DNA of 64,000 nucleotides from Gammaproteobacteria bacterium (GCA_029882215.1 JAOULC010000015.1:1399-65398); one strand, 5' to 3'. Counted from the stretch's first letter, positions 1-64,000 are shown. The notes: a model not told the origin generated them from the letters alone. Program-made: numbers and translations.

Positions 1-72
1 ATTCTGCGGTCTTCGTTTTTCTTTAGTTTTAAAACAGGGTATTTGGCGTCACTCATTGAGATTAGGTTCCGG

Positions 73-921
73 TTAGTACTGAGGTGATGATTCGCGCGTC
101 AGCCGATGGCTTTTGCAATACTGCAGATAATAACAGAGCTTGAATCCATAAAGACATAAAACCCATGATAAATAGATCCACAACATGGTAAACAACAGTA
201 AACTAAACGATCCATAGATGGTTGTGTAAGTCTGATTGACCACAACGTAGTATACAAAACCATTTTTTGCCAGCGTCCATACCGCCGCAATAACAATGGC
301 AGAAAACATGGCCGGCACAGTGTCCACCTGCGTATTGGGCGAAAACTTATAAATACTATAAAACAGCAAAGATAACAGCACGTAGGACAATAAAGCATTA
401 AACCAGCTCAAGTGCGTAATGACGTTTAAATATACGGCCAGTTGTGATGAGACGAACAATGATGCACCTAAAACAAAAGGTGCCAGCACCATAACAGCAA
501 TAAACCCCACCATCGAGTGCGACAACTTGCGATTCGGAACTGAAAAAATTCGGTTAATAATGTCTGAGTAATTAGCAAAAAACAGTACAGAGGTAAATAC
601 TATATAGATCAGCCCCACCCAGCCCATATGCGATGAGTTTTCCAGAAACCCATCCAGATAAACAATGATTTGATGACTCTGCCCCGGTACAACAAACCCC
701 ATCATTACGCTTTTCATTTGCTCATAATAATCGGCAAATACCGGCATTTTGCTAAACACAGAAAACAGAATCCAGAACATTGGAATAATGGCAAACAATG
801 TATAAAAGCTAAGACTGGCCGCATAGTATGTCAGATCATCATCCAGCGGCCTGATCGTGCTAATAAACTTTGGCAATCGGCGAATATCGCTTTGTAATTC
901 CTGTAAAATTGGCTGCAGCAT
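73..921 (-). CDS. YihY/BrkB-family (ribonuclease BN-like) integral membrane protein
   Basis: 282-aa ORF with a multi-pass hydrophobic profile. The N-terminal block 'YYAASLSFYTLFAIIP' is typical of the YihY/virulence-factor BrkB family. Confidence 0.75.
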   Translation of the reverse strand: MLQPILQELQSDIRRLPKFISTIRPLDDDLTYYAASLSFYTLFAIIPMFWILFSVFSKMPVFADYYEQMKSVMMGFVVPGQSHQIIVYLDGFLENSSHMGWVGLIYIVFTSVLFFANYSDIINRIFSVPNRKLSHSMVGFIAVMVLAPFVLGASLFVSSQLAVYLNVITHLSWFNALLSYVLLSLLFYSIYKFSPNTQVDTVPAMFSAIVIAAVWTLAKNGFVYYVVVNQTYTTIYGSFSLLLFTMLWIYLSWVLCLYGFKLCYYLQYCKSHRLTRESSPQY

Positions 922-998
922 GCAATCTCACTCTCTGCTATATTTTCATTACAAGCAGAGCATAACACTCACCCTTAACCGCACCAACAGGCAATCCC

Positions 999-3053
999 AT
1001 GCACAACAACCGCCTTGGCAATGAAACCAGCCCCTATTTGTTACAGCATAAAGACAATCCGGTTGAATGGTACCCCTGGGGTAAAGAGGCACTTGAGATA
1101 GCCAGACAATCAAACAAGCCTATCTTACTATCAATCGGTTATTCCGCCTGTCACTGGTGCCATGTCATGGCGCATGAATCATTTGAAAACACTGAAACAG
1201 CCGCACTGATGAATGAGCTTTACATCAATATAAAGGTGGATCGCGAAGAAAGGCCGGACCTTGACAAAATTTACCAGACCTCTCACTCGCTGTTAACACA
1301 ACGCTCTGGTGGCTGGCCACTGACGATGTTTTTAACACCTGATGAACAGATGCCTTTTTTTGCCGGTACTTATTTCCCCGATGAGCCGCGTCATGGCATA
1401 CCGGCTTTTTCTGTGATTTTACAGCGTGTTGCCGATGCTTATAAAAATAATCAGGAAAGCATTCAACAACAAAATACTGCCATTAAAGACGTCTTTAACA
1501 AAATCAACGAACAGGATAACAACAATTCTGATTCCATTACCGCCATGCCTGTTGATATGGCAAAAAATCAGCTCAAAAAAAACTTTGACCCCCAGTACGG
1601 TGGTTTTGGAGCCGCTCCCAAGTTCCCTCATCCTGGCAACATTGAGTTTGCCTTTAAACAATGGTTTCATTCTGTGGAAAATCACAGCGAAGATTTTGAT
1701 ATGCTCAATACCGCCACTTTCACGCTGGAAAAAATGGCAGAAGGCGGCATCTTTGATCAGCTTGGCGGAGGTTTTTCTCGCTACTCGGTAGATAAACAGT
1801 GGCAAATCCCGCACTTTGAAAAAATGCTTTATGATAATGGGCCTCTATTAAGTGCTTATGCCCAAGCATATACCATCATTGAAATACCGCTATTTAAAGA
1901 TACCGCGATTGACACCGCGAACTGGGTCATGCGCGAGATGCAGTCTGTAAACGGTGGTTATTATTCAAGCCAGGACGCCGATTCAGAAAACATTGAAGGA
2001 AAGTATTATGTCTGGACAACCGATGAAATAAAGCAGCACATAGAACCTAAGCAGTACGGTGTTTTCGCCGAGTACTTTGGCCTCAATCTCGAAGCCAACT
2101 TTGAAGGCAAGCACTGGCACTTAATCAAGGCCTGCCATATTACTGCACTGGCTGAGAAGTACGACATCGAAGTGCATCAGCTAAAAGCCCAGCTCAATCA
2201 CAATCGCCAGCATTTGCTCAAAATCCGCGAAAAGAGAATAAGACCAGCTACCGATGACAAAATTCTGGCCTCATGGAACGGCCTGATGATAAAAGGTATG
2301 TCTCTGGCCGGCAGAGTATTTGACAAGCCAGAGCTAATCCAATCCGCGCAACAGGCGCTAAACTTCATTAAAGCACATCTCTGGAGTAAAGAAGGTCTCG
2401 CAGCGACTCATAAAGATGGCAAGACACAGCTTCGCGCTTATCTTGATGACTATGCTTTTCTGCTTGATGCTATCGTTGAGCTGTTACAGGCCGAGTGGAA
2501 TAACGACTATCTGGATTTTGCTAACCAGCTTGCTGAGACTTTATTAAAAGAATTTGAGGATACCAAACACGGTGGCTTCTACTTTACCGGCCACCATCAT
2601 GAGACACTGATACTGCGACAAAAAAATTATGCCGACGATGCTATACCCTCTGGTAACGGTATAGCAGCCATCGCTTTATTAAAACTTGGCTATCTTTTAT
2701 CTAACACACATTATCTGTCTGCCGCCGAGAATACTATAAAAGCAGCATTTAACACCATCACACAATCTCCGGTTGCGCACACAACACTGCTACAGGCTCT
2801 TGATATACATCTTAACAACGGCATGACCACGATTATTATTCGTGGCGATGAGACCACCGGTCAGCAGTGGCAGAGTGCATTAAACAAACTGTACAAGCCT
2901 CAGCTTCAGCACTTCTATTTAGCGGATAACATTCACTTACCGATTGAACTGGTTGGTAAAAAATCTCTAGAACAAACCTGTGCTTACTACTGTCAGGGCA
3001 GCAGTTGTTCGGCCCCCATCTTCTCCCTCGATGAGCTACTCAGCCATATATAG
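999..3053 (+). CDS. Thioredoxin-domain protein, DUF255/YyaL type (N-terminal Trx-like domain plus six-hairpin glycosidase-like domain)
   Basis: 684 aa. The N-terminus '[25 protein letters not shown]' and '[13 protein letters not shown]' (CxxC) are characteristic of the DUF255 family. ATG start. Confidence 0.85.
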
Positions 3054-3419
3054 ATGAATACAATGAAAATAACACGCGAACAAACAAGCTGCTATACAAC
3101 AAAAGACGGTTCTAAAATCAGAGAGCTTTTACACCCTGATGCAACAGACATCAAAAATCAAAGCCTTGCCGAAGCCAGCGTAGGCAGTGGAGAAACTACC
3201 GCCGCGCATTTTCACTGCTACAGCGAAGAGATTTATTATATTTTAAAAGGCTCAGGGAAAATGTTTCTTGATAAAGAGGCCTTCACTGTCAATGCAGGCG
3301 ACAGTATTTTAATCAGACCGGGACAACAGCATTGTATTGAAAACACAGGCAAAGAAGAGCTTCGTTTTCTGTGCTGCTGCGCGCCTGCCTACCGGCATGA
3401 TGACACGTTCTTGATTTAA
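3054..3419 (+). CDS. Cupin-domain protein
   Basis: 121 aa with a cupin_2-like core ('HFHCYSEEIYYILKGSG...GDSILIRPGQQHCIEN'). The ATG directly abuts the stop of the upstream gene (TAGATG), suggesting co-transcription. Confidence 0.7.
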   Translation: MNTMKITREQTSCYTTKDGSKIRELLHPDATDIKNQSLAEASVGSGETTAAHFHCYSEEIYYILKGSGKMFLDKEAFTVNAGDSILIRPGQQHCIENTGKEELRFLCCCAPAYRHDDTFLI

Positions 3420-3424
3420 AGAGA

Positions 3425-4531
3425 CTATAAAGAGTCTTCCGGCTCAATATACTTATCTCTTATTGCAGTAATCTCACCAATACTGGACAAAAAATACCCG
3501 ACCAGCTCAGGATCAAAATGCCGACCGGACTGATCTTTTATATATTCAACCGCCTCTTCAACTGGCCAGGCTTTTTTATAAGGCCTTGCCGATGTCAGTG
3601 CATCAAAGACATCTGCCAGCGCCGATATTCTGCCCACCAGTGGTATTTCAGTCCCTTTCAGCCCATTGGGATAACCACTGCCATCCCATTTTTCATGATG
3701 TGAAAGGGCAATTTCCCTGGCCATTGTCATCATCGGAGAATCATCACCGGATAAAATATCTGCTCCAATCTGGGCATGTGTTTTCATGACATCCCACTCT
3801 TCTGCTTCAAACTTACCCGGTTTCAGCAGAATACTATCCGGGATACCAATTTTCCCAATATCATGCATCGGACTGGCATTTAACAAAAGATCCAGTGACT
3901 CATCACTCATTCCGGAAGCCCTGCCTAAAACGACAGAAATATAACTCATCCGAATGATGTGCAGACCGGTTTCATTATCCCGGTACTCTGCAGCACGGCC
4001 TAGCCGGCGTACAACCTGTAACCGGCTTTCATGTAGCTGATGGTGAGCGGCCTGTAATTCTTTTGTTCGCTCCTGAACAATTTCCTCAAGGTTCTGGTTC
4101 TGATCTCTTAACTGAATATGAGCCTGCCTGATTTCCAGCTGATTACGTACGCGTGCAAGCAGCTCGTTAATAACAAAAGGCTTGGTCACAAAATCTCGTG
4201 CGCCAATATCAAGTGCCTTCTGGCGGTATTCCTGTGCTTGCTGAGCTGTTAGCACCAGTATCGATGGCAAGTATTCGTCTTCTAACGCGAGCAATGCGGC
4301 AATCACTTCAAAGCCATCCATTACCGGCATATTCAAATCAATAAGGAAAAGATCAGCACCATTTTCTTTATAATAGTCAACGACACTGGTCGGATCACTA
4401 ATTAAGCTAACCTGTGTATAACCCCCTATATTGAGGACACGCTCCACAAGCTTAAGGTTGGGCGGCTCGTCATCAACGACAATAATATGCCCCGTTTTAA
4501 GATTCGTATTTATTGATGCTTCATTATCCAC
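3425..4531 (-). CDS. Two-component response regulator with HD-GYP output domain (RpfG-family c-di-GMP phosphodiesterase)
   Basis: 368 aa. It has an N-terminal REC domain ('IIVVDDEPPNL...DLFLIDLNMPVMDG'), then a coiled linker. The HD-GYP signatures 'MHDIGKIGIPD' and 'HHEKWDGSGYPNGL' follow. Confidence 0.9.
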   Translation of the reverse strand: MDNEASINTNLKTGHIIVVDDEPPNLKLVERVLNIGGYTQVSLISDPTSVVDYYKENGADLFLIDLNMPVMDGFEVIAALLALEDEYLPSILVLTAQQAQEYRQKALDIGARDFVTKPFVINELLARVRNQLEIRQAHIQLRDQNQNLEEIVQERTKELQAAHHQLHESRLQVVRRLGRAAEYRDNETGLHIIRMSYISVVLGRASGMSDESLDLLLNASPMHDIGKIGIPDSILLKPGKFEAEEWDVMKTHAQIGADILSGDDSPMMTMAREIALSHHEKWDGSGYPNGLKGTEIPLVGRISALADVFDALTSARPYKKAWPVEEAVEYIKDQSGRHFDPELVGYFLSSIGEITAIRDKYIEPEDSL

Positions 4532-4872
4532 AAAAAAACCTGATATTTGAATTCTATTAAATCACTAAGACTATAGATGGTCTATTGGAGTAATTCCAGA
4601 TTTATAGCTGTAAGTTTCAGATTACCTTGTCAACTTCTGCGACAATGCAGGGAAATCATAATGTAATATCATTTATAGTATGCTCAGCTTGCAGACCGAT
4701 CTAAATCTATTTCTTGTTCAAATGCCACACCTGTCTTTGATGGTATCTCAACACTCAGAACAATCACATCTGCTCATTAACCCGCCTGCCTGAGCGGGAA
4801 TCATTTGATCACTCTTTATAATCGATTCTGGCTACAACTACGCTCATCTAGATATCAGCAATCCATTTCAAT

Positions 4873-5649
4873 TCATCGTTGTTTAACTTTTTCCCACATT
4901 TCAATTAACTCATTTTCAGTTTTATCGCTGATACTTTCGTGCTCAGACAGGCACTGACTCTCAAGCTGACGAAAGCGGCCTTCAAATTTATTTGTTGCTT
5001 TACGCAATACATTTTCTGCATCCATATCTAAGTGTCTGACGAGATTAACAACTGAAAACAATAAATCCCCAAGCTCTTCTTCAAGGTTATCCCTGTCCTC
5101 ATTTTTTTCTGCCTGTCTGACTTCTGATAACTCTTCTTCGACTTTATCATATACCGGAGCTATTTCCTTCCAGTCAAAACCTACTTTCGCTGCTTTTGAT
5201 TGCATTTTTTGCGCGCACTTCAACGCCGGCAAGGCTTTACTTAAACCATCTAACACGCTCTTTTCAATCCCGGCTTTAGCTTGCCTTTCTTCCAGTTTAC
5301 TTTGTTCCCATGCTTTAGAAAAAGCAGCATCACTTTCATACACTGCATCAGCAAAAACATGCGGGTGTCGTCGTGTCATTTTTTCAACGATCGCCGTCAC
5401 CACATCAGAAAAGTCAAAGCTCCCCTGTTCTTCAGCCAGTCGCGCGTAAAACACAATCTGAAATAAAAGATCACCCAGCTCCAGTTTAAGTTCCTGCATA
5501 TCCTGGTTATCAATCGCCTCAGCCACCTCATATACTTCTTCAATCGTATAAGGGACGATAGAAGCAAATGTCTGCTTTAAGTCCCACGGACAACCTGTCC
5601 CCGGTGTTCTCAGTGCCGCCATCAGATCAGTCAGTTTTTTTATTTCCAA
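4873..5649 (-). CDS. mazG: Nucleoside triphosphate pyrophosphohydrolase MazG
   Basis: 258 aa, collinear with E. coli MazG from residue 1 ('LRTPGTGCPWDLKQTFASIVPYTIEEVYEVAEAI') and containing two MazG EExxE-type repeats. The start codon at 5649 is TTG; an ATG lies 9 codons downstream. Confidence 0.9.
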   Translation of the reverse strand: MEIKKLTDLMAALRTPGTGCPWDLKQTFASIVPYTIEEVYEVAEAIDNQDMQELKLELGDLLFQIVFYARLAEEQGSFDFSDVVTAIVEKMTRRHPHVFADAVYESDAAFSKAWEQSKLEERQAKAGIEKSVLDGLSKALPALKCAQKMQSKAAKVGFDWKEIAPVYDKVEEELSEVRQAEKNEDRDNLEEELGDLLFSVVNLVRHLDMDAENVLRKATNKFEGRFRQLESQCLSEHESISDKTENELIEMWEKVKQR

Positions 5650-5663
5650 TTTATTGTCCTCAT

Positions 5664-5693
5664 AAAAAAAGCGAACCCAATGGGTTCGCTTTT
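5664..5693 (-). terminator. Rho-independent terminator downstream of the 5717-6295 OMP gene
   Basis: Stem gcgaaccc/gggttcgc (5671-5678 / 5682-5689). On the minus strand it is followed by a run of 7 T (plus-strand A run 5664-5670). Confidence 0.6.
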
Positions 5694-5716
5694 AGGATTT
5701 CAAGCAAAGCTGTTTA

Positions 5717-6295
5717 TCAGAAGCTAAGGCGAACACCGACATGTGCTGTATTGTCGATTTCATATTCATTGTTAGCATCGTCATCAAAATTGACCCACTT
5801 ATAACCAACATAGGCTCTGGCACTTGGCGAGACTTCAAGCTCAAGCGCAAATCGAGATTCGAAGAAGTTACTGGTATCACCAAAGCTGGTAATAGCCGGA
5901 ACCGCATATGCTTCAACCAGTACAGCTACCGGTGTGGCTGATGGAAATACATAGCGTATTAAACCACCGATCCCCAGTCCGCCACCCTGAACATCTGCAA
6001 CTCCGCCGACATCTGCCAGAAAGATTTTGACACCCACGCCAAATTGTAAAGCACGCGCATCACCCGCACCGTTACCACTGACTAACAGCGAGCCTGTGAA
6101 CATTTTGTCTTCATTTTCATTAAACAGATAACCCCAGGCAACATCCGAGCCACCGTAACCAAAAGTAGATGACTTATACATATAAAGCATTTCAGCCGTC
6201 TCATTAGCCACCCGGAATTCTACTCCGGTCGCATTTGCCTGATAGCTAGCCACCAATAAAAATAAAGCCGATATATAACGAAGCATAAAACGCAT
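5717..6295 (-). CDS. Small outer-membrane beta-barrel protein (family not identified)
   Basis: 192 aa with signal peptide 'MRFMLRYISALFLLVASYQANA'. It shows an alternating beta-strand pattern, is rich in Gly and aromatic residues, and ends in a C-terminal '...GVRLSF' typical of OMPs. Confidence 0.65.
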   Translation of the reverse strand: MRFMLRYISALFLLVASYQANATGVEFRVANETAEMLYMYKSSTFGYGGSDVAWGYLFNENEDKMFTGSLLVSGNGAGDARALQFGVGVKIFLADVGGVADVQGGGLGIGGLIRYVFPSATPVAVLVEAYAVPAITSFGDTSNFFESRFALELEVSPSARAYVGYKWVNFDDDANNEYEIDNTAHVGVRLSF

Positions 6296-6403
6296 ATTTG
6301 ATTTCCCATAAAAAACGCCGAATTTGGGATTATTATAACCCAGATTTCGGCGTTTGAACTTCTGTAATTGGTTTCTGTGATTAATTACACAGTTTACTGT
6401 TTA

Positions 6404-7387
6404 CTACACAGTCTGATAGTACAGATTCTGTGGATGATTGGCCTGTGCAAAGAAGAACCAGCGCTCAAAAATCAGACCAATAAACTGAACGACAAAAGCA
6501 GCCACTAATAGCATAGTATCAGCAGTGCCTAGCCCAGCAATCAGTAAAATAACCGGTAGCGGGAATACCAGTACCAGGAAGATATATTTCACAGATTTTA
6601 TAAACGCAGCCGTTTTGCCGTGGAAGTACTCACGAGTATTGTAAGACCCGCCCTGCATACCCATGGATTTCTGCTGAATCTGGTTGTGACGAACACCAAT
6701 CGCTGTCTTCATTGAAGACTTATGTTTGATGCGTGAGTTGCGATATAAACTTGCCAGGCGCGTCACCAATACAACAACCGTCAGCACAACAGCCCAGATA
6801 GCAAAGAACTTGGTCAACTCAGGTGCATTATAAAAACTACTGAACCCGGCAGCACAGGTAAACCCTGAAGCCAGACCAAATAAGGCATAGTTAATCACAG
6901 TTAATGGTGTTGCCCATTCCTGTAAAAACTTAATGCATGCGTAAATCATACCGGTGCAGATAAACAGTATAAAGGCAGCAACCATTGCCAGACTTCCGGC
7001 AACAATCAGACTGTAACTGAAGTGGTTACCACTAGTATCACTGTAAATCACAGCATCTAGACCAAATAAGTGCATCACACCGTAGATGAAAATCATCAGC
7101 ATCATGAAAGGCAGTGCAATCACTTCACGTGACAACCACGAAGTTCGCCACTGACTTGCTGCGCGCCATGCACGCTCAGGATGCCCGAGGTGAAAAACAG
7201 ATGCAATCAGACCAGTCACTAAAAACACTAATGCCAGTACACTACCCATACCAAAGAAACTGGTATCAGACATTGAAGGCAATAAATTCAGTTCGCTATA
7301 AGCCTGAGCTGAAAATAACGCCAAAAACAAACCCTGACCGGTTCCGATCAAAGTTGTTAAAAATACTACTGAAAACGCAGGATGCAT
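6404..7387 (-). CDS. soeC: NrfD/PsrC-type polytopic membrane anchor subunit of the molybdoenzyme (SoeC-like)
   Basis: 327 aa with about 8-10 hydrophobic helices. It is the third gene after the catalytic and FeS subunits. The size fits my recollection of SoeC. Confidence 0.6.
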   Translation of the reverse strand: MHPAFSVVFLTTLIGTGQGLFLALFSAQAYSELNLLPSMSDTSFFGMGSVLALVFLVTGLIASVFHLGHPERAWRAASQWRTSWLSREVIALPFMMLMIFIYGVMHLFGLDAVIYSDTSGNHFSYSLIVAGSLAMVAAFILFICTGMIYACIKFLQEWATPLTVINYALFGLASGFTCAAGFSSFYNAPELTKFFAIWAVVLTVVVLVTRLASLYRNSRIKHKSSMKTAIGVRHNQIQQKSMGMQGGSYNTREYFHGKTAAFIKSVKYIFLVLVFPLPVILLIAGLGTADTMLLVAAFVVQFIGLIFERWFFFAQANHPQNLYYQTV

Positions 7388-7439
7388 AGCATTACTCCTG
7401 AGATTAAAAATTATGTTGAATCATTTATATTTAAATAAG

Positions 7440-7599
7440 CGACTCAACTACAAAAACCTAAATCACGTTCGATTGAAGTGAGAGATTTTGTTCGCTGGGT
7501 AGGCGTTGACTGATTTGGAAAGCAGAGTGTGCAACAGCACATGAGCATTTCAAAATCAAGCGACAACACCGCCAGCGGACAAAAGATCCGCCTCAAAGA
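7440..7599. repeat. Intergenic repeat-like element inside the soeB-soeC spacer
   Basis: The 212-bp noncoding gap (7388-7599) lies inside an otherwise tightly packed operon. It contains a short inverted repeat (gtgtgcaacagcacat) and a 'tcaaaatcaag' motif (revcomp cttgattttga), resembling the ttgattttga plus hairpin arrangement at 55561-55635. Confidence 0.35.
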
Positions 7600-8325
7600 T
7601 TACCAGCTGGTTGAGTCATCAAGAGTCGGTGCATCAACCGGATCCACTGAATGTTCTTTATTCAGAGGATTATCCGCACGCTGCAATTCATCTTCATGAT
7701 AATGCAGCTTGGTCTTACGACGCGGCAGATAATGGTTCGACGGATTCGTACCCCATTCAGGCATCAGCTGATAACCCGCGTTTTCGCGAATCGCAATCGA
7801 TACTTCTGACTCTGAATCATGAACATCACCAAACAGACGTGCGCTGGTCGGACATGACATAACACAGGCCGGTTTACGTTCATTTTCCGGTAACGACTCG
7901 TCATAAATACGATCAACACATAAAGTACATTTTTTCATGACTTTCTGATGTTCATCAAATTCACGTGCGCCGTAAGGACAAGCCCATGAACAATATTTAC
8001 AACCGATACATTTGTCGTAGTTAACTAAAACAATACCGTCTTCTTCACGCTTGTAGCTTGCGCCTGTCGGACAAACCGGAACACAAGGTGCATCTTCACA
8101 ATGCAGGCAGGACTTAGGAAAATGCAGGGTTTCCGTTTTCGGGAAAGTGCCAATTTCATAAGTCTGTACGCGGTTAAAGAAAGTACCTGTTGGGTCTTTA
8201 TCGTACGGATTGTCATCTGACATCGCACCGGCAGGACCCGACGTATTCCACTCTTTACAAGACGTTACACAAGCGTGGCAACCTACACAAACATTTAAAT
8301 CAATAACAAGGGCTAACTGTGTCAT
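7600..8325 (-). CDS. soeB: 4Fe-4S ferredoxin-type iron-sulfur subunit of the molybdoenzyme (SoeB-like)
   Basis: 241 aa with multiple CxxCxxCxxxC clusters ('CVGCHACVTSC', 'CLHCEDAPCVPVC', 'CIGCKYCSWAC', 'CTLCVDR'). Its start abuts the soeA stop (TAAATG). Confidence 0.7.
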   Translation of the reverse strand: MTQLALVIDLNVCVGCHACVTSCKEWNTSGPAGAMSDDNPYDKDPTGTFFNRVQTYEIGTFPKTETLHFPKSCLHCEDAPCVPVCPTGASYKREEDGIVLVNYDKCIGCKYCSWACPYGAREFDEHQKVMKKCTLCVDRIYDESLPENERKPACVMSCPTSARLFGDVHDSESEVSIAIRENAGYQLMPEWGTNPSNHYLPRRKTKLHYHEDELQRADNPLNKEHSVDPVDAPTLDDSTSW

Positions 8326-11229
8326 TTATTTAGCTCCCTTTTTTGTGAATTTGCCGGCAAAGTAACCCAACCATGAACGACGCTGCTCCATACCAGGTAG
8401 TAATGGCATGGCGTCGAACGTTGGGAACGTTACTTTCTCTTCGTCATCTTCAGCTTTATAAACACGTACGCGTACATCGTACCAACCTGCCTGACCGGTA
8501 ATCGGGTCAGAGTTTGATACATGCTCGCCACACTCATTTTTCGGCAGTTCTTCAGAAATCAGGTGATTCAGCAGGAATCCTTTATTGGATTCATTAGCCT
8601 CTTTACCCAGATTCCACGCACCGCTGGCTTTACCTACTGCATTCCATGTCCAGATGGTACCCGGCTCAACCGCTTCCGAGTAACGCGCCATACAACGCAC
8701 TTTGCCGTGCATTGATTCGGCCCACATCCAGCCACCGTCTTCAATACCCTGCGCTTGTGCAGTTGAAGGATGAATGTGCATATAGTTATGCGAATGGATC
8801 TGACGCAACCAGGCATTCTGCGAATCCCATGAGTGATACATCGCCATCGGACGCTGAGTTAACGCGTTTAACGGATATTTATGTTTATCCGTTAACTGTG
8901 ACTCTAATGTTTCACTATAGAACGGCAGCGGATCAAAGTGTTCCTTGATACGTGCTTTTAAATGCTCTGGTGGCTGCTTGCCGGCACGCTTGCCTTCGGC
9001 TGCGAGGCGGAAACCTTGCAGTACTTCCGAATAAATATGGATATTAATCGGCTCAGCAAAACGCGTTAAGCGGTGATCCTGCGCCCAGGTTAAATAACCT
9101 TTATTCCAGTTACGCATGTACTGGTAAGATTTCGGCAGGTGATGATGATAAACGCAGTCATTCTTCTCATACATTTCCCACTGATTAGGATTCGGCTCAC
9201 CCTTCATGAACTTCTCGCCGCCTTTACCCCGCCAGCCCGATAAGAAGCCGATACCAGAACCCGGCTCAGTTTCAAAGTTAACGATGAAATCCGGATAGTC
9301 ACGGTATTTACGTGAACCGTCTTTATTAACAAATGCAGGCAGACCTAAACGTGAACCCAGCTCGATAATAACTTCCTGAAACGGTTTACAGTCACCCTTA
9401 GGTGGCACCACAGGAATACGAACTGAGTCAACCGGGCCTTCAAATTCTGAAATCGGGCGATCCAGCATCGACATTACGTCATGACGTTCAAGATAAGTCG
9501 TATCTGGTAATACTAAATCCGCAAAAGCAACAGTCTCAGACTGAAACGCATCGGCAACGATCAGGAACGGAATCTTGAATTCACCACTCTCATCTTTGTC
9601 GTTCAGCATTTTACGAACTTCAGAGGTATTCATTGATGAGTTCCATGCCATGTTCGCCATGAAAATCATTAAGGTATCAATTTTGTACGGGTCGCCGCGC
9701 CATGCATTAGTAATCGCATTGTGCATTAAGCCGTGAGCCGATAACGGGAATTCCCATGAGAAGGCTTTATCGATACGCACCGGATTAGCATTTTCATCGA
9801 CAAACAAATCATCAGGATTTGCTGGCCAGCCTAATGGCATACCATTTAATGGTGTGTTTGGCTGAACGTCTTCCGGGCTTTTTGGATTTTTCGCACAAGG
9901 TGGAATCGGACGCGGGAACGGCGCTTTATGACGGAAACCACCCGGACGGTCAATCGTACCCAATAGGGTCATCACGATCGATAATGCACGGATTGTCTGG
10001 AAACCGTTTGAGTGTGCCGCCAGACCACGCATCGCATGGAAAGAAACCGGGTTACCGGTGACGGTGTCATGGTCATTGCCCCAGACATCCGTCCAGGCGA
10101 TTGGCAGCTCGATTTTTTCATCACGAGCCACAATACCCATTTCATGCGCCAGCCGCTTAATCGTATCAGCCGGAATACCGGTAATGCTTGAAGCCCACTC
10201 TGGTGTGTACTGTTCAACGCGCTCTTTTAACAGCTGCAGTGAAGACTTAACCACTGTGCCATTTTCCAGCGTGTAAGAACCAAACAGGAATGGATCGGCA
10301 CCTTTAGTGTGAGTGACGATCGGCTTATTAAGCTTACGATCCCACCACAATTTATTTTCCGGATCGAAACAACCTTTCTCGCCAACTTCAACGTCTTTGT
10401 TACGCACAAACATACCAAATTCGTCGCTGCTTTCATCCTGATTAACCAGCTCAGCCGCATTGGTATATTGAATCAGGAACTCACGGTCATACAGACCCTG
10501 GGTAATCAGCTCGTTGGTAATGGCCAGCAGTAACGCACCATCAGTTCCCGGCTTGATCGGCACCCATTCATCAGCAATCGCCGAATAACCGGTACGCACA
10601 GGATTAACCGAGATAAAACGACCGCCATTGCGCTTGAATTTAGACAGCGCAATTTTCATTGGGTTGGAGTGATGATCTTCCGCTGTACCCAACATAATAA
10701 AGAGACGTGAGCGCTCAAGATCAGGACCACCGAACTCCCAGAAAGACCCCCCAATGGTATAAATCATGCCGGTTGCCATGTTCACCGAACAAAAACCACC
10801 GTGCGCTGCGTAGTTAGGTGTGCCGTACTGCTTGGCAAACATACCGGTCAGTGCCTGCATCTGGTCACGCCCCGTGAACAACGCAAACTTCTTAGGATCC
10901 GTGCCGCGCAGATGGCGCAGGCGCTCTTCCATTACCTCGAACGCTTTATCCCAGCTGATTTCTTCAAAATCGCCGGCGCCACGTTCTGCGCCTTCTTTGC
11001 GCATTAATGGTTTGGTCAGTCGAGCCGGTGAATACTGCTTCATGATGCCAGAAGCACCTTTCGCACAGATCACACCTTTGTTTAATGGGTGATCCGGATT
11101 ACCCTGGATATAACGCACTTCGTTATCGCGCAAGGTAACACGGATACCACAACGACAGGCACACATATAACAGGTTGTATTCTTAACCTCTATGCGACCG
11201 TCAGCAGCGTTTGCAGTTGTCGTATTCAT
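8326..11229 (-). CDS. soeA: Molybdopterin (bis-MGD) oxidoreductase catalytic subunit without Tat signal; SoeA-like sulfite dehydrogenase (quinone)
   Basis: 967 aa with an N-terminal FeS motif 'CYMCACRCG' and no twin-arginine leader. The three-gene A-B-C order, with subunits of about 967/241/327 aa, matches my memory of cytoplasmic SoeABC. The assignment versus Psr/Phs/Ttr is not verified. Confidence 0.65.
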   Translation of the reverse strand: MNTTTANAADGRIEVKNTTCYMCACRCGIRVTLRDNEVRYIQGNPDHPLNKGVICAKGASGIMKQYSPARLTKPLMRKEGAERGAGDFEEISWDKAFEVMEERLRHLRGTDPKKFALFTGRDQMQALTGMFAKQYGTPNYAAHGGFCSVNMATGMIYTIGGSFWEFGGPDLERSRLFIMLGTAEDHHSNPMKIALSKFKRNGGRFISVNPVRTGYSAIADEWVPIKPGTDGALLLAITNELITQGLYDREFLIQYTNAAELVNQDESSDEFGMFVRNKDVEVGEKGCFDPENKLWWDRKLNKPIVTHTKGADPFLFGSYTLENGTVVKSSLQLLKERVEQYTPEWASSITGIPADTIKRLAHEMGIVARDEKIELPIAWTDVWGNDHDTVTGNPVSFHAMRGLAAHSNGFQTIRALSIVMTLLGTIDRPGGFRHKAPFPRPIPPCAKNPKSPEDVQPNTPLNGMPLGWPANPDDLFVDENANPVRIDKAFSWEFPLSAHGLMHNAITNAWRGDPYKIDTLMIFMANMAWNSSMNTSEVRKMLNDKDESGEFKIPFLIVADAFQSETVAFADLVLPDTTYLERHDVMSMLDRPISEFEGPVDSVRIPVVPPKGDCKPFQEVIIELGSRLGLPAFVNKDGSRKYRDYPDFIVNFETEPGSGIGFLSGWRGKGGEKFMKGEPNPNQWEMYEKNDCVYHHHLPKSYQYMRNWNKGYLTWAQDHRLTRFAEPINIHIYSEVLQGFRLAAEGKRAGKQPPEHLKARIKEHFDPLPFYSETLESQLTDKHKYPLNALTQRPMAMYHSWDSQNAWLRQIHSHNYMHIHPSTAQAQGIEDGGWMWAESMHGKVRCMARYSEAVEPGTIWTWNAVGKASGAWNLGKEANESNKGFLLNHLISEELPKNECGEHVSNSDPITGQAGWYDVRVRVYKAEDDEEKVTFPTFDAMPLLPGMEQRRSWLGYFAGKFTKKGAK

Positions 11230-11333
11230 AAAATATCAATACCTATTAGGTCTTTTTTAGGGGGGCGAACCGGTCAGCTCGCCACCTTTGGCGAGTAAAC
11301 CAGCATCAGCAGCCACTTGAAAGGAGATATAAA

Positions 11334-11350
11334 GTATAGACAATCTATAC
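11334..11350. promoter_or_regulatory. 17-bp perfect palindrome GTATAGA-N3-TCTATAC in the divergent soeA/moaA control region
   Basis: Read directly: gtataga caa tctatac. It sits in the 417-bp divergent intergenic region and is a candidate dimeric-regulator operator. Confidence 0.3.
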
Positions 11351-11646
11351 AGAAAACCCGCTCCACAGCTCACCTTTACTCATTTATATAAAATTCTTTG
11401 GCATTTTCCAGACGAGCGTAACCGCCCAGATTAGAAAATCAGTCGCGAAGTGTGCCTGTATAAGACACAACAAGCCAAATAGAATTTTTAATCAAGCGAT
11501 AAGTAGTATTTATATATATAAGAATTTACTAATTTTCTAGTATTGGATTATACACATCAGGCCAACTTGATATAAACTTAGTTTCAATCAAACTGTGCAT
11601 AGCTGATAGGTCTATACTGACGCTATTATATGTATGCATCATCAGG

Positions 11647-12648
11647 ATGAATATGAAACAGCTCACCGATCCCAAACTCATCGACCAGTTCGGACGCACC
11701 ATCGAATATCTGCGACTTTCAGTCACCGATCGCTGTGACCTGCGCTGTACATATTGCATGCCGAAAGGTTTTGATGATTACGAAGATGCCGCAAACTCAC
11801 TGACCAATGCTGAGATCGAACGAGTGGTAAAAGCGTTCACCGAATTAGGCACCAAACGAATTCGACTCACCGGTGGTGAACCACTGATCCGCAAAGGCAT
11901 TGCCGAGTTGTCCCATAATCTGGCAGCACTACCCGGCCTCGAAGACTTATCGCTCAGCACCAATGCCACTCGCATGGCCAAATACGCTGATAGCTTAAAA
12001 GCCAGCGGCATTCAACGACTCAATGTCAGCCTCGACACATTAGACCCCGACAAATTCAAACGCCTGACCGGTGGCAAGCTCTCAAAAGTCATCGATGGTT
12101 TAATGGCGGCTAAAAAAGCCGGCTTCAAACCGATCAAAATCAACATGGTGGTAATGAAAGGCGTAAACGATGATGACGTTGAAGATATACTCAGTTTTTG
12201 TATTGAACACGGCTTCACCCTGCGCTTTATCGAAACCATGCCAATGGGTGATACCGGTCGCGATGCACAAAGCCAGTACATCGATCTAAAAACCATCAAA
12301 CAACGCTTAGCCGAAAAATTCGACCTGATTCCCGGCGTGATGCCTGGCGGTGGCCCGGCGCGTTACATGAATGTCGCCGACACCGACATCAATATTGGTT
12401 TTATCACCCCCATATCTCAGCATTTTTGCGATACCTGCAACCGCGTTCGTTTATCAGTGGATGGTACGATATATACCTGTCTTGGCCAGGAACACAATGT
12501 AGCTCTACGCCCCTTGTTACGTGCCGGCTGCACAGATGACGAACTGAAAGTTGCCATCATCAAAGCGATTAACCTGAAACCCGAGAAACACGAGTTTAAT
12601 GAGAAACCTGAGAAGCTGGTAAGATTTATGTCGATGACAGGAGGCTAG
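11647..12648 (+). CDS. moaA: GTP 3',8-cyclase MoaA (molybdenum cofactor biosynthesis, radical SAM)
   Basis: 333 aa. It has the radical-SAM motif 'CDLRCTYCMP', a C-terminal second cluster 'CDTCNRVRLSVDGTIYTCL', and a terminal GG. Confidence 0.93.
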   Translation: MNMKQLTDPKLIDQFGRTIEYLRLSVTDRCDLRCTYCMPKGFDDYEDAANSLTNAEIERVVKAFTELGTKRIRLTGGEPLIRKGIAELSHNLAALPGLEDLSLSTNATRMAKYADSLKASGIQRLNVSLDTLDPDKFKRLTGGKLSKVIDGLMAAKKAGFKPIKINMVVMKGVNDDDVEDILSFCIEHGFTLRFIETMPMGDTGRDAQSQYIDLKTIKQRLAEKFDLIPGVMPGGGPARYMNVADTDINIGFITPISQHFCDTCNRVRLSVDGTIYTCLGQEHNVALRPLLRAGCTDDELKVAIIKAINLKPEKHEFNEKPEKLVRFMSMTGG

Positions 12649-12680
12649 CGGAACTAGCCAGTCTTAAGTCCGAAGTTATA

Positions 12681-12733
12681 AGTCGTAAGTCTTGAGTCTA
12701 AAATCAAAAGCATGAGACTATAGACTTACGACT
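12681..12733 (+). terminator. Long imperfect hairpin downstream of moaA (terminator or REP-like element)
   Basis: Arms agtcgtaagtcttgagtct / agactatagacttacgact match at 17 of 19 positions, with a 15-nt loop. The sequence is a low-complexity 'taagtc/agac' type and lacks a clean U tract. Confidence 0.4.
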
Positions 12734-12757
12734 ACAGACTGACGACTATTTTTCCTT

Positions 12758-13582
12758 ATGGCCCGAACAACCATCGACACCTGGAACCCCGAATTCTTAC
12801 TGCTTTCACCAATCTTCGATTCAATTCAAGAAGTCGCGCAGCCTTTCACTCAGCTTAAACAATGGCCAACGCTGCAACAGTTTGCAGATGAATTTTCTAA
12901 ACGCGGCATTCAATCATATAACGGATCACCAGTCCATCCTGTAGCACAAGGTGAAGCACCGGAAAAATTCGAAGATCATTATGAATCCCGCATCTATCTA
13001 AAAGGTGAACTGCAAACCCGACTGGATAACTGGCACGACCTCTTCAATGCCACAGCCTGGCTGCAATTCCCGAAAACAAAATCAGCCCTCAACGCACTTC
13101 ATTTTGAAAATTCAAAAACCAGAGAAGCGGGAACAAACCGAAGTCCTCTTGAAAATGCCATTACCTTATTTGACGAATGTGGCGCAATAATTGTGGCCGA
13201 TGATGAAAAACTTCTGGAGATGATTCGCAATCATCAGTGGAAAGAAATTTTTCTGGACAATAAAGAAGCCTGGCAAAAACATATTCAATGCTTTGTGTTT
13301 GGCCACGCCATGCATGAAAAAGCACTGACACTCTATCTCGGCATGACCACGCATTGCATACTGCTTAAAAAAGAAGACGATTTTTTCCAGCAAGACTACC
13401 CGGCTCAATTAGAAAAGCTGGATACTGAAACTGCCAATATCTGGATAGATAAAAAGATCAATAAAACAAAAGACCTTCAGCCTGTACCCATACTGGGCAT
13501 CCCAGCCTGGTACAAGCAACAGACCGAAGACTTCTACGCCAATAAAGACTACTTCAGATCACTAAGAAATAAGCCGGACTAA
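12758..13582 (+). CDS. Conserved hypothetical protein, probably DUF3025 family
   Basis: 274 aa and soluble. The blocks 'LFDECGAIIV' and 'CFVFGHAMHEKAL' resemble DUF3025 proteins as I remember them. Confidence 0.55.
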   Translation: MARTTIDTWNPEFLLLSPIFDSIQEVAQPFTQLKQWPTLQQFADEFSKRGIQSYNGSPVHPVAQGEAPEKFEDHYESRIYLKGELQTRLDNWHDLFNATAWLQFPKTKSALNALHFENSKTREAGTNRSPLENAITLFDECGAIIVADDEKLLEMIRNHQWKEIFLDNKEAWQKHIQCFVFGHAMHEKALTLYLGMTTHCILLKKEDDFFQQDYPAQLEKLDTETANIWIDKKINKTKDLQPVPILGIPAWYKQQTEDFYANKDYFRSLRNKPD

Positions 13583-13595
13583 GTCCGGCTTATTT
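13567..13595. terminator. Bidirectional rho-independent terminator between convergent genes
   Basis: aaataagccggac-taa-gtccggcttattt has a perfect stem flanked by A and T runs. It overlaps the stop codon of the DUF3025-like gene and lies 5 nt from the stop of the 1402-aa gene. Confidence 0.8.
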
Positions 13596-13599
13596 TGTT

Positions 13600-16500
13600 T
13601 TACTGAACAGTAATATCGAAGGTTTCGATCACCACACCGCCACGGGTATAGCCCAATTTTTTCGTAGTAGCATCAATATTCGTAAAGTCTATCTGATACA
13701 GGCCGTTCGACAACCAGCTTGAGGTATCATTTTCAAGATACCTTTCCATTCCAATAACCCCCCGATGTTGATACGAATCATAACAGCTACATGCCGCGTT
13801 CCACTGCATCCCGGTTCCCGACACAATATACAATTTGCCGTTAATTAAACCTGCCTCACCAAAGCGCACCGGGGTTGTAGAAGCTGTTAATGACGACCAT
13901 GTATTTAGCACGGGATCATAGACCTCTGCACGACTAGAGGCATAAGTGTTAGGATAGCTTGCAGTTGTTTCAATACCGAAGGTATATAGTTTGTTATTGA
14001 TTACTACAGCCTGATCACCGTCTCGAGCGCTCAGCATATTCGCTTTTAAAGTCCACTGGTTTGCCACTGGGTCATATACCTGCATTGTGTTGTAGTTCAC
14101 TCGCCCTGAACAAGACATACAGGAATCTCCGCCACCATATAGGTATGCCTTACCTCCCATAACTATCAGCGTAGCCTCATAAAGACTTGCACCTAGTCGA
14201 GATGCAACCGGTGTCATATTATCGTTAACAGTATCGTATTTATAAACACTCGTATTAGTTTCATTCACCAAATATATATCTGTTCCAATATTGGACACAT
14301 AGCCTGACCATAATGCAGCAGAACCAGCCACCTGGCTCGCCGGCACTGTAGCTGTTTTAGATACGGTATCAAATGCCTCTATGTCAGCCTCCGCACTAGA
14401 TGCCGAGAAATCATCAGCAGAAGTATATGCAGTCCCTCCTGCCAAATAGATTTTCGTACCGATAACAATAGCTGTTGATCCATCCCAGAAGTATGTCATC
14501 GCCGCTGAATATGTCGATACCGCATACGAGACCGGGTCGATTTCATAGACAGTATTTGACTTACCTCCAAGAACATAAAGCTTACCGCCCGCCTCAACAA
14601 ATGAATATCCGTAACTGTAATTAAAAGGCATTGATGTAATCGTCCACTGGTCCGTCACAGGATCATAAACATCTAGTGTTGTTGAGTATGCAACAACTCC
14701 CCCCTCATTCAGAATATAGACTTTGCCATTATAGGTAAGACTTATATTTGCATTATTTACAACCGTCCTCTGTGACAACGATTCATTCCATAGCAGCTTT
14801 CCATCCACCTGATCAACATCACCTACACGAATACCTTTAACATTATCGGTCGTAGTGGGTACTGCCACTTTCATTGCAAGCGAACCACCAGCACTTACGG
14901 AATTTGAATTAAGTAATGCCGCATGAACATCAATGTATATATCTGTACTATTCTGAGCAACACCGTTATACGAACTATCAATTGTCTCGATATACGATCC
15001 GACATCGGCATACACAGGCGTAAAGTTTACCGTATCACCAGCCACACCAACAAAACTTGTTGAACTGTTGGTGCTATAGATAGAACCCACCTGTTCACTA
15101 CTCATAGTTGATATCGCTGCATCATTCGCAACCATAGCAATAACCGAAGGCGTGGCCACAATATCCGCAGCACGTGTCTGATAAGTCACATCAAACACAT
15201 TACCACCCACGGTTATCGACACCGTCAGCTGTTCGTTGTAATTCACTGAACTGCTTACTCCGACTTCAACCAGGTCATCACCTGTTACCGTCTGGCATAA
15301 TTGCCCTGAGTTAGCCGAGTTTACATAGACCGTACCCGTCGAGGTACAGACCTCGGTTGTTTCACCGGAATCTATATAGGAAGAAACATCAACCAGGTGA
15401 GATGAAGATGTCTTGAGGTCAACCGAATTCAGCGCGGTCGTGTTATAGCTGAAGCTACGCGTTGTCATCGTAATATCAAATGATGCTCCGCCAAGTGAAA
15501 CAGTGTTAATGACATGTGCTGAAAAGTTCGGTGCCGTTGTCATCTTAACTTCAACAAAATTATCCCCGGTCACATTCTGACAACTCACTGCCGTATCAAC
15601 AGTATCTACCACCAGAGTAGCATTTGTGACACACAAGTTAGCCGAATCACTCAGGTCCAGCACGGAAGAAATATCAGTAACATAAACCGAGTTTAGATTC
15701 AGCCCAGACTGTGCAAAGCCTGCTGTGCTTTTTGTAAAATTTTTGTTTGTTAACGTGTAATCAAAACTAACACCACCCAGTGAAACCGTGTTTGTAGTAA
15801 CCTCACCATAATTCACTGATGAAACTGTTTTAACGCCAACAGTATTAGTACCTGTTACCGCCTGACATAGTGACAGGGTATCAACATAATCTACAACGAG
15901 TGATCCGGAACTAACACACAAATCAACGCTGTCATTAAGATCAAGAACAGATGAAACATCAACAGTGTATTCCCGATTCAAGTCTGTATTATTAACAGAT
16001 AAGCCAGCCACATTCTTAGTAAAAGTCTTGTTATTCACAGTATATTGCTGGGCATATGCCCCAGCAGCCAGGTGTGCAATCACTTGAGCCTGATAATCCC
16101 TAGCTGAAGTCAATTCTACTGCAACAGTATCACTAAAGCCGACGATTGCTGTTGACACCGCCTGCACAACACCATTCAGAACCAGATTTCCGCCAGTCAC
16201 GGTGACGCTAATCGTTTCACCTTCATATAAAAACTCTGCTGCGCTTAATGTTGTAGAGCGATAAGTTGTATTCAGGTCAGCACCGGATATTGTCTCATTA
16301 AGATTTGCATTCAATGCCACCTGCTCTGAACTCTGATCAATCGCAAAATAATCCAGATCACCTACGTGTAAATAGGCTACTTCTGCCGCACCCAGCGCCA
16401 TCGTTGTTGCAACGGCTTCATCGTTATTTGGTTCAAATGCAATGGGATTATTAAAATCAGCTGTTGAAATACTCGGCGTATCAATACCTATACTGTAAGC

Positions 16501-17808
16501 CGTTTCAGTTGCAATATCGGCATTTGATAACACAACAAACATTTCGGTAGCAGGATCTACCGGCACATTAATCGTACTGTTTGTTGTATTGAATGGTATT
16601 AACTTATTACCTGCGATTATCACATAACCTTTAACTGTCGAGACATCCGCTGTCAGGTTTATCGGCATGGAACGGCGATAAACTGTGATATCAAAACTAT
16701 CAGTCCATACATTTCCATACACATCGCGAATATCCGTATTAATAGTGACAATACGTTTCGACGTTTTTAATGCATTAAAACTGAATGTTACCGGAATATC
16801 TTTATAAGTACCGGCAGGCACTGTACCCAGTGTAATCGTTGGATTAAAACTATTCAGATAAGGATCAACCATTGTGACATCGTAGGCCAGACCAGTACCC
16901 TCATTTGTTCCAGTATTATGCATACGGACAACCCCGCTGTAGGTTGTGCCATCCGCGTAGGCAAATTCCTGATTTAAAATCAGCTCAGTCTTGAAATTAT
17001 AGCCGTTATTATCTAAGGAAAAATTCCCAAGATCTGCCGTTGCACCCGTAATACTAACCGACGAGTTAAAAGTACCGCCATTGCCATCATTTCCACTGAT
17101 AGCATAAACACCGGATGGCAGTGAATTATCAGCAAATGAACCATCAACGCTTGTAGTGGCTGTCGCTGTCACCGAACTATCATTAATATTAGTTAAGATA
17201 ACACCGATACCACCGATACCTGCGAATGCCTTTTGTCCCGGCTTATGTGCACTTTTGCTGGTTGCATCACCCAGTACCTTTCCATTAACGGCCGTATTGG
17301 CAACTGATGCCCGCAACAAATGACGTGTGCCAGTTTTTAGAATGTTACTACTGAGTTTTGTATATGACGGTAACACCGTTGAAGATAGCAGTTCAATCTC
17401 TTCTGCCGTATCGATATAAACCCATTTACCGAACAGATCACTAGTAACATTACCGGTCACTGTCAGACTGAAACTCACACTGACGCCACCGGTGTTAACC
17501 ACAAATACTTCACTGCCCGATGCTGTAGCCGTTATCTGGCCATTCGCAACCGCCGCAATCGAGCTGCTAAACACACTCCAGTCTATCTGATTTGTAATAT
17601 CAGCAGTAGATCCATCGCTATAACTGCCCGTTACAGTCAGTTGCTGTGTACCACCCACGGCCAGGATCGCTGATGCCGGCGTTACGTCAAGAGATATCAG
17701 TGTTATGCCGGATCCGGTACCACCTGTCCCGCCTGTATCACCACCGCCTCCGCCACCACAGGCACTAACAGTCAAAATTAGAAACAGGATTGCCAATAAC
17801 TTCTTCAT
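13600..17808 (-). CDS. Giant lipoprotein: BIG2 Ig-like domain, CarboxypepD_reg-like domain, CARDB-like domain, PPC ('EPNN') domain, tandem Cys-pair repeats, C-terminal Kelch-like beta-propeller
   Basis: 1402 aa. Signal peptide plus lipobox 'LTVSAC', followed by a Gly-rich linker, with GGAG 6 nt before the ATG. The BIG2-like segment is 'LDVTPASAILAVGGTQQLTVTGSYSDGS'. The PPC-like segment is 'FEPNNDEAVATT...YLHVGDLDYFAI'. There are six to seven Kelch-type blades ('GKLYVLGG', 'VYDPVANQWT', 'NNKLYTFG', 'NGKLYIVSG'). No catalytic motif was recognised. Confidence 0.85.
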   Translation of the reverse strand: MKKLLAILFLILTVSACGGGGGGDTGGTGGTGSGITLISLDVTPASAILAVGGTQQLTVTGSYSDGSTADITNQIDWSVFSSSIAAVANGQITATASGSEVFVVNTGGVSVSFSLTVTGNVTSDLFGKWVYIDTAEEIELLSSTVLPSYTKLSSNILKTGTRHLLRASVANTAVNGKVLGDATSKSAHKPGQKAFAGIGGIGVILTNINDSSVTATATTSVDGSFADNSLPSGVYAISGNDGNGGTFNSSVSITGATADLGNFSLDNNGYNFKTELILNQEFAYADGTTYSGVVRMHNTGTNEGTGLAYDVTMVDPYLNSFNPTITLGTVPAGTYKDIPVTFSFNALKTSKRIVTINTDIRDVYGNVWTDSFDITVYRRSMPINLTADVSTVKGYVIIAGNKLIPFNTTNSTINVPVDPATEMFVVLSNADIATETAYSIGIDTPSISTADFNNPIAFEPNNDEAVATTMALGAAEVAYLHVGDLDYFAIDQSSEQVALNANLNETISGADLNTTYRSTTLSAAEFLYEGETISVTVTGGNLVLNGVVQAVSTAIVGFSDTVAVELTSARDYQAQVIAHLAAGAYAQQYTVNNKTFTKNVAGLSVNNTDLNREYTVDVSSVLDLNDSVDLCVSSGSLVVDYVDTLSLCQAVTGTNTVGVKTVSSVNYGEVTTNTVSLGGVSFDYTLTNKNFTKSTAGFAQSGLNLNSVYVTDISSVLDLSDSANLCVTNATLVVDTVDTAVSCQNVTGDNFVEVKMTTAPNFSAHVINTVSLGGASFDITMTTRSFSYNTTALNSVDLKTSSSHLVDVSSYIDSGETTEVCTSTGTVYVNSANSGQLCQTVTGDDLVEVGVSSSVNYNEQLTVSITVGGNVFDVTYQTRAADIVATPSVIAMVANDAAISTMSSEQVGSIYSTNSSTSFVGVAGDTVNFTPVYADVGSYIETIDSSYNGVAQNSTDIYIDVHAALLNSNSVSAGGSLAMKVAVPTTTDNVKGIRVGDVDQVDGKLLWNESLSQRTVVNNANISLTYNGKVYILNEGGVVAYSTTLDVYDPVTDQWTITSMPFNYSYGYSFVEAGGKLYVLGGKSNTVYEIDPVSYAVSTYSAAMTYFWDGSTAIVIGTKIYLAGGTAYTSADDFSASSAEADIEAFDTVSKTATVPASQVAGSAALWSGYVSNIGTDIYLVNETNTSVYKYDTVNDNMTPVASRLGASLYEATLIVMGGKAYLYGGGDSCMSCSGRVNYNTMQVYDPVANQWTLKANMLSARDGDQAVVINNKLYTFGIETTASYPNTYASSRAEVYDPVLNTWSSLTASTTPVRFGEAGLINGKLYIVSGTGMQWNAACSCYDSYQHRGVIGMERYLENDTSSWLSNGLYQIDFTNIDATTKKLGYTRGGVVIETFDITVQ
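15170..16035 (-). repeat. Three tandem ~95-aa repeats (each with two Cys) inside the 1402-aa lipoprotein, preceded by a degenerate Cys-less copy
   Basis: The units begin 'TFTKNVAGLSVNNTDLNREYTVDVSSVLDLNDSVDLCVSSGSLVVDYVDTLSLCQAVTGTN...', 'NFTKSTAGFAQSGLNLNSVYVTDISSVLDLSDSANLCVTNATLVVDTVDTAVSCQNVTGDN...' and 'SFSYNTTALNSVDLKTSSSHLVDVSSYIDSGETTEVCTSTGTVYVNSANSGQLCQTVTGDD...'. They span about aa 592-880. Confidence 0.8.
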
Positions 17809-17830
17809 TTTACTCTCCAGTTTTATCTGT

Positions 17831-17900
17831 TTAGAAACGGCTTTCTAACCCAAATGAAATCTTATTTTTTAAATTATTTTTCGCTACTACAGACTGTTTT
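17831..17900 (-). pseudogene. Relic of the 3' end of a second copy of the 323-aa OMP gene
   Basis: 17831-17870 matches the 3' end of the intact OMP gene (20343-20382) at 34 of 40 nt. The relic translates to '..VVAKNNLKNKISFGLESRF*' against '..DVANNKTETETKNIITFGLESRF*' in the intact gene. The frame breaks (TAA) further upstream. Confidence 0.7.
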
Positions 17901-18049
17901 ACAAAGCTGTTTTTTTCTTATTTTTCATTCGCAACAGCTTTATCTTTAGTCAACATGTCAATCTGGTTTTATTTTTGGCATAAAATACGCCCAAAGGATG
18001 TTCATGCTCATGTACATCAGACCCCATCGCTCCTTCTAACACTAAGTGT

Positions 18050-20287
18050 TTATTTCAACTGTATAACTTCGATGCCCAAATCTGTTGAAACGTAAGCATA
18101 ATTCCCTGCGACTGTTATTCCTCTTGGATATCCCGCCAGTAAAAGTTGTGCCACCTGACCATCAATATTTGGTTTTTTCACATTGCTTATTGTTAAACCA
18201 CGAATCGTATTGTAAGGTCCTGCAGAAAACAGGTAACCGCCATCAATTGCCATTTCCCTTGAATAATGAAAATTGTTATTAACATTCAGAGCAGGCGTTA
18301 TACTTGCTGGCGTACTGATATCAAAACTATGTGTTGATAAACGTGTATCCGCAGCAAATAACCGGTCACCATAAACAACCAGGTCAGCAATGCCACTCTG
18401 TAGTACATCAGTGCTTCCAAAAGAGGACTCTGTTGTGCTCGTAATAATAGCTGGCGCCACAGGATCAGTAACATCAATAACCGTTATCATTCCCCCTGTT
18501 GCATTGTGTGAAACAAATACCGTATCCAATCTCGACACAACACTCCTAATGTTCGAGGTCGCACCAGGTATTAAAACAGAACCTTGAATGGAAGGCGTTG
18601 CAGAATCACTAACATCAACAACGTTTAAATATGTACCTGTTAGATCCATCGAGCCAACGAAAGCTGTTGTTCCTTCTAACCATAGAGCAAAAGGTTCTGT
18701 AAGCGCTACACTACCTGTCGTTAATGGAGTTGCTGGCGTTGAGACATCCATTATGTATAACCGATCACTAAGCTGACTAGTAACATAAGCTCTATTCAGA
18801 AATAATTTGATTTGATTATAATTACTTCCAGATGTTGAAACTAATACAGGACTATCTGGTGTGGTTATGTCATAAATATTCAAACCAAAGCTACCTACTG
18901 CATATAAATAATTCCCTTCTGTAGCTATATCTAATATGCCAGTCTGTGCAATCTCTGACAATTTACGGCTATCAAATGGTTGTACTGCATTAGTAAACTG
19001 TAAATTATAATAATCAATATCATCAGTATGTAAATACGAAAGCTTTGACTCACCCATTGTTAAGGTCACAGCATCAACTGTTGTGTTATTTGGCTCATCA
19101 ATTCCTGTCTGTGTAAAACCTTCCAGACTATAATCTTCAATCGAAGACCCAAACGCCACAGCATAAGCGGCTTCACTTTGGACATCACTATTCGCAAAAA
19201 CTATCTCAAGATTTTGCCCATCAACCCAGGGCACCTTAACCTCCCCCGCACCGCCACCTAATTGCTTTAAAGTACGACCTGGAGTGACTAAAACTCCGTT
19301 ACCTCTGGCATCAAAAGTGACTGGTATATCTTTACTTAATGGCAATAGTACTTTATCAGTCCAAACTTGATTGTTGATATCTGTTATTTGAATATTGATT
19401 TGCACATTTTTGTTAGCAGAAGGCCTGTTAAATGAAATAGTAAATGGAATGGTTATTGAATCACCCTGTGCTACTCCTCCTACAACTGGTGTAACATCAA
19501 GCACCTTAATATCAGGATCTATACTGCTAACGTTGAAACTCAGTCCTGATGCATCCTGATTGCCAATATTCTTAACGCTCAGTTGACGCGAATATTCAAT
19601 CGGTATCTGTCCTGCAAGGCTGCCAAAATATAAATACTCATTAACATCATTGCTTACAATTTCGGTTTTAAAATTATATAAACCACCAGATACCAAAGTC
19701 AGGTTACCTACATCCGTAACATTACTGGCAATATCAATTTCGACTTCTACTGTCGATGACGTCGTTACATCAGTTGCAATGGCATTGTAACGACCACTAG
19801 GCAACGAAGCTGAGAAGTTACCCGCACTATCCGACACAACGGCAACAGACACCGAGCTGTCTGCTACATTTGTTAGCAAAAGCTCTACTCCTGCTATTGT
19901 TTTCTGAGCAATTCCGCTTTTAGGTATCACTGTTCCTTTTGCGCCAGCGGTTACTACTTCATTCAGTACACCCGTCACAGCTACATTATCAATTCCAGCT
20001 CTAACAGCAAAAAATTCCACTGTCATATCCTGAAGCTTTATTAGATTACTATCCACTTCTGTAACAGTAAATATTGTTTCTGATCCTAACCAAATTTTGT
20101 TGCCATTTCGAACATCCTGCCATTGCCCCTGTAGATAAAGCGGAACTGGATTTGTATCTAAACCAGGCACATAACCACCCACATCTCCGCTGCTACTGCT
20201 ACTGCTACTGCTACTGCTACTGCTACCGCCACCACCGCAAGCACTCAGTGCTAATGCAACGAATAAAACTGATATCATTTTAAACAT
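18050..20287 (-). CDS. Large lipoprotein: CarboxypepD_reg-like domain, CARDB-like domain, PPC ('EPNN') domain, C-terminal LVIVD-repeat beta-propeller
   Basis: The ORF is open from 20302. The ATG at 20287 has GGAG 6 nt upstream. The lipobox 'LALSAC' is followed by a Gly4-Ser12 linker. LVIVD-type repeats include 'LNIYDITTPDSP', 'LYIMDVSTPATP', 'LNVVDVSDSATP', 'ITVIDVTDPVAP' and 'HSFDISTPAS'. Confidence 0.85.
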   Translation of the reverse strand: MFKMISVLFVALALSACGGGGSSSSSSSSSSSSGDVGGYVPGLDTNPVPLYLQGQWQDVRNGNKIWLGSETIFTVTEVDSNLIKLQDMTVEFFAVRAGIDNVAVTGVLNEVVTAGAKGTVIPKSGIAQKTIAGVELLLTNVADSSVSVAVVSDSAGNFSASLPSGRYNAIATDVTTSSTVEVEIDIASNVTDVGNLTLVSGGLYNFKTEIVSNDVNEYLYFGSLAGQIPIEYSRQLSVKNIGNQDASGLSFNVSSIDPDIKVLDVTPVVGGVAQGDSITIPFTISFNRPSANKNVQINIQITDINNQVWTDKVLLPLSKDIPVTFDARGNGVLVTPGRTLKQLGGGAGEVKVPWVDGQNLEIVFANSDVQSEAAYAVAFGSSIEDYSLEGFTQTGIDEPNNTTVDAVTLTMGESKLSYLHTDDIDYYNLQFTNAVQPFDSRKLSEIAQTGILDIATEGNYLYAVGSFGLNIYDITTPDSPVLVSTSGSNYNQIKLFLNRAYVTSQLSDRLYIMDVSTPATPLTTGSVALTEPFALWLEGTTAFVGSMDLTGTYLNVVDVSDSATPSIQGSVLIPGATSNIRSVVSRLDTVFVSHNATGGMITVIDVTDPVAPAIITSTTESSFGSTDVLQSGIADLVVYGDRLFAADTRLSTHSFDISTPASITPALNVNNNFHYSREMAIDGGYLFSAGPYNTIRGLTISNVKKPNIDGQVAQLLLAGYPRGITVAGNYAYVSTDLGIEVIQLK
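20189..20224 (-). repeat. Simple-sequence repeat, (AGC/AGT)12, encoding the poly-Ser linker
   Basis: The plus strand reads gct gct act gct act gct act gct act gct act gct, a near-perfect hexanucleotide (gctact) array. It is in frame. Confidence 0.9.
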
Positions 20288-20342
20288 AATGTTCTCCAGC
20301 ATAGCTGTGTGTAGCCATTATCTATTAAGTGTTTAATTAAAA

Positions 20343-21314
20343 TTAGAAACGACTTTCTAAACCAAAGGTAATAATATTTTTTGTTTCTGTTTCTGTTTTG
20401 TTATTGGCAACATCGGTGACTTCAACGTCTTCCAATACAATACCCACCACCGGTTTTAAGTTACCACTCACCGGCTCATTAAAGATAAAACGCAAAGCCA
20501 TACGTGAGGTCGCCTGCTCAATATCAACTGTTTGATTATTAAAACCGTCTGCGGTTGCGTTCAGTGCCGCGATGTCATATTGCATTGGCAATAGCTCATA
20601 ATAATAACCAAAGCCAATATTCACGCTGCCACCGGTTTTATATTCGAGTTCTAAACTCAGGTCATAGGACAAGTCTTGTGAGTTTGTACTGCTACGCGTA
20701 CCGGCAGTAGGGATAAGGGGTATGAAACGTGTTTCCTGATCTACTGCAAGACTTGATGCGGGTGAAATAGATAATCCGGCACGGAAATTTATGCTTTTCC
20801 CGATACGGGTAAAGTCTGCAAAAACATTAGGCTTGGTGATGACCACATCGACCTGACTATCGAAGGCCACATACTCACCCGCCACAGCCGGATTAGGCAC
20901 ATAGGGATTTGGCATTTGAAAATAACCAAACTGCAACTGATCGATAGTGACCTGCTCAAAGTCTGCACCGACTGACCATTTGGTGCTCTCACTGCCTTTT
21001 TCAAGGGCTATCAGATTCAGACGCAAACGGTCTTCGCTGACACTGGTGCCGACTCGGCTATCGGTAAAACCCGGTATCGTCTCGTTTGAATCCGACTGTC
21101 TTGAGCGAAAACCAATACCTGAGCTCCAGCCATCACCCCAGTTAAAAGGAACAAAGGCTTCAGGTGCGGTCTTGCCATCTTCATCCAGGCCGAGATCGAC
21201 CTGAACCCGGTCCTCTGCCCAGCCAGACTCAGCGGCAACGGCTTGTGATGGTAGTAAAGTAATAAAAGCGAAGACTGCAAAAAATGCAGCTGGAGTAAGC
21301 CTATTGGCGAGCAT
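20343..21314 (-). CDS. Outer-membrane beta-barrel protein, unidentified family, first gene of the OMP-lipoprotein cassette
   Basis: 323 aa with signal peptide 'LTPAAFFAVFAFITLLPSQAVAA'. It has alternating amphipathic strands and a C-terminal '...FGLESRF'. It lies 40-55 nt upstream of the LVIVD lipoprotein gene on the same strand. Confidence 0.75.
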   Translation of the reverse strand: MLANRLTPAAFFAVFAFITLLPSQAVAAESGWAEDRVQVDLGLDEDGKTAPEAFVPFNWGDGWSSGIGFRSRQSDSNETIPGFTDSRVGTSVSEDRLRLNLIALEKGSESTKWSVGADFEQVTIDQLQFGYFQMPNPYVPNPAVAGEYVAFDSQVDVVITKPNVFADFTRIGKSINFRAGLSISPASSLAVDQETRFIPLIPTAGTRSSTNSQDLSYDLSLELEYKTGGSVNIGFGYYYELLPMQYDIAALNATADGFNNQTVDIEQATSRMALRFIFNEPVSGNLKPVVGIVLEDVEVTDVANNKTETETKNIITFGLESRF

Positions 21315-21962
21315 GAGATGTGTTCCCCTTAATTATCACGTTCCATGTGTTTGATTTTGATCGACAAAAAAACGCGAAGTTAATTTACTCAATACTTTAT
21401 GTTATAAAAAAAAAGTGTCATCACCCATATGGTGTATGCCGGCCAAATAATTTAACAAACCTACAACATATTTTAAAAAACGTGATCCACATCAAGCCGA
21501 TGCTAAATAGATCCCATACATCCTTCTCACCACGGCTCAATAAGCTTGACACCTTATTTTGTGCGAACTGATCTGAAAGAAAATAGTATTCTGAAATTTT
21601 ATTCCGTATCAAAGGGACACAATCAGCACACGATTAGGAATTTTATAGAAAGTTATTACAGCGGAAAGCCATTAGAAAAGAACACAATCCCTGTGCTCAA
21701 GGACAACAAAACAACAACCTGTATGAGTCTTAATCATGTCATTACTATAAACCACCACCCCGCGGATTCCATCACCCAAATGAGGTAAATGTAGCAAATA
21801 AATATGTATTATCTGTCAATATTTAACTTTACATCATTGCTTTATCACTGTGCTTTGCAGCTTTCATTAACGGCCAGGTTATCAAGTTCAGGCAAGCGTC
21901 TTAGATGCATAATACACACTGCGACCAGTGATTATGGTTTTGAATATTGCATGAGGCCGGCT

Positions 21963-23822
21963 TTAGACTTTTAACAACTCATCAAGAATTTTCGCCCAGT
22001 GCGTATAGAACATGTAATGCCCCTGGCCTTCACAGATATGGTATCTGGTTTCTGTTATATGCTCTTCAAAGCGCCTGCAAAGAACTAACGGCACGTGATG
22101 ATCACTATCACCATGCCATAAAGTCACCGGCACTTTAATATTATCCGGTTTAAACCCCCAGTCATGCATCAGCTGAATGATTTCTTTTGACGTAGCTTTG
22201 CCGCCCTGACGAAAACCTTCACGCAGTGAATTAAAATGTTCTCTTTTAAAATCATCACTGCACATTATTCGCTGATCTGCAGCAGCTACCTTTTCACTCA
22301 GCTGAGTAAAAAAAGCATCCGGATCATTCAAAATACCCTTAACCAGCACCGAGCTTAGCAAACTATAAACCTTGGGCAAATACCGAGCCAGCTTTGTATT
22401 CATTTTATACAAAGGGATCATTTGCCCGAAATCTTTAGCTGATATTGCCGGCATACCGGCACTGATAATGAATACTTTTTTAATTCTTTCAGGGGCTTCA
22501 TGCGCACAGGCCAGTGCATACTGCCCACCCATGGCATAACCTGTTAATGACACTTGCTCTATTTCCAGTGCATCAATCAGCTGTACAAAATCATTCGTCC
22601 ATTTTATATAACTTGCGGCAGGGTCCGGATCCGACATACCAAAGCCCGGGCGATCTATGTTAATCAGGCGAATTTTCTTTTGCTTACAAATCTCATCGGC
22701 ATTAAATGCAAGCTCCAGCCTGGACCCCACTACACTGTGACAGTGCACAACAAGCTCACCGCAAGGATCGCCGTATTCCTGATAAGCCAGATGCCGGCCA
22801 TCATCTAACTCTATGGTTTGGTATAAGTGCTGCTGCAAGCTGTTTTTTGACAATACCCCTTTGCGCTGACCGGCAGCAACATCCGGAATAGCATTAACAA
22901 ACGCGCCCATACCATTAAACACCAGACTAACAAGTTCTGCCTGCCGGCTGGTTTCTGTTTTTCTCAGGATGGCTTTTACCTGCGAGCGAACAGTATGCTG
23001 GGACACACTAAACGCTTCTGATATTTCTTTTATATTCATTCCACGGACAAGCTGCCCTGTGATCTGAATTTCTTTTTCAGTGAGATGGTATATTTCTGCC
23101 AGCTCCGGGGGTAATGAAAACGGCTGTGATTTTCGCTGGGCAATAAAGATAGCAACCGATGCACTCTTTGCTGCACCATTGTGTTTAACCGGTGCAAGAA
23201 ACAGCATCAGGTTATTTGATGTGAGTTTTTGATTTAACGATAACGCCTGTCCGCGTGTTGTGGCCGGGTCATGTTTTGACATGGCTTCAACCGCATTCAG
23301 CAGTTTTTGCTGATTAGCAACATCAGCATCAAGACAACCGTCTTTAATTCGCAGTCCTGTTCCCGAAGTCAAAATATCATCAGCCAGTGTATTACACTCG
23401 ATTACTCTGGCCGCCTCATCAACCAGTACGAGGGCAATTGGCAACCTGTCCAGTAATGACAAAACAACTTCATGCTGATCACCCATATCCACCAGGCGCT
23501 TGGCAATCTTTATCGCTCTGGCAAAGTGCCTAATCAGGATGTCATTGACATCCGCCATGTCATACTTGCTGCTATCGTTGGCCGCAACACTGACATCAGT
23601 AAGCGACCTTAATGCTTCAGAAATAGTGCTACGTGGTGGTGCACCACTAACGGCTGCAATCTCAGGTATAACCGCCAGTAGCTGAGATTCTCCGCTGGCG
23701 CTGCTCTGATCTATATGCGCCACAAATTCAGCCAGTGAATTGAGTAAGTCAGTCCAGCGGGACGGTTCAATCGCCGCTTCATAAATGAGTTCGATTAGCG
23801 GATCTATACTTGTATGCTTCAT
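21963..23822 (-). CDS. LuxR/GerE-family transcriptional regulator with N-terminal PAS-like region and C-terminal alpha/beta-hydrolase domain (nucleophile Ser replaced by Ala)
   Basis: 619 aa. The HTH is 'LTEKEIQITGQLVRGMNIKEISEAFSVSQHTVRSQVKAILRKT'. The hydrolase-fold elbow reads 'LTGYAMGG' (GCC Ala at 22533-22535) instead of G-x-S-x-G. The acid and His positions appear retained ('WHGDSDHHVP', 'GQGHYMF'). Confidence 0.8.
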   Translation of the reverse strand: MKHTSIDPLIELIYEAAIEPSRWTDLLNSLAEFVAHIDQSSASGESQLLAVIPEIAAVSGAPPRSTISEALRSLTDVSVAANDSSKYDMADVNDILIRHFARAIKIAKRLVDMGDQHEVVLSLLDRLPIALVLVDEAARVIECNTLADDILTSGTGLRIKDGCLDADVANQQKLLNAVEAMSKHDPATTRGQALSLNQKLTSNNLMLFLAPVKHNGAAKSASVAIFIAQRKSQPFSLPPELAEIYHLTEKEIQITGQLVRGMNIKEISEAFSVSQHTVRSQVKAILRKTETSRQAELVSLVFNGMGAFVNAIPDVAAGQRKGVLSKNSLQQHLYQTIELDDGRHLAYQEYGDPCGELVVHCHSVVGSRLELAFNADEICKQKKIRLINIDRPGFGMSDPDPAASYIKWTNDFVQLIDALEIEQVSLTGYAMGGQYALACAHEAPERIKKVFIISAGMPAISAKDFGQMIPLYKMNTKLARYLPKVYSLLSSVLVKGILNDPDAFFTQLSEKVAAADQRIMCSDDFKREHFNSLREGFRQGGKATSKEIIQLMHDWGFKPDNIKVPVTLWHGDSDHHVPLVLCRRFEEHITETRYHICEGQGHYMFYTHWAKILDELLKV

Positions 23823-24026
23823 TAATTATTTATTATTACAATGTCAGGACAATCCTATATATCCACCAGTTTATCTAAAATAGTTATATTTACCAGCGGT
23901 TTCATGTTAGGGCTTTATTTTAGTGATACGGTTCATATTTTTAAAGCCGGAGCACGGGCGCCCATAAGCATAAGCCCTGACATGAACACGCTGTTAACAG
24001 CTTGAAAACAGGCCTGTATTTTTAGC

Positions 24027-25337
24027 TCAGAACAGATGCCTGGAGTTCAATATGATGTTTGAATCCCCTGTATCCGTCGCATAACCAATATCAAGCCTGA
24101 TATTCACTTTAACAAAGGCCGCTACTTTCCAGCGAAATGCCAAGCCAATCGTCGTATGCAAGCCCTTAAAATCAATATCTTTTGCCCTGTCATAGGCATT
24201 GCCCACATCAAGCAGCACTCCATAACGATAAGCGGGATTATTACTAAACGGAACCAGGTACTCAATATTCATTAACACCATTGCATTACCATTATATAAG
24301 CCTCTTTCTGAGTACCCACGAAGCTCACTACCACCCAATGAAAAAACATTATCACCCAGATAATCGCCGTCACTCGCGCCCAGCTGCATCTGTACATTCA
24401 GGTTGTTCATGGGGTGTGATTTAAGCCGGTAATAACTCCGGTAAAAAATCAAATGCTTTGTAAAACGATCCTCCTCATTAAACAAAATACGATTTGTATT
24501 GAGAATATAGCCAAAATCTTTTCCTCTGCGGTTAAACAAGTACTCATTTATTTTTTGATAACCAAAACGCAGCTGCAGAAAATTCCCCTGTAAATCCGCC
24601 AGCGATACATCGCCGTCATACAATGCACTATTATTGCGCTCCTCTCTGTATAAACCGGTCCCCAGATACCAGCCGCTACTGCGGTTATCAAGATGACGCC
24701 AGCGATCGACATTAAAGCCTATCTTTTTTTCTTGGCGAAACTGTGGATCTGCAGCGCTATACTCAATGACACTCTCTCTGTACTCCGTAAAAAAATTAAG
24801 TGTGTAGGGAGAACCATCTATTCTCGGCATCGTGTATTCCAGGCTTTGCCTAATATCCTGTACACCGAGCGTTTCGCCATATTCTCTGAGCTTTAAGCGC
24901 AGGCTTTGATTGGTACCGGCTATATTATCCCAGTAGGCACGTACACCGTAGTGAAGCGCTTTATCCACTTCATCAACCCTTATTTCTGGCAGAACAAACA
25001 GGTAATGTTTTTCTGTTACCCGGATAACCAGACGGACATTATTTTTACTGATGCTGTCATAAACAGAATATTTGACATCACGAAACAAATGCAAATCCAT
25101 GATTGCCTGTACGTCTTCTTTTACTGTTGCGATGTCCAGCTCATCCCCTACCTGAGATCGCATTTCCTGCAGCAGAACAAATGCCTGTGTATTTTTATTG
25201 CCGATAAATTCAATGCTAGCAATAACCGACGCCATAGCCTGAGTTGCCGCTAACAACAGAAAAATAAAAGCAAGCAGTCTTAGCTTAAGTATTTGAATGA
25301 TCACTCCGTTACCGCGAACTCTTTCACCAGTCAGCAC
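24027..25337 (-). CDS. Omp85/surface antigen (D15) family beta-barrel protein with a single POTRA-like domain
   Basis: 436 aa with a GTG start and signal peptide '...LLAFIFLLLAATQAMA'. A POTRA-like segment 'IASIEFIGNKNTQAFVLLQEMRSQVGDELDIATVKEDVQAIMDLHLFRDV' is followed by a barrel ending '...SNIILNSRHLF'. No TpsA-like partner gene is adjacent. Confidence 0.7.
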   Translation of the reverse strand: MLTGERVRGNGVIIQILKLRLLAFIFLLLAATQAMASVIASIEFIGNKNTQAFVLLQEMRSQVGDELDIATVKEDVQAIMDLHLFRDVKYSVYDSISKNNVRLVIRVTEKHYLFVLPEIRVDEVDKALHYGVRAYWDNIAGTNQSLRLKLREYGETLGVQDIRQSLEYTMPRIDGSPYTLNFFTEYRESVIEYSAADPQFRQEKKIGFNVDRWRHLDNRSSGWYLGTGLYREERNNSALYDGDVSLADLQGNFLQLRFGYQKINEYLFNRRGKDFGYILNTNRILFNEEDRFTKHLIFYRSYYRLKSHPMNNLNVQMQLGASDGDYLGDNVFSLGGSELRGYSERGLYNGNAMVLMNIEYLVPFSNNPAYRYGVLLDVGNAYDRAKDIDFKGLHTTIGLAFRWKVAAFVKVNIRLDIGYATDTGDSNIILNSRHLF

Positions 25338-25626
25338 ACTCCTGAAAGGTTACACATCAGTATTATTATTTTTTAATCACTATCGCCAAAATAATCATAA
25401 AATGCAAATCACAGTCATTTTTTATCTACCTCTATCATAGAGCCGTCGCTTATTGCTTTTGAGCATGATGAGCACGGCCCTTAGCCGATAAATAGCGGCT
25501 TTTTATCCTGATCTTCTTGTCATCTGAGGCACAAAACGTCATTATGGTCAATCAAGTATAATAATAATGTATTTTCGTGAGCCCGCCTGTGGTTCATAAG
25601 AAAAACAGCGGGAAACAGGACCTTAA

Positions 25627-26628
25627 ATGAACATTAACAGAGTCTGTATTTTGGGTGGTACCGGATTTGTAGGTAGCACGCTCGTCTGTAAGCTAGCTGC
25701 CATGGGAATTAAAACCCGACTTATTAGCCGACACCCTGAGCGCCACCGCGAGCTACTGGTTTTACCGAACGTCGAAATCGTAGAAGCCGACATCACCGAG
25801 TTTAACCGGCTGTCTTATTATTTACATGATGTAGATGCTGTGATTAATCTGGTTGGTATCCTCAATGACAACACTCTTGATGGCAGTGGCTTTCGAAAAA
25901 TCCATATCGATCTGCCCAAGTTAATTGTTCAGGCCTGTCAAAAAAATAATATCAAGCGCCTGTTACAGATGAGCGCATTACATGCCGATGCCGGCACCGC
26001 CCCCAGCCACTATTTACGCTCAAAAGGTGAAGGCGAAAACCATTTACATATCTTTAGTGACAAAGGCATACAGGTCACCACTTTCCGTCCTTCTGTTATT
26101 TTTGGCCCTGACGATGACTTTTTTAACCGCTTTGCAAAACTACTAAAAGTGACACCCTTCATCTGCCCGATACCTAGAGCCAATAGCCGCTTTGCACCCG
26201 CCTATGTTGGTGATGTTGCTGACGCTATGATCAAACACCTGCTCGACCCGAACAGCAACGGTCAGCGAGTCGATCTGTGCGGACCACACAGCTATAGCAT
26301 GCTGGAGATTATGGAATACACCGCAGCGGTTTTAGGGATTAAACGTAAGTTTATTGCACTACCAGACTCGCTTGCACGGTTTATGGCACATATGTCCGAT
26401 ATGGCCAACAATATCCCGATCATCACACCCGCCATGAATATGTTAATTCCGGGTTTTAAAGAGTCACGTTTTTCGATTGATAATTACCGTTCATTATTAG
26501 TTGACAGCACCTGCGACGATGCCGAAACACTAAAAACAGCGATTGAAGATATCGTCCCCAAATACCTTGGTAATCAGAACGAACAATACCACTACGACAG
26601 GTTCCGCAGCCGTTCAACCGGCAAATAA
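25627..26628 (+). CDS. NAD(P)-binding atypical SDR / epimerase-family protein (NDUFA9-like)
   Basis: 333 aa with the Rossmann motif 'ILGGTGFVGSTL'. The overall layout resembles complex-I 39-kDa-like bacterial SDRs. Confidence 0.7.
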   Translation: MNINRVCILGGTGFVGSTLVCKLAAMGIKTRLISRHPERHRELLVLPNVEIVEADITEFNRLSYYLHDVDAVINLVGILNDNTLDGSGFRKIHIDLPKLIVQACQKNNIKRLLQMSALHADAGTAPSHYLRSKGEGENHLHIFSDKGIQVTTFRPSVIFGPDDDFFNRFAKLLKVTPFICPIPRANSRFAPAYVGDVADAMIKHLLDPNSNGQRVDLCGPHSYSMLEIMEYTAAVLGIKRKFIALPDSLARFMAHMSDMANNIPIITPAMNMLIPGFKESRFSIDNYRSLLVDSTCDDAETLKTAIEDIVPKYLGNQNEQYHYDRFRSRSTGK

Positions 26629-26762
26629 TTCATGAAATTCCCGCTGTCTGAGCTATATATCATAATGCGGAACTTAAAGTCGCAAAAACCTGACCAGTAA
26701 CGGTTGAATTCAAAAGCAATCTGGGTCAATCTCCCTGCACCAAATATAGCCGAGTCAACACT

Positions 26763-28229
26763 GTGAGCACTACAAATACCCAACAGCAATTAATCAACGC
26801 ATTTAGCACTGTGCTACCTGCCGACGCTGTACTTTACAATGCCGAAGACCTGCACCCGTATGAATGTGACGGACTGTCTGCTTTTCGTCAGATACCGCTG
26901 ATGGTTGTGCTACCGGAGACGGTTGAGCAAGTCCAGAGTATTATCAAAACCTGTCATCAGTTACAAGTGCCGGTGATTGCACGCGGTGCCGGTACCGGCC
27001 TTTCCGGTGGTGCCTTACCACTGTCTACCGGTGTACTGCTGAGCCTGGCAAAATTCAAACAAATACTTGATATCGACCCCTTAGCCCGCACGGCCAGAGT
27101 TCAGCCGGGCGTGCGCAATCTGGCAATTTCAGAAGCGGTAAAATCACACGGTCTTTATTATGCGCCCGACCCGTCATCACAAATTGCCTGCACAATTGGC
27201 GGCAACGTGGCGGAAAACTCCGGCGGCGTGCACTGCTTAAAATACGGTTTAACGGTTCATAACATCCTCAAACTGGACATTGTCACCATCGACGGTGAAT
27301 TACACAGCATCGGTAGTGATGCACTGGACAGTCCCGGCTATGATTTACTGGCTCTGATGACAGGCTCTGAAGGCATGCTCGGGGTGATTGTAGAAGTTAC
27401 TGTCAAACTGCTGCCAATACCGCAACAGGCTAAAGTCATCATGGCTTCCTTCGATGATGTCTATAAAGCCGGTAATGCGGTTGCCAGTATTATTTCTGCC
27501 GGCATTATTCCCGCTGGCCTGGAAATGATGGACAAGCTGGCCATTAAAGCCGCCGAAGATTTTATCCACGCCAATTACCCGCTGGATGCCGAAGCCATTT
27601 TACTATGTGAACTGGACGGCACCGAGATTGAAGTAAACGAAATGATTCCGCTGGCTGAAAAGGTATTGCGTGATAATGGCGCGACAGAAACCCGCTTAGC
27701 AAAAGATGATATTGAACGTGCCAAATTCTGGCAGGGCCGCAAATCAGCCTTCCCAGCCGTCGGCAGAATGTCACCGGATTATTATTGTATGGATGGCACC
27801 ATTCCAAAAAGCGAACTGGGCAACGTCCTGCAACAGATTGCCGATCTGTCAAAAGAATATAACCTGCCTGTGGCCAATGTATTCCACGCCGGTGACGGTA
27901 ATATGCACCCGCTGATTTTGTATGATGCAAACATTGAAGGCGAACTGGAACGCACCGAAGAATTTGGTGCCAAGATTCTCGAGGCCTGCGTGCAAGCCGG
28001 TGGCACGATTACCGGTGAACATGGCGTAGGCGTGGAAAAAATAGACTCCATGTGCGTGCAGTTTAAATCAGCTGAACTGTCGCAGTTCCATGCCATTAAA
28101 AAAGCCTTCGACCCGGATACATTACTCAACCCCGGAAAAGCTGTACCCACCTTACATCGCTGTGCCGAGCTCGGTGCCATGCATGTACATGACGGGAAAC
28201 TGCCACATCCTGAATTGCCACGTTTTTAA
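26763..28229 (+). CDS. glcD: Glycolate oxidase subunit GlcD (FAD-linked oxidase)
   Basis: 488 aa with a GTG start. It has an FAD-binding PCMH-type domain ('ARGAGTGLSGGALP') and a C-terminal 'GEHGVGVEK'. The glcE and glcF homologues follow it. Confidence 0.88.
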   Translation: MSTTNTQQQLINAFSTVLPADAVLYNAEDLHPYECDGLSAFRQIPLMVVLPETVEQVQSIIKTCHQLQVPVIARGAGTGLSGGALPLSTGVLLSLAKFKQILDIDPLARTARVQPGVRNLAISEAVKSHGLYYAPDPSSQIACTIGGNVAENSGGVHCLKYGLTVHNILKLDIVTIDGELHSIGSDALDSPGYDLLALMTGSEGMLGVIVEVTVKLLPIPQQAKVIMASFDDVYKAGNAVASIISAGIIPAGLEMMDKLAIKAAEDFIHANYPLDAEAILLCELDGTEIEVNEMIPLAEKVLRDNGATETRLAKDDIERAKFWQGRKSAFPAVGRMSPDYYCMDGTIPKSELGNVLQQIADLSKEYNLPVANVFHAGDGNMHPLILYDANIEGELERTEEFGAKILEACVQAGGTITGEHGVGVEKIDSMCVQFKSAELSQFHAIKKAFDPDTLLNPGKAVPTLHRCAELGAMHVHDGKLPHPELPRF

Positions 28230-28238
28230 GAAGTAGTT

Positions 28239-29309
28239 ATGACTGATCAAACTCAAGCATTACAAGAACAAATTACTGCGGCTTATGCAAACAAAACCGC
28301 CTGTCGTATTGAAGGTGGCAACAGCAAGCACTTTATCGGTAATCCCTCTGCAGGCGAACAGGTCAGCACAAAAAATCACACAGGTATTATCAGTTACGAT
28401 GCCAGTGAACTGGTGCTTACTGCCCGCAGCGGCACCACGCTAAAGGAAATCAGCGCAGCACTGGCCGTCAATAACCAGAGCCTGCCATTTGAACCACCTG
28501 CATTTTCCGAGCATGCAACCATAGGCGGCACCATTGCCTGTAACTTATCCGGTCCGGCCCGTGCCTACAGCGGCGCTGCCCGTGACTTTGTTCTGGGAAC
28601 CCGCATTATTAACGGCAAGGGCGAAGTGCTGCAATTTGGTGGCCAGGTCATGAAAAACGTTGCCGGCTATGACGCTTCCCGGCTAATGGCCGGTGCTTAC
28701 GGCACACTGGGCTTACTGCTGGAGGTATCATTAAAAATACTGCCTAAAGCACAAACCGAGATCACAATCAAAAGTCAACAGAGTGCAGATGCAGCCATTA
28801 ACATCATCAATCAGTTAGCCGGTAAGTACCTGCCGATCAGTGCCAGCTGTTATTTTGATGAGCATCTTTATATTCGACTGAACAGTAGCCAGCAAAACTG
28901 TGAAGCGGCCAGCCAAATGATTTGCCAGCAAATCACGGCCCAGCCGATAGAGAGCAGTGCGGAGCTCTGGCAGCAAATACTTGAGCAGCAACATGTGTTT
29001 TTCGATACTGACCAGCCGGTTGCCCGTATTTCATTACCGGCGACCAGTCAGCACATTGCCATTACCGGTGAGCAGTTAATTGAATGGGGCGGCGCTTTGC
29101 GCTGGCTGAAAACAGACCAGCCGATTGAGCAGCTCCGGCAGACTGTACAGGCACTGGGCGGTCATGTTTCTGCTTATAAAAATTATCCTGCAGACACAGA
29201 ATATTTCCAGCCACTGGCAAGCGGTATCAGCATTCTGCATAAGGGACTAAAAAACGCCTTCGACCCTGCCGGTATTTTAAACCCGGGCCGCTTGTATAAA
29301 GAGTTATAA
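28239..29309 (+). CDS. glcE: Glycolate oxidase FAD-binding subunit GlcE
   Basis: 356 aa with an FAD_binding_4-like domain, starting 9 nt after glcD. The C-terminal 'LKNAFDPAGILNPGR' is typical. Confidence 0.85.
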   Translation: MTDQTQALQEQITAAYANKTACRIEGGNSKHFIGNPSAGEQVSTKNHTGIISYDASELVLTARSGTTLKEISAALAVNNQSLPFEPPAFSEHATIGGTIACNLSGPARAYSGAARDFVLGTRIINGKGEVLQFGGQVMKNVAGYDASRLMAGAYGTLGLLLEVSLKILPKAQTEITIKSQQSADAAINIINQLAGKYLPISASCYFDEHLYIRLNSSQQNCEAASQMICQQITAQPIESSAELWQQILEQQHVFFDTDQPVARISLPATSQHIAITGEQLIEWGGALRWLKTDQPIEQLRQTVQALGGHVSAYKNYPADTEYFQPLASGISILHKGLKNAFDPAGILNPGRLYKEL

Positions 29310-29313
29310 CACC

Positions 29314-30522
29314 ATGCAAACTAAAATCAGTCATAAATATAGTCAGTCTTTACTAGGTCAGCGCGCAGAAGAAATCCTGCGCAGCTGTGTACACTGTGGT
29401 TTTTGTACAGCAACCTGCCCGACCTACCAGTTATTAGGTGATGAACTTGACTCTCCGCGTGGCCGCATTTATCTCATCAAGCAAATGCTCGAAGGCAATG
29501 AAGTCACAGAAAAGACTCAGCAACATCTTGATCGCTGTCTGGTGTGCCGCTCGTGTGAGACCACCTGCCCCTCCGGTGTTGAGTATTCCCGTTTGCTCGA
29601 AATCGGCAAACACCTGGTCGATGATGAAATCAAACGACCACTGTTTACAAACATACAGCGCAGTCTGTTACGTTTTGTTTTACCCTATCCAAAACGCTTC
29701 TCTACCGCGATGTTTTTCGGTCGGTTATTTAAGCCTTTATTGCCTGCAAAATTAAAACACAGCATTCCCGACATTAGCGGCAATACGGTCTGGAGCACAG
29801 CAACACAAGCGCGCAAAATGCTGATTCTAAATGGCTGCGTACAGCCCTCACTCAGCCCTTCTATTAACGCCGCAACATCCCGCGTTCTGAACAAACTGGG
29901 CATCGAATTAATTAACAAGTCACTGGCTCAATGCTGTGGCGCGGTTAATCAGCACATGAACGATGAACCCACCGCACACGTTTTTATCAAGCAGAACATT
30001 GATCAGTGGTTTCCTTTAATCGACTCCGGTGAAGCCGAAGCCATTGTCATTACCGCCAGCGGCTGCGGAGCCATGGTAAAAGAATACGCCTACATTTTGC
30101 GTGATGATGCGGACTATGCTGAAAAAGCCCGCATTATTAGCCAGCATTGCAAAGATATTTCTGAGATCATTGCCCAGGAAGATTTGAGCAAGCTGACCAT
30201 TAGCGCCGATAAAAATATTTCTTTCCACTCGCCCTGTACACTGCAGCATGCACAGAAATTAAACGGCGTGGTTGAAGGTATTTTATCCGCAGCCGGTTTT
30301 AACTTAAATGTGATTAAAGACTCGCACCTGTGTTGTGGCTCAGCCGGAACCTATTCCATTTTGCAGCCTGAAATCAGCCAGCAACTAAAGCACAATAAAT
30401 TACAATCACTGCAACAAAATAAGCCTGAACTGATCGCCACAGCCAATATTGGCTGCCTGCACCATCTGGCCGGTGATGCCAGTGTAGAAGTTAAACACTG
30501 GATTGAGCTACTCGACCAGTAG
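29314..30522 (+). CDS. glcF: Glycolate oxidase iron-sulfur subunit GlcF
   Basis: 402 aa with two ferredoxin-type motifs ('CVHCGFCTATCPTY', 'CLVCRSCETTCPSG') followed by CCG-type Cys-rich domains. It starts 4 nt after glcE. Confidence 0.88.
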   Translation: MQTKISHKYSQSLLGQRAEEILRSCVHCGFCTATCPTYQLLGDELDSPRGRIYLIKQMLEGNEVTEKTQQHLDRCLVCRSCETTCPSGVEYSRLLEIGKHLVDDEIKRPLFTNIQRSLLRFVLPYPKRFSTAMFFGRLFKPLLPAKLKHSIPDISGNTVWSTATQARKMLILNGCVQPSLSPSINAATSRVLNKLGIELINKSLAQCCGAVNQHMNDEPTAHVFIKQNIDQWFPLIDSGEAEAIVITASGCGAMVKEYAYILRDDADYAEKARIISQHCKDISEIIAQEDLSKLTISADKNISFHSPCTLQHAQKLNGVVEGILSAAGFNLNVIKDSHLCCGSAGTYSILQPEISQQLKHNKLQSLQQNKPELIATANIGCLHHLAGDASVEVKHWIELLDQ

Positions 30523-30747
30523 ACTTAACTGCTTTACAGAGCTGCACGGCAGGATGGTTCGACCGTGACTTTCCTGCCGCATACCCGAACTCAGCAACAC
30601 TCGGCACACCTCACACAGCCGGATACCTAGCGTACTTCCGGCCTGCATCAGCATGTCTCTGCCCCGGCTTTTGACGATTGACTTCATAGTTAACTAATCT
30701 TTGATATAATCGCTTCATTAACACCTCAGCAACCCGGAAAAAACATC

Positions 30748-31518
30748 ATGCTAATCGTTGTATCGCCTGCTAAAAAACTGGATTACGACACACCGGCAAA
30801 AACTAAAACCAGTACCATGCCAGACTTCCTTAATCATTCTCAGATTTTGATTGACCGCCTGCGCCAGTTTTCCGCACTCGATATCGCCGAGCTCATGCAC
30901 CTCAGCATGAAATTAGCTGAACTTAACTTCGACCGCTATGAACAATGGTCTCTGCCATTGACCACTGACAATGCCAAACAAGCCATTCTGGCTTTCAAAG
31001 GAGATGTGTATACCGGCCTGGATGCAGAATCATTCTCGGCTGCTGATATGAAATTTGCCCAAAAGCACTTCCGCATGTTGTCCGGCTTATACGGCTTATT
31101 ACGCCCGCTTGATTTAATGTTCCCCTACCGTTTAGAAATGGGAACTAAGCTTGATAACGAACGAGGTAAAAACCTCTATGAGTTCTGGGGCAGCATTATT
31201 ACTGATGCACTCAACCAGCAATTAAAAGCCAGCAAATCCGCGTATTTAATTAACCTCGCATCCAATGAGTACTTTAAAGCCGTTAAAACAAAAGAGGTCA
31301 AGGCAGATATTATTACCCCCGCTTTCAAAGAATATAAAAACGGTGAGTACAAGATGATTGGTATTTATGCCAAACGTGCCCGTGGTTTGTTAAGTCGCTA
31401 TATTATCCAGAACCAGTTAACAGACCCGCAAGACATTAAAAACTTTGATACTGAAGGTTACAAATATAATAAAGCACTCAGCTCCGCTAACAACTGGGTA
31501 TTCACCAGAAAACCATAG
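30748..31518 (+). CDS. yaaA: Peroxide stress protein YaaA (UPF0246/DUF328)
   Basis: 256 aa. 'MLIVVSPAKKLDYD' and 'LSGLYGLLRPLDLMFPYRLEM' are hallmark YaaA blocks. Confidence 0.9.
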   Translation: MLIVVSPAKKLDYDTPAKTKTSTMPDFLNHSQILIDRLRQFSALDIAELMHLSMKLAELNFDRYEQWSLPLTTDNAKQAILAFKGDVYTGLDAESFSAADMKFAQKHFRMLSGLYGLLRPLDLMFPYRLEMGTKLDNERGKNLYEFWGSIITDALNQQLKASKSAYLINLASNEYFKAVKTKEVKADIITPAFKEYKNGEYKMIGIYAKRARGLLSRYIIQNQLTDPQDIKNFDTEGYKYNKALSSANNWVFTRKP

Positions 31519-31613
31519 CCTGTGGTACGTGTAACAAACTATGCATCAAAACAACTGGCGGCGCACATATATACGGAACGTAAAACCTGTAGCAAGCCAT
31601 TTTTCATCTGACG

Positions 31614-34301
31614 TTGAAAGAGCCATATATATTTATGCTAAATCAGTTTGCCAGCACTGTTCAACAAAATGAGTTTGGTTTTTATCTGCTGATTCTTTTC
31701 TGCAGCTTATGCTTTTTTTATCTGTGGGAGCAAATCAGCCCCGAGCGGACGTTCACTCAAAGCAAAAAAAAACGCTGGCTTAGCAACACAGGCCTGCTAT
31801 GCAGTAATATTTTACTGCTACTCATGCCTGTCACCATTATTGCTGCCAGCTATTTCACAACACAGCAACAGGTTGGTCTGCTCTATCATTTACAACTGCC
31901 GTTTTATTTACTCCTGATAATTGGTTTTCTGCTGCTGGATTTTAGCAGCTATCTGCAACACACACTTTTACATGCGCTTCCCCTGTTGTGGCGAGCACAC
32001 CGTGTTCATCACACAGACATGGATTTAGACATCAGTACCGGCCTGCGTTTTCACCCATTTGAAGCATTACTGAGCAGCCTGCTGACCTTAGCCATTGTTA
32101 TTCTTTTTGGTCTGCCGCTGTTAAGCGTCATTTTGTACGAGGTAGTGCGATATATTATGCTGCTTTTTACTCATTCAAATATTCACATCAATCATACGAC
32201 TGAGAAAATATTACGATTTTTTATTGTCACTCCCAGTATGCATCGCCTGCATCACTCAAATTTTGACGATGAAACGAACAGTAATTTCTCATTAAACTTA
32301 TCCCTTTGGGACCGGCTTTTTAATACCTATAAAGCCGCTTCAACTAATGGCTCACCCAATATTGTTTTTGGCCTCAAGCTATACAATGAAGATAAATGTC
32401 AGCGTTTTTTCAGCTTACTTAAACTGCCTTTTATGCCATCTACCCGGCACCATATAAAAAATCTGCGTGAACCTGATTCTGCCGGTGAAATCACTTACTT
32501 AAAAGCAATCATCAACAAACAATCTGAGGTATTTAGAGAAACCTATAAAAATGTTAACCAAATAAATCATGAGTTAGATAGTGCCGCGTTACATCTCTCT
32601 GATAGCGAAAACTTTCAGAACACTTTGATTACAACCATGATTGACAGTGTTATTACCAGTAACAGTAACGGTATTATTCTTTCATTCAACCCGGCGGCTG
32701 AGAAAATTTTCGGCTACCAGGCCACTGAAGTTATCGGCACAAGCATCAATATGCTAATGCCCGCTGAAGCCGCCAGCAAGCATGACCAGCATTTTAATGA
32801 GCACGACACTGCAGATAATAAAGTAATAGGTATCAGCAGAGAAATTCATGGCCGGCACAAAGACGGTAGCATATTTCCAATTGATATTTCTATTAGTAGT
32901 ACAAACAAAAATGAACAGCAGGTATTTACAGCTGTTCTGCGTGATATAAGCGCCCGTATTAAAGCCAGGGCCCAGCTAAAGGCACAGAAAGAGCAGCTAG
33001 AGAATATTCTCGGTAATACTGCTGATGTGTACATAACCATTAATCAGCAATGGACCATCACATACGCAAACCCGGCATGCATTGAGGTACTGGATATAAA
33101 CCCAGCAACGGTCGTTGGTCTGGATCTGCATGAATCCCTGCCAGATATTATCAGCATGTTCTATAAAATCTTAAGAGCCACACTGAATAGTCGTAAAGCG
33201 CACCATAATTCGGTTTTATACGGTCCGACCATGAAATATCTTGACGCACATGCCTATCCATCGACTGAAGGTATCATACTTCAGCTTCGCGACATCACAG
33301 AGACAAAACAAGCCGCTGAATACTTAAGACTCGCCTATGAAAAGGAAATCATTCAAAACGAAAAACTAAAGCACGTCGCTCAACTCACCAGCTATAAACA
33401 GGCCATCGATGAACATGCCATCGTATCGGTTACTGACGCCCGCGGAATTATCATTGATGTCAACCGTAAGTTTTGTGAAGTCAGTGGTTATACAGCTGAA
33501 GAACTACTGGGCAAAGACCATAGAATTGTAAACTCAGGCATGCACACTAAAGTTTTTTTTGCCGATTTATGGCAGACCATCTCCAGTGGAAAAAAATGGC
33601 ATCAGGAAGTGTGCAACAAGGCAAAGGACGGAACGTTATACTGGGTTGATAGCGCCATCGTCCCGCTCAAAGACCAGCAGGGAAACATCGAGCGCTATAT
33701 TTCTGTACGCATTGATATTACTGAGCGCAAACACCAGGAAGCAGAAATTAATAAAGCACTCAGCGATCTTTCAGTAGCCAATAAGATACTTGAAAAAATC
33801 AGCCTGATAGATGGTTTAACGCAGATTGCAAACCGCCGTTGTTTTGATGAAACACTTAATAGCGAGATCTCAAGAATAAACCGGGTAAAAGCACCGTTAT
33901 CACTTCTTATTTGCGATATTGATTATTTTAAAACATACAATGATAGCTATGGCCATCAGGCAGGTGACCACTGCCTGCAACAGGTTGCCCAGTCCATTCA
34001 GTCCAGTTTCTTACGTGCCGGTGATCTGGTTGCGCGTTATGGTGGTGAAGAATTTGCCGTCATACTACCTAACACCGATCAAATAACAGCGCTAAAACTG
34101 GCAGAAAATATGCACAGCAAACTGCTCAGCTTAGAGCTAGAGCACAAAGCATCTGCTGCAAAGATTGTGACACTGAGTACAGGTGTGACAACCACAACAG
34201 CGGACAAAGAATGCAGCGCCAGCGCTTTAATCAGCAAAGCTGATCAGGCACTCTATCAGGCAAAAGAAAATGGCAGAAATAACGTACAATACTTAGAATA
34301 A
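31614..34301 (+). CDS. Membrane fatty-acid-hydroxylase/sterol-desaturase-like domain fused to PAS domains and a GGDEF diguanylate cyclase
   Basis: 895 aa. The ORF opens with TTG at 31614; the first ATG is at 31635. The N-terminal TM region carries His boxes 'HRVHH', 'HSNIH' and 'HRLHHS'. It has about three PAS/PAC modules. The GGDEF domain has an intact 'GGEEF' (34041-34055). Confidence 0.85.
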   Translation: MKEPYIFMLNQFASTVQQNEFGFYLLILFCSLCFFYLWEQISPERTFTQSKKKRWLSNTGLLCSNILLLLMPVTIIAASYFTTQQQVGLLYHLQLPFYLLLIIGFLLLDFSSYLQHTLLHALPLLWRAHRVHHTDMDLDISTGLRFHPFEALLSSLLTLAIVILFGLPLLSVILYEVVRYIMLLFTHSNIHINHTTEKILRFFIVTPSMHRLHHSNFDDETNSNFSLNLSLWDRLFNTYKAASTNGSPNIVFGLKLYNEDKCQRFFSLLKLPFMPSTRHHIKNLREPDSAGEITYLKAIINKQSEVFRETYKNVNQINHELDSAALHLSDSENFQNTLITTMIDSVITSNSNGIILSFNPAAEKIFGYQATEVIGTSINMLMPAEAASKHDQHFNEHDTADNKVIGISREIHGRHKDGSIFPIDISISSTNKNEQQVFTAVLRDISARIKARAQLKAQKEQLENILGNTADVYITINQQWTITYANPACIEVLDINPATVVGLDLHESLPDIISMFYKILRATLNSRKAHHNSVLYGPTMKYLDAHAYPSTEGIILQLRDITETKQAAEYLRLAYEKEIIQNEKLKHVAQLTSYKQAIDEHAIVSVTDARGIIIDVNRKFCEVSGYTAEELLGKDHRIVNSGMHTKVFFADLWQTISSGKKWHQEVCNKAKDGTLYWVDSAIVPLKDQQGNIERYISVRIDITERKHQEAEINKALSDLSVANKILEKISLIDGLTQIANRRCFDETLNSEISRINRVKAPLSLLICDIDYFKTYNDSYGHQAGDHCLQQVAQSIQSSFLRAGDLVARYGGEEFAVILPNTDQITALKLAENMHSKLLSLELEHKASAAKIVTLSTGVTTTTADKECSASALISKADQALYQAKENGRNNVQYLE

Positions 34302-34440
34302 ATTCAAGCTATTTCACTGATGCCTAGGGTAGCTGCTGCCAGACTCCTCCGCTAATGACCGCATCACACCAGATATTATTTTCTGGCTTTCCTGAAAGCT
34401 TATTTAACCGCTTACTTAATATTTGAAGGGGCTCTGTACT

Positions 34441-35130
34441 CTATAGGAAGGAGTTCAGACGACATTTACTGTCATCACAATATTTTGCCAGCATGGCTAA
34501 AAATAGTTCCGCCGTGGCAACCGCATCTTCCAGCGCGTTATGCGCTTTATATCGTGGCAATCCGTAGGCTTTTCTGATATTAAATAAGCGCAGCTGTCCG
34601 GACTTGAATCCGGCGTGTCGTCGTGCCAGCCGGTTTTTTTCCAGCAACATGGTATCGACGACTCTGACCGGCAGATGATAGCCGTAATATTTAAGACATG
34701 CCGCATTAAGAAAACCCAGTTCTATATCGGCATGATGCGCCAGTAAAACCTTACCCGACATTTTCACTAGCAGCTCATCCAGCGCCTGTTGTAACTCGAC
34801 ACCCTGCTCTGCTTCCGTATCAGTGATCTGATGGATCGCTACATTTTCACTGTGCAGATTATGCTCCTGCCTGACAAGCAGATAACCGCTTTCTTTTAAC
34901 ACGACACGGTTGTCTCGTATGACCGTGTAGCCAACACTTAAAATATTATCTTTAGCCGGACTCAGGCCTGTGGTTTCAAAATCTACCGCAATAAATGCTG
35001 TATTGATTATTTCATCCCGTCTGCCGGGAACTTTAAGTTTTAAATATTCTTTAAATGCACCATCACTGACTTTTCCGGCTAAAATTTTGCGAACCAGATC
35101 TCTGGGAAAAAGTTTATAAAGAACACTCAT
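34441..35130 (-). CDS. DnaQ-like (DEDDh) 3'-5' exonuclease
   Basis: 229 aa with Exo motifs 'AVDFETTGL', 'LLAHHADIELGFL' and 'HNALEDAVATAELF'. Its start overlaps the stop of the upstream DUF294 gene (TAATG). Confidence 0.85.
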   Translation of the reverse strand: MSVLYKLFPRDLVRKILAGKVSDGAFKEYLKLKVPGRRDEIINTAFIAVDFETTGLSPAKDNILSVGYTVIRDNRVVLKESGYLLVRQEHNLHSENVAIHQITDTEAEQGVELQQALDELLVKMSGKVLLAHHADIELGFLNAACLKYYGYHLPVRVVDTMLLEKNRLARRHAGFKSGQLRLFNIRKAYGLPRYKAHNALEDAVATAELFLAMLAKYCDDSKCRLNSFL

Positions 35131-36974
35131 TAATAACGCTGCTCCATAACACCCTGCATCACACGCACCACATCAAAGGCATCTTTTAAATGCCTTCTCT
35201 CCAGCGGAGATAATATTTCAGGCGAAACATAATTATCCACGTCACTGCCTTTTCTTGTTTGCAGTGTCTGATGCTGCAGGCGTACCGTCGCTATGAATTC
35301 TAATGCATCTTTTAAATCGCTCATGCCTTCTTCACTGAGCACCCCGGCTTCAACCGCTGCTTCCAGCCGGTCCTGCGTATTGATATCAGCAATACCCGCC
35401 GATAAGGCAAAGACTCGTGCCAGATCTGTAATCGGCACCACACCTCTTTTTTTCATATTCAGTGCTTTATGCTCATGACCGTTATCTTCCATCACAAAAT
35501 GTCTGAACAGGCCAATTGGTGGTTTAAATTTTAATGCGTTTACTGTTAACAGACTAAGAAATATTGAGTTACCTTTTGTTTTAAGCAGCATATCCTCGGT
35601 AACTTCCTGCAACAATGATTCATCACCAAAGACACAGCGTAAGTCAAAAAATATACTGGCGTACATCAGCGCCATTGGTTCCGGTTCATTAATCCACTGA
35701 TCAAAATATTGTTTCCATACTTTTTGTGGCTGACGCCATTTAGTATTGGTCGCCATTACATTACCGGGGCAATATACATAGCCACATTCATTTAAACCAT
35801 CACAGACTATCTGGCTTAGCTTTTCAAAATACTGACCGTGTTTTTCTTCTTCATAGTCATCTGAAAGGATCAGACCATTATCCTGATCCGAGACAGCAGT
35901 CTGTTCATTTCTTGCCATTGAACCGGCGATAATCCAGGCAAATTTTATCGGTGCCTCCCCAAGCTCACCCTGCGCCAGCTTAATAATGCGCTGCATAATG
36001 GCCACACCAACCGAACTGATCAGATTACCAATATCATAGGCAGCCAGACTATTATCAACCAGACTCACCAAGGTGTTCGGAATTTGCTGTGCCAGCGAAA
36101 CCAGTTCGGCTAAATCATCGGCGCGGTGTATTTCATTGATCAGATAGATTGAATTATGACTTTGCTGACGAATTAAATCCGTTGCTGTTACAACCCCTTT
36201 AACTTCATCGTTATGTACCACCGGGATATGCCTGATATTATATTGCGCCATCATTAGCAGCGCCTCCGATCCCGGATGACCGGCATCTATCGTCATTGGG
36301 TTTAATGTCATGATCTCACTGATATTTTTATCAGCCGATAAATCTTTTGCGATCACTTTTGTACAATAAGCGCGGTCCGTCACTATGCCTTTTAACTTTC
36401 CCTGCCTCATCACCAGCGCCACCGTGTAACCGGCTTCACTCATCGCTTGTGCAACCTGTCGTATGCTGTCTGTTTCCTGCACCAGCAGTGGTTTACCATG
36501 AACAAGATTCTGCACCGGTGTTGTCACAAGAACGGTATCACCGCTGCTGCGTATATCCTGAATAGCACTGCGTAAACGCAGAGGCTTTTGCTGTGAGAAA
36601 TATTCTGCAATAAATTCATGCCGGTTCATCAGCTGCTTAAGCAGATTACCGGGCACTCTGTAAAGCAGTACATCTTCCGCTGCCTGTACCGACATGCTCA
36701 CTTCACCACTACCCAGCGCTGAGCGGTAACCAACCCACTCACCGGCAGAAAACTGGCCACTTAACTGGCCTTTACTATCATATACACTCAGCGCTCCTGA
36801 GCGTATTAAAAATACCGTGTAGTTATTATCACCGAGCTTAAGTAAGTCATCCCCCTTACGGCTGTAACTGATCTCCAGCGCGTGTACAACCTGATTTAAT
36901 TCCGTTGCTGGCAGTTTATTCAGTGGCGCGCACTGTGAAAGATAGTCGGCTATCTCAAGTTGTTCGATTTCCAT
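35130..36974 (-). CDS. Cyclic-nucleotide-binding plus tandem CBS plus DUF294 nucleotidyltransferase signal-transduction protein
   Basis: 614 aa. It has an N-terminal cNMP-binding-like fold and two CBS domains ('IMTLNPMTIDAG...IRHIPVV'). A nucleotidyltransferase core 'AGSMARNEQTAVSDQDNGLI' follows, then a DUF294_C-like helical tail. Confidence 0.8.
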   Translation of the reverse strand: MEIEQLEIADYLSQCAPLNKLPATELNQVVHALEISYSRKGDDLLKLGDNNYTVFLIRSGALSVYDSKGQLSGQFSAGEWVGYRSALGSGEVSMSVQAAEDVLLYRVPGNLLKQLMNRHEFIAEYFSQQKPLRLRSAIQDIRSSGDTVLVTTPVQNLVHGKPLLVQETDSIRQVAQAMSEAGYTVALVMRQGKLKGIVTDRAYCTKVIAKDLSADKNISEIMTLNPMTIDAGHPGSEALLMMAQYNIRHIPVVHNDEVKGVVTATDLIRQQSHNSIYLINEIHRADDLAELVSLAQQIPNTLVSLVDNSLAAYDIGNLISSVGVAIMQRIIKLAQGELGEAPIKFAWIIAGSMARNEQTAVSDQDNGLILSDDYEEEKHGQYFEKLSQIVCDGLNECGYVYCPGNVMATNTKWRQPQKVWKQYFDQWINEPEPMALMYASIFFDLRCVFGDESLLQEVTEDMLLKTKGNSIFLSLLTVNALKFKPPIGLFRHFVMEDNGHEHKALNMKKRGVVPITDLARVFALSAGIADINTQDRLEAAVEAGVLSEEGMSDLKDALEFIATVRLQHQTLQTRKGSDVDNYVSPEILSPLERRHLKDAFDVVRVMQGVMEQRY

Positions 36975-36991
36975 ACTAAAAAGCTTCGCTG

Positions 36992-37429
36992 TTATTTGAT
37001 ATTCTCATCTGCAAAGTACATATTACCTTTCCAGCTTACAATCAGTCTCATGTTAACTTGTTTTTCATCAACATTGCTTTCAATTAATACTTTTCCCTGC
37101 CACATATTTGGCTGTTTTTCCTGCAACCTATGCGGGATACTGTTTTGTTTTTTGCCGGCAAATGAAATCAAGGCATCATCCAGTTTTGCTGTACTGTGCA
37201 TTTCAATTTTAACCGTTCTCCCTGCCTCCGGTTTCTGCCCGGCACTGAGCCTCAGCTCGAGATCTGCGCTTTTTAATAGGCAGTCTGCTGCTACTAAACG
37301 ACACTCATCTTGCAGCACTAAGGTTCGCATTGGCGGCGGCTTGCCATCGGCATAATAGCCGGCAGCAATGTAACCACCAATCCCCAGAAACGGCACCATC
37401 ACGGCGACCACTAATTTATGTCTGCTCAT
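36992..37429 (-). CDS. Hypothetical single-pass membrane-anchored protein
   Basis: 145 aa with N-terminal TM 'LVVAVMVPFLGIGGYIAAGYY' followed by a soluble beta-rich domain. Its stop lies 17 nt before the DUF294 gene start. The overlapping plus-strand ORF (36960-37355) has a junk-like Cys/Phe/Ser composition. Confidence 0.6.
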   Translation of the reverse strand: MSRHKLVVAVMVPFLGIGGYIAAGYYADGKPPPMRTLVLQDECRLVAADCLLKSADLELRLSAGQKPEAGRTVKIEMHSTAKLDDALISFAGKKQNSIPHRLQEKQPNMWQGKVLIESNVDEKQVNMRLIVSWKGNMYFADENIK

Positions 37430-37474
37430 ATCTTTTATTTCAACTTCAGGTTAATAAATTTTTTTTCTTACATA

Positions 37475-37503
37475 AAACAAAGGCCCCATAAAGGGACCTT
37501 TGT
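37475..37503 (-). terminator. Rho-independent terminator after the symporter gene
   Basis: aaaacaaaggcccc-ataaa-gggacctttgt forms a 10-bp stem with one mismatch. On the minus strand it is followed by TTTT. Confidence 0.55.
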
Positions 37504-37535
37504 CATCTATCACAAAACAATAATGCTAGAGCGCA

Positions 37536-39317
37536 TTAATGATCTTGTGCAGCACCTGAACCAGATGGAACACGAATGTTCTCAACCATGTGCTGGATGT
37601 GCGCTGGTGGTGCTTCTGTCTGGCTTGATACAATGTATGCAACCGCGAAGTTAATCATCGCGCCTACTGCACCGAATGCACCAGGTGAAACGCCCATCAG
37701 CCAGTTGCTTGCGTTATCAGCTGCCATCGCTGTTCCAGGGATAAAGAACCAGCCCTTGAACCAGAAGATGTAGATCAGAGTAGAACCCAGACCCGCTAAC
37801 ATACCGGCAACCGCGCCTTTGTTATTAATGCTCTTAACAAAGATACCCATCATTAACGCCGGGAATAACGATGACGCCGCCAGACCAAACGCAAGAGCAA
37901 CCACCTGTGCCGCAAAGCCCGGTGGATGCAGACCGAAGTAACCCGCAACCAGGATCGCACCTGCCATAGCAACACGACTGTACAGCAGCTCCTGCTTTTC
38001 ACTGATTTCTGGCTTAAACACGCCTTTCAGTAAATCATGCGAAATAGATGAAGCAATCGCCAGTAACAAACCAGCCGCTGTTGATAGTGCTGCCGCGATA
38101 CCACCGGCAGCAACCAGTGCAATTACCCAGTTTGGAAGCTGTGCAATTTCAGGGTTAGCCAGTACCATGATGTCACGGTCAACTTTAACCATTTCGTTGC
38201 CTTTCCAGCCAGCTTTCTCAGCCGTTTCTGCAAATGCCGGGTTTTTATCATTGTAGTACTGGATTCTGCCATCGCCGTTCTTGTCTTCAAACTTCAACAG
38301 ACCTGTTTTTTCCCAGTTGGTAAACCAGACAGGACGATCAGCATAAACCAGATTACCTTCCGGAGAGCCTACTTCACCAATCTGAATGGTATTCATCAGG
38401 TTCAGACGAGCCATTGCACCAACAGCAGGTGCTGTTGTATAAAGAATCGCGATAAATACTAATGCCCAACCAGCCGATGAACGCGCATCACGCACTTTAG
38501 GTACCGTGAAGAAACGAACGATAACGTGCGGCAGACCGGCTGTACCAATCATCAGAGACAGTGTCAGCAAGAACATATTTAATGTTCCGCCTTTCTGCTC
38601 GGTATACGCGGCAAAGCCGAGATCACCTAACACAAGGTCCAGCTTATCAAGCAAGTGAACACCACTGCCATCAGCCATCGTGCTACCCAGACCTAACTGA
38701 GGAAACGGATTATTAGTCAGTTGCAGTGAAATGAATACCGCAGGCACTGTGTAAGCAAAAATCAGTACCACGTACTGAGCGATCTGAGTGTAAGTAACCC
38801 CTTTCATACCACCTAAAACAGCGTAGAAGAAAACGATCGACATACCCGCTAACAGGCCGGCTTCAAAAGGCACTTCCAGAAAGCGTGAGAATGCCACACC
38901 GATACCTTTCATCTGACCGATAACATATGTCAAAGAAGCAACGATTAAACAAATAACCGCAACAATACGTGCCGTTTTTGAATAAAAACGATCGCCAATG
39001 AACTCAGGTACGGTGAACTTGCCATACTTACGCAGGTAAGGCGCCAGTAACATCGCCAGCAGCACATAACCGCCCGTCCAGCCCATCAGATAAACCGAAG
39101 CATCATAACCCTTAAAGGCGATTAAACCCGCCATCGAGATAAACGATGCAGCAGACATCCAGTCAGCGGCTGTCGCCATACCGTTTGCTACCGGATGAAT
39201 ACCTTTACCAGCAACATAAAATTCACTGGTCGTAGAGGCACGCGCCCAAACCGCGATACCCATATAAAGTGCGAAGGATAAACCCACCACAATATAAGTT
39301 AATGTTTGTAATTCCAT
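37536..39317 (-). CDS. Sodium:solute symporter (SSF), VC_2705-like subfamily, large subunit; substrate possibly acetate or another monocarboxylate
   Basis: 593 aa. The N-terminus resembles ActP ('EFYVAGKGIHPVANGMATAADWMSAASFISMAGL'). A long hydrophilic insert ('...FEDKNGDGRIQYYNDKNPAF...') is present. It is paired with a DUF4212 small subunit rather than the DUF485/YjcH partner. Confidence 0.8.
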   Translation of the reverse strand: MELQTLTYIVVGLSFALYMGIAVWARASTTSEFYVAGKGIHPVANGMATAADWMSAASFISMAGLIAFKGYDASVYLMGWTGGYVLLAMLLAPYLRKYGKFTVPEFIGDRFYSKTARIVAVICLIVASLTYVIGQMKGIGVAFSRFLEVPFEAGLLAGMSIVFFYAVLGGMKGVTYTQIAQYVVLIFAYTVPAVFISLQLTNNPFPQLGLGSTMADGSGVHLLDKLDLVLGDLGFAAYTEQKGGTLNMFLLTLSLMIGTAGLPHVIVRFFTVPKVRDARSSAGWALVFIAILYTTAPAVGAMARLNLMNTIQIGEVGSPEGNLVYADRPVWFTNWEKTGLLKFEDKNGDGRIQYYNDKNPAFAETAEKAGWKGNEMVKVDRDIMVLANPEIAQLPNWVIALVAAGGIAAALSTAAGLLLAIASSISHDLLKGVFKPEISEKQELLYSRVAMAGAILVAGYFGLHPPGFAAQVVALAFGLAASSLFPALMMGIFVKSINNKGAVAGMLAGLGSTLIYIFWFKGWFFIPGTAMAADNASNWLMGVSPGAFGAVGAMINFAVAYIVSSQTEAPPAHIQHMVENIRVPSGSGAAQDH

Positions 39318-39328
39318 CAGATAACCCC

Positions 39329-39586
39329 TTAGTCTTCGTGGACGTCAAATTTACGATCGAGTTTATTCATTTGCGATGCGTAAAAGAAAACCAGTACAAC
39401 GAAGGTGTAAATTGAACCTTGTTGCGCGAACCAGAAGCCAAGTTTATATCCACCGATACTGATGGTATTTAAAACATCGACTAGAAATACACCAAATAAA
39501 AATGAAACCACAAACCAGACAGCCAGGCATCCCATCACTAACCGCAGATTTGCTTTCCAATAATCTTGCGCTTTATCAGAAGTCAT
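39329..39586 (-). CDS. DUF4212 putative solute:sodium symporter small subunit
   Basis: 85 aa. 'YWKANLRL...VWFVVSF...GYKLGFWFAQQGSIYTFVVLVFFYASQMNKLDRKF' matches my recollection of the DUF4212/TIGR03647 family. It lies 11 nt upstream of the symporter. Confidence 0.75.
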   Translation of the reverse strand: MTSDKAQDYWKANLRLVMGCLAVWFVVSFLFGVFLVDVLNTISIGGYKLGFWFAQQGSIYTFVVLVFFYASQMNKLDRKFDVHED

Positions 39587-40023
39587 TATTCCCCCTCATG
39601 TTGTTTTTTTGTATTCACAGCATAATTACTGTGCAAATACCCACAACAAGCATATTCATACTCAAAAACACTTCAAGCCTAATTTAATTATTAAATAATC
39701 ATCATAAATTTTATTTATGAAATATATAATTCATAATTACAGACTCATATTTAAGAGGCTCGATAATGGTGCTATTGAGGCCTTATAACAGTGCTACCAG
39801 TGAACACCCGTATATAATCAATCACTTATATAAGAAAAATCGATGATAAGTATTATTTATATGGTTAAAAATCAACCGGCAGTCAACGCCTCTCTTTTTC
39901 CTGCAAAAGCGACTAATATTTATACACTTCAAGTGATTCCCCTATATAAAGAGTTTGAACCTTAACCACAACTATCGCTATACTTCGCCCCTAGTTAAAA
40001 ACCACAACCTTTTTGGAAGACAT

Positions 40024-41199
40024 ATGACTACTTCATTTAATCCTACTCCACGCACATTAATGGGGCCCGGCCCTTCAGATGTTCACCCTCGAATCCTTTC
40101 AGCACTAGGCCGGCCTACTATTGGTCACCTTGACCCTGAGTTTGTCGGTATGATGGATGAAGTCAAAACAATGCTTCAATATGCTTTCCAAACGAAAAAC
40201 GAGCTGACTATAGCGGTTTCTGCACCGGGTTCTGCTGGTATGGAAACCTGCTTTGTTAACCTGATTGAAGCCGGTGATACCGTTATCGTCTGCCAGAATG
40301 GTGTTTTTGGTGGCCGCATGAAAGAGAACGTAGAGCGTGTTGGCGCCACAGCCATCATGGTCGAAGACGACTGGGGTAAAGCCGTCGATGTGGCTAAAGT
40401 AGAAGCCGCATTAGAAGCGAACCCTGGCACTAAAGCCGTGTGTTTTGTGCACGCTGAAACCTCAACCGGGGCGATTTCAGATGCTAAGGCGATTTGTGAT
40501 ATAGCGCACCAGCACGGTGCATTAACCATCGTTGATGCCGTGACATCTCTGGGCGGTTCTGAGCTGCGGGTTGATGACTGGGGCATCGATGCTATTTATT
40601 CTGGCACTCAAAAGTGCCTGTCCTGTGTCCCGGGTATTTCACCGGTAAGCCTTAACGAACGCGCTATTGAAGTCATTAAAAACCGCAAAACTAAAGTACA
40701 TAGCTGGTTCCTTGATCTAAATCTGGTCATGGCTTACTGGGGTGGCGAAGGCAAACGCGCTTATCACCATACTGCACCGGTTAATGCCTTATATGGACTA
40801 CACGAATCACTGGTGATGCTACAGGAAGAAGGCCTGGAAAACGCATGGGCTCGTCATCAGAAAAACCACCTGGCATTAAAAGCCGGTCTTGAAGCAATGG
40901 GCCTTGAGTTTGTTGTTAATGAAGAGTCACGCTTACCACAGTTAAATGCGGTTACCATTCCTGAAGGCGTCGATGAAGCCGCGGTTCGCACCACACTGTT
41001 AAACCAGTTTAATCTGGAAATTGGTGCAGGCCTGGGCGCTTTAGCCGGTAAAGTCTGGCGCATCGGCTTGATGGGTTACAGCAGCCGCGCGGAAAACATT
41101 CTGTTATGTCTGGGCGCACTGGATGCTGTACTGACTGACATGGGTGCAAAAATCAACAGCGGCGCAGCCATTCCGGCCGCTCAGGCGCTGATGAAATAA
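40024..41199 (+). CDS. Class-V aminotransferase, alanine/serine-glyoxylate aminotransferase family
   Basis: The ORF opens with TTG at 39955, but the ATG at 40024 has a GGAAG SD and gives a typical N-terminus 'MTTSFNPTPRTLMGPGPSDVHPRIL'. The PLP-lysine motif is 'SGTQKCL'. Confidence 0.85.
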   Translation: MTTSFNPTPRTLMGPGPSDVHPRILSALGRPTIGHLDPEFVGMMDEVKTMLQYAFQTKNELTIAVSAPGSAGMETCFVNLIEAGDTVIVCQNGVFGGRMKENVERVGATAIMVEDDWGKAVDVAKVEAALEANPGTKAVCFVHAETSTGAISDAKAICDIAHQHGALTIVDAVTSLGGSELRVDDWGIDAIYSGTQKCLSCVPGISPVSLNERAIEVIKNRKTKVHSWFLDLNLVMAYWGGEGKRAYHHTAPVNALYGLHESLVMLQEEGLENAWARHQKNHLALKAGLEAMGLEFVVNEESRLPQLNAVTIPEGVDEAAVRTTLLNQFNLEIGAGLGALAGKVWRIGLMGYSSRAENILLCLGALDAVLTDMGAKINSGAAIPAAQALMK

Positions 41200-41321
41200 A
41201 TCGCAGACAACCCTGATAGCGCATTAACCTCATGCCGTGTCAGGGTTAGCCCTGCTACATCAGCTAGCCTTATTCATCTATACTGATTGAAAAACAAACA
41301 GATGAAGTAAGGTTTATTGCC

Positions 41322-41981
41322 ATGCCAACCATTTCTCAAAAAACCATTCTCGCCATTTTTTGTATATTCATAAGCCTGCATGCCAGTGCCGAAATCAGGC
41401 CTGTTCAACTCAAGCCGATTAATACGGTCGCCCTAAAGTGGAATAAATTTGTTGATGACCTGCTTAACCTCAGTAATCACTTAACCAGCAGGCAACCTCA
41501 TTACGAAAAGACCCGCAGCGGCGGCTATAGCAATAAGCCCAACTTTTACTCTGAAACCAAATTTTTTAACAAACAAAACAATACTCTTACCAGCATACTG
41601 CAATGGGAAAACCGACAACCTGAATCCATCCACTCAATACAAGTTTTTTTATACGATGATCAGCACAGAGTCACTAAAGATTTTTCCGCCAGCTATCTGA
41701 CCACACACCGGAACGCGCCGGTCCAGACACTCATCACTTTACATTATTACAATAAAGACCTGCACGGCTTCAGAGTTTTCGATGCCTCACACGAACGTAT
41801 CTATGAAGTATGTAGAGGCCAGCTGAATGGTAAACACATCAATATTGATCTGGATGACAATTACGGTGAAATCGCCGAAGCACTGGATGACGAACAGGGC
41901 ATTATGAACTCGGCCGAATACAAAGCCTGTTTTGGCGGACGTGATGTAGACATGAAAAAATTACACATACCGCGCCTCTGA
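41322..41981 (+). CDS. Hypothetical secreted protein
   Basis: 219 aa with signal peptide 'ILAIFCIFISLHASA'. I recognise no family. Confidence 0.55.
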   Translation: MPTISQKTILAIFCIFISLHASAEIRPVQLKPINTVALKWNKFVDDLLNLSNHLTSRQPHYEKTRSGGYSNKPNFYSETKFFNKQNNTLTSILQWENRQPESIHSIQVFLYDDQHRVTKDFSASYLTTHRNAPVQTLITLHYYNKDLHGFRVFDASHERIYEVCRGQLNGKHINIDLDDNYGEIAEALDDEQGIMNSAEYKACFGGRDVDMKKLHIPRL

Positions 41982-42009
41982 GCAATATACCCGGCGCATC
42001 GATCAGTAT

Positions 42010-42042
42010 CAGCTGTTAGCAGTGACTCACTGCTAACAGCTG
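42010..42042. other. Perfect 33-nt palindrome (16-bp arms)
   Basis: cagctgttagcagtga-c-tcactgctaacagctg, read directly. It lies 28 nt after the stop of the 219-aa gene and has no U tract on either side. Confidence 0.7.
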
Positions 42043-42175
42043 CTTGTGTCAAAAAACCTGATCAACACCACTGATAAAACACTTCGCGTCAACAATCCCC
42101 CCATGACAAAATCGCGTTGATGCTGATACTATAAGCCTTATTATATTCTCTCCTGTTTAAGCGGAAACTTGCTTC

Positions 42176-43411
42176 ATGAAATCTTATCTGGTCGGCGGTG
42201 CCGTTCGTGACAAATTACTTAACTACCCGGCCAATGACCGTGACTGGGTGGTAGTCGGTGCGACCACAGAAGAAATGGAAGCGCTCGGTTACCGGCTGGT
42301 TGGTAATGATTTCCCTGTTTTTCTGCACCCGCAATCACATGAAGAATACGCACTGGCCAGAACTGAACGTAAAAGCGCGCATGGTTATAAAGGCTTTAGT
42401 GTCTCGGCCGCTCCGGATGTCACACTGGAACAGGATTTACTGCGCCGTGACCTCACCATCAACGCCATCGCAGAAGATGAAAACGGTCAGCTAATCGATC
42501 CGTTTAATGGTCAGTCTGATATTAAAAACAAAATTTTCCGCCATGTTTCAGCAGCATTCACTGAAGACCCGTTAAGGGTATTACGGGTTGCCAGATACAT
42601 GGCGCGTTTTGCGCATCTGGGTTTTCGCATCGCCGATGAAACCATGGCGCTGATGAAAGAGATAGTCGTTCAGGGAGAAATCGAACACCTGGTGGCCGAG
42701 CGTAGCTGGCAGGAAACCGAACGAGCCTTAGCCGAAAAAAATCCACAACGTTATTTTGAAGTGTTACGCGAATGCGGGGCATTAAAAGTCTTGTTACCAG
42801 AAATCGACCGCCTGTTCGGCGTGCCGCAAACCGCAATCTATCACCCTGAAATCGACACCGGTGTTCACACCATGATGGTACTAGAGCAGGCCGCCCTGTT
42901 ATCTACAGACACCGCCGTGCGTTTTGCCGCCCTGGTACACGATCTGGGCAAAGGCACCACAGCTAAAAACGAGTGGCCAAAACACATCGCCCATGAAGAG
43001 CGCGGAGTGCCTTTGGTTCAGGCTTTGTGCAAGCGTTTAAAAACGCCCAACCCTTTTCGTGATCTGGCAGTAGCCGTCACCCGTTACCATTTGCATTACC
43101 ACCGAGCTGCAGAATTACGCGATGATACCTTCCTGTCGACTCTGGAAAAACTCGATGCGTTTCGCCGGCCGGATCGCTTTGAGCAATTTCTACTGGCCTG
43201 CGAAGCTGACTCACGCGGTCGCAGCGGTTTTGAAGATGCCGAGTTTGATCAGCCCACCATCTACCGGCTGGCTTTTGCAGCGGCACAAAAAGTCAGTGCC
43301 CAGGCATTTGTAGAGCAAGGCTTAGAAGGCCCAGAGATTGCCGAGGCGATGCGAAAAAGCCGGATTGAGGTTATCAGAAGTGTCCGACAACCCTATACAC
43401 AGAAGCATTAG
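42176..43411 (+). CDS. cca: Multifunctional CCA-adding enzyme (tRNA nucleotidyltransferase with HD phosphohydrolase domain)
   Basis: 411 aa, collinear with E. coli Cca ('YLVGGAVRDKLL', 'DFPVFLHPQSHEEYALARTERK', 'LVHDLGKG'). Confidence 0.93.
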   Translation: MKSYLVGGAVRDKLLNYPANDRDWVVVGATTEEMEALGYRLVGNDFPVFLHPQSHEEYALARTERKSAHGYKGFSVSAAPDVTLEQDLLRRDLTINAIAEDENGQLIDPFNGQSDIKNKIFRHVSAAFTEDPLRVLRVARYMARFAHLGFRIADETMALMKEIVVQGEIEHLVAERSWQETERALAEKNPQRYFEVLRECGALKVLLPEIDRLFGVPQTAIYHPEIDTGVHTMMVLEQAALLSTDTAVRFAALVHDLGKGTTAKNEWPKHIAHEERGVPLVQALCKRLKTPNPFRDLAVAVTRYHLHYHRAAELRDDTFLSTLEKLDAFRRPDRFEQFLLACEADSRGRSGFEDAEFDQPTIYRLAFAAAQKVSAQAFVEQGLEGPEIAEAMRKSRIEVIRSVRQPYTQKH

Positions 43412-43510
43412 ATAACGGCTTTTTATCATCAGGTGATTCTAATATGCTAAAATCAGCTTTTATTATCACCTTCACATTCCCCAAAACCACAGTACCGTGA
43501 GCCCTTAGCC

Positions 43511-44857
43511 ATGAACGATACCTCTAAAGCACCTAAAGTCGGTTTTGTCAGCCTCGGTTGCCCAAAAGCCACGGTAGACTCTGAACACATCATTACCCAG
43601 TTACGCGCTGAAGGTTATGAGCTGTCATCAAGCTATGAAGATTCGGATCTGGTGGTAGTCAATACCTGTGGTTTTATCGATAGCGCAGTGGAAGAGTCTC
43701 TCGATACAATTGGCGAGGCACTGGCGGAAAACGGCAAAGTGATTGTCACCGGCTGCCTCGGCGCTAAAGACACCGTGGTACTGGATAACTACCCGAACGT
43801 ATTAGCCGTCACCGGGCCGCATGCTAAAGATGAAGTAATGCAGGTGATTCACCGTCACCTGCCCAAACCACATGACCCTTACCTCGACCTGGTACCAGCA
43901 GCTGGTGTTAAGCTCACCCCTAAACATTATTCTTATTTAAAGATTTCAGAAGGCTGCAACCACGGCTGCACCTTCTGTATTATTCCCGACCTGCGTGGCA
44001 AACTGGTCAGCCGCGATATTGGCTCGGTGATGCAGGAAGCCGAAAACTTAGTCAATGGTGGTTGTGGTGAGTTACTGGTGATATCACAGGACACCAGCGC
44101 CTATGGTGTCGATGTGAAATACCGCACAGACTTCTGGGGCACCCAGCCGATCAAGACCAATATGGAAGAGCTGGCAAAGAACTTAGGCTCACTCGGTGTC
44201 TGGGTGCGCATGCATTATGTTTACCCATACCCCAGCGTTGATAACATTATTCCGTTGATGGCCGATGGCATTATCCTGCCGTATCTTGATATTCCGTTTC
44301 AACATGCCAGTCAGTCTGTATTGAAAAATATGAAACGTCCGGCCAGCTCAGAAAACGTTTTAAAACGCATTCAAAAATGGCGCGAGATTTGCCCCGACAT
44401 TACTTTGCGCAGCACGTTCATTACCGGCTTTCCCGGCGAAACCGAAGAAGACTTTCAGATCCTGCTGGACTTTTTAGACGAAGCCCAGCTCGACCGGGTG
44501 GGCGCCTTTGCCTACTCCGATGTTGAAGGTGCAAAAGCCAATGCCCTGCCCGGCGCTGTGCCGGAAGAACTTAGAAAAGAACGGCTTGAACGTTTCATGT
44601 TGAAACAGGCAGAAATCAGTGCCGCAAAACTGCAACAAAAAATCGGCAAGAAAATGACCGTCCATATCGACGGTTACGATGAAGAAAGCGGTGAAGTACT
44701 GGCCCGCTCAAAAGCCGATGCACCCGATATTGATGGCATGGTGATCCTGCCGGCGATTGAAGGTTTTCAGGCCGGTGACTTTCTGGAAGTCACCATCACT
44801 GATGCAGACGAACATGATTTGTATGCTAACCCCGTACATCCGGATGATGACTGGTGA
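43511..44857 (+). CDS. rimO: Ribosomal protein S12 methylthiotransferase RimO
   Basis: 448 aa with the N-terminal MTTase Cys triad ('LGCPKA', 'NTCGFI', 'TGCL'), the radical-SAM motif '[11 protein letters not shown]', and a C-terminal TRAM domain. Confidence 0.92.
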
Positions 44858-44997
44858 GAGTGGTTTATTTACCCCCGACAACTTTCGGGGTTAAACATAA
44901 CAAGGATGATAATAATGAAACAAATTAAACTATTTTTAACTTTAGTGACTAAATCTGAAATTTCTGTATTTCTATAACCATAGGCGCAAAATAGTTC

Positions 44998-46605
44998 ATG
45001 GACTTTCAATGGATAGCAATCGCTTTAGGTGATGTCGCCTGGATCTCTTTAGCCTTTATACTTGGTTTTGCCTCACGACTGATCAACCTGCCACCACTGG
45101 TAGGCTTTCTGGCAACCGGCTTTATACTGAATGCGATGGGTATCAGCAGCGGTGAAACACTGAATAAGCTGGCTGACCTTGGTATCACGTTACTGCTCTT
45201 TACCGTCGGCCTTAAGCTGAATTTAAAGCTGCTGATCAAGCCACAAATCTGGGCCGTCACCACACTGCACATCGGTCTCGTCATGCTCGTATTCGGGCTT
45301 GCCATTATGGCTCTGGCCGTGGCCGGCATTTCACTGTTTGCTGCGCTCAATCTGCAGGAATCATTACTGCTGGCTTTTGCATTAAGTTTTTCCAGTACTG
45401 TATTCGTTGTCAAATCACTCGAGGACAAGGGTGAAATGTTATCGCTACACGGCCGCATTGCCATCGGCATACTGGTCATGCAGGACCTTGCAGCTGTCGG
45501 TTTTCTTGCTGCTTCAACCGGTAAAATTCCCAGTGCCTGGGCATTACTGTTGCTTTTGCTGTTACCTTTGCGAAAGGTTTTTCATTTCTTCCTGCAAACA
45601 ACCGGTCATGGTGAGTTACTGATCTTATACGGTCTGGTGCTGGCGCTTGGCGGTTCAGAAATTTTTGAAATGGTTGGCATCAAAGGAGACCTTGGTGCAC
45701 TGATTATGGGCCTGTTGATTTCCAGCCATGTGAAATCGGCGGAGCTGGCCAAGACCATGCTCGGTTTTAAAGATTTATTTCTGGTCGGTTTTTTCTTATC
45801 GATTGGCATGACCGGTGCATTGTCGGTCGAAATATTTACTATCGGTTTGCTGCTTGCACCATTCGTATTTATTAAATCAGCGCTGTTCTACGGTTTAATG
45901 ACACGCTTCAGACTGCGCGCAAGAACCTCACTACTCGCCACATTTAATCTTACCAACTACAGTGAGTTCGGTCTGATTGTCGCTGCACTCGGTGTCAGAA
46001 ATGACTGGCTGCAGCCACAATGGCTGGTCATCATCGCCGTGGCTTTATCGCTATCCTTTGTGCTGGCCGCTCCTATTAACCGTTACGATGACATGTTATA
46101 CCGTAATTTTCGCGATCTGTGGATGAGGTTCCAGCGCCCAGAAAGGCTACAGGAAGATACCGTGATCAACACCAGCGACTCAACCATTGCTATCTTTGGC
46201 ATGGGCCGGGTTGGCAGCGGCGCCTACGACAAAATGCGTGACCTTTACGGCGATACGGTAATCGGCATCGACTTCAATGAAGACCGGGTTATCAAACATC
46301 AGCAGGTTGGCCGCAAAGTACTGCACGGTGATCCGAGTGATGCCGACTTCTGGGAAAAAATGGATCAGGATCACAATATCAATTTAGTCATGCTGACCCT
46401 GCCAAACCTGGAATCTAATATAAACGCATTAAGACAGTTAAAAGCGGTTAAGTATAACGGCCGCATAGCGGCAACAGCCCGCTTCCCCGATGACATAAAA
46501 CACCTGCGACGAGCCGGTGCCGATGCCACCTTTAATATTTACAATGAAGCCGGTGCCGGTTTTGCAGAGCATGTGGATGAACAGCGGAAGATTCATAAAT
46601 TATAA
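44998..46605 (+). CDS. CPA2-family cation:proton antiporter with C-terminal RCK/TrkA-N domain (KefB/KefC/YbaL-like)
   Basis: 535 aa with about 11-12 TM helices followed by the Rossmann motif 'IAIFGMGRVGSGAY'. Confidence 0.8.
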   Translation: MDFQWIAIALGDVAWISLAFILGFASRLINLPPLVGFLATGFILNAMGISSGETLNKLADLGITLLLFTVGLKLNLKLLIKPQIWAVTTLHIGLVMLVFGLAIMALAVAGISLFAALNLQESLLLAFALSFSSTVFVVKSLEDKGEMLSLHGRIAIGILVMQDLAAVGFLAASTGKIPSAWALLLLLLLPLRKVFHFFLQTTGHGELLILYGLVLALGGSEIFEMVGIKGDLGALIMGLLISSHVKSAELAKTMLGFKDLFLVGFFLSIGMTGALSVEIFTIGLLLAPFVFIKSALFYGLMTRFRLRARTSLLATFNLTNYSEFGLIVAALGVRNDWLQPQWLVIIAVALSLSFVLAAPINRYDDMLYRNFRDLWMRFQRPERLQEDTVINTSDSTIAIFGMGRVGSGAYDKMRDLYGDTVIGIDFNEDRVIKHQQVGRKVLHGDPSDADFWEKMDQDHNINLVMLTLPNLESNINALRQLKAVKYNGRIAATARFPDDIKHLRRAGADATFNIYNEAGAGFAEHVDEQRKIHKL

Positions 46606-46751
46606 TAAAAACATCGCTTCAGAAACCGCTGTTTTTATTCAGACAATCCGGCAGCCCATTCTGCCCTGACCGGCTTTCTCTTTGCGATCTTGCCAGCTGC
46701 CAGGCAGCTTAGAAAAACTAACTGAACAACCATTTTTTTAAAAAATCTGCG

Positions 46752-47519
46752 TTACCGTGATGACTCAATCGCCTCAAGCACACCATCCCAAAGTATCAGT
46801 CGCGCATTGACCGCCACGTTAGCAGCTTCGATCGCCTCTTCTATTTTAAGCGCATCACCTTCACATAAGTTATTCAGCAATCTTAGTGATAAGGGCGCAT
46901 GAAAATCTTCATCCAGATGAATATGCCGGTTAAGATAAAAATGAAAGATAGGTGCATCCTTATCTGTCACCGCAATGCGGCTAAGAATCGAACGAAACAT
47001 GCCGGGAATAATATGCTCGCGCCCTAAAGCCAGAGCCGCGGCTACCTGATGCGATTTTTCAGCCTGAATAAATTCAAACGTTTGTGTGGTAAATAATCGT
47101 GATGGTTGCGGAATTTCCACTAGTGAAAGCGCCGACTCAATCCCGCTATTATTTAATGCCTGAATAAAACCCGATATCACCGAGGTATCTGCGCCGATTT
47201 CTGTCATCGCCCTCAAATAAAGTTCAAAATGACTGGAAAACTCACCTTCGATATTGGTCGAATCTGACTCCTCTTCCAGCACCAGCTCATTAATAAAACG
47301 CCGCACACTGGCATCACCTTTTGGTGACCATGGCGCTGCTGCCGGGGCGATCTCCGACTGTAAATATTTAATCAACGACATGAAGTCCCAGACAGAATAA
47401 ACATGGTGCTGCATAAAGCACTGTAAATCACTGACCGTTTCCACCGCTTTATAAACTGGGTGATCTTCCAGACGATTTTTAAATGATAAGATAATGTCGG
47501 ATGTAATTGCCTGTGTCAT
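46752..47519 (-). CDS. DUF3050-family (heme-oxygenase-like fold) protein
   Basis: 255 aa. 'HPVYKAV...LQCFMQHHVYSVWDFMSL' resembles DUF3050 proteins as I remember them. Confidence 0.55.
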   Translation of the reverse strand: MTQAITSDIILSFKNRLEDHPVYKAVETVSDLQCFMQHHVYSVWDFMSLIKYLQSEIAPAAAPWSPKGDASVRRFINELVLEEESDSTNIEGEFSSHFELYLRAMTEIGADTSVISGFIQALNNSGIESALSLVEIPQPSRLFTTQTFEFIQAEKSHQVAAALALGREHIIPGMFRSILSRIAVTDKDAPIFHFYLNRHIHLDEDFHAPLSLRLLNNLCEGDALKIEEAIEAANVAVNARLILWDGVLEAIESSR

Positions 47520-47986
47520 TTGTGTCTTTCCTTATCTTTAATTCCGCTAAAAACTGAGCCTTAAGATTACTAAAAGCAAGTTCTCGGAGCATAACACATA
47601 ATATTAGCTTCTTCTAATACTCCATAACTGCTTATTTTATCTGAGTACAGAACAGGATTTAATGAATCACTGATCCTATCAACGCTGGTATAAAATAATT
47701 GGCTTAGTAATTAGTCAAGCTGAAAAACTCATGCCATTGAACGGCCATAACAAGCGGACCTCAATGCCCACTGTCAGGCTTTTTTTTAAGCTCGCTAATG
47801 ACAACATCTATAACTGTAAAACCGGAAATGACTCCTGCCAAAGGCCAGCTTTATACAAATAATCAGAACACAAAAGAGGCTGACAGTGATGCACTGGCGA
47901 CTCGATTTCAGCGCTAAGAACTTAGTGTCCAGCAAATCCAAATACGTTATATTAGCCACTTACAAACCGACATCTGCCCTGTACCT

Positions 47987-48003
47987 TATTGAGAATCTTT
48001 ACA
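47987..48003. promoter_or_regulatory. Weak Fur-box-like sequence overlapping the feoB 5' end
   Basis: Within this segment, attgagaatctttac matches 11 of 15 positions of the core aatgataatcattat. It sits immediately before the ATG at 48007. Confidence 0.25.
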
Positions 48004-48006
48004 GTT

Positions 48007-50064
48007 ATGACACAGCCAGCCGGCCAAGCTTTTGAACTGCCCGTCACAACACCGGTATTTCGTGGCCCCAAACATTTACGCATTGCACTGGTCGGTATGC
48101 CCAACAGCGGTAAAAGTACTCTTTTTAATGCCGTCTCCGCTACATCAGTTTCGACCGGGGAACTCACCGGCAGCCATCAGACCTATAACGAATGCGCGGT
48201 ACAAATTGGTTTCGACGAAGCTCGGGTGGTGTCACTACCGGGCATACAATCTCTGACGAATCTGCCGCATGAAGATCTGGTGACCTTGCAGTATTTATTA
48301 TGGGGCGACCTGATACCACCTGTGCTGGCACATGAACAGACATCACCGCCGGCACCTTTTGCACCACCCGACGTTATTATTCAGGTTGTCGATGCAACAG
48401 CCCTCGACCGGCACCTTGAGCTGACGATTGAACTCAGCCAGCTCGGCAAGCCAATGGTACTGGCTTTAAACATGATGGATGAAGCGCGTAAAAAAGGCAC
48501 GCATATCAACAGTAAAACACTCAGTGAAAAACTCGGCATACCGGTCGTGCCAACGATTGCCCTGCGTGGCCATGGTATTTCAGAACTGTTCACCGCTGCC
48601 GCCTGCGCAGTGCGCGAAGGTGAATACCCTCACCCGCAACCACCGAGTGACTATATTGTGAAGGCCTTACAGCCGTTAAAAAGAGCCTTACACCAGCCCG
48701 AACTACAAAAAGCTTTCTGCGTACCTTACTCATTCCTGCTGATGCAGGTGGCAGCCAATGACCATTATTTCCTCGACGAATTAAAGCAACACTTTCCCCA
48801 ACAATTGCCAGCCTTACTTGAACTGCGCACGGCCAGTGAACAGTCTCTGCCACGATCACTGGGAGAAGAGCTACACGCCGATCGCCATCATCGCTGTGCC
48901 ACATTATTTGAAGCCGTAAGCCGTTTAGGGCCATCGCAAAATGTTCGCGGCTGGCGCTACTGGCTGGATGAGTTATTTTTACACCCGCAATGGGGACTGC
49001 TCGGCAGTCTTGCCGTGTTTGCGCTGGTGCTGTTTGTGGTGTTTGAAGGCAGCGTCTTTCTCGACAGCATCACCGCTGCCAAACTCATCGAACTGTCTGC
49101 TAACTGGCAGCCCCAGTCCACCACAGGCGTGATTGCCCGCGCGGTCAGTGACGGCCTTATTGGCCTGACTGGTATCGTCGTACCCTATATGATCCCGCTG
49201 GTGCTGTTACTGGTCTGGCTGGAGAAAGCCGGTGTCATGCAGCGCATTGCCTTTGTCGTCGACCGTGGCTTCCACCGAATCGGTTTACATGGTGGTGCAG
49301 CACTGCCTTTTCTGCTCGGGCTGGGTTGCAATGTACCCGCCATATCCGGTGCGGCGGCTGTTGCCACTGGCCGCGACCGGGTTGTCGCCTCCTTGCTGAT
49401 TACCTTCGTGCCGTGCTCGGCACGTTCTGCCATCATTCTCGCTATTGGTGCCAAATACCTCGGCGGACTCGGCGTCTTTGCCATCTTTATGCTGTCTATT
49501 ATCGTGATCGCCGTACTCGGCCGTGTACTGACACGGCGCTACCCTGAAACCGGCCCCGGCCAGCTGATTGAAATCCCGCAATACGCCTTACCCGATATCA
49601 AAACCCTGATCAGCCAGACCTGGATGCGCACCAGCGATATCCTCACCATCGTCACCCCGTTACTGGTCGGTGGCAGCGTAGTACTCGCCCTGCTCAGCCA
49701 TATCGGTGCTGATGATTTCATCAACACCCTGTTCACACCCGTCACCAGCTGGTGGCTGGGGTTGCCGGTTGTACTGGGCGTGCCGGTTTTATTTGGGGTA
49801 CTGCGCAAAGAGCTGTCACTGTTAATGATTTATCAGGCACTGGGTACTTTTGAAATTGGCAATCATCTCGACAATATACAGATCATGACCTTCCTGATTT
49901 TCCTGACATTTTATGTGCCCTGTATTTCAACCTTTGCGGTTATGATCAAAACCATCGGTCGCAGAGAAGCGTTTTTCTCTATTGCATTGTCGGTTACAGC
50001 AGCATTGCTGATCAGCGGAGTGGTCAGATGGACACTGGAAGTTTTCAGCTGGATTCAGATTTAG
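48007..50064 (+). CDS. feoB: Ferrous iron transporter FeoB
   Basis: The ORF is open from a TTG at 47989; the first ATG is at 48007. The G-domain has G1 'GMPNSGKST', and a polytopic gate/permease domain follows. No feoA ORF of at least 60 aa lies upstream. Confidence 0.85.
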   Translation: MTQPAGQAFELPVTTPVFRGPKHLRIALVGMPNSGKSTLFNAVSATSVSTGELTGSHQTYNECAVQIGFDEARVVSLPGIQSLTNLPHEDLVTLQYLLWGDLIPPVLAHEQTSPPAPFAPPDVIIQVVDATALDRHLELTIELSQLGKPMVLALNMMDEARKKGTHINSKTLSEKLGIPVVPTIALRGHGISELFTAAACAVREGEYPHPQPPSDYIVKALQPLKRALHQPELQKAFCVPYSFLLMQVAANDHYFLDELKQHFPQQLPALLELRTASEQSLPRSLGEELHADRHHRCATLFEAVSRLGPSQNVRGWRYWLDELFLHPQWGLLGSLAVFALVLFVVFEGSVFLDSITAAKLIELSANWQPQSTTGVIARAVSDGLIGLTGIVVPYMIPLVLLLVWLEKAGVMQRIAFVVDRGFHRIGLHGGAALPFLLGLGCNVPAISGAAAVATGRDRVVASLLITFVPCSARSAIILAIGAKYLGGLGVFAIFMLSIIVIAVLGRVLTRRYPETGPGQLIEIPQYALPDIKTLISQTWMRTSDILTIVTPLLVGGSVVLALLSHIGADDFINTLFTPVTSWWLGLPVVLGVPVLFGVLRKELSLLMIYQALGTFEIGNHLDNIQIMTFLIFLTFYVPCISTFAVMIKTIGRREAFFSIALSVTAALLISGVVRWTLEVFSWIQI

Positions 50065-50183
50065 CCGCAAGCTTTAGCTTTTTCTCATCATTACCGGATG
50101 CTTTGCAAGCAGAAATTCAGCGCCAGATTTTTTGTTTACTACGCTATGAACATAGTTAGATTCAATCCTGCAGCACAGCTGAT

Positions 50184-50213
50184 ACTAAACATAAAAAAGC
50201 CGGATTAAAAAAG
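50184..50213. terminator. Bidirectional rho-independent terminator between feoB and the Sel1 gene
   Basis: aaaaagccgg (50184-50193) and ccggcttttt (50204-50213) are perfectly complementary 10-nt arms. They are flanked by A and T runs. Confidence 0.8.
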
Positions 50214-50252
50214 CCGGCTTTTTTATGTTTACAGCATCATTTTCAGTTTATA

Positions 50253-51116
50253 TCAGTTACATTGAGTTCTGAAGCGCGCTGCAGGTCCTGAACATAAATC
50301 TGATTCAAAACGTTCGTCTGTTTCTTTATCTGTTTCTTTATTCGTAGCGGCAGCTTTTTCAGCCTCAGCCTTCTGCTCCTCCAATGCCCTGCGCTGCCTC
50401 TCAAGCTTTTGTTTTTCTAGTGCCAGTTTTTTACGCTCATCATCCAGTCGCTTACGTTCTGCCTGAGCCTTACGCTCTCTCGCCTTTTTTTCTTTCTCCT
50501 GCAGACGACTTTTTTCAAGCCGCTTTCTATTTTCCTCTTCGTTTTGTTTATTTGCTTGAGAGGCTGCTTCTTTCTCACGCAACTCATCCGCTTGCTGTTT
50601 TTTCTGTTCAAGCTTATTTTTATTTATACGTGACTCCAGCGCAAAAAGCCTGGCCTCAGCATCAAGATTACCTGTTGCTTTTGCTTGCATATAATATTTA
50701 CGAGCCTGTACTAAATCCTTTTTGAAACCGGTACCGGTTTCATGTAATTCAGCCAGTAAATACAGCACCGCACCATCCGCCTTACCGGCATCTTTTTTAA
50801 GGCTGGTTAACCATTTACGGTCTTTATCAGCAAACCCACGTTTCTTTATTCCCAGATAAACCAATCTGTGTTTTGAAGCGATATAACCTTTTGCCGAAGA
50901 TTTCTCATACCAAAGTGTTGCTTTTGCAGCATCTCTGGCTACACCACGACCGATTTCATACATCAAGCCAAGTTTATATTGCGCATTTAGATTACCCTTT
51001 TCAGCCATTTTCTGCTGGAACTCAAATATTTTCGTATTTATGTCCGCTCGTGCAGTAGTGATGACACTAAAGCCAAGCAAAGCAGTAATGCAAATTTTAA
51101 AAATATTTTCCAACAT
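50253..51116 (-). CDS. Secreted Sel1/TPR-like repeat protein with long Lys/Glu/Arg-rich coiled-coil tail
   Basis: 287 aa with signal peptide 'ICITALLGFSVITTARA'. Sel1 repeats are present ('GNLNAQYKLGLMYEIGRGVARDAAKATLWYEKSSAKG'). The charged helical region spans about 100 aa. The C-terminus has two Cys ('LCSGPAARFRTQCN'). Confidence 0.75.
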   Translation of the reverse strand: MLENIFKICITALLGFSVITTARADINTKIFEFQQKMAEKGNLNAQYKLGLMYEIGRGVARDAAKATLWYEKSSAKGYIASKHRLVYLGIKKRGFADKDRKWLTSLKKDAGKADGAVLYLLAELHETGTGFKKDLVQARKYYMQAKATGNLDAEARLFALESRINKNKLEQKKQQADELREKEAASQANKQNEEENRKRLEKSRLQEKEKKARERKAQAERKRLDDERKKLALEKQKLERQRRALEEQKAEAEKAAATNKETDKETDERFESDLCSGPAARFRTQCN

Positions 51117-51149
51117 GGTATTTCCCTACATGACAGTTCGGTTAATTCT

Positions 51150-52265
51150 TTAGAAAATGAAGTCCATCGCCAACGTTGCTACGCCATATGAATCAACACT
51201 ACCCGGTGTTGCAGTGTTAGCATCAATAACACCATAACCATCGCCTTTACTGTCAGTAAGCTCAATCATCTGATATTCAAACTTTAGTGCAATACTATTC
51301 TCAATGTTATAACGCAAACCATAAGTTACCGAGTCCTGCGTTTTAGGAGCTGCGGGCTGCGGAATACCAGCAGGCAATGCACCCAGATATACATCACCTT
51401 CCGCTGAAGCAAAGGTAATATGCGGTAAAAATTTACCCATTTTATATCCCAGAGTTACATACGCACCTTTCTGATTTGGGAAAATCGCCTGTGTTTGGTC
51501 CTCGGTATCCGTCATTACCGCTTCACTATAAAGCACAAATGTTTTTGTATTTACACGGATACCGGCCGTGTACATATAACCACGGTCATCCAGATCAACG
51601 GCATCGACAGGAACAGCTCCACTGTGGTCTTCAAGTTGAATAGTCGGACTCATAGCACCTAAGCGGACACTAACATTTGGTACATCAAGCTGAAAATTAA
51701 GCCCCAGACCTTCCGTTGCTCTGAATACCAGATCATTCTTTTCAACCTGCGCAGACCCTATGGAAACCTGTGTCGTAAATTTACCCGATTTACCAAAACG
51801 AGTAATGTGTAACCATTCCGCACCCAGGAAATTTTGCAGTGGATTGTTTTCATACACTTCTACTGGTGTACGGATCCACGGATATAAATAGCCGACATTG
51901 ATATAATCGGAAATTAAGAAGGTAGTCATGTTTAGCTTACCCACTCTAAAGCTGGATGACTCGGATAACTTATAACTCAGATACGCCCACTCAGCTTCAA
52001 TATCAAAAGTACTGTCATTTGACGATGCCAGTAACTGGGCGGCACCACTTACTTTGTCATTAATTTTCTTACGAATATTAAAACCGTAAACCGAATCATT
52101 TTCTAAACTAAGGTGCTCAGTCACTTTATCAAGATAACGACCTTCTTCACTCATCATTGACGCTGCAACCGTAAGAAAACTATTTATCTCCAGGTTATTA
52201 TCGGCCGCAAAAGCAGGTAAAGAGCCCGTAAGTAAGACACAGGCAAAAATATTTTTAAAGTTCAT
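51150..52265 (-). CDS. Porin-like outer-membrane beta-barrel protein
   Basis: 371 aa with signal peptide 'MNFKNIFACVLLTGSLPAFA'. It has an alternating strand pattern and a C-terminal '...ATLAMDFIF'. It lies 33 nt upstream of the Sel1 gene on the same strand. Confidence 0.7.
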   Translation of the reverse strand: MNFKNIFACVLLTGSLPAFAADNNLEINSFLTVAASMMSEEGRYLDKVTEHLSLENDSVYGFNIRKKINDKVSGAAQLLASSNDSTFDIEAEWAYLSYKLSESSSFRVGKLNMTTFLISDYINVGYLYPWIRTPVEVYENNPLQNFLGAEWLHITRFGKSGKFTTQVSIGSAQVEKNDLVFRATEGLGLNFQLDVPNVSVRLGAMSPTIQLEDHSGAVPVDAVDLDDRGYMYTAGIRVNTKTFVLYSEAVMTDTEDQTQAIFPNQKGAYVTLGYKMGKFLPHITFASAEGDVYLGALPAGIPQPAAPKTQDSVTYGLRYNIENSIALKFEYQMIELTDSKGDGYGVIDANTATPGSVDSYGVATLAMDFIF

Positions 52266-52464
52266 AATTGGTCCTTGTGTATCTGTAAAGTAAACCAGAT
52301 CATCTATTAGGGTAAGTACTTATATAGTCATATTATGAAATAATAATACACTTGCCATAAAAGCGCCATAATTACATTGTAATCGCTCAATTCGATATTC
52401 GAAGGGCTAAATAGCTTGTTTTAACAACAGCAGACGATTGTAAAAAGTACGCAACTACAATCTA

Positions 52465-52506
52465 CCGCTAGTCACATCAGTGGGCGAAGTACTTTTTTCT
52501 GTAGCT
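52465..52506. repeat. Copy of a short intergenic repeat (related to 55046-55087)
   Basis: ccgctagtcacatcagtgggcgaagtacttttttctgtagct versus ccggtagtcacaccggcgggtgaggcactttttcctacagct gives 32 of 42 identical by hand alignment. Some differences preserve small hairpins. Confidence 0.55.
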
Positions 52507-52746
52507 AAACTGTAGGCATTAAAAGTGACTTGCTGTTGCCCTAAGACCGCCGTCTTTGATATTAAGACTTAAAGATGCAGGCTTTCATTCCTCAACCGAC
52601 AGACTCAAGCAACTACACCCAAGCATTAGTTCCAATTAATAAAATATATCATAACGATTAAAAAAATTTGCTTTACAGCACATCGATTCTGATAAATATT
52701 ACGCAAAAAATACACTACTAATAACAACTGTCTGTGAGAAATACCC

Positions 52747-52977
52747 ATGGCTAGAAAAGCAAATGATGAAGACGATTTCGACGAAATCGATAGCGATGAT
52801 GCTTATGATGATTTCGATGATAGCACGAGCAAAAAACACTCCGCTAAAAGAAACCACGCAGCCCGCCACCGGCTTGAGATGCTAAGGGAAGAGAAAGAAA
52901 TGCAAAAGCTGCTGAGAGATGAATTTTATGACTATGAGGACTATAGTCAGCAAGACCAATACAACGACTGGCGTTAA
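52747..52977 (+). CDS. Small highly acidic protein (possibly PA3496-like family)
   Basis: 76 aa. An N-terminal Asp/Glu/Phe-rich segment is followed by the basic helix 'RHRLEMLREEKEMQKLLRDEF'. The family call is recollection only. Confidence 0.5.
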   Translation: MARKANDEDDFDEIDSDDAYDDFDDSTSKKHSAKRNHAARHRLEMLREEKEMQKLLRDEFYDYEDYSQQDQYNDWR

Positions 52978-53381
52978 TAAGCGGCCACGATCCGTTCTCA
53001 ATAGTATGAACAGATCTGCTCAGGCAAAGGATTGCCCGGGTAAGCTACAGCTGATATGACATAGCTTTTAAAATCCTGAACCATATAACGATTCTCCCGC
53101 ATAAGCACTGGCTCAACGGCCAAACTCAATATACCGAACACCGGTCTTGCAGCTCATTGCGATCACTCCATTACCCGTAACCTTTACCCCGCCTATTCAA
53201 CCACCTTTTTTACTATAGAAAAAGCTGAAATAAGTCGCTAATCTATAAGCATTAATTGGCAATGATTTTCCTCGCAATTAACGCAAATAAAAAACACCGG
53301 GGTATATTGTGTATTACTTACAATCATGGAATAGCGCACTGCTGTACACTTTACCGGTGCAAAATATAAGGGAGTAGATGA

Positions 53382-54041
53382 ATGAAGAAACTGCTTGACC
53401 TCAGCCATACCATAGAAGATGGTCTTGTCACTTATAAAGGCTTACCGGCTCCAATTATTTGCGACTACCTAAGTCGGGAGGAGTCTAAAAAGCATTATGC
53501 CGAAGGCACATCCTTTCAAATTGGAAAAATAGAAATGTGTTCAAATACCGGCACCTATCTTGATACCCCGTTTCACCGTTATGAGGAAGGCAAAGATCTT
53601 TCTGAAATTGAACTGGAATCATTAGCCAGCCTTGATAGCATTAAGATTATTGTAAACGAAGATATCACGGCAATAGGCAAAGATCACTTTACTGACCAGC
53701 CAGTCGCCGGCAAGGCCGTGCTGCTGCAAACCAACTGGTCCAGGCACTGGAACACAGAGCAATACTATGAAGGCCACCCGTTTCTTACAGAAGAAGCCGC
53801 CGTATACCTGCGCGATAACGGTGTCGTATTAGTGGGTATTGATTCATACAATATTGATGATATCAGCACTAATAGCCGCCCCGTTCATTCAATACTGCTG
53901 GGGGCAGACATTCTTATCGTTGAGCATATGTGTAATCTTCACGAAATACCGGACAGTGATTTTAAATTTTATGCCGTGCCGGTTAAGGTGAAAGGTATGG
54001 GGACGTTTCCGGTTCGTGCGTTTGCAGAGTTTGAAATATAA
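53382..54041 (+). CDS. Putative-cyclase family protein (kynurenine formamidase-like fold) with a degenerate metal-binding motif
   Basis: 219 aa. The overall pattern is 'DLSHTI...', 'NTGTYLDTPFH', 'VGIDSYNIDD', 'ILIVEHMCNL'. The canonical HxGTHxDxPxH motif reads NTGTYLDTPFH. Confidence 0.7.
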   Translation: MKKLLDLSHTIEDGLVTYKGLPAPIICDYLSREESKKHYAEGTSFQIGKIEMCSNTGTYLDTPFHRYEEGKDLSEIELESLASLDSIKIIVNEDITAIGKDHFTDQPVAGKAVLLQTNWSRHWNTEQYYEGHPFLTEEAAVYLRDNGVVLVGIDSYNIDDISTNSRPVHSILLGADILIVEHMCNLHEIPDSDFKFYAVPVKVKGMGTFPVRAFAEFEI

Positions 54042-54091
54042 GTACCGATTTTGGAAAACAAGTAGGTATATAAAGTACAATACAACAAACT

Positions 54092-54120
54092 AAAACGGCA
54101 GCTAAATTAGCTGCCGTTTT
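54092..54120. terminator. Bidirectional rho-independent terminator between the cyclase-like and rhodanese genes
   Basis: aaaacggcagcta-aat-tagctgccgtttt has perfect 13-nt arms including A/T tracts. Confidence 0.85.
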
Positions 54121-54160
54121 AGAAACAGACTTATAATCTATAATTACCTACACTGTCAGA

Positions 54161-54805
54161 TCACTGATAATATAAATATTCATAAGGAGCATAAATTAAC
54201 TGAGGCAACAACTTAGTACTGACAGGTAACTCCTGATAGCCAGACCAGCCATCTCTATCACCGGCATCACCGTCAATACCGTTATTATTCAAATCCAGTA
54301 CATTTCCAACAGTATCCACTTTTGTATTACCAACAAATCCCTGCCAGATATTTCGGACATTTGTATAACCGGCATCAGCGAGTAAATTTGCTGCAAGAAC
54401 ACTTCTGTAGCCAGTACGACACAGCGTTAATATAGGTGTGTTTCTATCAGGATATGCCGCAATCACATCACTAACAAATTGCTCTGGCAGTTGTGGAATA
54501 TAAATATCCGGTTTATTAGGCCGGCTATGAATATGTGGGAATGGGATATTTGATGCTTTTGGCGGATGCCCTGCGCCATACTCTTCAACCGTACGAACAT
54601 CAATAATAATCGCATTATTAAACTCAGATTCCCCGACATTACCTTTATCATGATTTGTCAGAATATAAGCCTTTGCAGCACTTACCTCTGAATGATAATT
54701 TCGTGGAAGATCATACCGGTTGCCATCAGCATATACATAAGCCGATGTCGTTAAAGCCAACAACAGATATCCGCTCATTAAAATACTGTTTGTAAATTTC
54801 CTCAT
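54161..54805 (-). CDS. Periplasmic single-domain rhodanese (sulfurtransferase) with Asp/Gly-rich C-terminal tail
   Basis: The ORF is open to 54916, but the ATG at 54805 is preceded by AAGGAG and yields the signal peptide 'MRKFTNSILMSGYLLLALTTSAYVYA'. The active-site loop is 'CRTGYRS'. The tail is 'DLNNNGIDGDAGDRDGW'. Confidence 0.8.
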   Translation of the reverse strand: MRKFTNSILMSGYLLLALTTSAYVYADGNRYDLPRNYHSEVSAAKAYILTNHDKGNVGESEFNNAIIIDVRTVEEYGAGHPPKASNIPFPHIHSRPNKPDIYIPQLPEQFVSDVIAAYPDRNTPILTLCRTGYRSVLAANLLADAGYTNVRNIWQGFVGNTKVDTVGNVLDLNNNGIDGDAGDRDGWSGYQELPVSTKLLPQLIYAPYEYLYYQ

Positions 54806-55045
54806 AACAACTCCTTTATATTTTAATTCTAATTTACTAACACACCACCAACAGGTAGTGTCTGATGAAACATGCAATAACAACGCCATTACAAAAAATA
54901 ACTTAACTAACAACACTGTAAGAAAACTTAATGATTCCGTTAAATACTAATATGTAAAAAATCCAAACGTATTAGATTGATTATATTTTTTTAGTTTATT
55001 TATAGTTTGAGGCAAGGTGTAAATTCATAACTCTTCTAAGCATTG

Positions 55046-55095
55046 CCGGTAGTCACACCGGCGGGTGAGGCACTTTTTCCTACAGCTGAAAAAGT
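55046..55095. repeat. Intergenic repeat copy plus ACTTTTTC/GAAAAAGT hairpin
   Basis: It matches 52465-52506 at 32 of 42 positions. An 8-bp stem (55072-55079 / 55088-55095) is present. Confidence 0.55.
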
Positions 55096-55560
55096 ACCCA
55101 AAAAAGCCGCCCTAACACTATTTGCCCTGCGGGTACCCATGCATTGTAATGATAATCTCAAGCGGAGTTAATATTTGAATTATAATGACTTCGCTAACGG
55201 GTCGTTTTGATTCGCATCCCTGCTCAGCAAAACTAAATACGCCGTCCTTGGCGTATTTACCCTTTGTAGAAACAATGCACGGCAAACACTGAGACGGGAA
55301 GGTAAGTCAAAACCGGTAAAGAGCGAAGTTTAATAGACTCTAGACTTTGGATTTTTGATTTTGGATTTTTTCTTTTGCCCCACCCCTCCCATTTAAGCAA
55401 GCCGAGGAAGGAGTAATATTTACGGGGACTTCTGCGAGGATGTTTGAGAAAATGCGCCTTTTGCATTTGCGAGTTCCGCAGCAGCCGGAAATATTGCGAC
55501 TGACGAGGGAATCCTCATGCTTTTTATGAGGGCTTGTTTAACGGGGCGGCTTTCTTTTGG

Positions 55561-55592
55561 TTACTTTTCTGTTGCTGCAGACAGAAAAGTAA
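55561..55592. repeat. Perfect 12-bp-stem hairpin of the same 'ACTTTTC...GAAAAGT' type
   Basis: ttacttttctgt-tgctgcag-acagaaaagtaa, read directly. It is followed by ttgattttgatttttt. Confidence 0.6.
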
Positions 55593-55751
55593 CTCGCTGT
55601 CGGTCGACTACCGACGCCTTTGATTTTGATTTTTTAAAGCTGTTAGATTTCATTCTTCAACCCAACCTACGACTAACTTAATTGTTAATGAAAACCAGGA
55701 TTAATCTATTAAAACAATTTCCTTCTAACTTAGATAAACTCTGACATTAAT

Positions 55752-56761
55752 TTATTTCCTAAGCGGTATATTTGAATCCGAAAAAACAACCTGCCCATCA
55801 TATCCATTTAGCTTAAGCAGTTCTTTTAACTTATTCTTATATTCAACACGTGTTAAAGGCCCATTTTTAATTCCACTTATAGGCAATAACTTTCGCTGCC
55901 ACAAGTTCTCACTATCACCCTGTATAAATATACACTCCAAATAACTCTTTTTACCCATATCAGTATTCCTATATTTTTTGCTAGAAGCACTCAATCCACT
56001 TTGGCAGTTTAAAACGGCCCTCCACTCTTTTTCTTCAGAAAATCCTGGGTGCTTAAATGCAGCTACAAAAGGTTCCAATGCATGCATCAGGAGCCCCAAA
56101 ACAACACCCTGTTCCATTTCAGTGGAAGCGGCTATTCTTGCCAGTGTCCACTCAGTAGAATCCAGGTAATCAAGAAGTCTTTTAATCCCAGACTGGATCA
56201 AAGACTGCTGCAAGGTCTCATCATAAATAGTTGGTAAAATATCCAACATCCAAGGAGAATTTTTATCTAAAACTGTAAATAGTCTGGCATCAGTTAAATC
56301 AAACTCAATACAAAATCCTTCAGCCTTATCTGAATAAGCCCTCCATTGACTTAGAACATCTGAATCCTCACTAAAAGAATGATATTGGTATTAAAAGTTT
56401 CTCTTCGTATTTCACTATGATTTTTATAGTAGTTACATAATTTATGTAATATTTCAACGGAATTATCTTTTTGATCTACACAATGAATTTCTAATTCATT
56501 GATTAATTTCGCTGTACCAAATAAAAGCTCAGTTGAGTCATTTAATGAATTACAATCAGTAGCCCATAAATTATTTGACTCTATTATTCCAAGCGCACTA
56601 TGACATCCAGTATAGTGATATAACTTTTCTGGGTAACCATTTCCTTTTACAGAAATAAGCTCCTGAATTATCTCTTGCCTTTTCAGCTCTATATCTGATA
56701 ACGCAGCAGAGATCTCTGTCATTACGTTAAAGAAGTTTTCATACTCATCCATTGTATCCAT
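55752..56761 (-). pseudogene. Frameshifted DUF2971-family gene
   Basis: The N-terminal ORF (56351-56761) carries 'LYHYTGCHSALGIIESNNLWATDCNSLNDSTEL'. A second frame is open from 56390 down to 55752. It reads 'YQYHSFSEDSDVLSQWRAYSDKAEGFCIEFD...', the second DUF2971 hallmark. The two frames overlap at 56354-56390. Confidence 0.75.
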
Positions 56762-56804
56762 TTTAAATTCCTAATCTGGGAACAGAAAACAATCTAGAAC
56801 ACAC

Positions 56805-57785
56805 CTACGGCGCTTCCGCCATAACCACCACCCTCTTCGGTGCCGGATAACCCTCAATCGTCTTCGTATGATCCTGCGGATCTAAATACTGCTCCAATGA
56901 ATGAAACTCCATCCACTCCGTCGAACGTTGTTCCTCAACCGTCGTTACACTGACATCCACCACTCGGATATTTTTATAACCACAACGCCGCATCCAGCTT
57001 TCTAACGTCGGTACGGTTGGCAAAAACCAGACATTGCGCATTTGAGCATAACGATCCGTCGGTAATAACACCTCACCATCTTTGCCATCAATGACCAGGG
57101 TTTCTAAAACCAGCTCACCGCCACTGCGTAAGCAATCTCGTAATTCAATCAAGTGATCAATCGGTGATTTGCGGTGGTAAAAAACCCCCATCGAAAAAAC
57201 TGTATCAAAGGCTTTTAACTGTGGCACGTCTTCAATGCCGAACGGTAGCAGGAAGGTGCTGTCATTTTTTATGTAGCGTCGCATGACTTCAAACTGGTAA
57301 ACGTATTTCAGGCCGGGATCAACACCGATCACCAGTTCCGGGTTGTGTGCTGCCATGCGCCAGAGGTGGTAACCATTGCCACAACCGACATCAAGAATTG
57401 TCCGGCCTTGCAATGGTGACAGGTGTTTTTCCAGCCGGTCCCATTTCCAGTCTGAGCGCCATTCGGTGTCAATATGGATACCGAAAACATCAAAAGGCCC
57501 TTTTCGCCATGGCATCAGCACTTTGAGTTTATTTTTCAGAGCGTCCTTTTCTGTCTCATCCAGTTGCTGCTCACTCTCAATTTTTATGGCATCAGCGGTC
57601 AGATCAATTTTATCCGCACTCATATCAGGTAATAACTCCAGCATGGCTTCCCATGCTGGCATATCGCCGTGATTGCTGTTGTAGAGCTTTTCATCCAGCT
57701 GTTTAGCCAGTATGGCTAGCCACGGTTCTAACTCAGTATTTTTTATTTTTTCAAATAACGCGGAATAGTCGACGGTAGATTTCAT
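56805..57785 (-). CDS. cmoB: tRNA U34 carboxymethyltransferase CmoB
   Basis: 326 aa. 'LMPWRKGPF...IDTEWRSDWKWDR' and the SAM motif 'ILDVGCGNGYH' are typical. It lies 18 nt downstream of cmoA. Confidence 0.92.
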   Translation of the reverse strand: MKSTVDYSALFEKIKNTELEPWLAILAKQLDEKLYNSNHGDMPAWEAMLELLPDMSADKIDLTADAIKIESEQQLDETEKDALKNKLKVLMPWRKGPFDVFGIHIDTEWRSDWKWDRLEKHLSPLQGRTILDVGCGNGYHLWRMAAHNPELVIGVDPGLKYVYQFEVMRRYIKNDSTFLLPFGIEDVPQLKAFDTVFSMGVFYHRKSPIDHLIELRDCLRSGGELVLETLVIDGKDGEVLLPTDRYAQMRNVWFLPTVPTLESWMRRCGYKNIRVVDVSVTTVEEQRSTEWMEFHSLEQYLDPQDHTKTIEGYPAPKRVVVMAEAP

Positions 57786-57803
57786 ATGAATCCAGATAAG
57801 AGA

Positions 57804-58523
57804 TTATTTGATAGCAATGATTGAAACAAAATTAAAACACTGAAACCACACCTGCGCCTGTGAGAAACCCGCGGATTTCAGACGTTCAAGGTGAACACCC
57901 AGTGTTTCCGGAATTAATACATTTTCAATGGCCGAACGTTTTTGCGCAATTTCAAGTTCACTGTAGCCATTGGCTTTTTTAAACGCCAGCTGTAACCCGT
58001 CATTTAGTGCACACTCCCCGGCGTCTTCAAAGGTAATTTTTTCTGATAATACCAGTGCCCCGCCGGGCAGCAAATTATCCGCAATATTTGTTAACAGCGC
58101 GGTGCGGTTTTCAACCGGTAAAAATTGCAGGGTGAAATTTAATACGACCAGTGAAGCCGATTCAATCTTCGCTTCGCGTATATCGGCACAGGATACATTT
58201 ACTTCCGGGCCTTGCTGCAAACCAATATTTTGTCGACAGCGCTCCGCCATTGCCACTGAATTATCAATGGCAAACATTGTGCAGTTTTTATGTAGCAGTC
58301 GTGAGCGCATCGATAAGGTCGCAGCACCTAAGGAGCAGCCCAGATCATATACGTTTGAGCTGTCCTGCACGTATTGTTCTGCAAATACGCCCAGCATGGT
58401 AATAATGCTTTCGTAGCCGGGTACCGAACGGCGGATCATATCGCTGAATACATTGGCAACATTTTCATCGAAGACAAAATCGACAACGTTCTGTTGTTTG
58501 GAATAAATAGTGTCTTGTGACAT
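57804..58523 (-). CDS. cmoA: Carboxy-S-adenosyl-L-methionine synthase CmoA
   Basis: 239 aa, collinear with E. coli CmoA ('FDENVANVFSDMIRRSVPGYESII', 'VYDLGCSLGAATLS', 'LNFTLQFL', 'WFQCFNF'). Confidence 0.93.
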   Translation of the reverse strand: MSQDTIYSKQQNVVDFVFDENVANVFSDMIRRSVPGYESIITMLGVFAEQYVQDSSNVYDLGCSLGAATLSMRSRLLHKNCTMFAIDNSVAMAERCRQNIGLQQGPEVNVSCADIREAKIESASLVVLNFTLQFLPVENRTALLTNIADNLLPGGALVLSEKITFEDAGECALNDGLQLAFKKANGYSELEIAQKRSAIENVLIPETLGVHLERLKSAGFSQAQVWFQCFNFVSIIAIK

Positions 58524-58930
58524 TAAGCAGATGCCTTATTAAACAAACGCTGCTCTATGCGTAATAAATTATATTTACCGCAGCCTCTGGTCGCGAAATA
58601 GCCGGCCAGCACACCGAGGCTATTAGCCAGCATATCGCTGATTTCAAAATAACGCACGCCGCCTGCCTGTTGTGCAAATTCAAGCCCTACACCCAGCGCT
58701 ATGAATAAAGCCGCATGAATCATACGGCTGCGAACTGTGTAAAAGATCATGGCAAACCAGAGCATTAATAACGCATAGGCGGAAAAATGCATGACTTTGT
58801 CGAAGTCATCTATCCCCATATCGACTGGACTGGGTGTTAACGATTCATAAACAATATAGGCGATATATAAATAACCAACAAATAGCCAGAGCCAGAAATA
58901 TTTCAATTTTTGTTCTTCTAACACACTCAC
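58523..58930 (-). CDS. VanZ-like family membrane protein
   Basis: 135 aa with 4 TM helices. 'DKVMHFSAYALL' and 'DMLANSLGVLAGY' are VanZ-like. Its stop overlaps the cmoA start (TAATG). Confidence 0.65.
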   Translation of the reverse strand: MSVLEEQKLKYFWLWLFVGYLYIAYIVYESLTPSPVDMGIDDFDKVMHFSAYALLMLWFAMIFYTVRSRMIHAALFIALGVGLEFAQQAGGVRYFEISDMLANSLGVLAGYFATRGCGKYNLLRIEQRLFNKASA

Positions 58931-58943
58931 TTTTTAATTCCTT

Positions 58944-59783
58944 TTATATGAACATAATGACTAAAATCGCACCCAGTGCAAAACGATAAATAACAAATGG
59001 CAACATGCCAATTTTATCCAGTAATTTTATGAAATAGTGAATACAGAAATACGCACTAACACCTGAAATGATGGCACCTGTGATCAGGGATGAAAAATCA
59101 CCGCCTTTGGCCACCGACATATAATTCAGGGTTTCCAGCCCGCCGGCCAGCACTATGACAGGGATCGACAGTAAAAACGAAAAACGCGCCGCCGCCTCAC
59201 GTGTTAAACCGATCATCAGCGCGGCACTGATAGTAATACCCGAGCGTGAAGTACCGGGTATTAAGGCAATGGCCTGAGCCACACCAATAATCAGTACATC
59301 TTTCCAGCGAATACTGTACTCGTTGCGGTTACGTTTACCTTTTGCATCTGCCCACCACAGATATCCAGCAAAGATAAACTGCGTCGCCGCAATCACTAAA
59401 GCGCCGCGTAAAGACTCCTGAATAAAGTCTTTAAACAACAGTCCACAAATACCAACCGGAATGGTGCCGAATAATACTGCCCAGGCTAAGCGGCTGCTGT
59501 CGGTATGTTGCTGCTTGCCTGTTTTCAATGGCAGTGAAGCAAACCAGTCCACCGCCATATCGGCCAGCTGATGTCTGAAGTAAAAAACAACCGCCGATAA
59601 TGTACCGACATGCACGGCGACATCAAATGCCAGCCCCTGATCCTGCCACTCTGTTAACAGTGGCACCAAAATCAAATGCGCCGAACTTGATATCGGTAAA
59701 AACTCGGTTAGGCCCTGCACTAAGGCTAAAACTATTATTTGTATCAAATCCAAAATATTTTCGCCACAAAAGCACAGGCACAC
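58944..59783 (-). CDS. uppP: Undecaprenyl-diphosphate phosphatase UppP (BacA)
   Basis: 'GLTEFLPISSSAHL' and 'PGTSRSGITI' are the UppP signature motifs. The start is uncertain: GTG at 59783 or TTG at 59753 (which gives 'MDLIQIIVLA...'). Confidence 0.9.
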   Translation of the reverse strand: MCLCFCGENILDLIQIIVLALVQGLTEFLPISSSAHLILVPLLTEWQDQGLAFDVAVHVGTLSAVVFYFRHQLADMAVDWFASLPLKTGKQQHTDSSRLAWAVLFGTIPVGICGLLFKDFIQESLRGALVIAATQFIFAGYLWWADAKGKRNRNEYSIRWKDVLIIGVAQAIALIPGTSRSGITISAALMIGLTREAAARFSFLLSIPVIVLAGGLETLNYMSVAKGGDFSSLITGAIISGVSAYFCIHYFIKLLDKIGMLPFVIYRFALGAILVIMFI

Positions 59784-59957
59784 GGAGGGTAAATTTCTCT
59801 CGCTATTACTATGCTTGGTGCCCCTCCTTTTATTCTCTTTATCATTAAAATACTAAAAACCGACTCTTTCAAATAACAAAATCAGTCCCTATTTCTGCAC
59901 TTTCACAAGCCATCGTTTTCTTTATATTACGGTGTGCCTTTGTGGCTGGTTTTTTAT

Positions 59958-61142
59958 TTACAAGCGAGATCTAAAATCTGCCTGCGAGAAACCGATCAAC
60001 CCCGGTTCCAGATCCTTACCCAGCGCCATGACTTTAAACCGTTCACCCATTTCGCTCGGTAAGGTCAGGGTTTTAACCTGCTGTGATAAGTGCAGCTGCT
60101 GTCTGACATCATCTTCTGCCAGTGCCGATCTTTTACTTTCAAAAATTTCTGCCAGACCGCAGCCAAATAAAAACTGTGCCTGGGCGGTGTAACCCATGAC
60201 ATCCCAGCCGGTCTTAAAGGCCGCCTCAGCCACTGCTGTAAAATCAACGAATGCCGTTATGTCCTGCAGACCCGGATAAAAGAAAACATCGTCATGCGCA
60301 CGGTGGCGGTAATAACACATCATTGTGCCCATATCACGCTCATGGCTGTAATACTGTTTTGCGTCATAGCCATAATCTACCAGCAACACCAGGCCTTTAT
60401 TGACCAGCGCACTCAGTGTTTTTAACCACGGTAACAGCGATGGATTATATTCTGAGCGGTAATTCGCTGGCAATGTTTGTTCTGTTGATGCCTCTATTTC
60501 GGCTACCGTAGCTGTTAGTTCTTCGCTAGCGACTGTCAATTCCCAGTGCAGCTGACCTTCTGTTTCTGCGATCTTACGTTCAAACAATTCACCATTGTGT
60601 TTCTCAAAGCCGATCACCGGCATGGCATCAAGCACTTCGTTGGCTATCACCACCGCATTCACCGCCGTTTCAGGTAACTGCTGCACCCAGCGCACTTGCT
60701 TTAACAAATGTGGACAGCGCTTTTCGATGGTTGCCTGCTGGCGTTGCTGCAAGTCTGCACTGAGCTCGACTATCCAGTATTCCTCTGGCAGGCTCTGAAG
60801 TGCTTCCAGCTCTAACAGCAGGTCTGCTGCCAGCACACCGGAGCCGGCACCAAATTCGATCAGTAAGGGATCATTCAGCTCTGCCATCACCTGCTTTAAC
60901 TGGCGCGCAATCGCTTGTGCAAACAAAGGTGAAATTTCCGGTGAGGTGATGAAATCACCAGTGGCACCGAATTTTTGTGAGCCGGCGGCGTAATAACCCA
61001 GCCCCGGCTGATACAGGGCCTGAGTCATGTAGCGGTCAAAGCCGATCCGGCCGGCATTTTCCCTTATTCCATCGACAATCAGTCTCTGCAGTTTCAGGCT
61101 ATGCGTTTTCTGTTCTGGTGATGGCTCCGGTAAAGCGCTCAC
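59958..61142 (-). CDS. Class I SAM-dependent methyltransferase, DUF185/MidA (NDUFAF7-like) family
   Basis: 394 aa with a GTG start. 'GDFITSPEISPLFAQ' and 'LIEFGAGSGVLAADLL' are typical of the MidA family. Confidence 0.75.
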   Translation of the reverse strand: MSALPEPSPEQKTHSLKLQRLIVDGIRENAGRIGFDRYMTQALYQPGLGYYAAGSQKFGATGDFITSPEISPLFAQAIARQLKQVMAELNDPLLIEFGAGSGVLAADLLLELEALQSLPEEYWIVELSADLQQRQQATIEKRCPHLLKQVRWVQQLPETAVNAVVIANEVLDAMPVIGFEKHNGELFERKIAETEGQLHWELTVASEELTATVAEIEASTEQTLPANYRSEYNPSLLPWLKTLSALVNKGLVLLVDYGYDAKQYYSHERDMGTMMCYYRHRAHDDVFFYPGLQDITAFVDFTAVAEAAFKTGWDVMGYTAQAQFLFGCGLAEIFESKRSALAEDDVRQQLHLSQQVKTLTLPSEMGERFKVMALGKDLEPGLIGFSQADFRSRL

Positions 61143-61210
61143 ATCGGCTTGTGTATTAATATAAGTTCCTGTTATTCTTCCAAGTATCAGCTATTCAGCA
61201 AGGATAAATC

Positions 61211-61969
61211 GTGCCCAATTCTAACGCATACAATCTTCATAACAAAACGGCTTTAATTACCGGCGCTTCACGCCGTATTGGCAGAGAGATTGCTCGCAGC
61301 CTGCATGCCGCCGGTATGAACATAAGCCTGCATTACCGGAGTTCAAAAGCGGAAGCTGAATCGCTGGCAAATGAGTTCAATATGGAACGACCGGATTCCT
61401 GCATACCTCTTGAGCTGGATTTGCATGATACCGCTGCCCTGCCCGAGCTGATAGACAAGAGTTATCAGCACTGGGGACAACTCGACTGCCTGGTCAACAA
61501 TGCCTCCACTTTTTACCCGACGCATATCGGCAAAATGAGCGAACACCATTGGGACGACCTGATGGGCAGCAATCTGAAAGCGCCTTTGTTCTTATCACAG
61601 GCCGCCATCCCGCACCTGCAGGCAACTAACGGCAGCATCATTAACATTATCGACATTCACGCTGTCAATCCGATGAAAAATCACACCATCTATTGCGCAG
61701 CCAAGGCCGGCCTGGCAATGATGACGAAATCACTGGCTAAGGAACTGGGACCTGATATCCGGGTTAATGGCGTCGCCCCCGGTGCCATCATGTGGCCAGA
61801 AAACGAGATTGACAGCATTACGCAAGATGAAATCGTCAGTCGTACGGCGCTAAAACGCAGTGGTATGCCGGAAGACATTGCCGCCACAGTGTTATTTCTG
61901 ATACGCGATGCACATTATATTACCGGACAAATTATTCCGGTGGACGGTGGCCGCAGCATTAATATTTAA
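61211..61969 (+). CDS. Short-chain dehydrogenase, pteridine reductase / FolM-like
   Basis: 252 aa with a GTG start and AAGGA SD. It has 'ALITGASRRIGREIA', the catalytic 'YCAAK', and a C-terminal 'ITGQIIPVDGG'. The pteridine-reductase assignment rests on resemblance and the nearby folK context only. Confidence 0.6.
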   Translation: MPNSNAYNLHNKTALITGASRRIGREIARSLHAAGMNISLHYRSSKAEAESLANEFNMERPDSCIPLELDLHDTAALPELIDKSYQHWGQLDCLVNNASTFYPTHIGKMSEHHWDDLMGSNLKAPLFLSQAAIPHLQATNGSIINIIDIHAVNPMKNHTIYCAAKAGLAMMTKSLAKELGPDIRVNGVAPGAIMWPENEIDSITQDEIVSRTALKRSGMPEDIAATVLFLIRDAHYITGQIIPVDGGRSINI

Positions 61970-62026
61970 TACCGCTCATTCTTCTTCGCAAACATTTTTT
62001 TTCAAACTCATACACGGATCTAAACC

Positions 62027-62965
62027 ATGAAATTTATTTATGTACTGTTGTTGCTGTTGCCTCACTCTATTGCGCTGGCAACCGAAATACCGGATTACCC
62101 TGCTGATAAAATCGCGGCCAATACTTATGTGATACACGGGCCGCTGGAGTTTCCTAATGAAAAGAACATGGGTTTTATGAATAACCCGGGCTTTGTTATC
62201 ACCGCAGATAGCGTCGTTGTGATTGATCCGGGCTCCAGCCTTTACACCGGTAAAATGGTGTTACGCCAGATCCGTAAAATCACAGACAAACCGGTGAGCC
62301 ATGTACTGAACACACACATTCATGGTGACCACTGGTTAGGCAATCAGGCCTTTGCCGAGGCTTTTCCAAAGGCGCAGATTATGGCGCACCCTGATATGAT
62401 TGCCGCTGCAAAGAAAAGCGAAGCCAGCCGCTGGATCAGCTTAATGGAAAACCTTACCAAAGGGGCCACAAAAGGCACTAAAGCGGTGATTCCTGCCATC
62501 GCCATTAAAAATGATTTTGAATTTAAAACCGGAGGCATCCGCTTCAAAGTGTATGCACCGGCCAAAGCTCATAGCAAAACAGATGTCATGATTCATGTGC
62601 TTGAGGAGTCGGTGGTCTTTCTTGGCGACAATGTACTAAGCGGACGTATTCCCGGCATGGGTGATGCTTCTTTTCGCGGCAATATGAAAGCCTGCGATGT
62701 GGCCAGTGGCATTTCTGCCCGACACTTTGTGCCAGGTCACGGCCAGACAGGCAAAGTCGATATCGTAAAGACCTTTAAAAACTATCTTGACATAGTTTAC
62801 AGCCAGGCCGCACAGTTTTATGACGAAGGTCAGTCTGACTTTGAGATGAAACCGCGGATCGTTGAGCAGTTAAAAACGTTTCATCACTGGGCAGGGTTTG
62901 AAGAGGAAGTGGGCCACCATGTCAGCCTCGCTGTACTGGAAGCTGAAAAAGCTGCTTTTGAATAA
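62027..62965 (+). CDS. Secreted metallo-beta-lactamase-fold hydrolase
   Basis: 312 aa with signal peptide 'MKFIYVLLLLLPHSIALA' and the HxHxDH motif 'HIHGDHWLG'. Confidence 0.8.
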   Translation: MKFIYVLLLLLPHSIALATEIPDYPADKIAANTYVIHGPLEFPNEKNMGFMNNPGFVITADSVVVIDPGSSLYTGKMVLRQIRKITDKPVSHVLNTHIHGDHWLGNQAFAEAFPKAQIMAHPDMIAAAKKSEASRWISLMENLTKGATKGTKAVIPAIAIKNDFEFKTGGIRFKVYAPAKAHSKTDVMIHVLEESVVFLGDNVLSGRIPGMGDASFRGNMKACDVASGISARHFVPGHGQTGKVDIVKTFKNYLDIVYSQAAQFYDEGQSDFEMKPRIVEQLKTFHHWAGFEEEVGHHVSLAVLEAEKAAFE

Positions 62966-63014
62966 CACTTAATCTGAGCCGCCAGCCTGCCGATCATTAT
63001 TTCTGCAGGCGGCT

Positions 63015-63049
63015 AACGACCTGCCAGACACGGAGGCTGGCAGGTCGTT
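63015..63049. terminator. Strong hairpin between convergent MBL-fold and hemerythrin genes
   Basis: aacgacctgccag-acacggagg-ctggcaggtcgtt has a perfect 13-bp stem. A second weaker hairpin (agccgcc...ggcggct) lies just upstream. There is no long U tract. Confidence 0.55.
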
Positions 63050-63079
63050 CCTCAGGCTTCGCTGACCGATGTTACCTTA

Positions 63080-63490
63080 CTATTTTATATAGCCTTCATA
63101 CTGCAGGTAGGATTTAAACTTAATATCTCCCCGCAAAATATCATCAACCAGAAATTCAGCCATGGCATCAAAGCATTCTTCCAGGTCATGCTCTGTCTCA
63201 ATACCTTCACACACCCGTTTGGTCATCTCGGTTTTAACTAGCAGCTCTTTGTGGTATGCCTTATGCTCTTGCAGATAAGGAAACTTTACTTCAAGCAAAT
63301 ATTCCTCTTCTTTTGAAAAGTGATCTTTAGCTTCTTTTAACAAAGCTGATAATAACCGCCCGCTTTTACACTTATCACCCTGACCAATTGCTGATTTAAC
63401 ATCGGCTACTATTTTTAATAATTTTTTGTGGTCATCATCAATGAAGCTCACTCCAATTTCTAAAAACTCATTCCATACTAAATCTCTCAT
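63080..63490 (-). CDS. Hemerythrin-like metal-binding protein (bacteriohemerythrin)
   Basis: 136 aa. 'WNEFLEIGVSFIDDDHKKL', 'DHFSKEEEYL' and 'HKAYHKEL' match the hemerythrin His/Glu/Asp ligand spacing. Confidence 0.8.
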   Translation of the reverse strand: MRDLVWNEFLEIGVSFIDDDHKKLLKIVADVKSAIGQGDKCKSGRLLSALLKEAKDHFSKEEEYLLEVKFPYLQEHKAYHKELLVKTEMTKRVCEGIETEHDLEECFDAMAEFLVDDILRGDIKFKSYLQYEGYIK

Positions 63491-63538
63491 AAATATAAAC
63501 TCTGTTCTTGTCGTACAACATGGCTTTGGATATGAGAC

Positions 63539-64000
63539 TTAAAATTCAAACTCGACCGGATATAACTTTTCCTTTGACTTATCAAAAGCATCCCAGTGCT
63601 CCGCATAGGTTTTATGCGTGAGCGGGTGTTTTAAATCAGCGGCCAGCTCGGCCAGCGGCCATAGTACAAACGCATTCTCTAATATCTCTCCGCGCGGAAT
63701 CTCAAGTCCGTCCTCGTCCGTTACCAGCTCATCAAAAATCAGTAAATCCAGATCCAGGGTACGCGATGAAAAACGAGGGCCGCTGCGATCCCGGCCATTC
63801 TGATCTTCTATCTCATGTAACTGACGGGAGATAGTCAGGACATCTTCCTGAGTATCAAATGCCGCTACCAGATTATAGAAATCATCACCTTCAAAACCAA
63901 CGGCTTCACTCTGGTAAACCGATGACAATTCCAGCTCACCAAAGGCTGACCACATATCGGCCACACCTTTGCGAATACTGGCCTCTTTATCTATATTACT
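63539..64000 (-). CDS. folK: 2-amino-4-hydroxy-6-hydroxymethyldihydropteridine diphosphokinase (HPPK), 5' end beyond the window
   Basis: 'SSVYQSEAVGFEGDDFYNLV', 'IEDQNGRDRSGPRFSSRTLDLDLL' and 'AFVLWPLAELA' are HPPK blocks. The reading frame stays open upstream of the listed Met to position 64000, so the gene is partial. Confidence 0.8.
   Translation of the reverse strand, partial: SNIDKEASIRKGVADMWSAFGELELSSVYQSEAVGFEGDDFYNLVAAFDTQEDVLTISRQLHEIEDQNGRDRSGPRFSSRTLDLDLLIFDELVTDEDGLEIPRGEILENAFVLWPLAELAADLKHPLTHKTYAEHWDAFDKSKEKLYPVEFEF

Follow-up and report, generated by a model that had tools for sequence, protein, structure and literature searches.

To our knowledge, the delivery of lipoproteins to the cell surface and their retention there are understood in few Gram-negative systems, namely Slam/T11SS, the substrates of T2SS, the Bacteroidota export signal together with BAM, and LptDE-assisted routes. 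The Slam barrel is described as 14-stranded, and the substrates of T11SS are defined by a C-terminal 8-stranded barrel domain (TbpB-type). MtrC, a surface lipoprotein with a Gly tether, docks on a barrel; LptD and MtrB each have 26 strands. The surface lipoproteins associated with Slam/T11SS include TbpB, fHbp, HpuA and hemophores (PMC9090332; PMC5449769; PMC12282271). In Bacteroidota, the barrels of BamG-BamH and PorV are FadL-like, 14-stranded and bind surface lipoproteins, and the small barrel of the Bt1926-Bt1927 pair putatively anchors an S-layer lipoprotein or acts as its partner in secretion; in such pairs, the lipoprotein packs onto the barrel by its lipid anchor or its loops (PMC12578637).

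In Tenderiales, an LVIVD-repeat protein adjoins a conserved signal-peptide protein (ALP54212.1 / ALP54213.1), for which a role in attachment has been suggested (bioRxiv 10.1101/2022.05.06.490989). Likened by description alone, this may be the same cassette as the one analyzed here, and apart from that passing remark, made without analysis, our literature search found the pair undescribed. Here, we characterize a pair of genes, encoding a small outer membrane protein (OMP) and a large lipoprotein, in a window of 64,000 nt (the whole stretch of DNA analyzed, 44.5% GC), and show that the pair is conserved in several phyla.

Organization of the locus

Five minus-strand ORFs lie between plus-strand housekeeping genes, with MoaA and DUF3025 at one end and an epimerase and GlcDEF at the other, in agreement with the coordinates and strands given by an earlier, sequence-only reading of the window. 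They encode a Kelch lipoprotein (lipoprotein 2, 1402 aa; 13600-17808), an LVIVD lipoprotein (lipoprotein 1, 750 aa; 18050-20302), the OMP (323 aa; 20343-21314), a protein with a LuxR/GerE helix-turn-helix and an alpha/beta-hydrolase fold (LuxR-ABH, 619 aa; 21963-23822) and a short Omp85-family protein (436 aa; 24027-25337). A hairpin search identified a 14-bp stem at 13566-13596, between the convergent DUF3025 and Kelch lipoprotein genes, which is likely a bidirectional terminator closing the minus-strand unit.

Between the two lipoprotein genes, at 17831-17869 on the minus strand, the proposed relic of an OMP gene is indeed discernible: 39 nt encoding KNKISFGLESRF* match the 3' end of the OMP gene, and although the stretch is short, the C-terminus of the OMP is matched at 11 of 13 positions including the stop (tblastn) and the DNA at 22 of 24 nt (blastn). 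The second barrel gene having decayed to this remnant, one barrel would now serve two paralogous lipoproteins in the window. The LVIVD gene is the sole outlier in GC3 among the five genes (0.28 vs. 0.46 +/- 0.06) and looks, alone of the five, recently acquired; its product seems to be a recent replacement in a variable slot. Together, the relic and this outlier fit cassette turnover. The notion of an accessory island of foreign DNA does not hold for the region as a whole, as GC3 is unremarkable in four of the five genes and the closest relative (L004) has the same flank, and horizontal acquisition of the entire island was rejected.

The outer membrane protein and its family

The translated OMP begins with a type-I signal peptide, and its last residues are FGLESRF; the C-terminal Phe is kept in 92% of the family. 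An AF2 model built on 60 homologues (pLDDT 92.9), which replaced an earlier model on 12 close homologues with a pLDDT of 63 and generic fold matches, shows a barrel of 14 strands, five of which are 21-24 residues long. Approximately 10 residues precede strand 1, such that the mature protein is a barrel alone. Signal peptide, barrel and C-terminal aromatic residue are generic traits of outer membrane beta-barrels, and the generic OMP_b-brl model (PF13505) weakly matches 15 of the 60 family members.

The earlier reading could not place the small OMP in any family, and neither can we: there is no Pfam match at E<=0.1, no NCBIfam match and no meaningful match in a PDB sequence search with the OMP profile, and the best fold matches in the PDB are weak (TM 0.46-0.49). 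By these searches, the OMP represents a family so far undescribed, which comprises 144 clusters at 50% identity. A scan of species-representative genomes with an alignment of the close OMP family found none; 60 diverse sequences, when aligned, diverged too far for patterns to be derived. A word-indexed profile search added a single protein from a Deferribacteraceae MAG. The corresponding search with the lipoprotein module described below yielded at least 7 metagenome proteins; a plasmid collection contained no match for either the OMP or the module.

The lipoproteins and their shared module

In the translations, both large proteins have a clean lipobox, VSAC in the 1402-aa and LSAC in the 750-aa protein, each followed by a Gly/Ser run. 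The claim that Gly at +2 favors outer membrane sorting agrees with VSAC-G and LSAC-G, which conform to the lipobox [LVI][ASTVI][GAS]C with a residue other than Asp at +2; both proteins thus have the sequence characteristics of outer-membrane-sorted bacterial lipoproteins. A lipobox is found in every complete partner lipoprotein linked to an OMP gene, and a low-complexity tether of 8-27 residues (Gly/Ser/Asp/Pro) lies directly behind the Cys of every linked lipoprotein.

In lipoprotein 1, a Gly/Ser tether of approximately 19 aa is followed by a module at aa 57-435 (18998-20134) and a C-terminal LVIVD beta-propeller. In lipoprotein 2, a Gly-rich tether of approximately 17 aa leads into a Big_2-like domain, the module (aa 125-495; 16324-17436), three Cys-containing repeats of approximately 97 aa each, and a C-terminal Kelch propeller. 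The modules of the two proteins are 30% identical (E 3e-32), and a PDB sequence search with the module profile gave no meaningful match. The shared element is a multi-beta-sandwich of approximately 370-440 aa that has not been described before, rather than the combination of a PPC domain and a propeller proposed earlier; the propellers, though well supported by Pfam scores above gathering (Kelch_1 56.8 bits, Kelch_6 49.0 bits, LVIVD 37.8 bits), are interchangeable payloads. Several other domain names suggested for these proteins were not substantiated. CARDB (PF07705) and PPC (PF04151) have no match at E<=0.1 in the full proteins or at E<=1 in 11 module sequences, and CarboxypepD_reg and Big_2 score under the Pfam cut-offs. 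A PPC-like motif, EPNN...GD.DYY, covers approximately 40 aa only and lies 4-5 residues from the C-terminus in several family members.

The payloads carried by the module include LVIVD or Kelch propellers, Lcl_C and Big_2; cadherin-like and FG-GAP domains occur in a sister subfamily. The cassette lipoproteins span 650-1860 aa and their payloads are of a binding or adhesin type throughout. Pfam and NCBIfam scans of the two large proteins show no enzymatic domain, in line with the reported lack of a catalytic motif, and an assignment of the Kelch domain as a YjhT-type mutarotase was rejected (32 bits vs. a cut-off of 256). In L004 and in a second sister locus, L001, the corresponding end of the locus likewise encodes an ortholog of the Kelch lipoprotein (63% and 70% identity, respectively).

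Conservation of the OMP-lipoprotein pair

We surveyed 24 distinct loci of the OMP family, all derived from metagenomes or MAGs and many on short contigs. The OMP and lipoprotein genes are adjacent and on the same strand in 18 loci, with gaps from -4 to about 80 bp and including translationally coupled overlaps. The module was confirmed by HMM in 15 of these, and in the other three the neighbors are incomplete but have a consistent lipobox, LVIVD or Kelch fragment. In two further loci, both from Ca. Thiovulum, the pair is on the same strand 2-7 kb apart, with other genes in between; the remaining four are uninformative due to contig ends, and no locus speaks against a link. The linkage extends from 84% OMP identity down to a profile E-value of about 1e-14 (~20-25% identity to the OMP of the window) and is found in Gamma- and Betaproteobacteria, Campylobacterota (Ca. 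Thiovulum) and Deferribacteraceae MAGs. The suggestion of a dedicated cassette is therefore well supported as far as the partnership of OMP and lipoprotein is concerned. The order of the genes, however, is not fixed: the OMP gene, thought to precede the lipoprotein gene each time, comes first in 7 of the adjacent loci and the lipoprotein gene in 11.

Within the clade of the window, the OMPs are 69-84% identical, whereas the adjacent lipoproteins are approximately 28% identical in the module and differ in payload. Conservation of the barrel alongside divergence and payload exchange in the lipoproteins fits a barrel that recognizes a generic feature. Recognition cannot universally depend on the module, since the partner lipoproteins of a divergent OMP paralog (the OMP2 subfamily) lack it.

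Of the five-gene island that had been proposed, the OMP-lipoprotein pair is conserved, but synteny of the Omp85 and LuxR-ABH genes is limited to the closest relative, L004, and both genes are missing in other loci with enough flank (e.g., L002, L014, L006 and L030). The conserved unit is thus two genes, barrel and lipoprotein, not five, and synteny rules out the Omp85 protein as an obligatory component. The 436-aa protein has one detected POTRA domain (36.5 bits, above cut-off) and a C-terminal part resembling BamA; it aligns to the BamA model over aa 38-407 with 75.6 bits against a cut-off of 297; the L004 ortholog matches both POTRA and Omp85 (PF01103). BamA proper has five POTRA domains. 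Judging from the HMM matches, the protein would be a member of the Omp85 superfamily other than BamA, TamA or TpsB.

Leader region and candidate regulator

The AT-rich leader of 648 bp upstream of the OMP gene (21315-21962, minus strand) was confirmed, with 36.7% GC, and contains conserved blocks in an alignment with L004, L001 and L005. A perfect 16-bp palindrome, TCACCCAAATGGGTGA, occurs in six copies in L001, L004 and L015, upstream of each OMP, OMP2 and Kelch lipoprotein gene. The leader of the window has degenerate copies only (21772-21787 and a half-site at 21419-21431), as well as a conserved small hairpin followed by a T-run (21680-21698). An RNA structure was considered for the leader element and rejected, as the consensus fold is weak and a DNA palindrome reads better; an Rfam search of 13000-26000 found nothing.

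The presence of TCACCCAAATGGGTGA ahead of every transcription unit in the sister loci suggests a dedicated regulator. The LuxR-ABH protein (Pfam GerE 29.1 bits, Abhydrolase_1 55.5 bits) is a candidate for this role solely within the clade of the window. The description of its hydrolase domain as a pseudohydrolase was upheld: the nucleophile Ser is replaced by Ala in the elbow GYAMG, both in the window and in the 61%-identical L004 ortholog, and the substitution points to a pseudoenzyme or sensor domain. We infer that this adjacent protein binds the 16-bp operator and probably controls the unit in this clade.

Proposed function

We propose that the barrel is a dedicated partner that displays or anchors adhesin-like lipoproteins at the cell surface, a reading to which we give about an even chance. 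The lipoprotein would be sorted to the outer membrane by Lol and consist of a lipidated Cys at its start, a tether, usually the module, and a swappable payload. The role of the barrel would then be to move the lipoprotein to the cell surface or to keep it in place at the surface, presumably through physical contact, likely with the tether/module region. A bolder version is conceivable, but in our view considerably less probable: the barrel could represent a new, widespread class of trans-acting lipoprotein translocon or anchor, an analog of Slam or a "split" inverse autotransporter, in which the Gly-rich tether passes through or alongside the barrel, the ~400-aa module serves as recognition element or stalk, and the pseudohydrolase-LuxR protein exerts control. 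Gly-rich lipoprotein tethers are also typical of surface lipoproteins exported by T2SS, such as PulA, SslE and MtrC, and it may therefore be that export follows a different route and the barrel serves only for docking the lipoprotein.

It is rather unlikely that the two proteins form a pair for ligand capture and uptake, in which the lipoprotein binds a substrate through its propeller or Ig modules and hands it to a barrel that acts as a substrate-specific passive channel, following the logic of SusCD or FadL without TonB. FadL/TodX, CymA and OmpG, all among the weak fold matches, share the 14 strands, the payloads are binding-type modules, and a dedicated regulator with a ligand-sensor-like domain is encoded at the locus. 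Yet payloads are exchanged freely (LVIVD, Kelch, Lcl_C, cadherin/FG-GAP) on barrels that are 69-84% identical, and a channel specific for one substrate can hardly account for this; moreover, the cassettes contain no catabolic or inner membrane transport genes, and the barrel has neither a hatch domain nor a FadL/Toluene_X signature.

Some lipoproteins bind their barrel on the periplasmic side, examples being LptE with LptD and BamB with BamA. A complex of this type, with the lipoprotein on the inner leaflet of the outer membrane and a structural or biogenesis role, possibly together with the Omp85 protein, appears improbable to us. BamB, a lipoprotein that has a beta-propeller and partners an Omp85 protein, offers a precedent, and an Omp85 gene is close by in the window and L004, but most cassettes lack one. 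The lipoproteins are large, and modules such as theirs (Big_2, cadherin-like, FG-GAP, Lcl_C, Kelch and LVIVD) typify extracellular adhesins; the hypervariable payloads are unlike the conserved accessory factors of biogenesis machines. Adjacency across several phyla, down to ~20-25% identity, through changes in gene order and including coupled overlaps, would be unexpected without selection for co-function. Thus, despite the weak OMP_b-brl matches of some family members, we consider it very improbable that there is no specific partnership and that the barrel, as a porin of general function or a structural OMP, simply shares regulation or hitch-hikes with genes for surface proteins.

An unrelated barrel family with swappable-payload lipoproteins in several phyla is a testable candidate for another route of surface delivery or another anchoring principle. 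The cassette is small (two genes, with a barrel of 323 aa) and could be reconstituted in E. coli; should it work there, it could be adapted as a display scaffold. The pairing also gives context to two families missing from Pfam, NCBIfam and the PDB, and points to surface-attachment proteins in uncultured sulfur-oxidizing and electroactive bacteria (Thiovulum and possibly Tenderiales).

Comparison with known systems

By sequence and profile comparison, the OMP belongs to none of the Slam/T11SS, SusCD, FadL or autotransporter families, although the cassette resembles each of several known systems in part. Like Slam, it would consist of a dedicated outer membrane barrel encoded beside its lipoprotein, with one barrel able to serve several cargos. 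In contrast to Slam, the OMP lacks DUF560 (0 of 60 members at E<=1) and an N-terminal periplasmic TPR domain, and the two lipoproteins of the window end in Kelch or LVIVD propellers and have another conserved module in place of a TbpB-like domain, of which Pfam and NCBIfam searches found no sign. The pair differs from SusC/SusD, where SusC has 22 strands, a plug and TonB dependence and SusD is a TPR lipoprotein: the 14-stranded OMP has no TonB_dep_Rec or Plug match, and SusD matches are likewise absent. The FadL/Toluene_X proteins (including PorV and BamG) have the same number of strands, but the OMP shows no Toluene_X match and has no room for an N-terminal hatch, and its model reaches a TM-score of 0.37-0.48 to FadL, TodX and BamG.

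The Bacteroidota pairs likewise combine a small or medium-sized barrel with a large surface lipoprotein, and BamG chains are among the top fold matches. However, this fold similarity is weak (TM 0.37-0.43) and the OMP has no hatch or Toluene_X/FadL signature; the hosts of the cassette are Proteobacteria, Campylobacterota and Deferribacterota, and the lipoproteins have Gly-rich tethers, as opposed to the acidic export signal of Bacteroidota. In LptD-LptE, RcsF-OmpA/C/F and MtrB-MtrC, too, a lipoprotein binds and acts together with a specific barrel, but these show no homology to the cassette, their barrels differ in size, and the loci described here have no cytochrome or LPS-transport context.

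The proposed architecture, with an anchor on the periplasmic side, a linker through the barrel and a large repetitive adhesin outside, is reminiscent of T5SS (especially the inverse autotransporters intimin/invasin, and classical autotransporters), and by analogy we hypothesize that the tether might thread through the barrel. The autotransporter barrels of AaaA, EstA and NalP are among the best fold matches to the OMP (TM 0.46-0.49), and the Autotransporter and IAT_beta Pfam models have no match in the OMP or the 60 family members. Whereas a T5SS barrel is 12-stranded and part of the same polypeptide as its passenger, the barrel of the cassette has 14 strands and is a polypeptide separate from the lipoprotein that it would display.

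Gene content of the region

The ORF listing agrees with the sequence-only reading in placing five minus-strand genes between plus-strand housekeeping genes, with moaA and a DUF3025 gene on one side and an epimerase gene and glcDEF on the other. Pfam and NCBIfam searches identified an Omp85-type protein (24027-25337, -; 436 aa) with one POTRA domain and a BamA-like region far under the BamA cut-off, and a LuxR-type regulator (LuxR-ABH; 21963-23822, -; 619 aa) in which a GerE HTH is fused to an alpha/beta-hydrolase fold. The outer-membrane barrel protein (OMP; 20343-21314, -; 323 aa) had zero matches in both collections. For the LVIVD lipoprotein (18050-20302, -; 750 aa) the LVIVD match was significant and CarboxypepD_reg sub-threshold, and for the Kelch lipoprotein (13600-17808, -; 1402 aa) the Kelch repeats were significant and Big_2 borderline. 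The protein sequences bear out the clean lipoboxes (LSAC, VSAC) read earlier in both large proteins, each with a Gly/Ser run directly after it; the labels CARDB and PPC, assigned in the same reading, find no HMM support. Residues ~590-880 of the Kelch lipoprotein, between the shared module described below and the Kelch propeller, form three tandem ~97-aa repeats with two conserved Cys each, for which no Pfam family match was found. Just beyond the five genes, a DmsABC-like molybdopterin oxidoreductase operon with catalytic, 4Fe-4S and DmsC-anchor subunits adjoins moaA (6404-11229, -, and 11647-12648, +).

The barrel protein

OMP begins with a type-I signal peptide, and its last residues are FGLESRF. 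Among 5.8 billion clusters only 12 close homologues were found, all metagenomic, and when 1.84 billion representatives were searched with a profile, the family grew to 144 clusters, nearly all of ~300-330 aa. Members with a named source come from MAGs of Gammaproteobacteria, Betaproteobacteria, Ca. Thiovulum karukerense, another member of the Campylobacterota and Deferribacteraceae. An AlphaFold2 model built from a 60-sequence alignment was graded confident (pLDDT 92.9, pTM 0.85) and predicts a 14-stranded barrel in which the five strands S4-S6 and S11-S12 are long (21-24 residues) and the four strands S7-S10 are short. Foldseek against the PDB returned generic barrel similarity only (TM <= 0.49), to autotransporter barrels, FadL/TodX, Bacteroidota BamG and OmpT/Pla. 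The generic OMP_b-brl model weakly matched 15 of 60 family members, and the DUF560, Toluene_X and autotransporter models matched none of the 60. On the strength of the confident 14-strand model, the purely generic fold similarity and the weak or absent family-model matches, OMP is a true barrel protein of the outer membrane and belongs to an undescribed family.

A distant family member from a metagenome (P0154, 549 aa) has a lipobox and an N-terminal domain fused to the barrel, so that lipoprotein-barrel fusions do occur in nature. This N-terminal domain contains HEFAH, a zinc-protease-like HExxH motif.

Linkage of barrel and lipoprotein genes

The neighbourhood of OMP homologues, which the sequence-only reading had proposed to survey for a lipobox protein immediately downstream, was analyzed in 24 loci after duplicates were collapsed. 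In 18 loci the OMP gene adjoins a lipoprotein gene on the same strand, with a spacing of -4 to ~80 bp, and in two more, both from Ca. Thiovulum, the OMP gene and that of a module lipoprotein lie 2-7 kb apart on the same strand. The remaining four are uninformative owing to contig ends, and no locus has long flanks on both sides with the partner absent. The adjoining lipoprotein contains the HMM-confirmed module in 15 of the 18; in the other three a contig end cuts the gene, and what is left shows either a lipobox with its tether or a piece resembling LVIVD or Kelch. The adjacency thus holds and the fixed order does not, as the lipoprotein gene comes first in 11 loci and the OMP gene in seven. 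Linkage is kept down to family members at a profile E-value of about 1e-14, ~20-25% identical to the OMP of the window.

Two loci of the survey, L001 and L015, also encode a divergent paralogue, OMP2, ending in FGLEE and paired with lipoproteins that lack the module and carry Big_5, cadherin-like and FG-GAP domains (L001 3808-10428, where the giant lipoprotein has 1864 aa; L015 2897-5712). Pairs of OMP2 and a module-less giant lipoprotein represent a second version of the cassette.

Additional genes occur in some loci. In a Ca. Thiovulum karukerense MAG (L024 2970-9857) four tandem two-gene units, each encoding a secreted ~230-280-aa protein beginning MKKTVLSLVATATL... and then a ~200-255-aa protein, are inserted between the module lipoprotein and OMP genes, together with a fifth secreted ORF. 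In a distant cassette (L030 6071-6670) a small OMP_b-brl barrel of the 8-stranded type is encoded by a third gene after the OMP and module-lipoprotein genes.

Shared module and tether of the lipoproteins

The two large proteins of the window are related over part of their length (BLASTP, Kelch-protein residues 125-488 against LVIVD-protein residues 57-432: 30% identity, E 3e-32). Iterative searches over the fetched loci found this ~370-440-aa module in most OMP-linked lipoproteins. Pfam recognizes only its transthyretin-like (CarboxypepD_reg) part, and weakly, and no relative was found among PDB sequences. The module ends in an EPNN...SYLH.GD.DYY motif; since several members of ~660-680 aa terminate 4-5 residues past it, the motif is not a complete PPC domain. 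In every partner lipoprotein the lipobox Cys is followed by a low-complexity tether of 8-27 residues, and the attached payloads vary (LVIVD, Kelch, Lcl_C, Big_2).

Local layout and proposed cassette turnover

The closest locus in synteny, L004 (OMP 69% identical), reads glcD, epimerase, Omp85, GNAT, LuxR-ABH, long leader, OMP, lipoprotein and Kelch-type lipoprotein, which is the order of the window apart from the extra GNAT gene. The five-gene set recognized earlier thus recurs there and breaks down in the more distant cassettes L002, L014 and L006, which are located between rnt and nadB/rpoE and lack Omp85 and LuxR. The Kelch lipoprotein gene keeps its place at the end of the locus, and its counterparts in L004 and L001 are 63-70% identical. 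The slot beside the OMP gene is variable: LVIVD in the window, and in L001, L004 and L015 a lipoprotein with an unrelated payload and only ~28% module identity to the LVIVD lipoprotein, whose module is closer to that of a Betaproteobacteria MAG (43%) and of L002 (42%). The LVIVD gene alone is also compositionally aberrant, with a GC3 of 0.28 against 0.46 +/- 0.06, ~2.8 sd under the other genes of the window. Its composition and the affinities of its module together suggest a recent cassette exchange.

The OMP-gene relic noticed earlier (17831-17869, -), which encodes KNKISFGLESRF*, is real though short; it agrees with the end of OMP at 11 of 13 positions in the protein and at 22 of 24 nt in the DNA. 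Taken together, the variable slot, the aberrant GC3 and the relic suggest that one cassette replaced another or was inserted, after which the redundant OMP copy was lost, so that one barrel would now serve two lipoproteins.

Regulation and the leader

The leader upstream of the OMP gene (21315-21962) is, as previously described, AT-rich (648 bp, 36.7% GC; whole window, 44.5%). A perfect 16-bp palindrome, TCACCCAAATGGGTGA, occurs in six copies across L001 (41-56, 3714-3729, 10683-10698), L004 (6612-6627, 10122-10137) and L015 (2754-2769). Each copy precedes one of the OMP, OMP2 and Kelch-lipoprotein genes, and every such gene in these sister loci has one upstream. The window carries degenerate copies only, including a three-mismatch copy in the leader (21772-21787), and a half-site (21419-21431) that abuts a -35-like hexamer ~105 nt ahead of the start codon of OMP. 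GerE/LuxR proteins bind inverted repeats of this kind as dimers. The palindrome probably serves as the operator for a regulator specific to the locus; the neighbouring LuxR-ABH, as the evident candidate, is its inferred binder.

LuxR-ABH has a PAS-like (by eye) N-terminal ~240 aa and a C-terminal hydrolase domain that retains Asp and His; its nucleophile elbow is GYAMG, with Ser replaced by Ala. As the same change is found in the 61%-identical orthologue of L004, the domain may be a ligand-sensing pseudoenzyme. The leader also contains a small hairpin with a T-run (21680-21698, -) at aligned positions in L004 and L001, with compensatory stem changes between loci (CACA-GGGA-TGTG vs GTAC-AGGGAA-GTAC). 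This could act as an attenuator or mark where a short transcript ends; Rfam gave no match over the region including the hairpin.

Proposed role and relation to known systems

Our data show that a new family of barrels is joined, in a conserved genetic partnership, to tethered lipoproteins whose payloads resemble adhesins, and the evidence for this linkage is strong. The barrel could translocate the lipoprotein, dock one that the T2SS exports, or form a channel. We favor a barrel that would export its cognate lipoprotein to the surface or anchor it there, over a capture-and-uptake pair, a periplasmic complex or the lack of any partnership: the payloads are hypervariable and of extracellular-adhesin type while the barrel is conserved, the partners have nothing universally in common but the lipid anchor and the tether, and a single barrel appears to be enough for two lipoproteins. 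Precedents also exist in Slam/T11SS, in the barrel-surface-lipoprotein complexes of Bacteroidota (PMC12578637) and in MtrB-MtrC.

The cassette is rare and comes so far from uncultured bacteria only, and its function is one that we infer; it is also small enough for testing. The literature searched holds no description of it, bar a passing mention, in Tenderiales, of an LVIVD protein whose neighbour is a conserved secreted protein of unknown function (bioRxiv 10.1101/2022.05.06.490989), a pair that may be the same cassette. We rate the cassette as a dedicated barrel/lipoprotein pair made from two undescribed families. By the criteria tested it is excluded from Slam/T11SS, SusCD, FadL/PorV/BamG and the type V systems, all of which it resembles in logic only.
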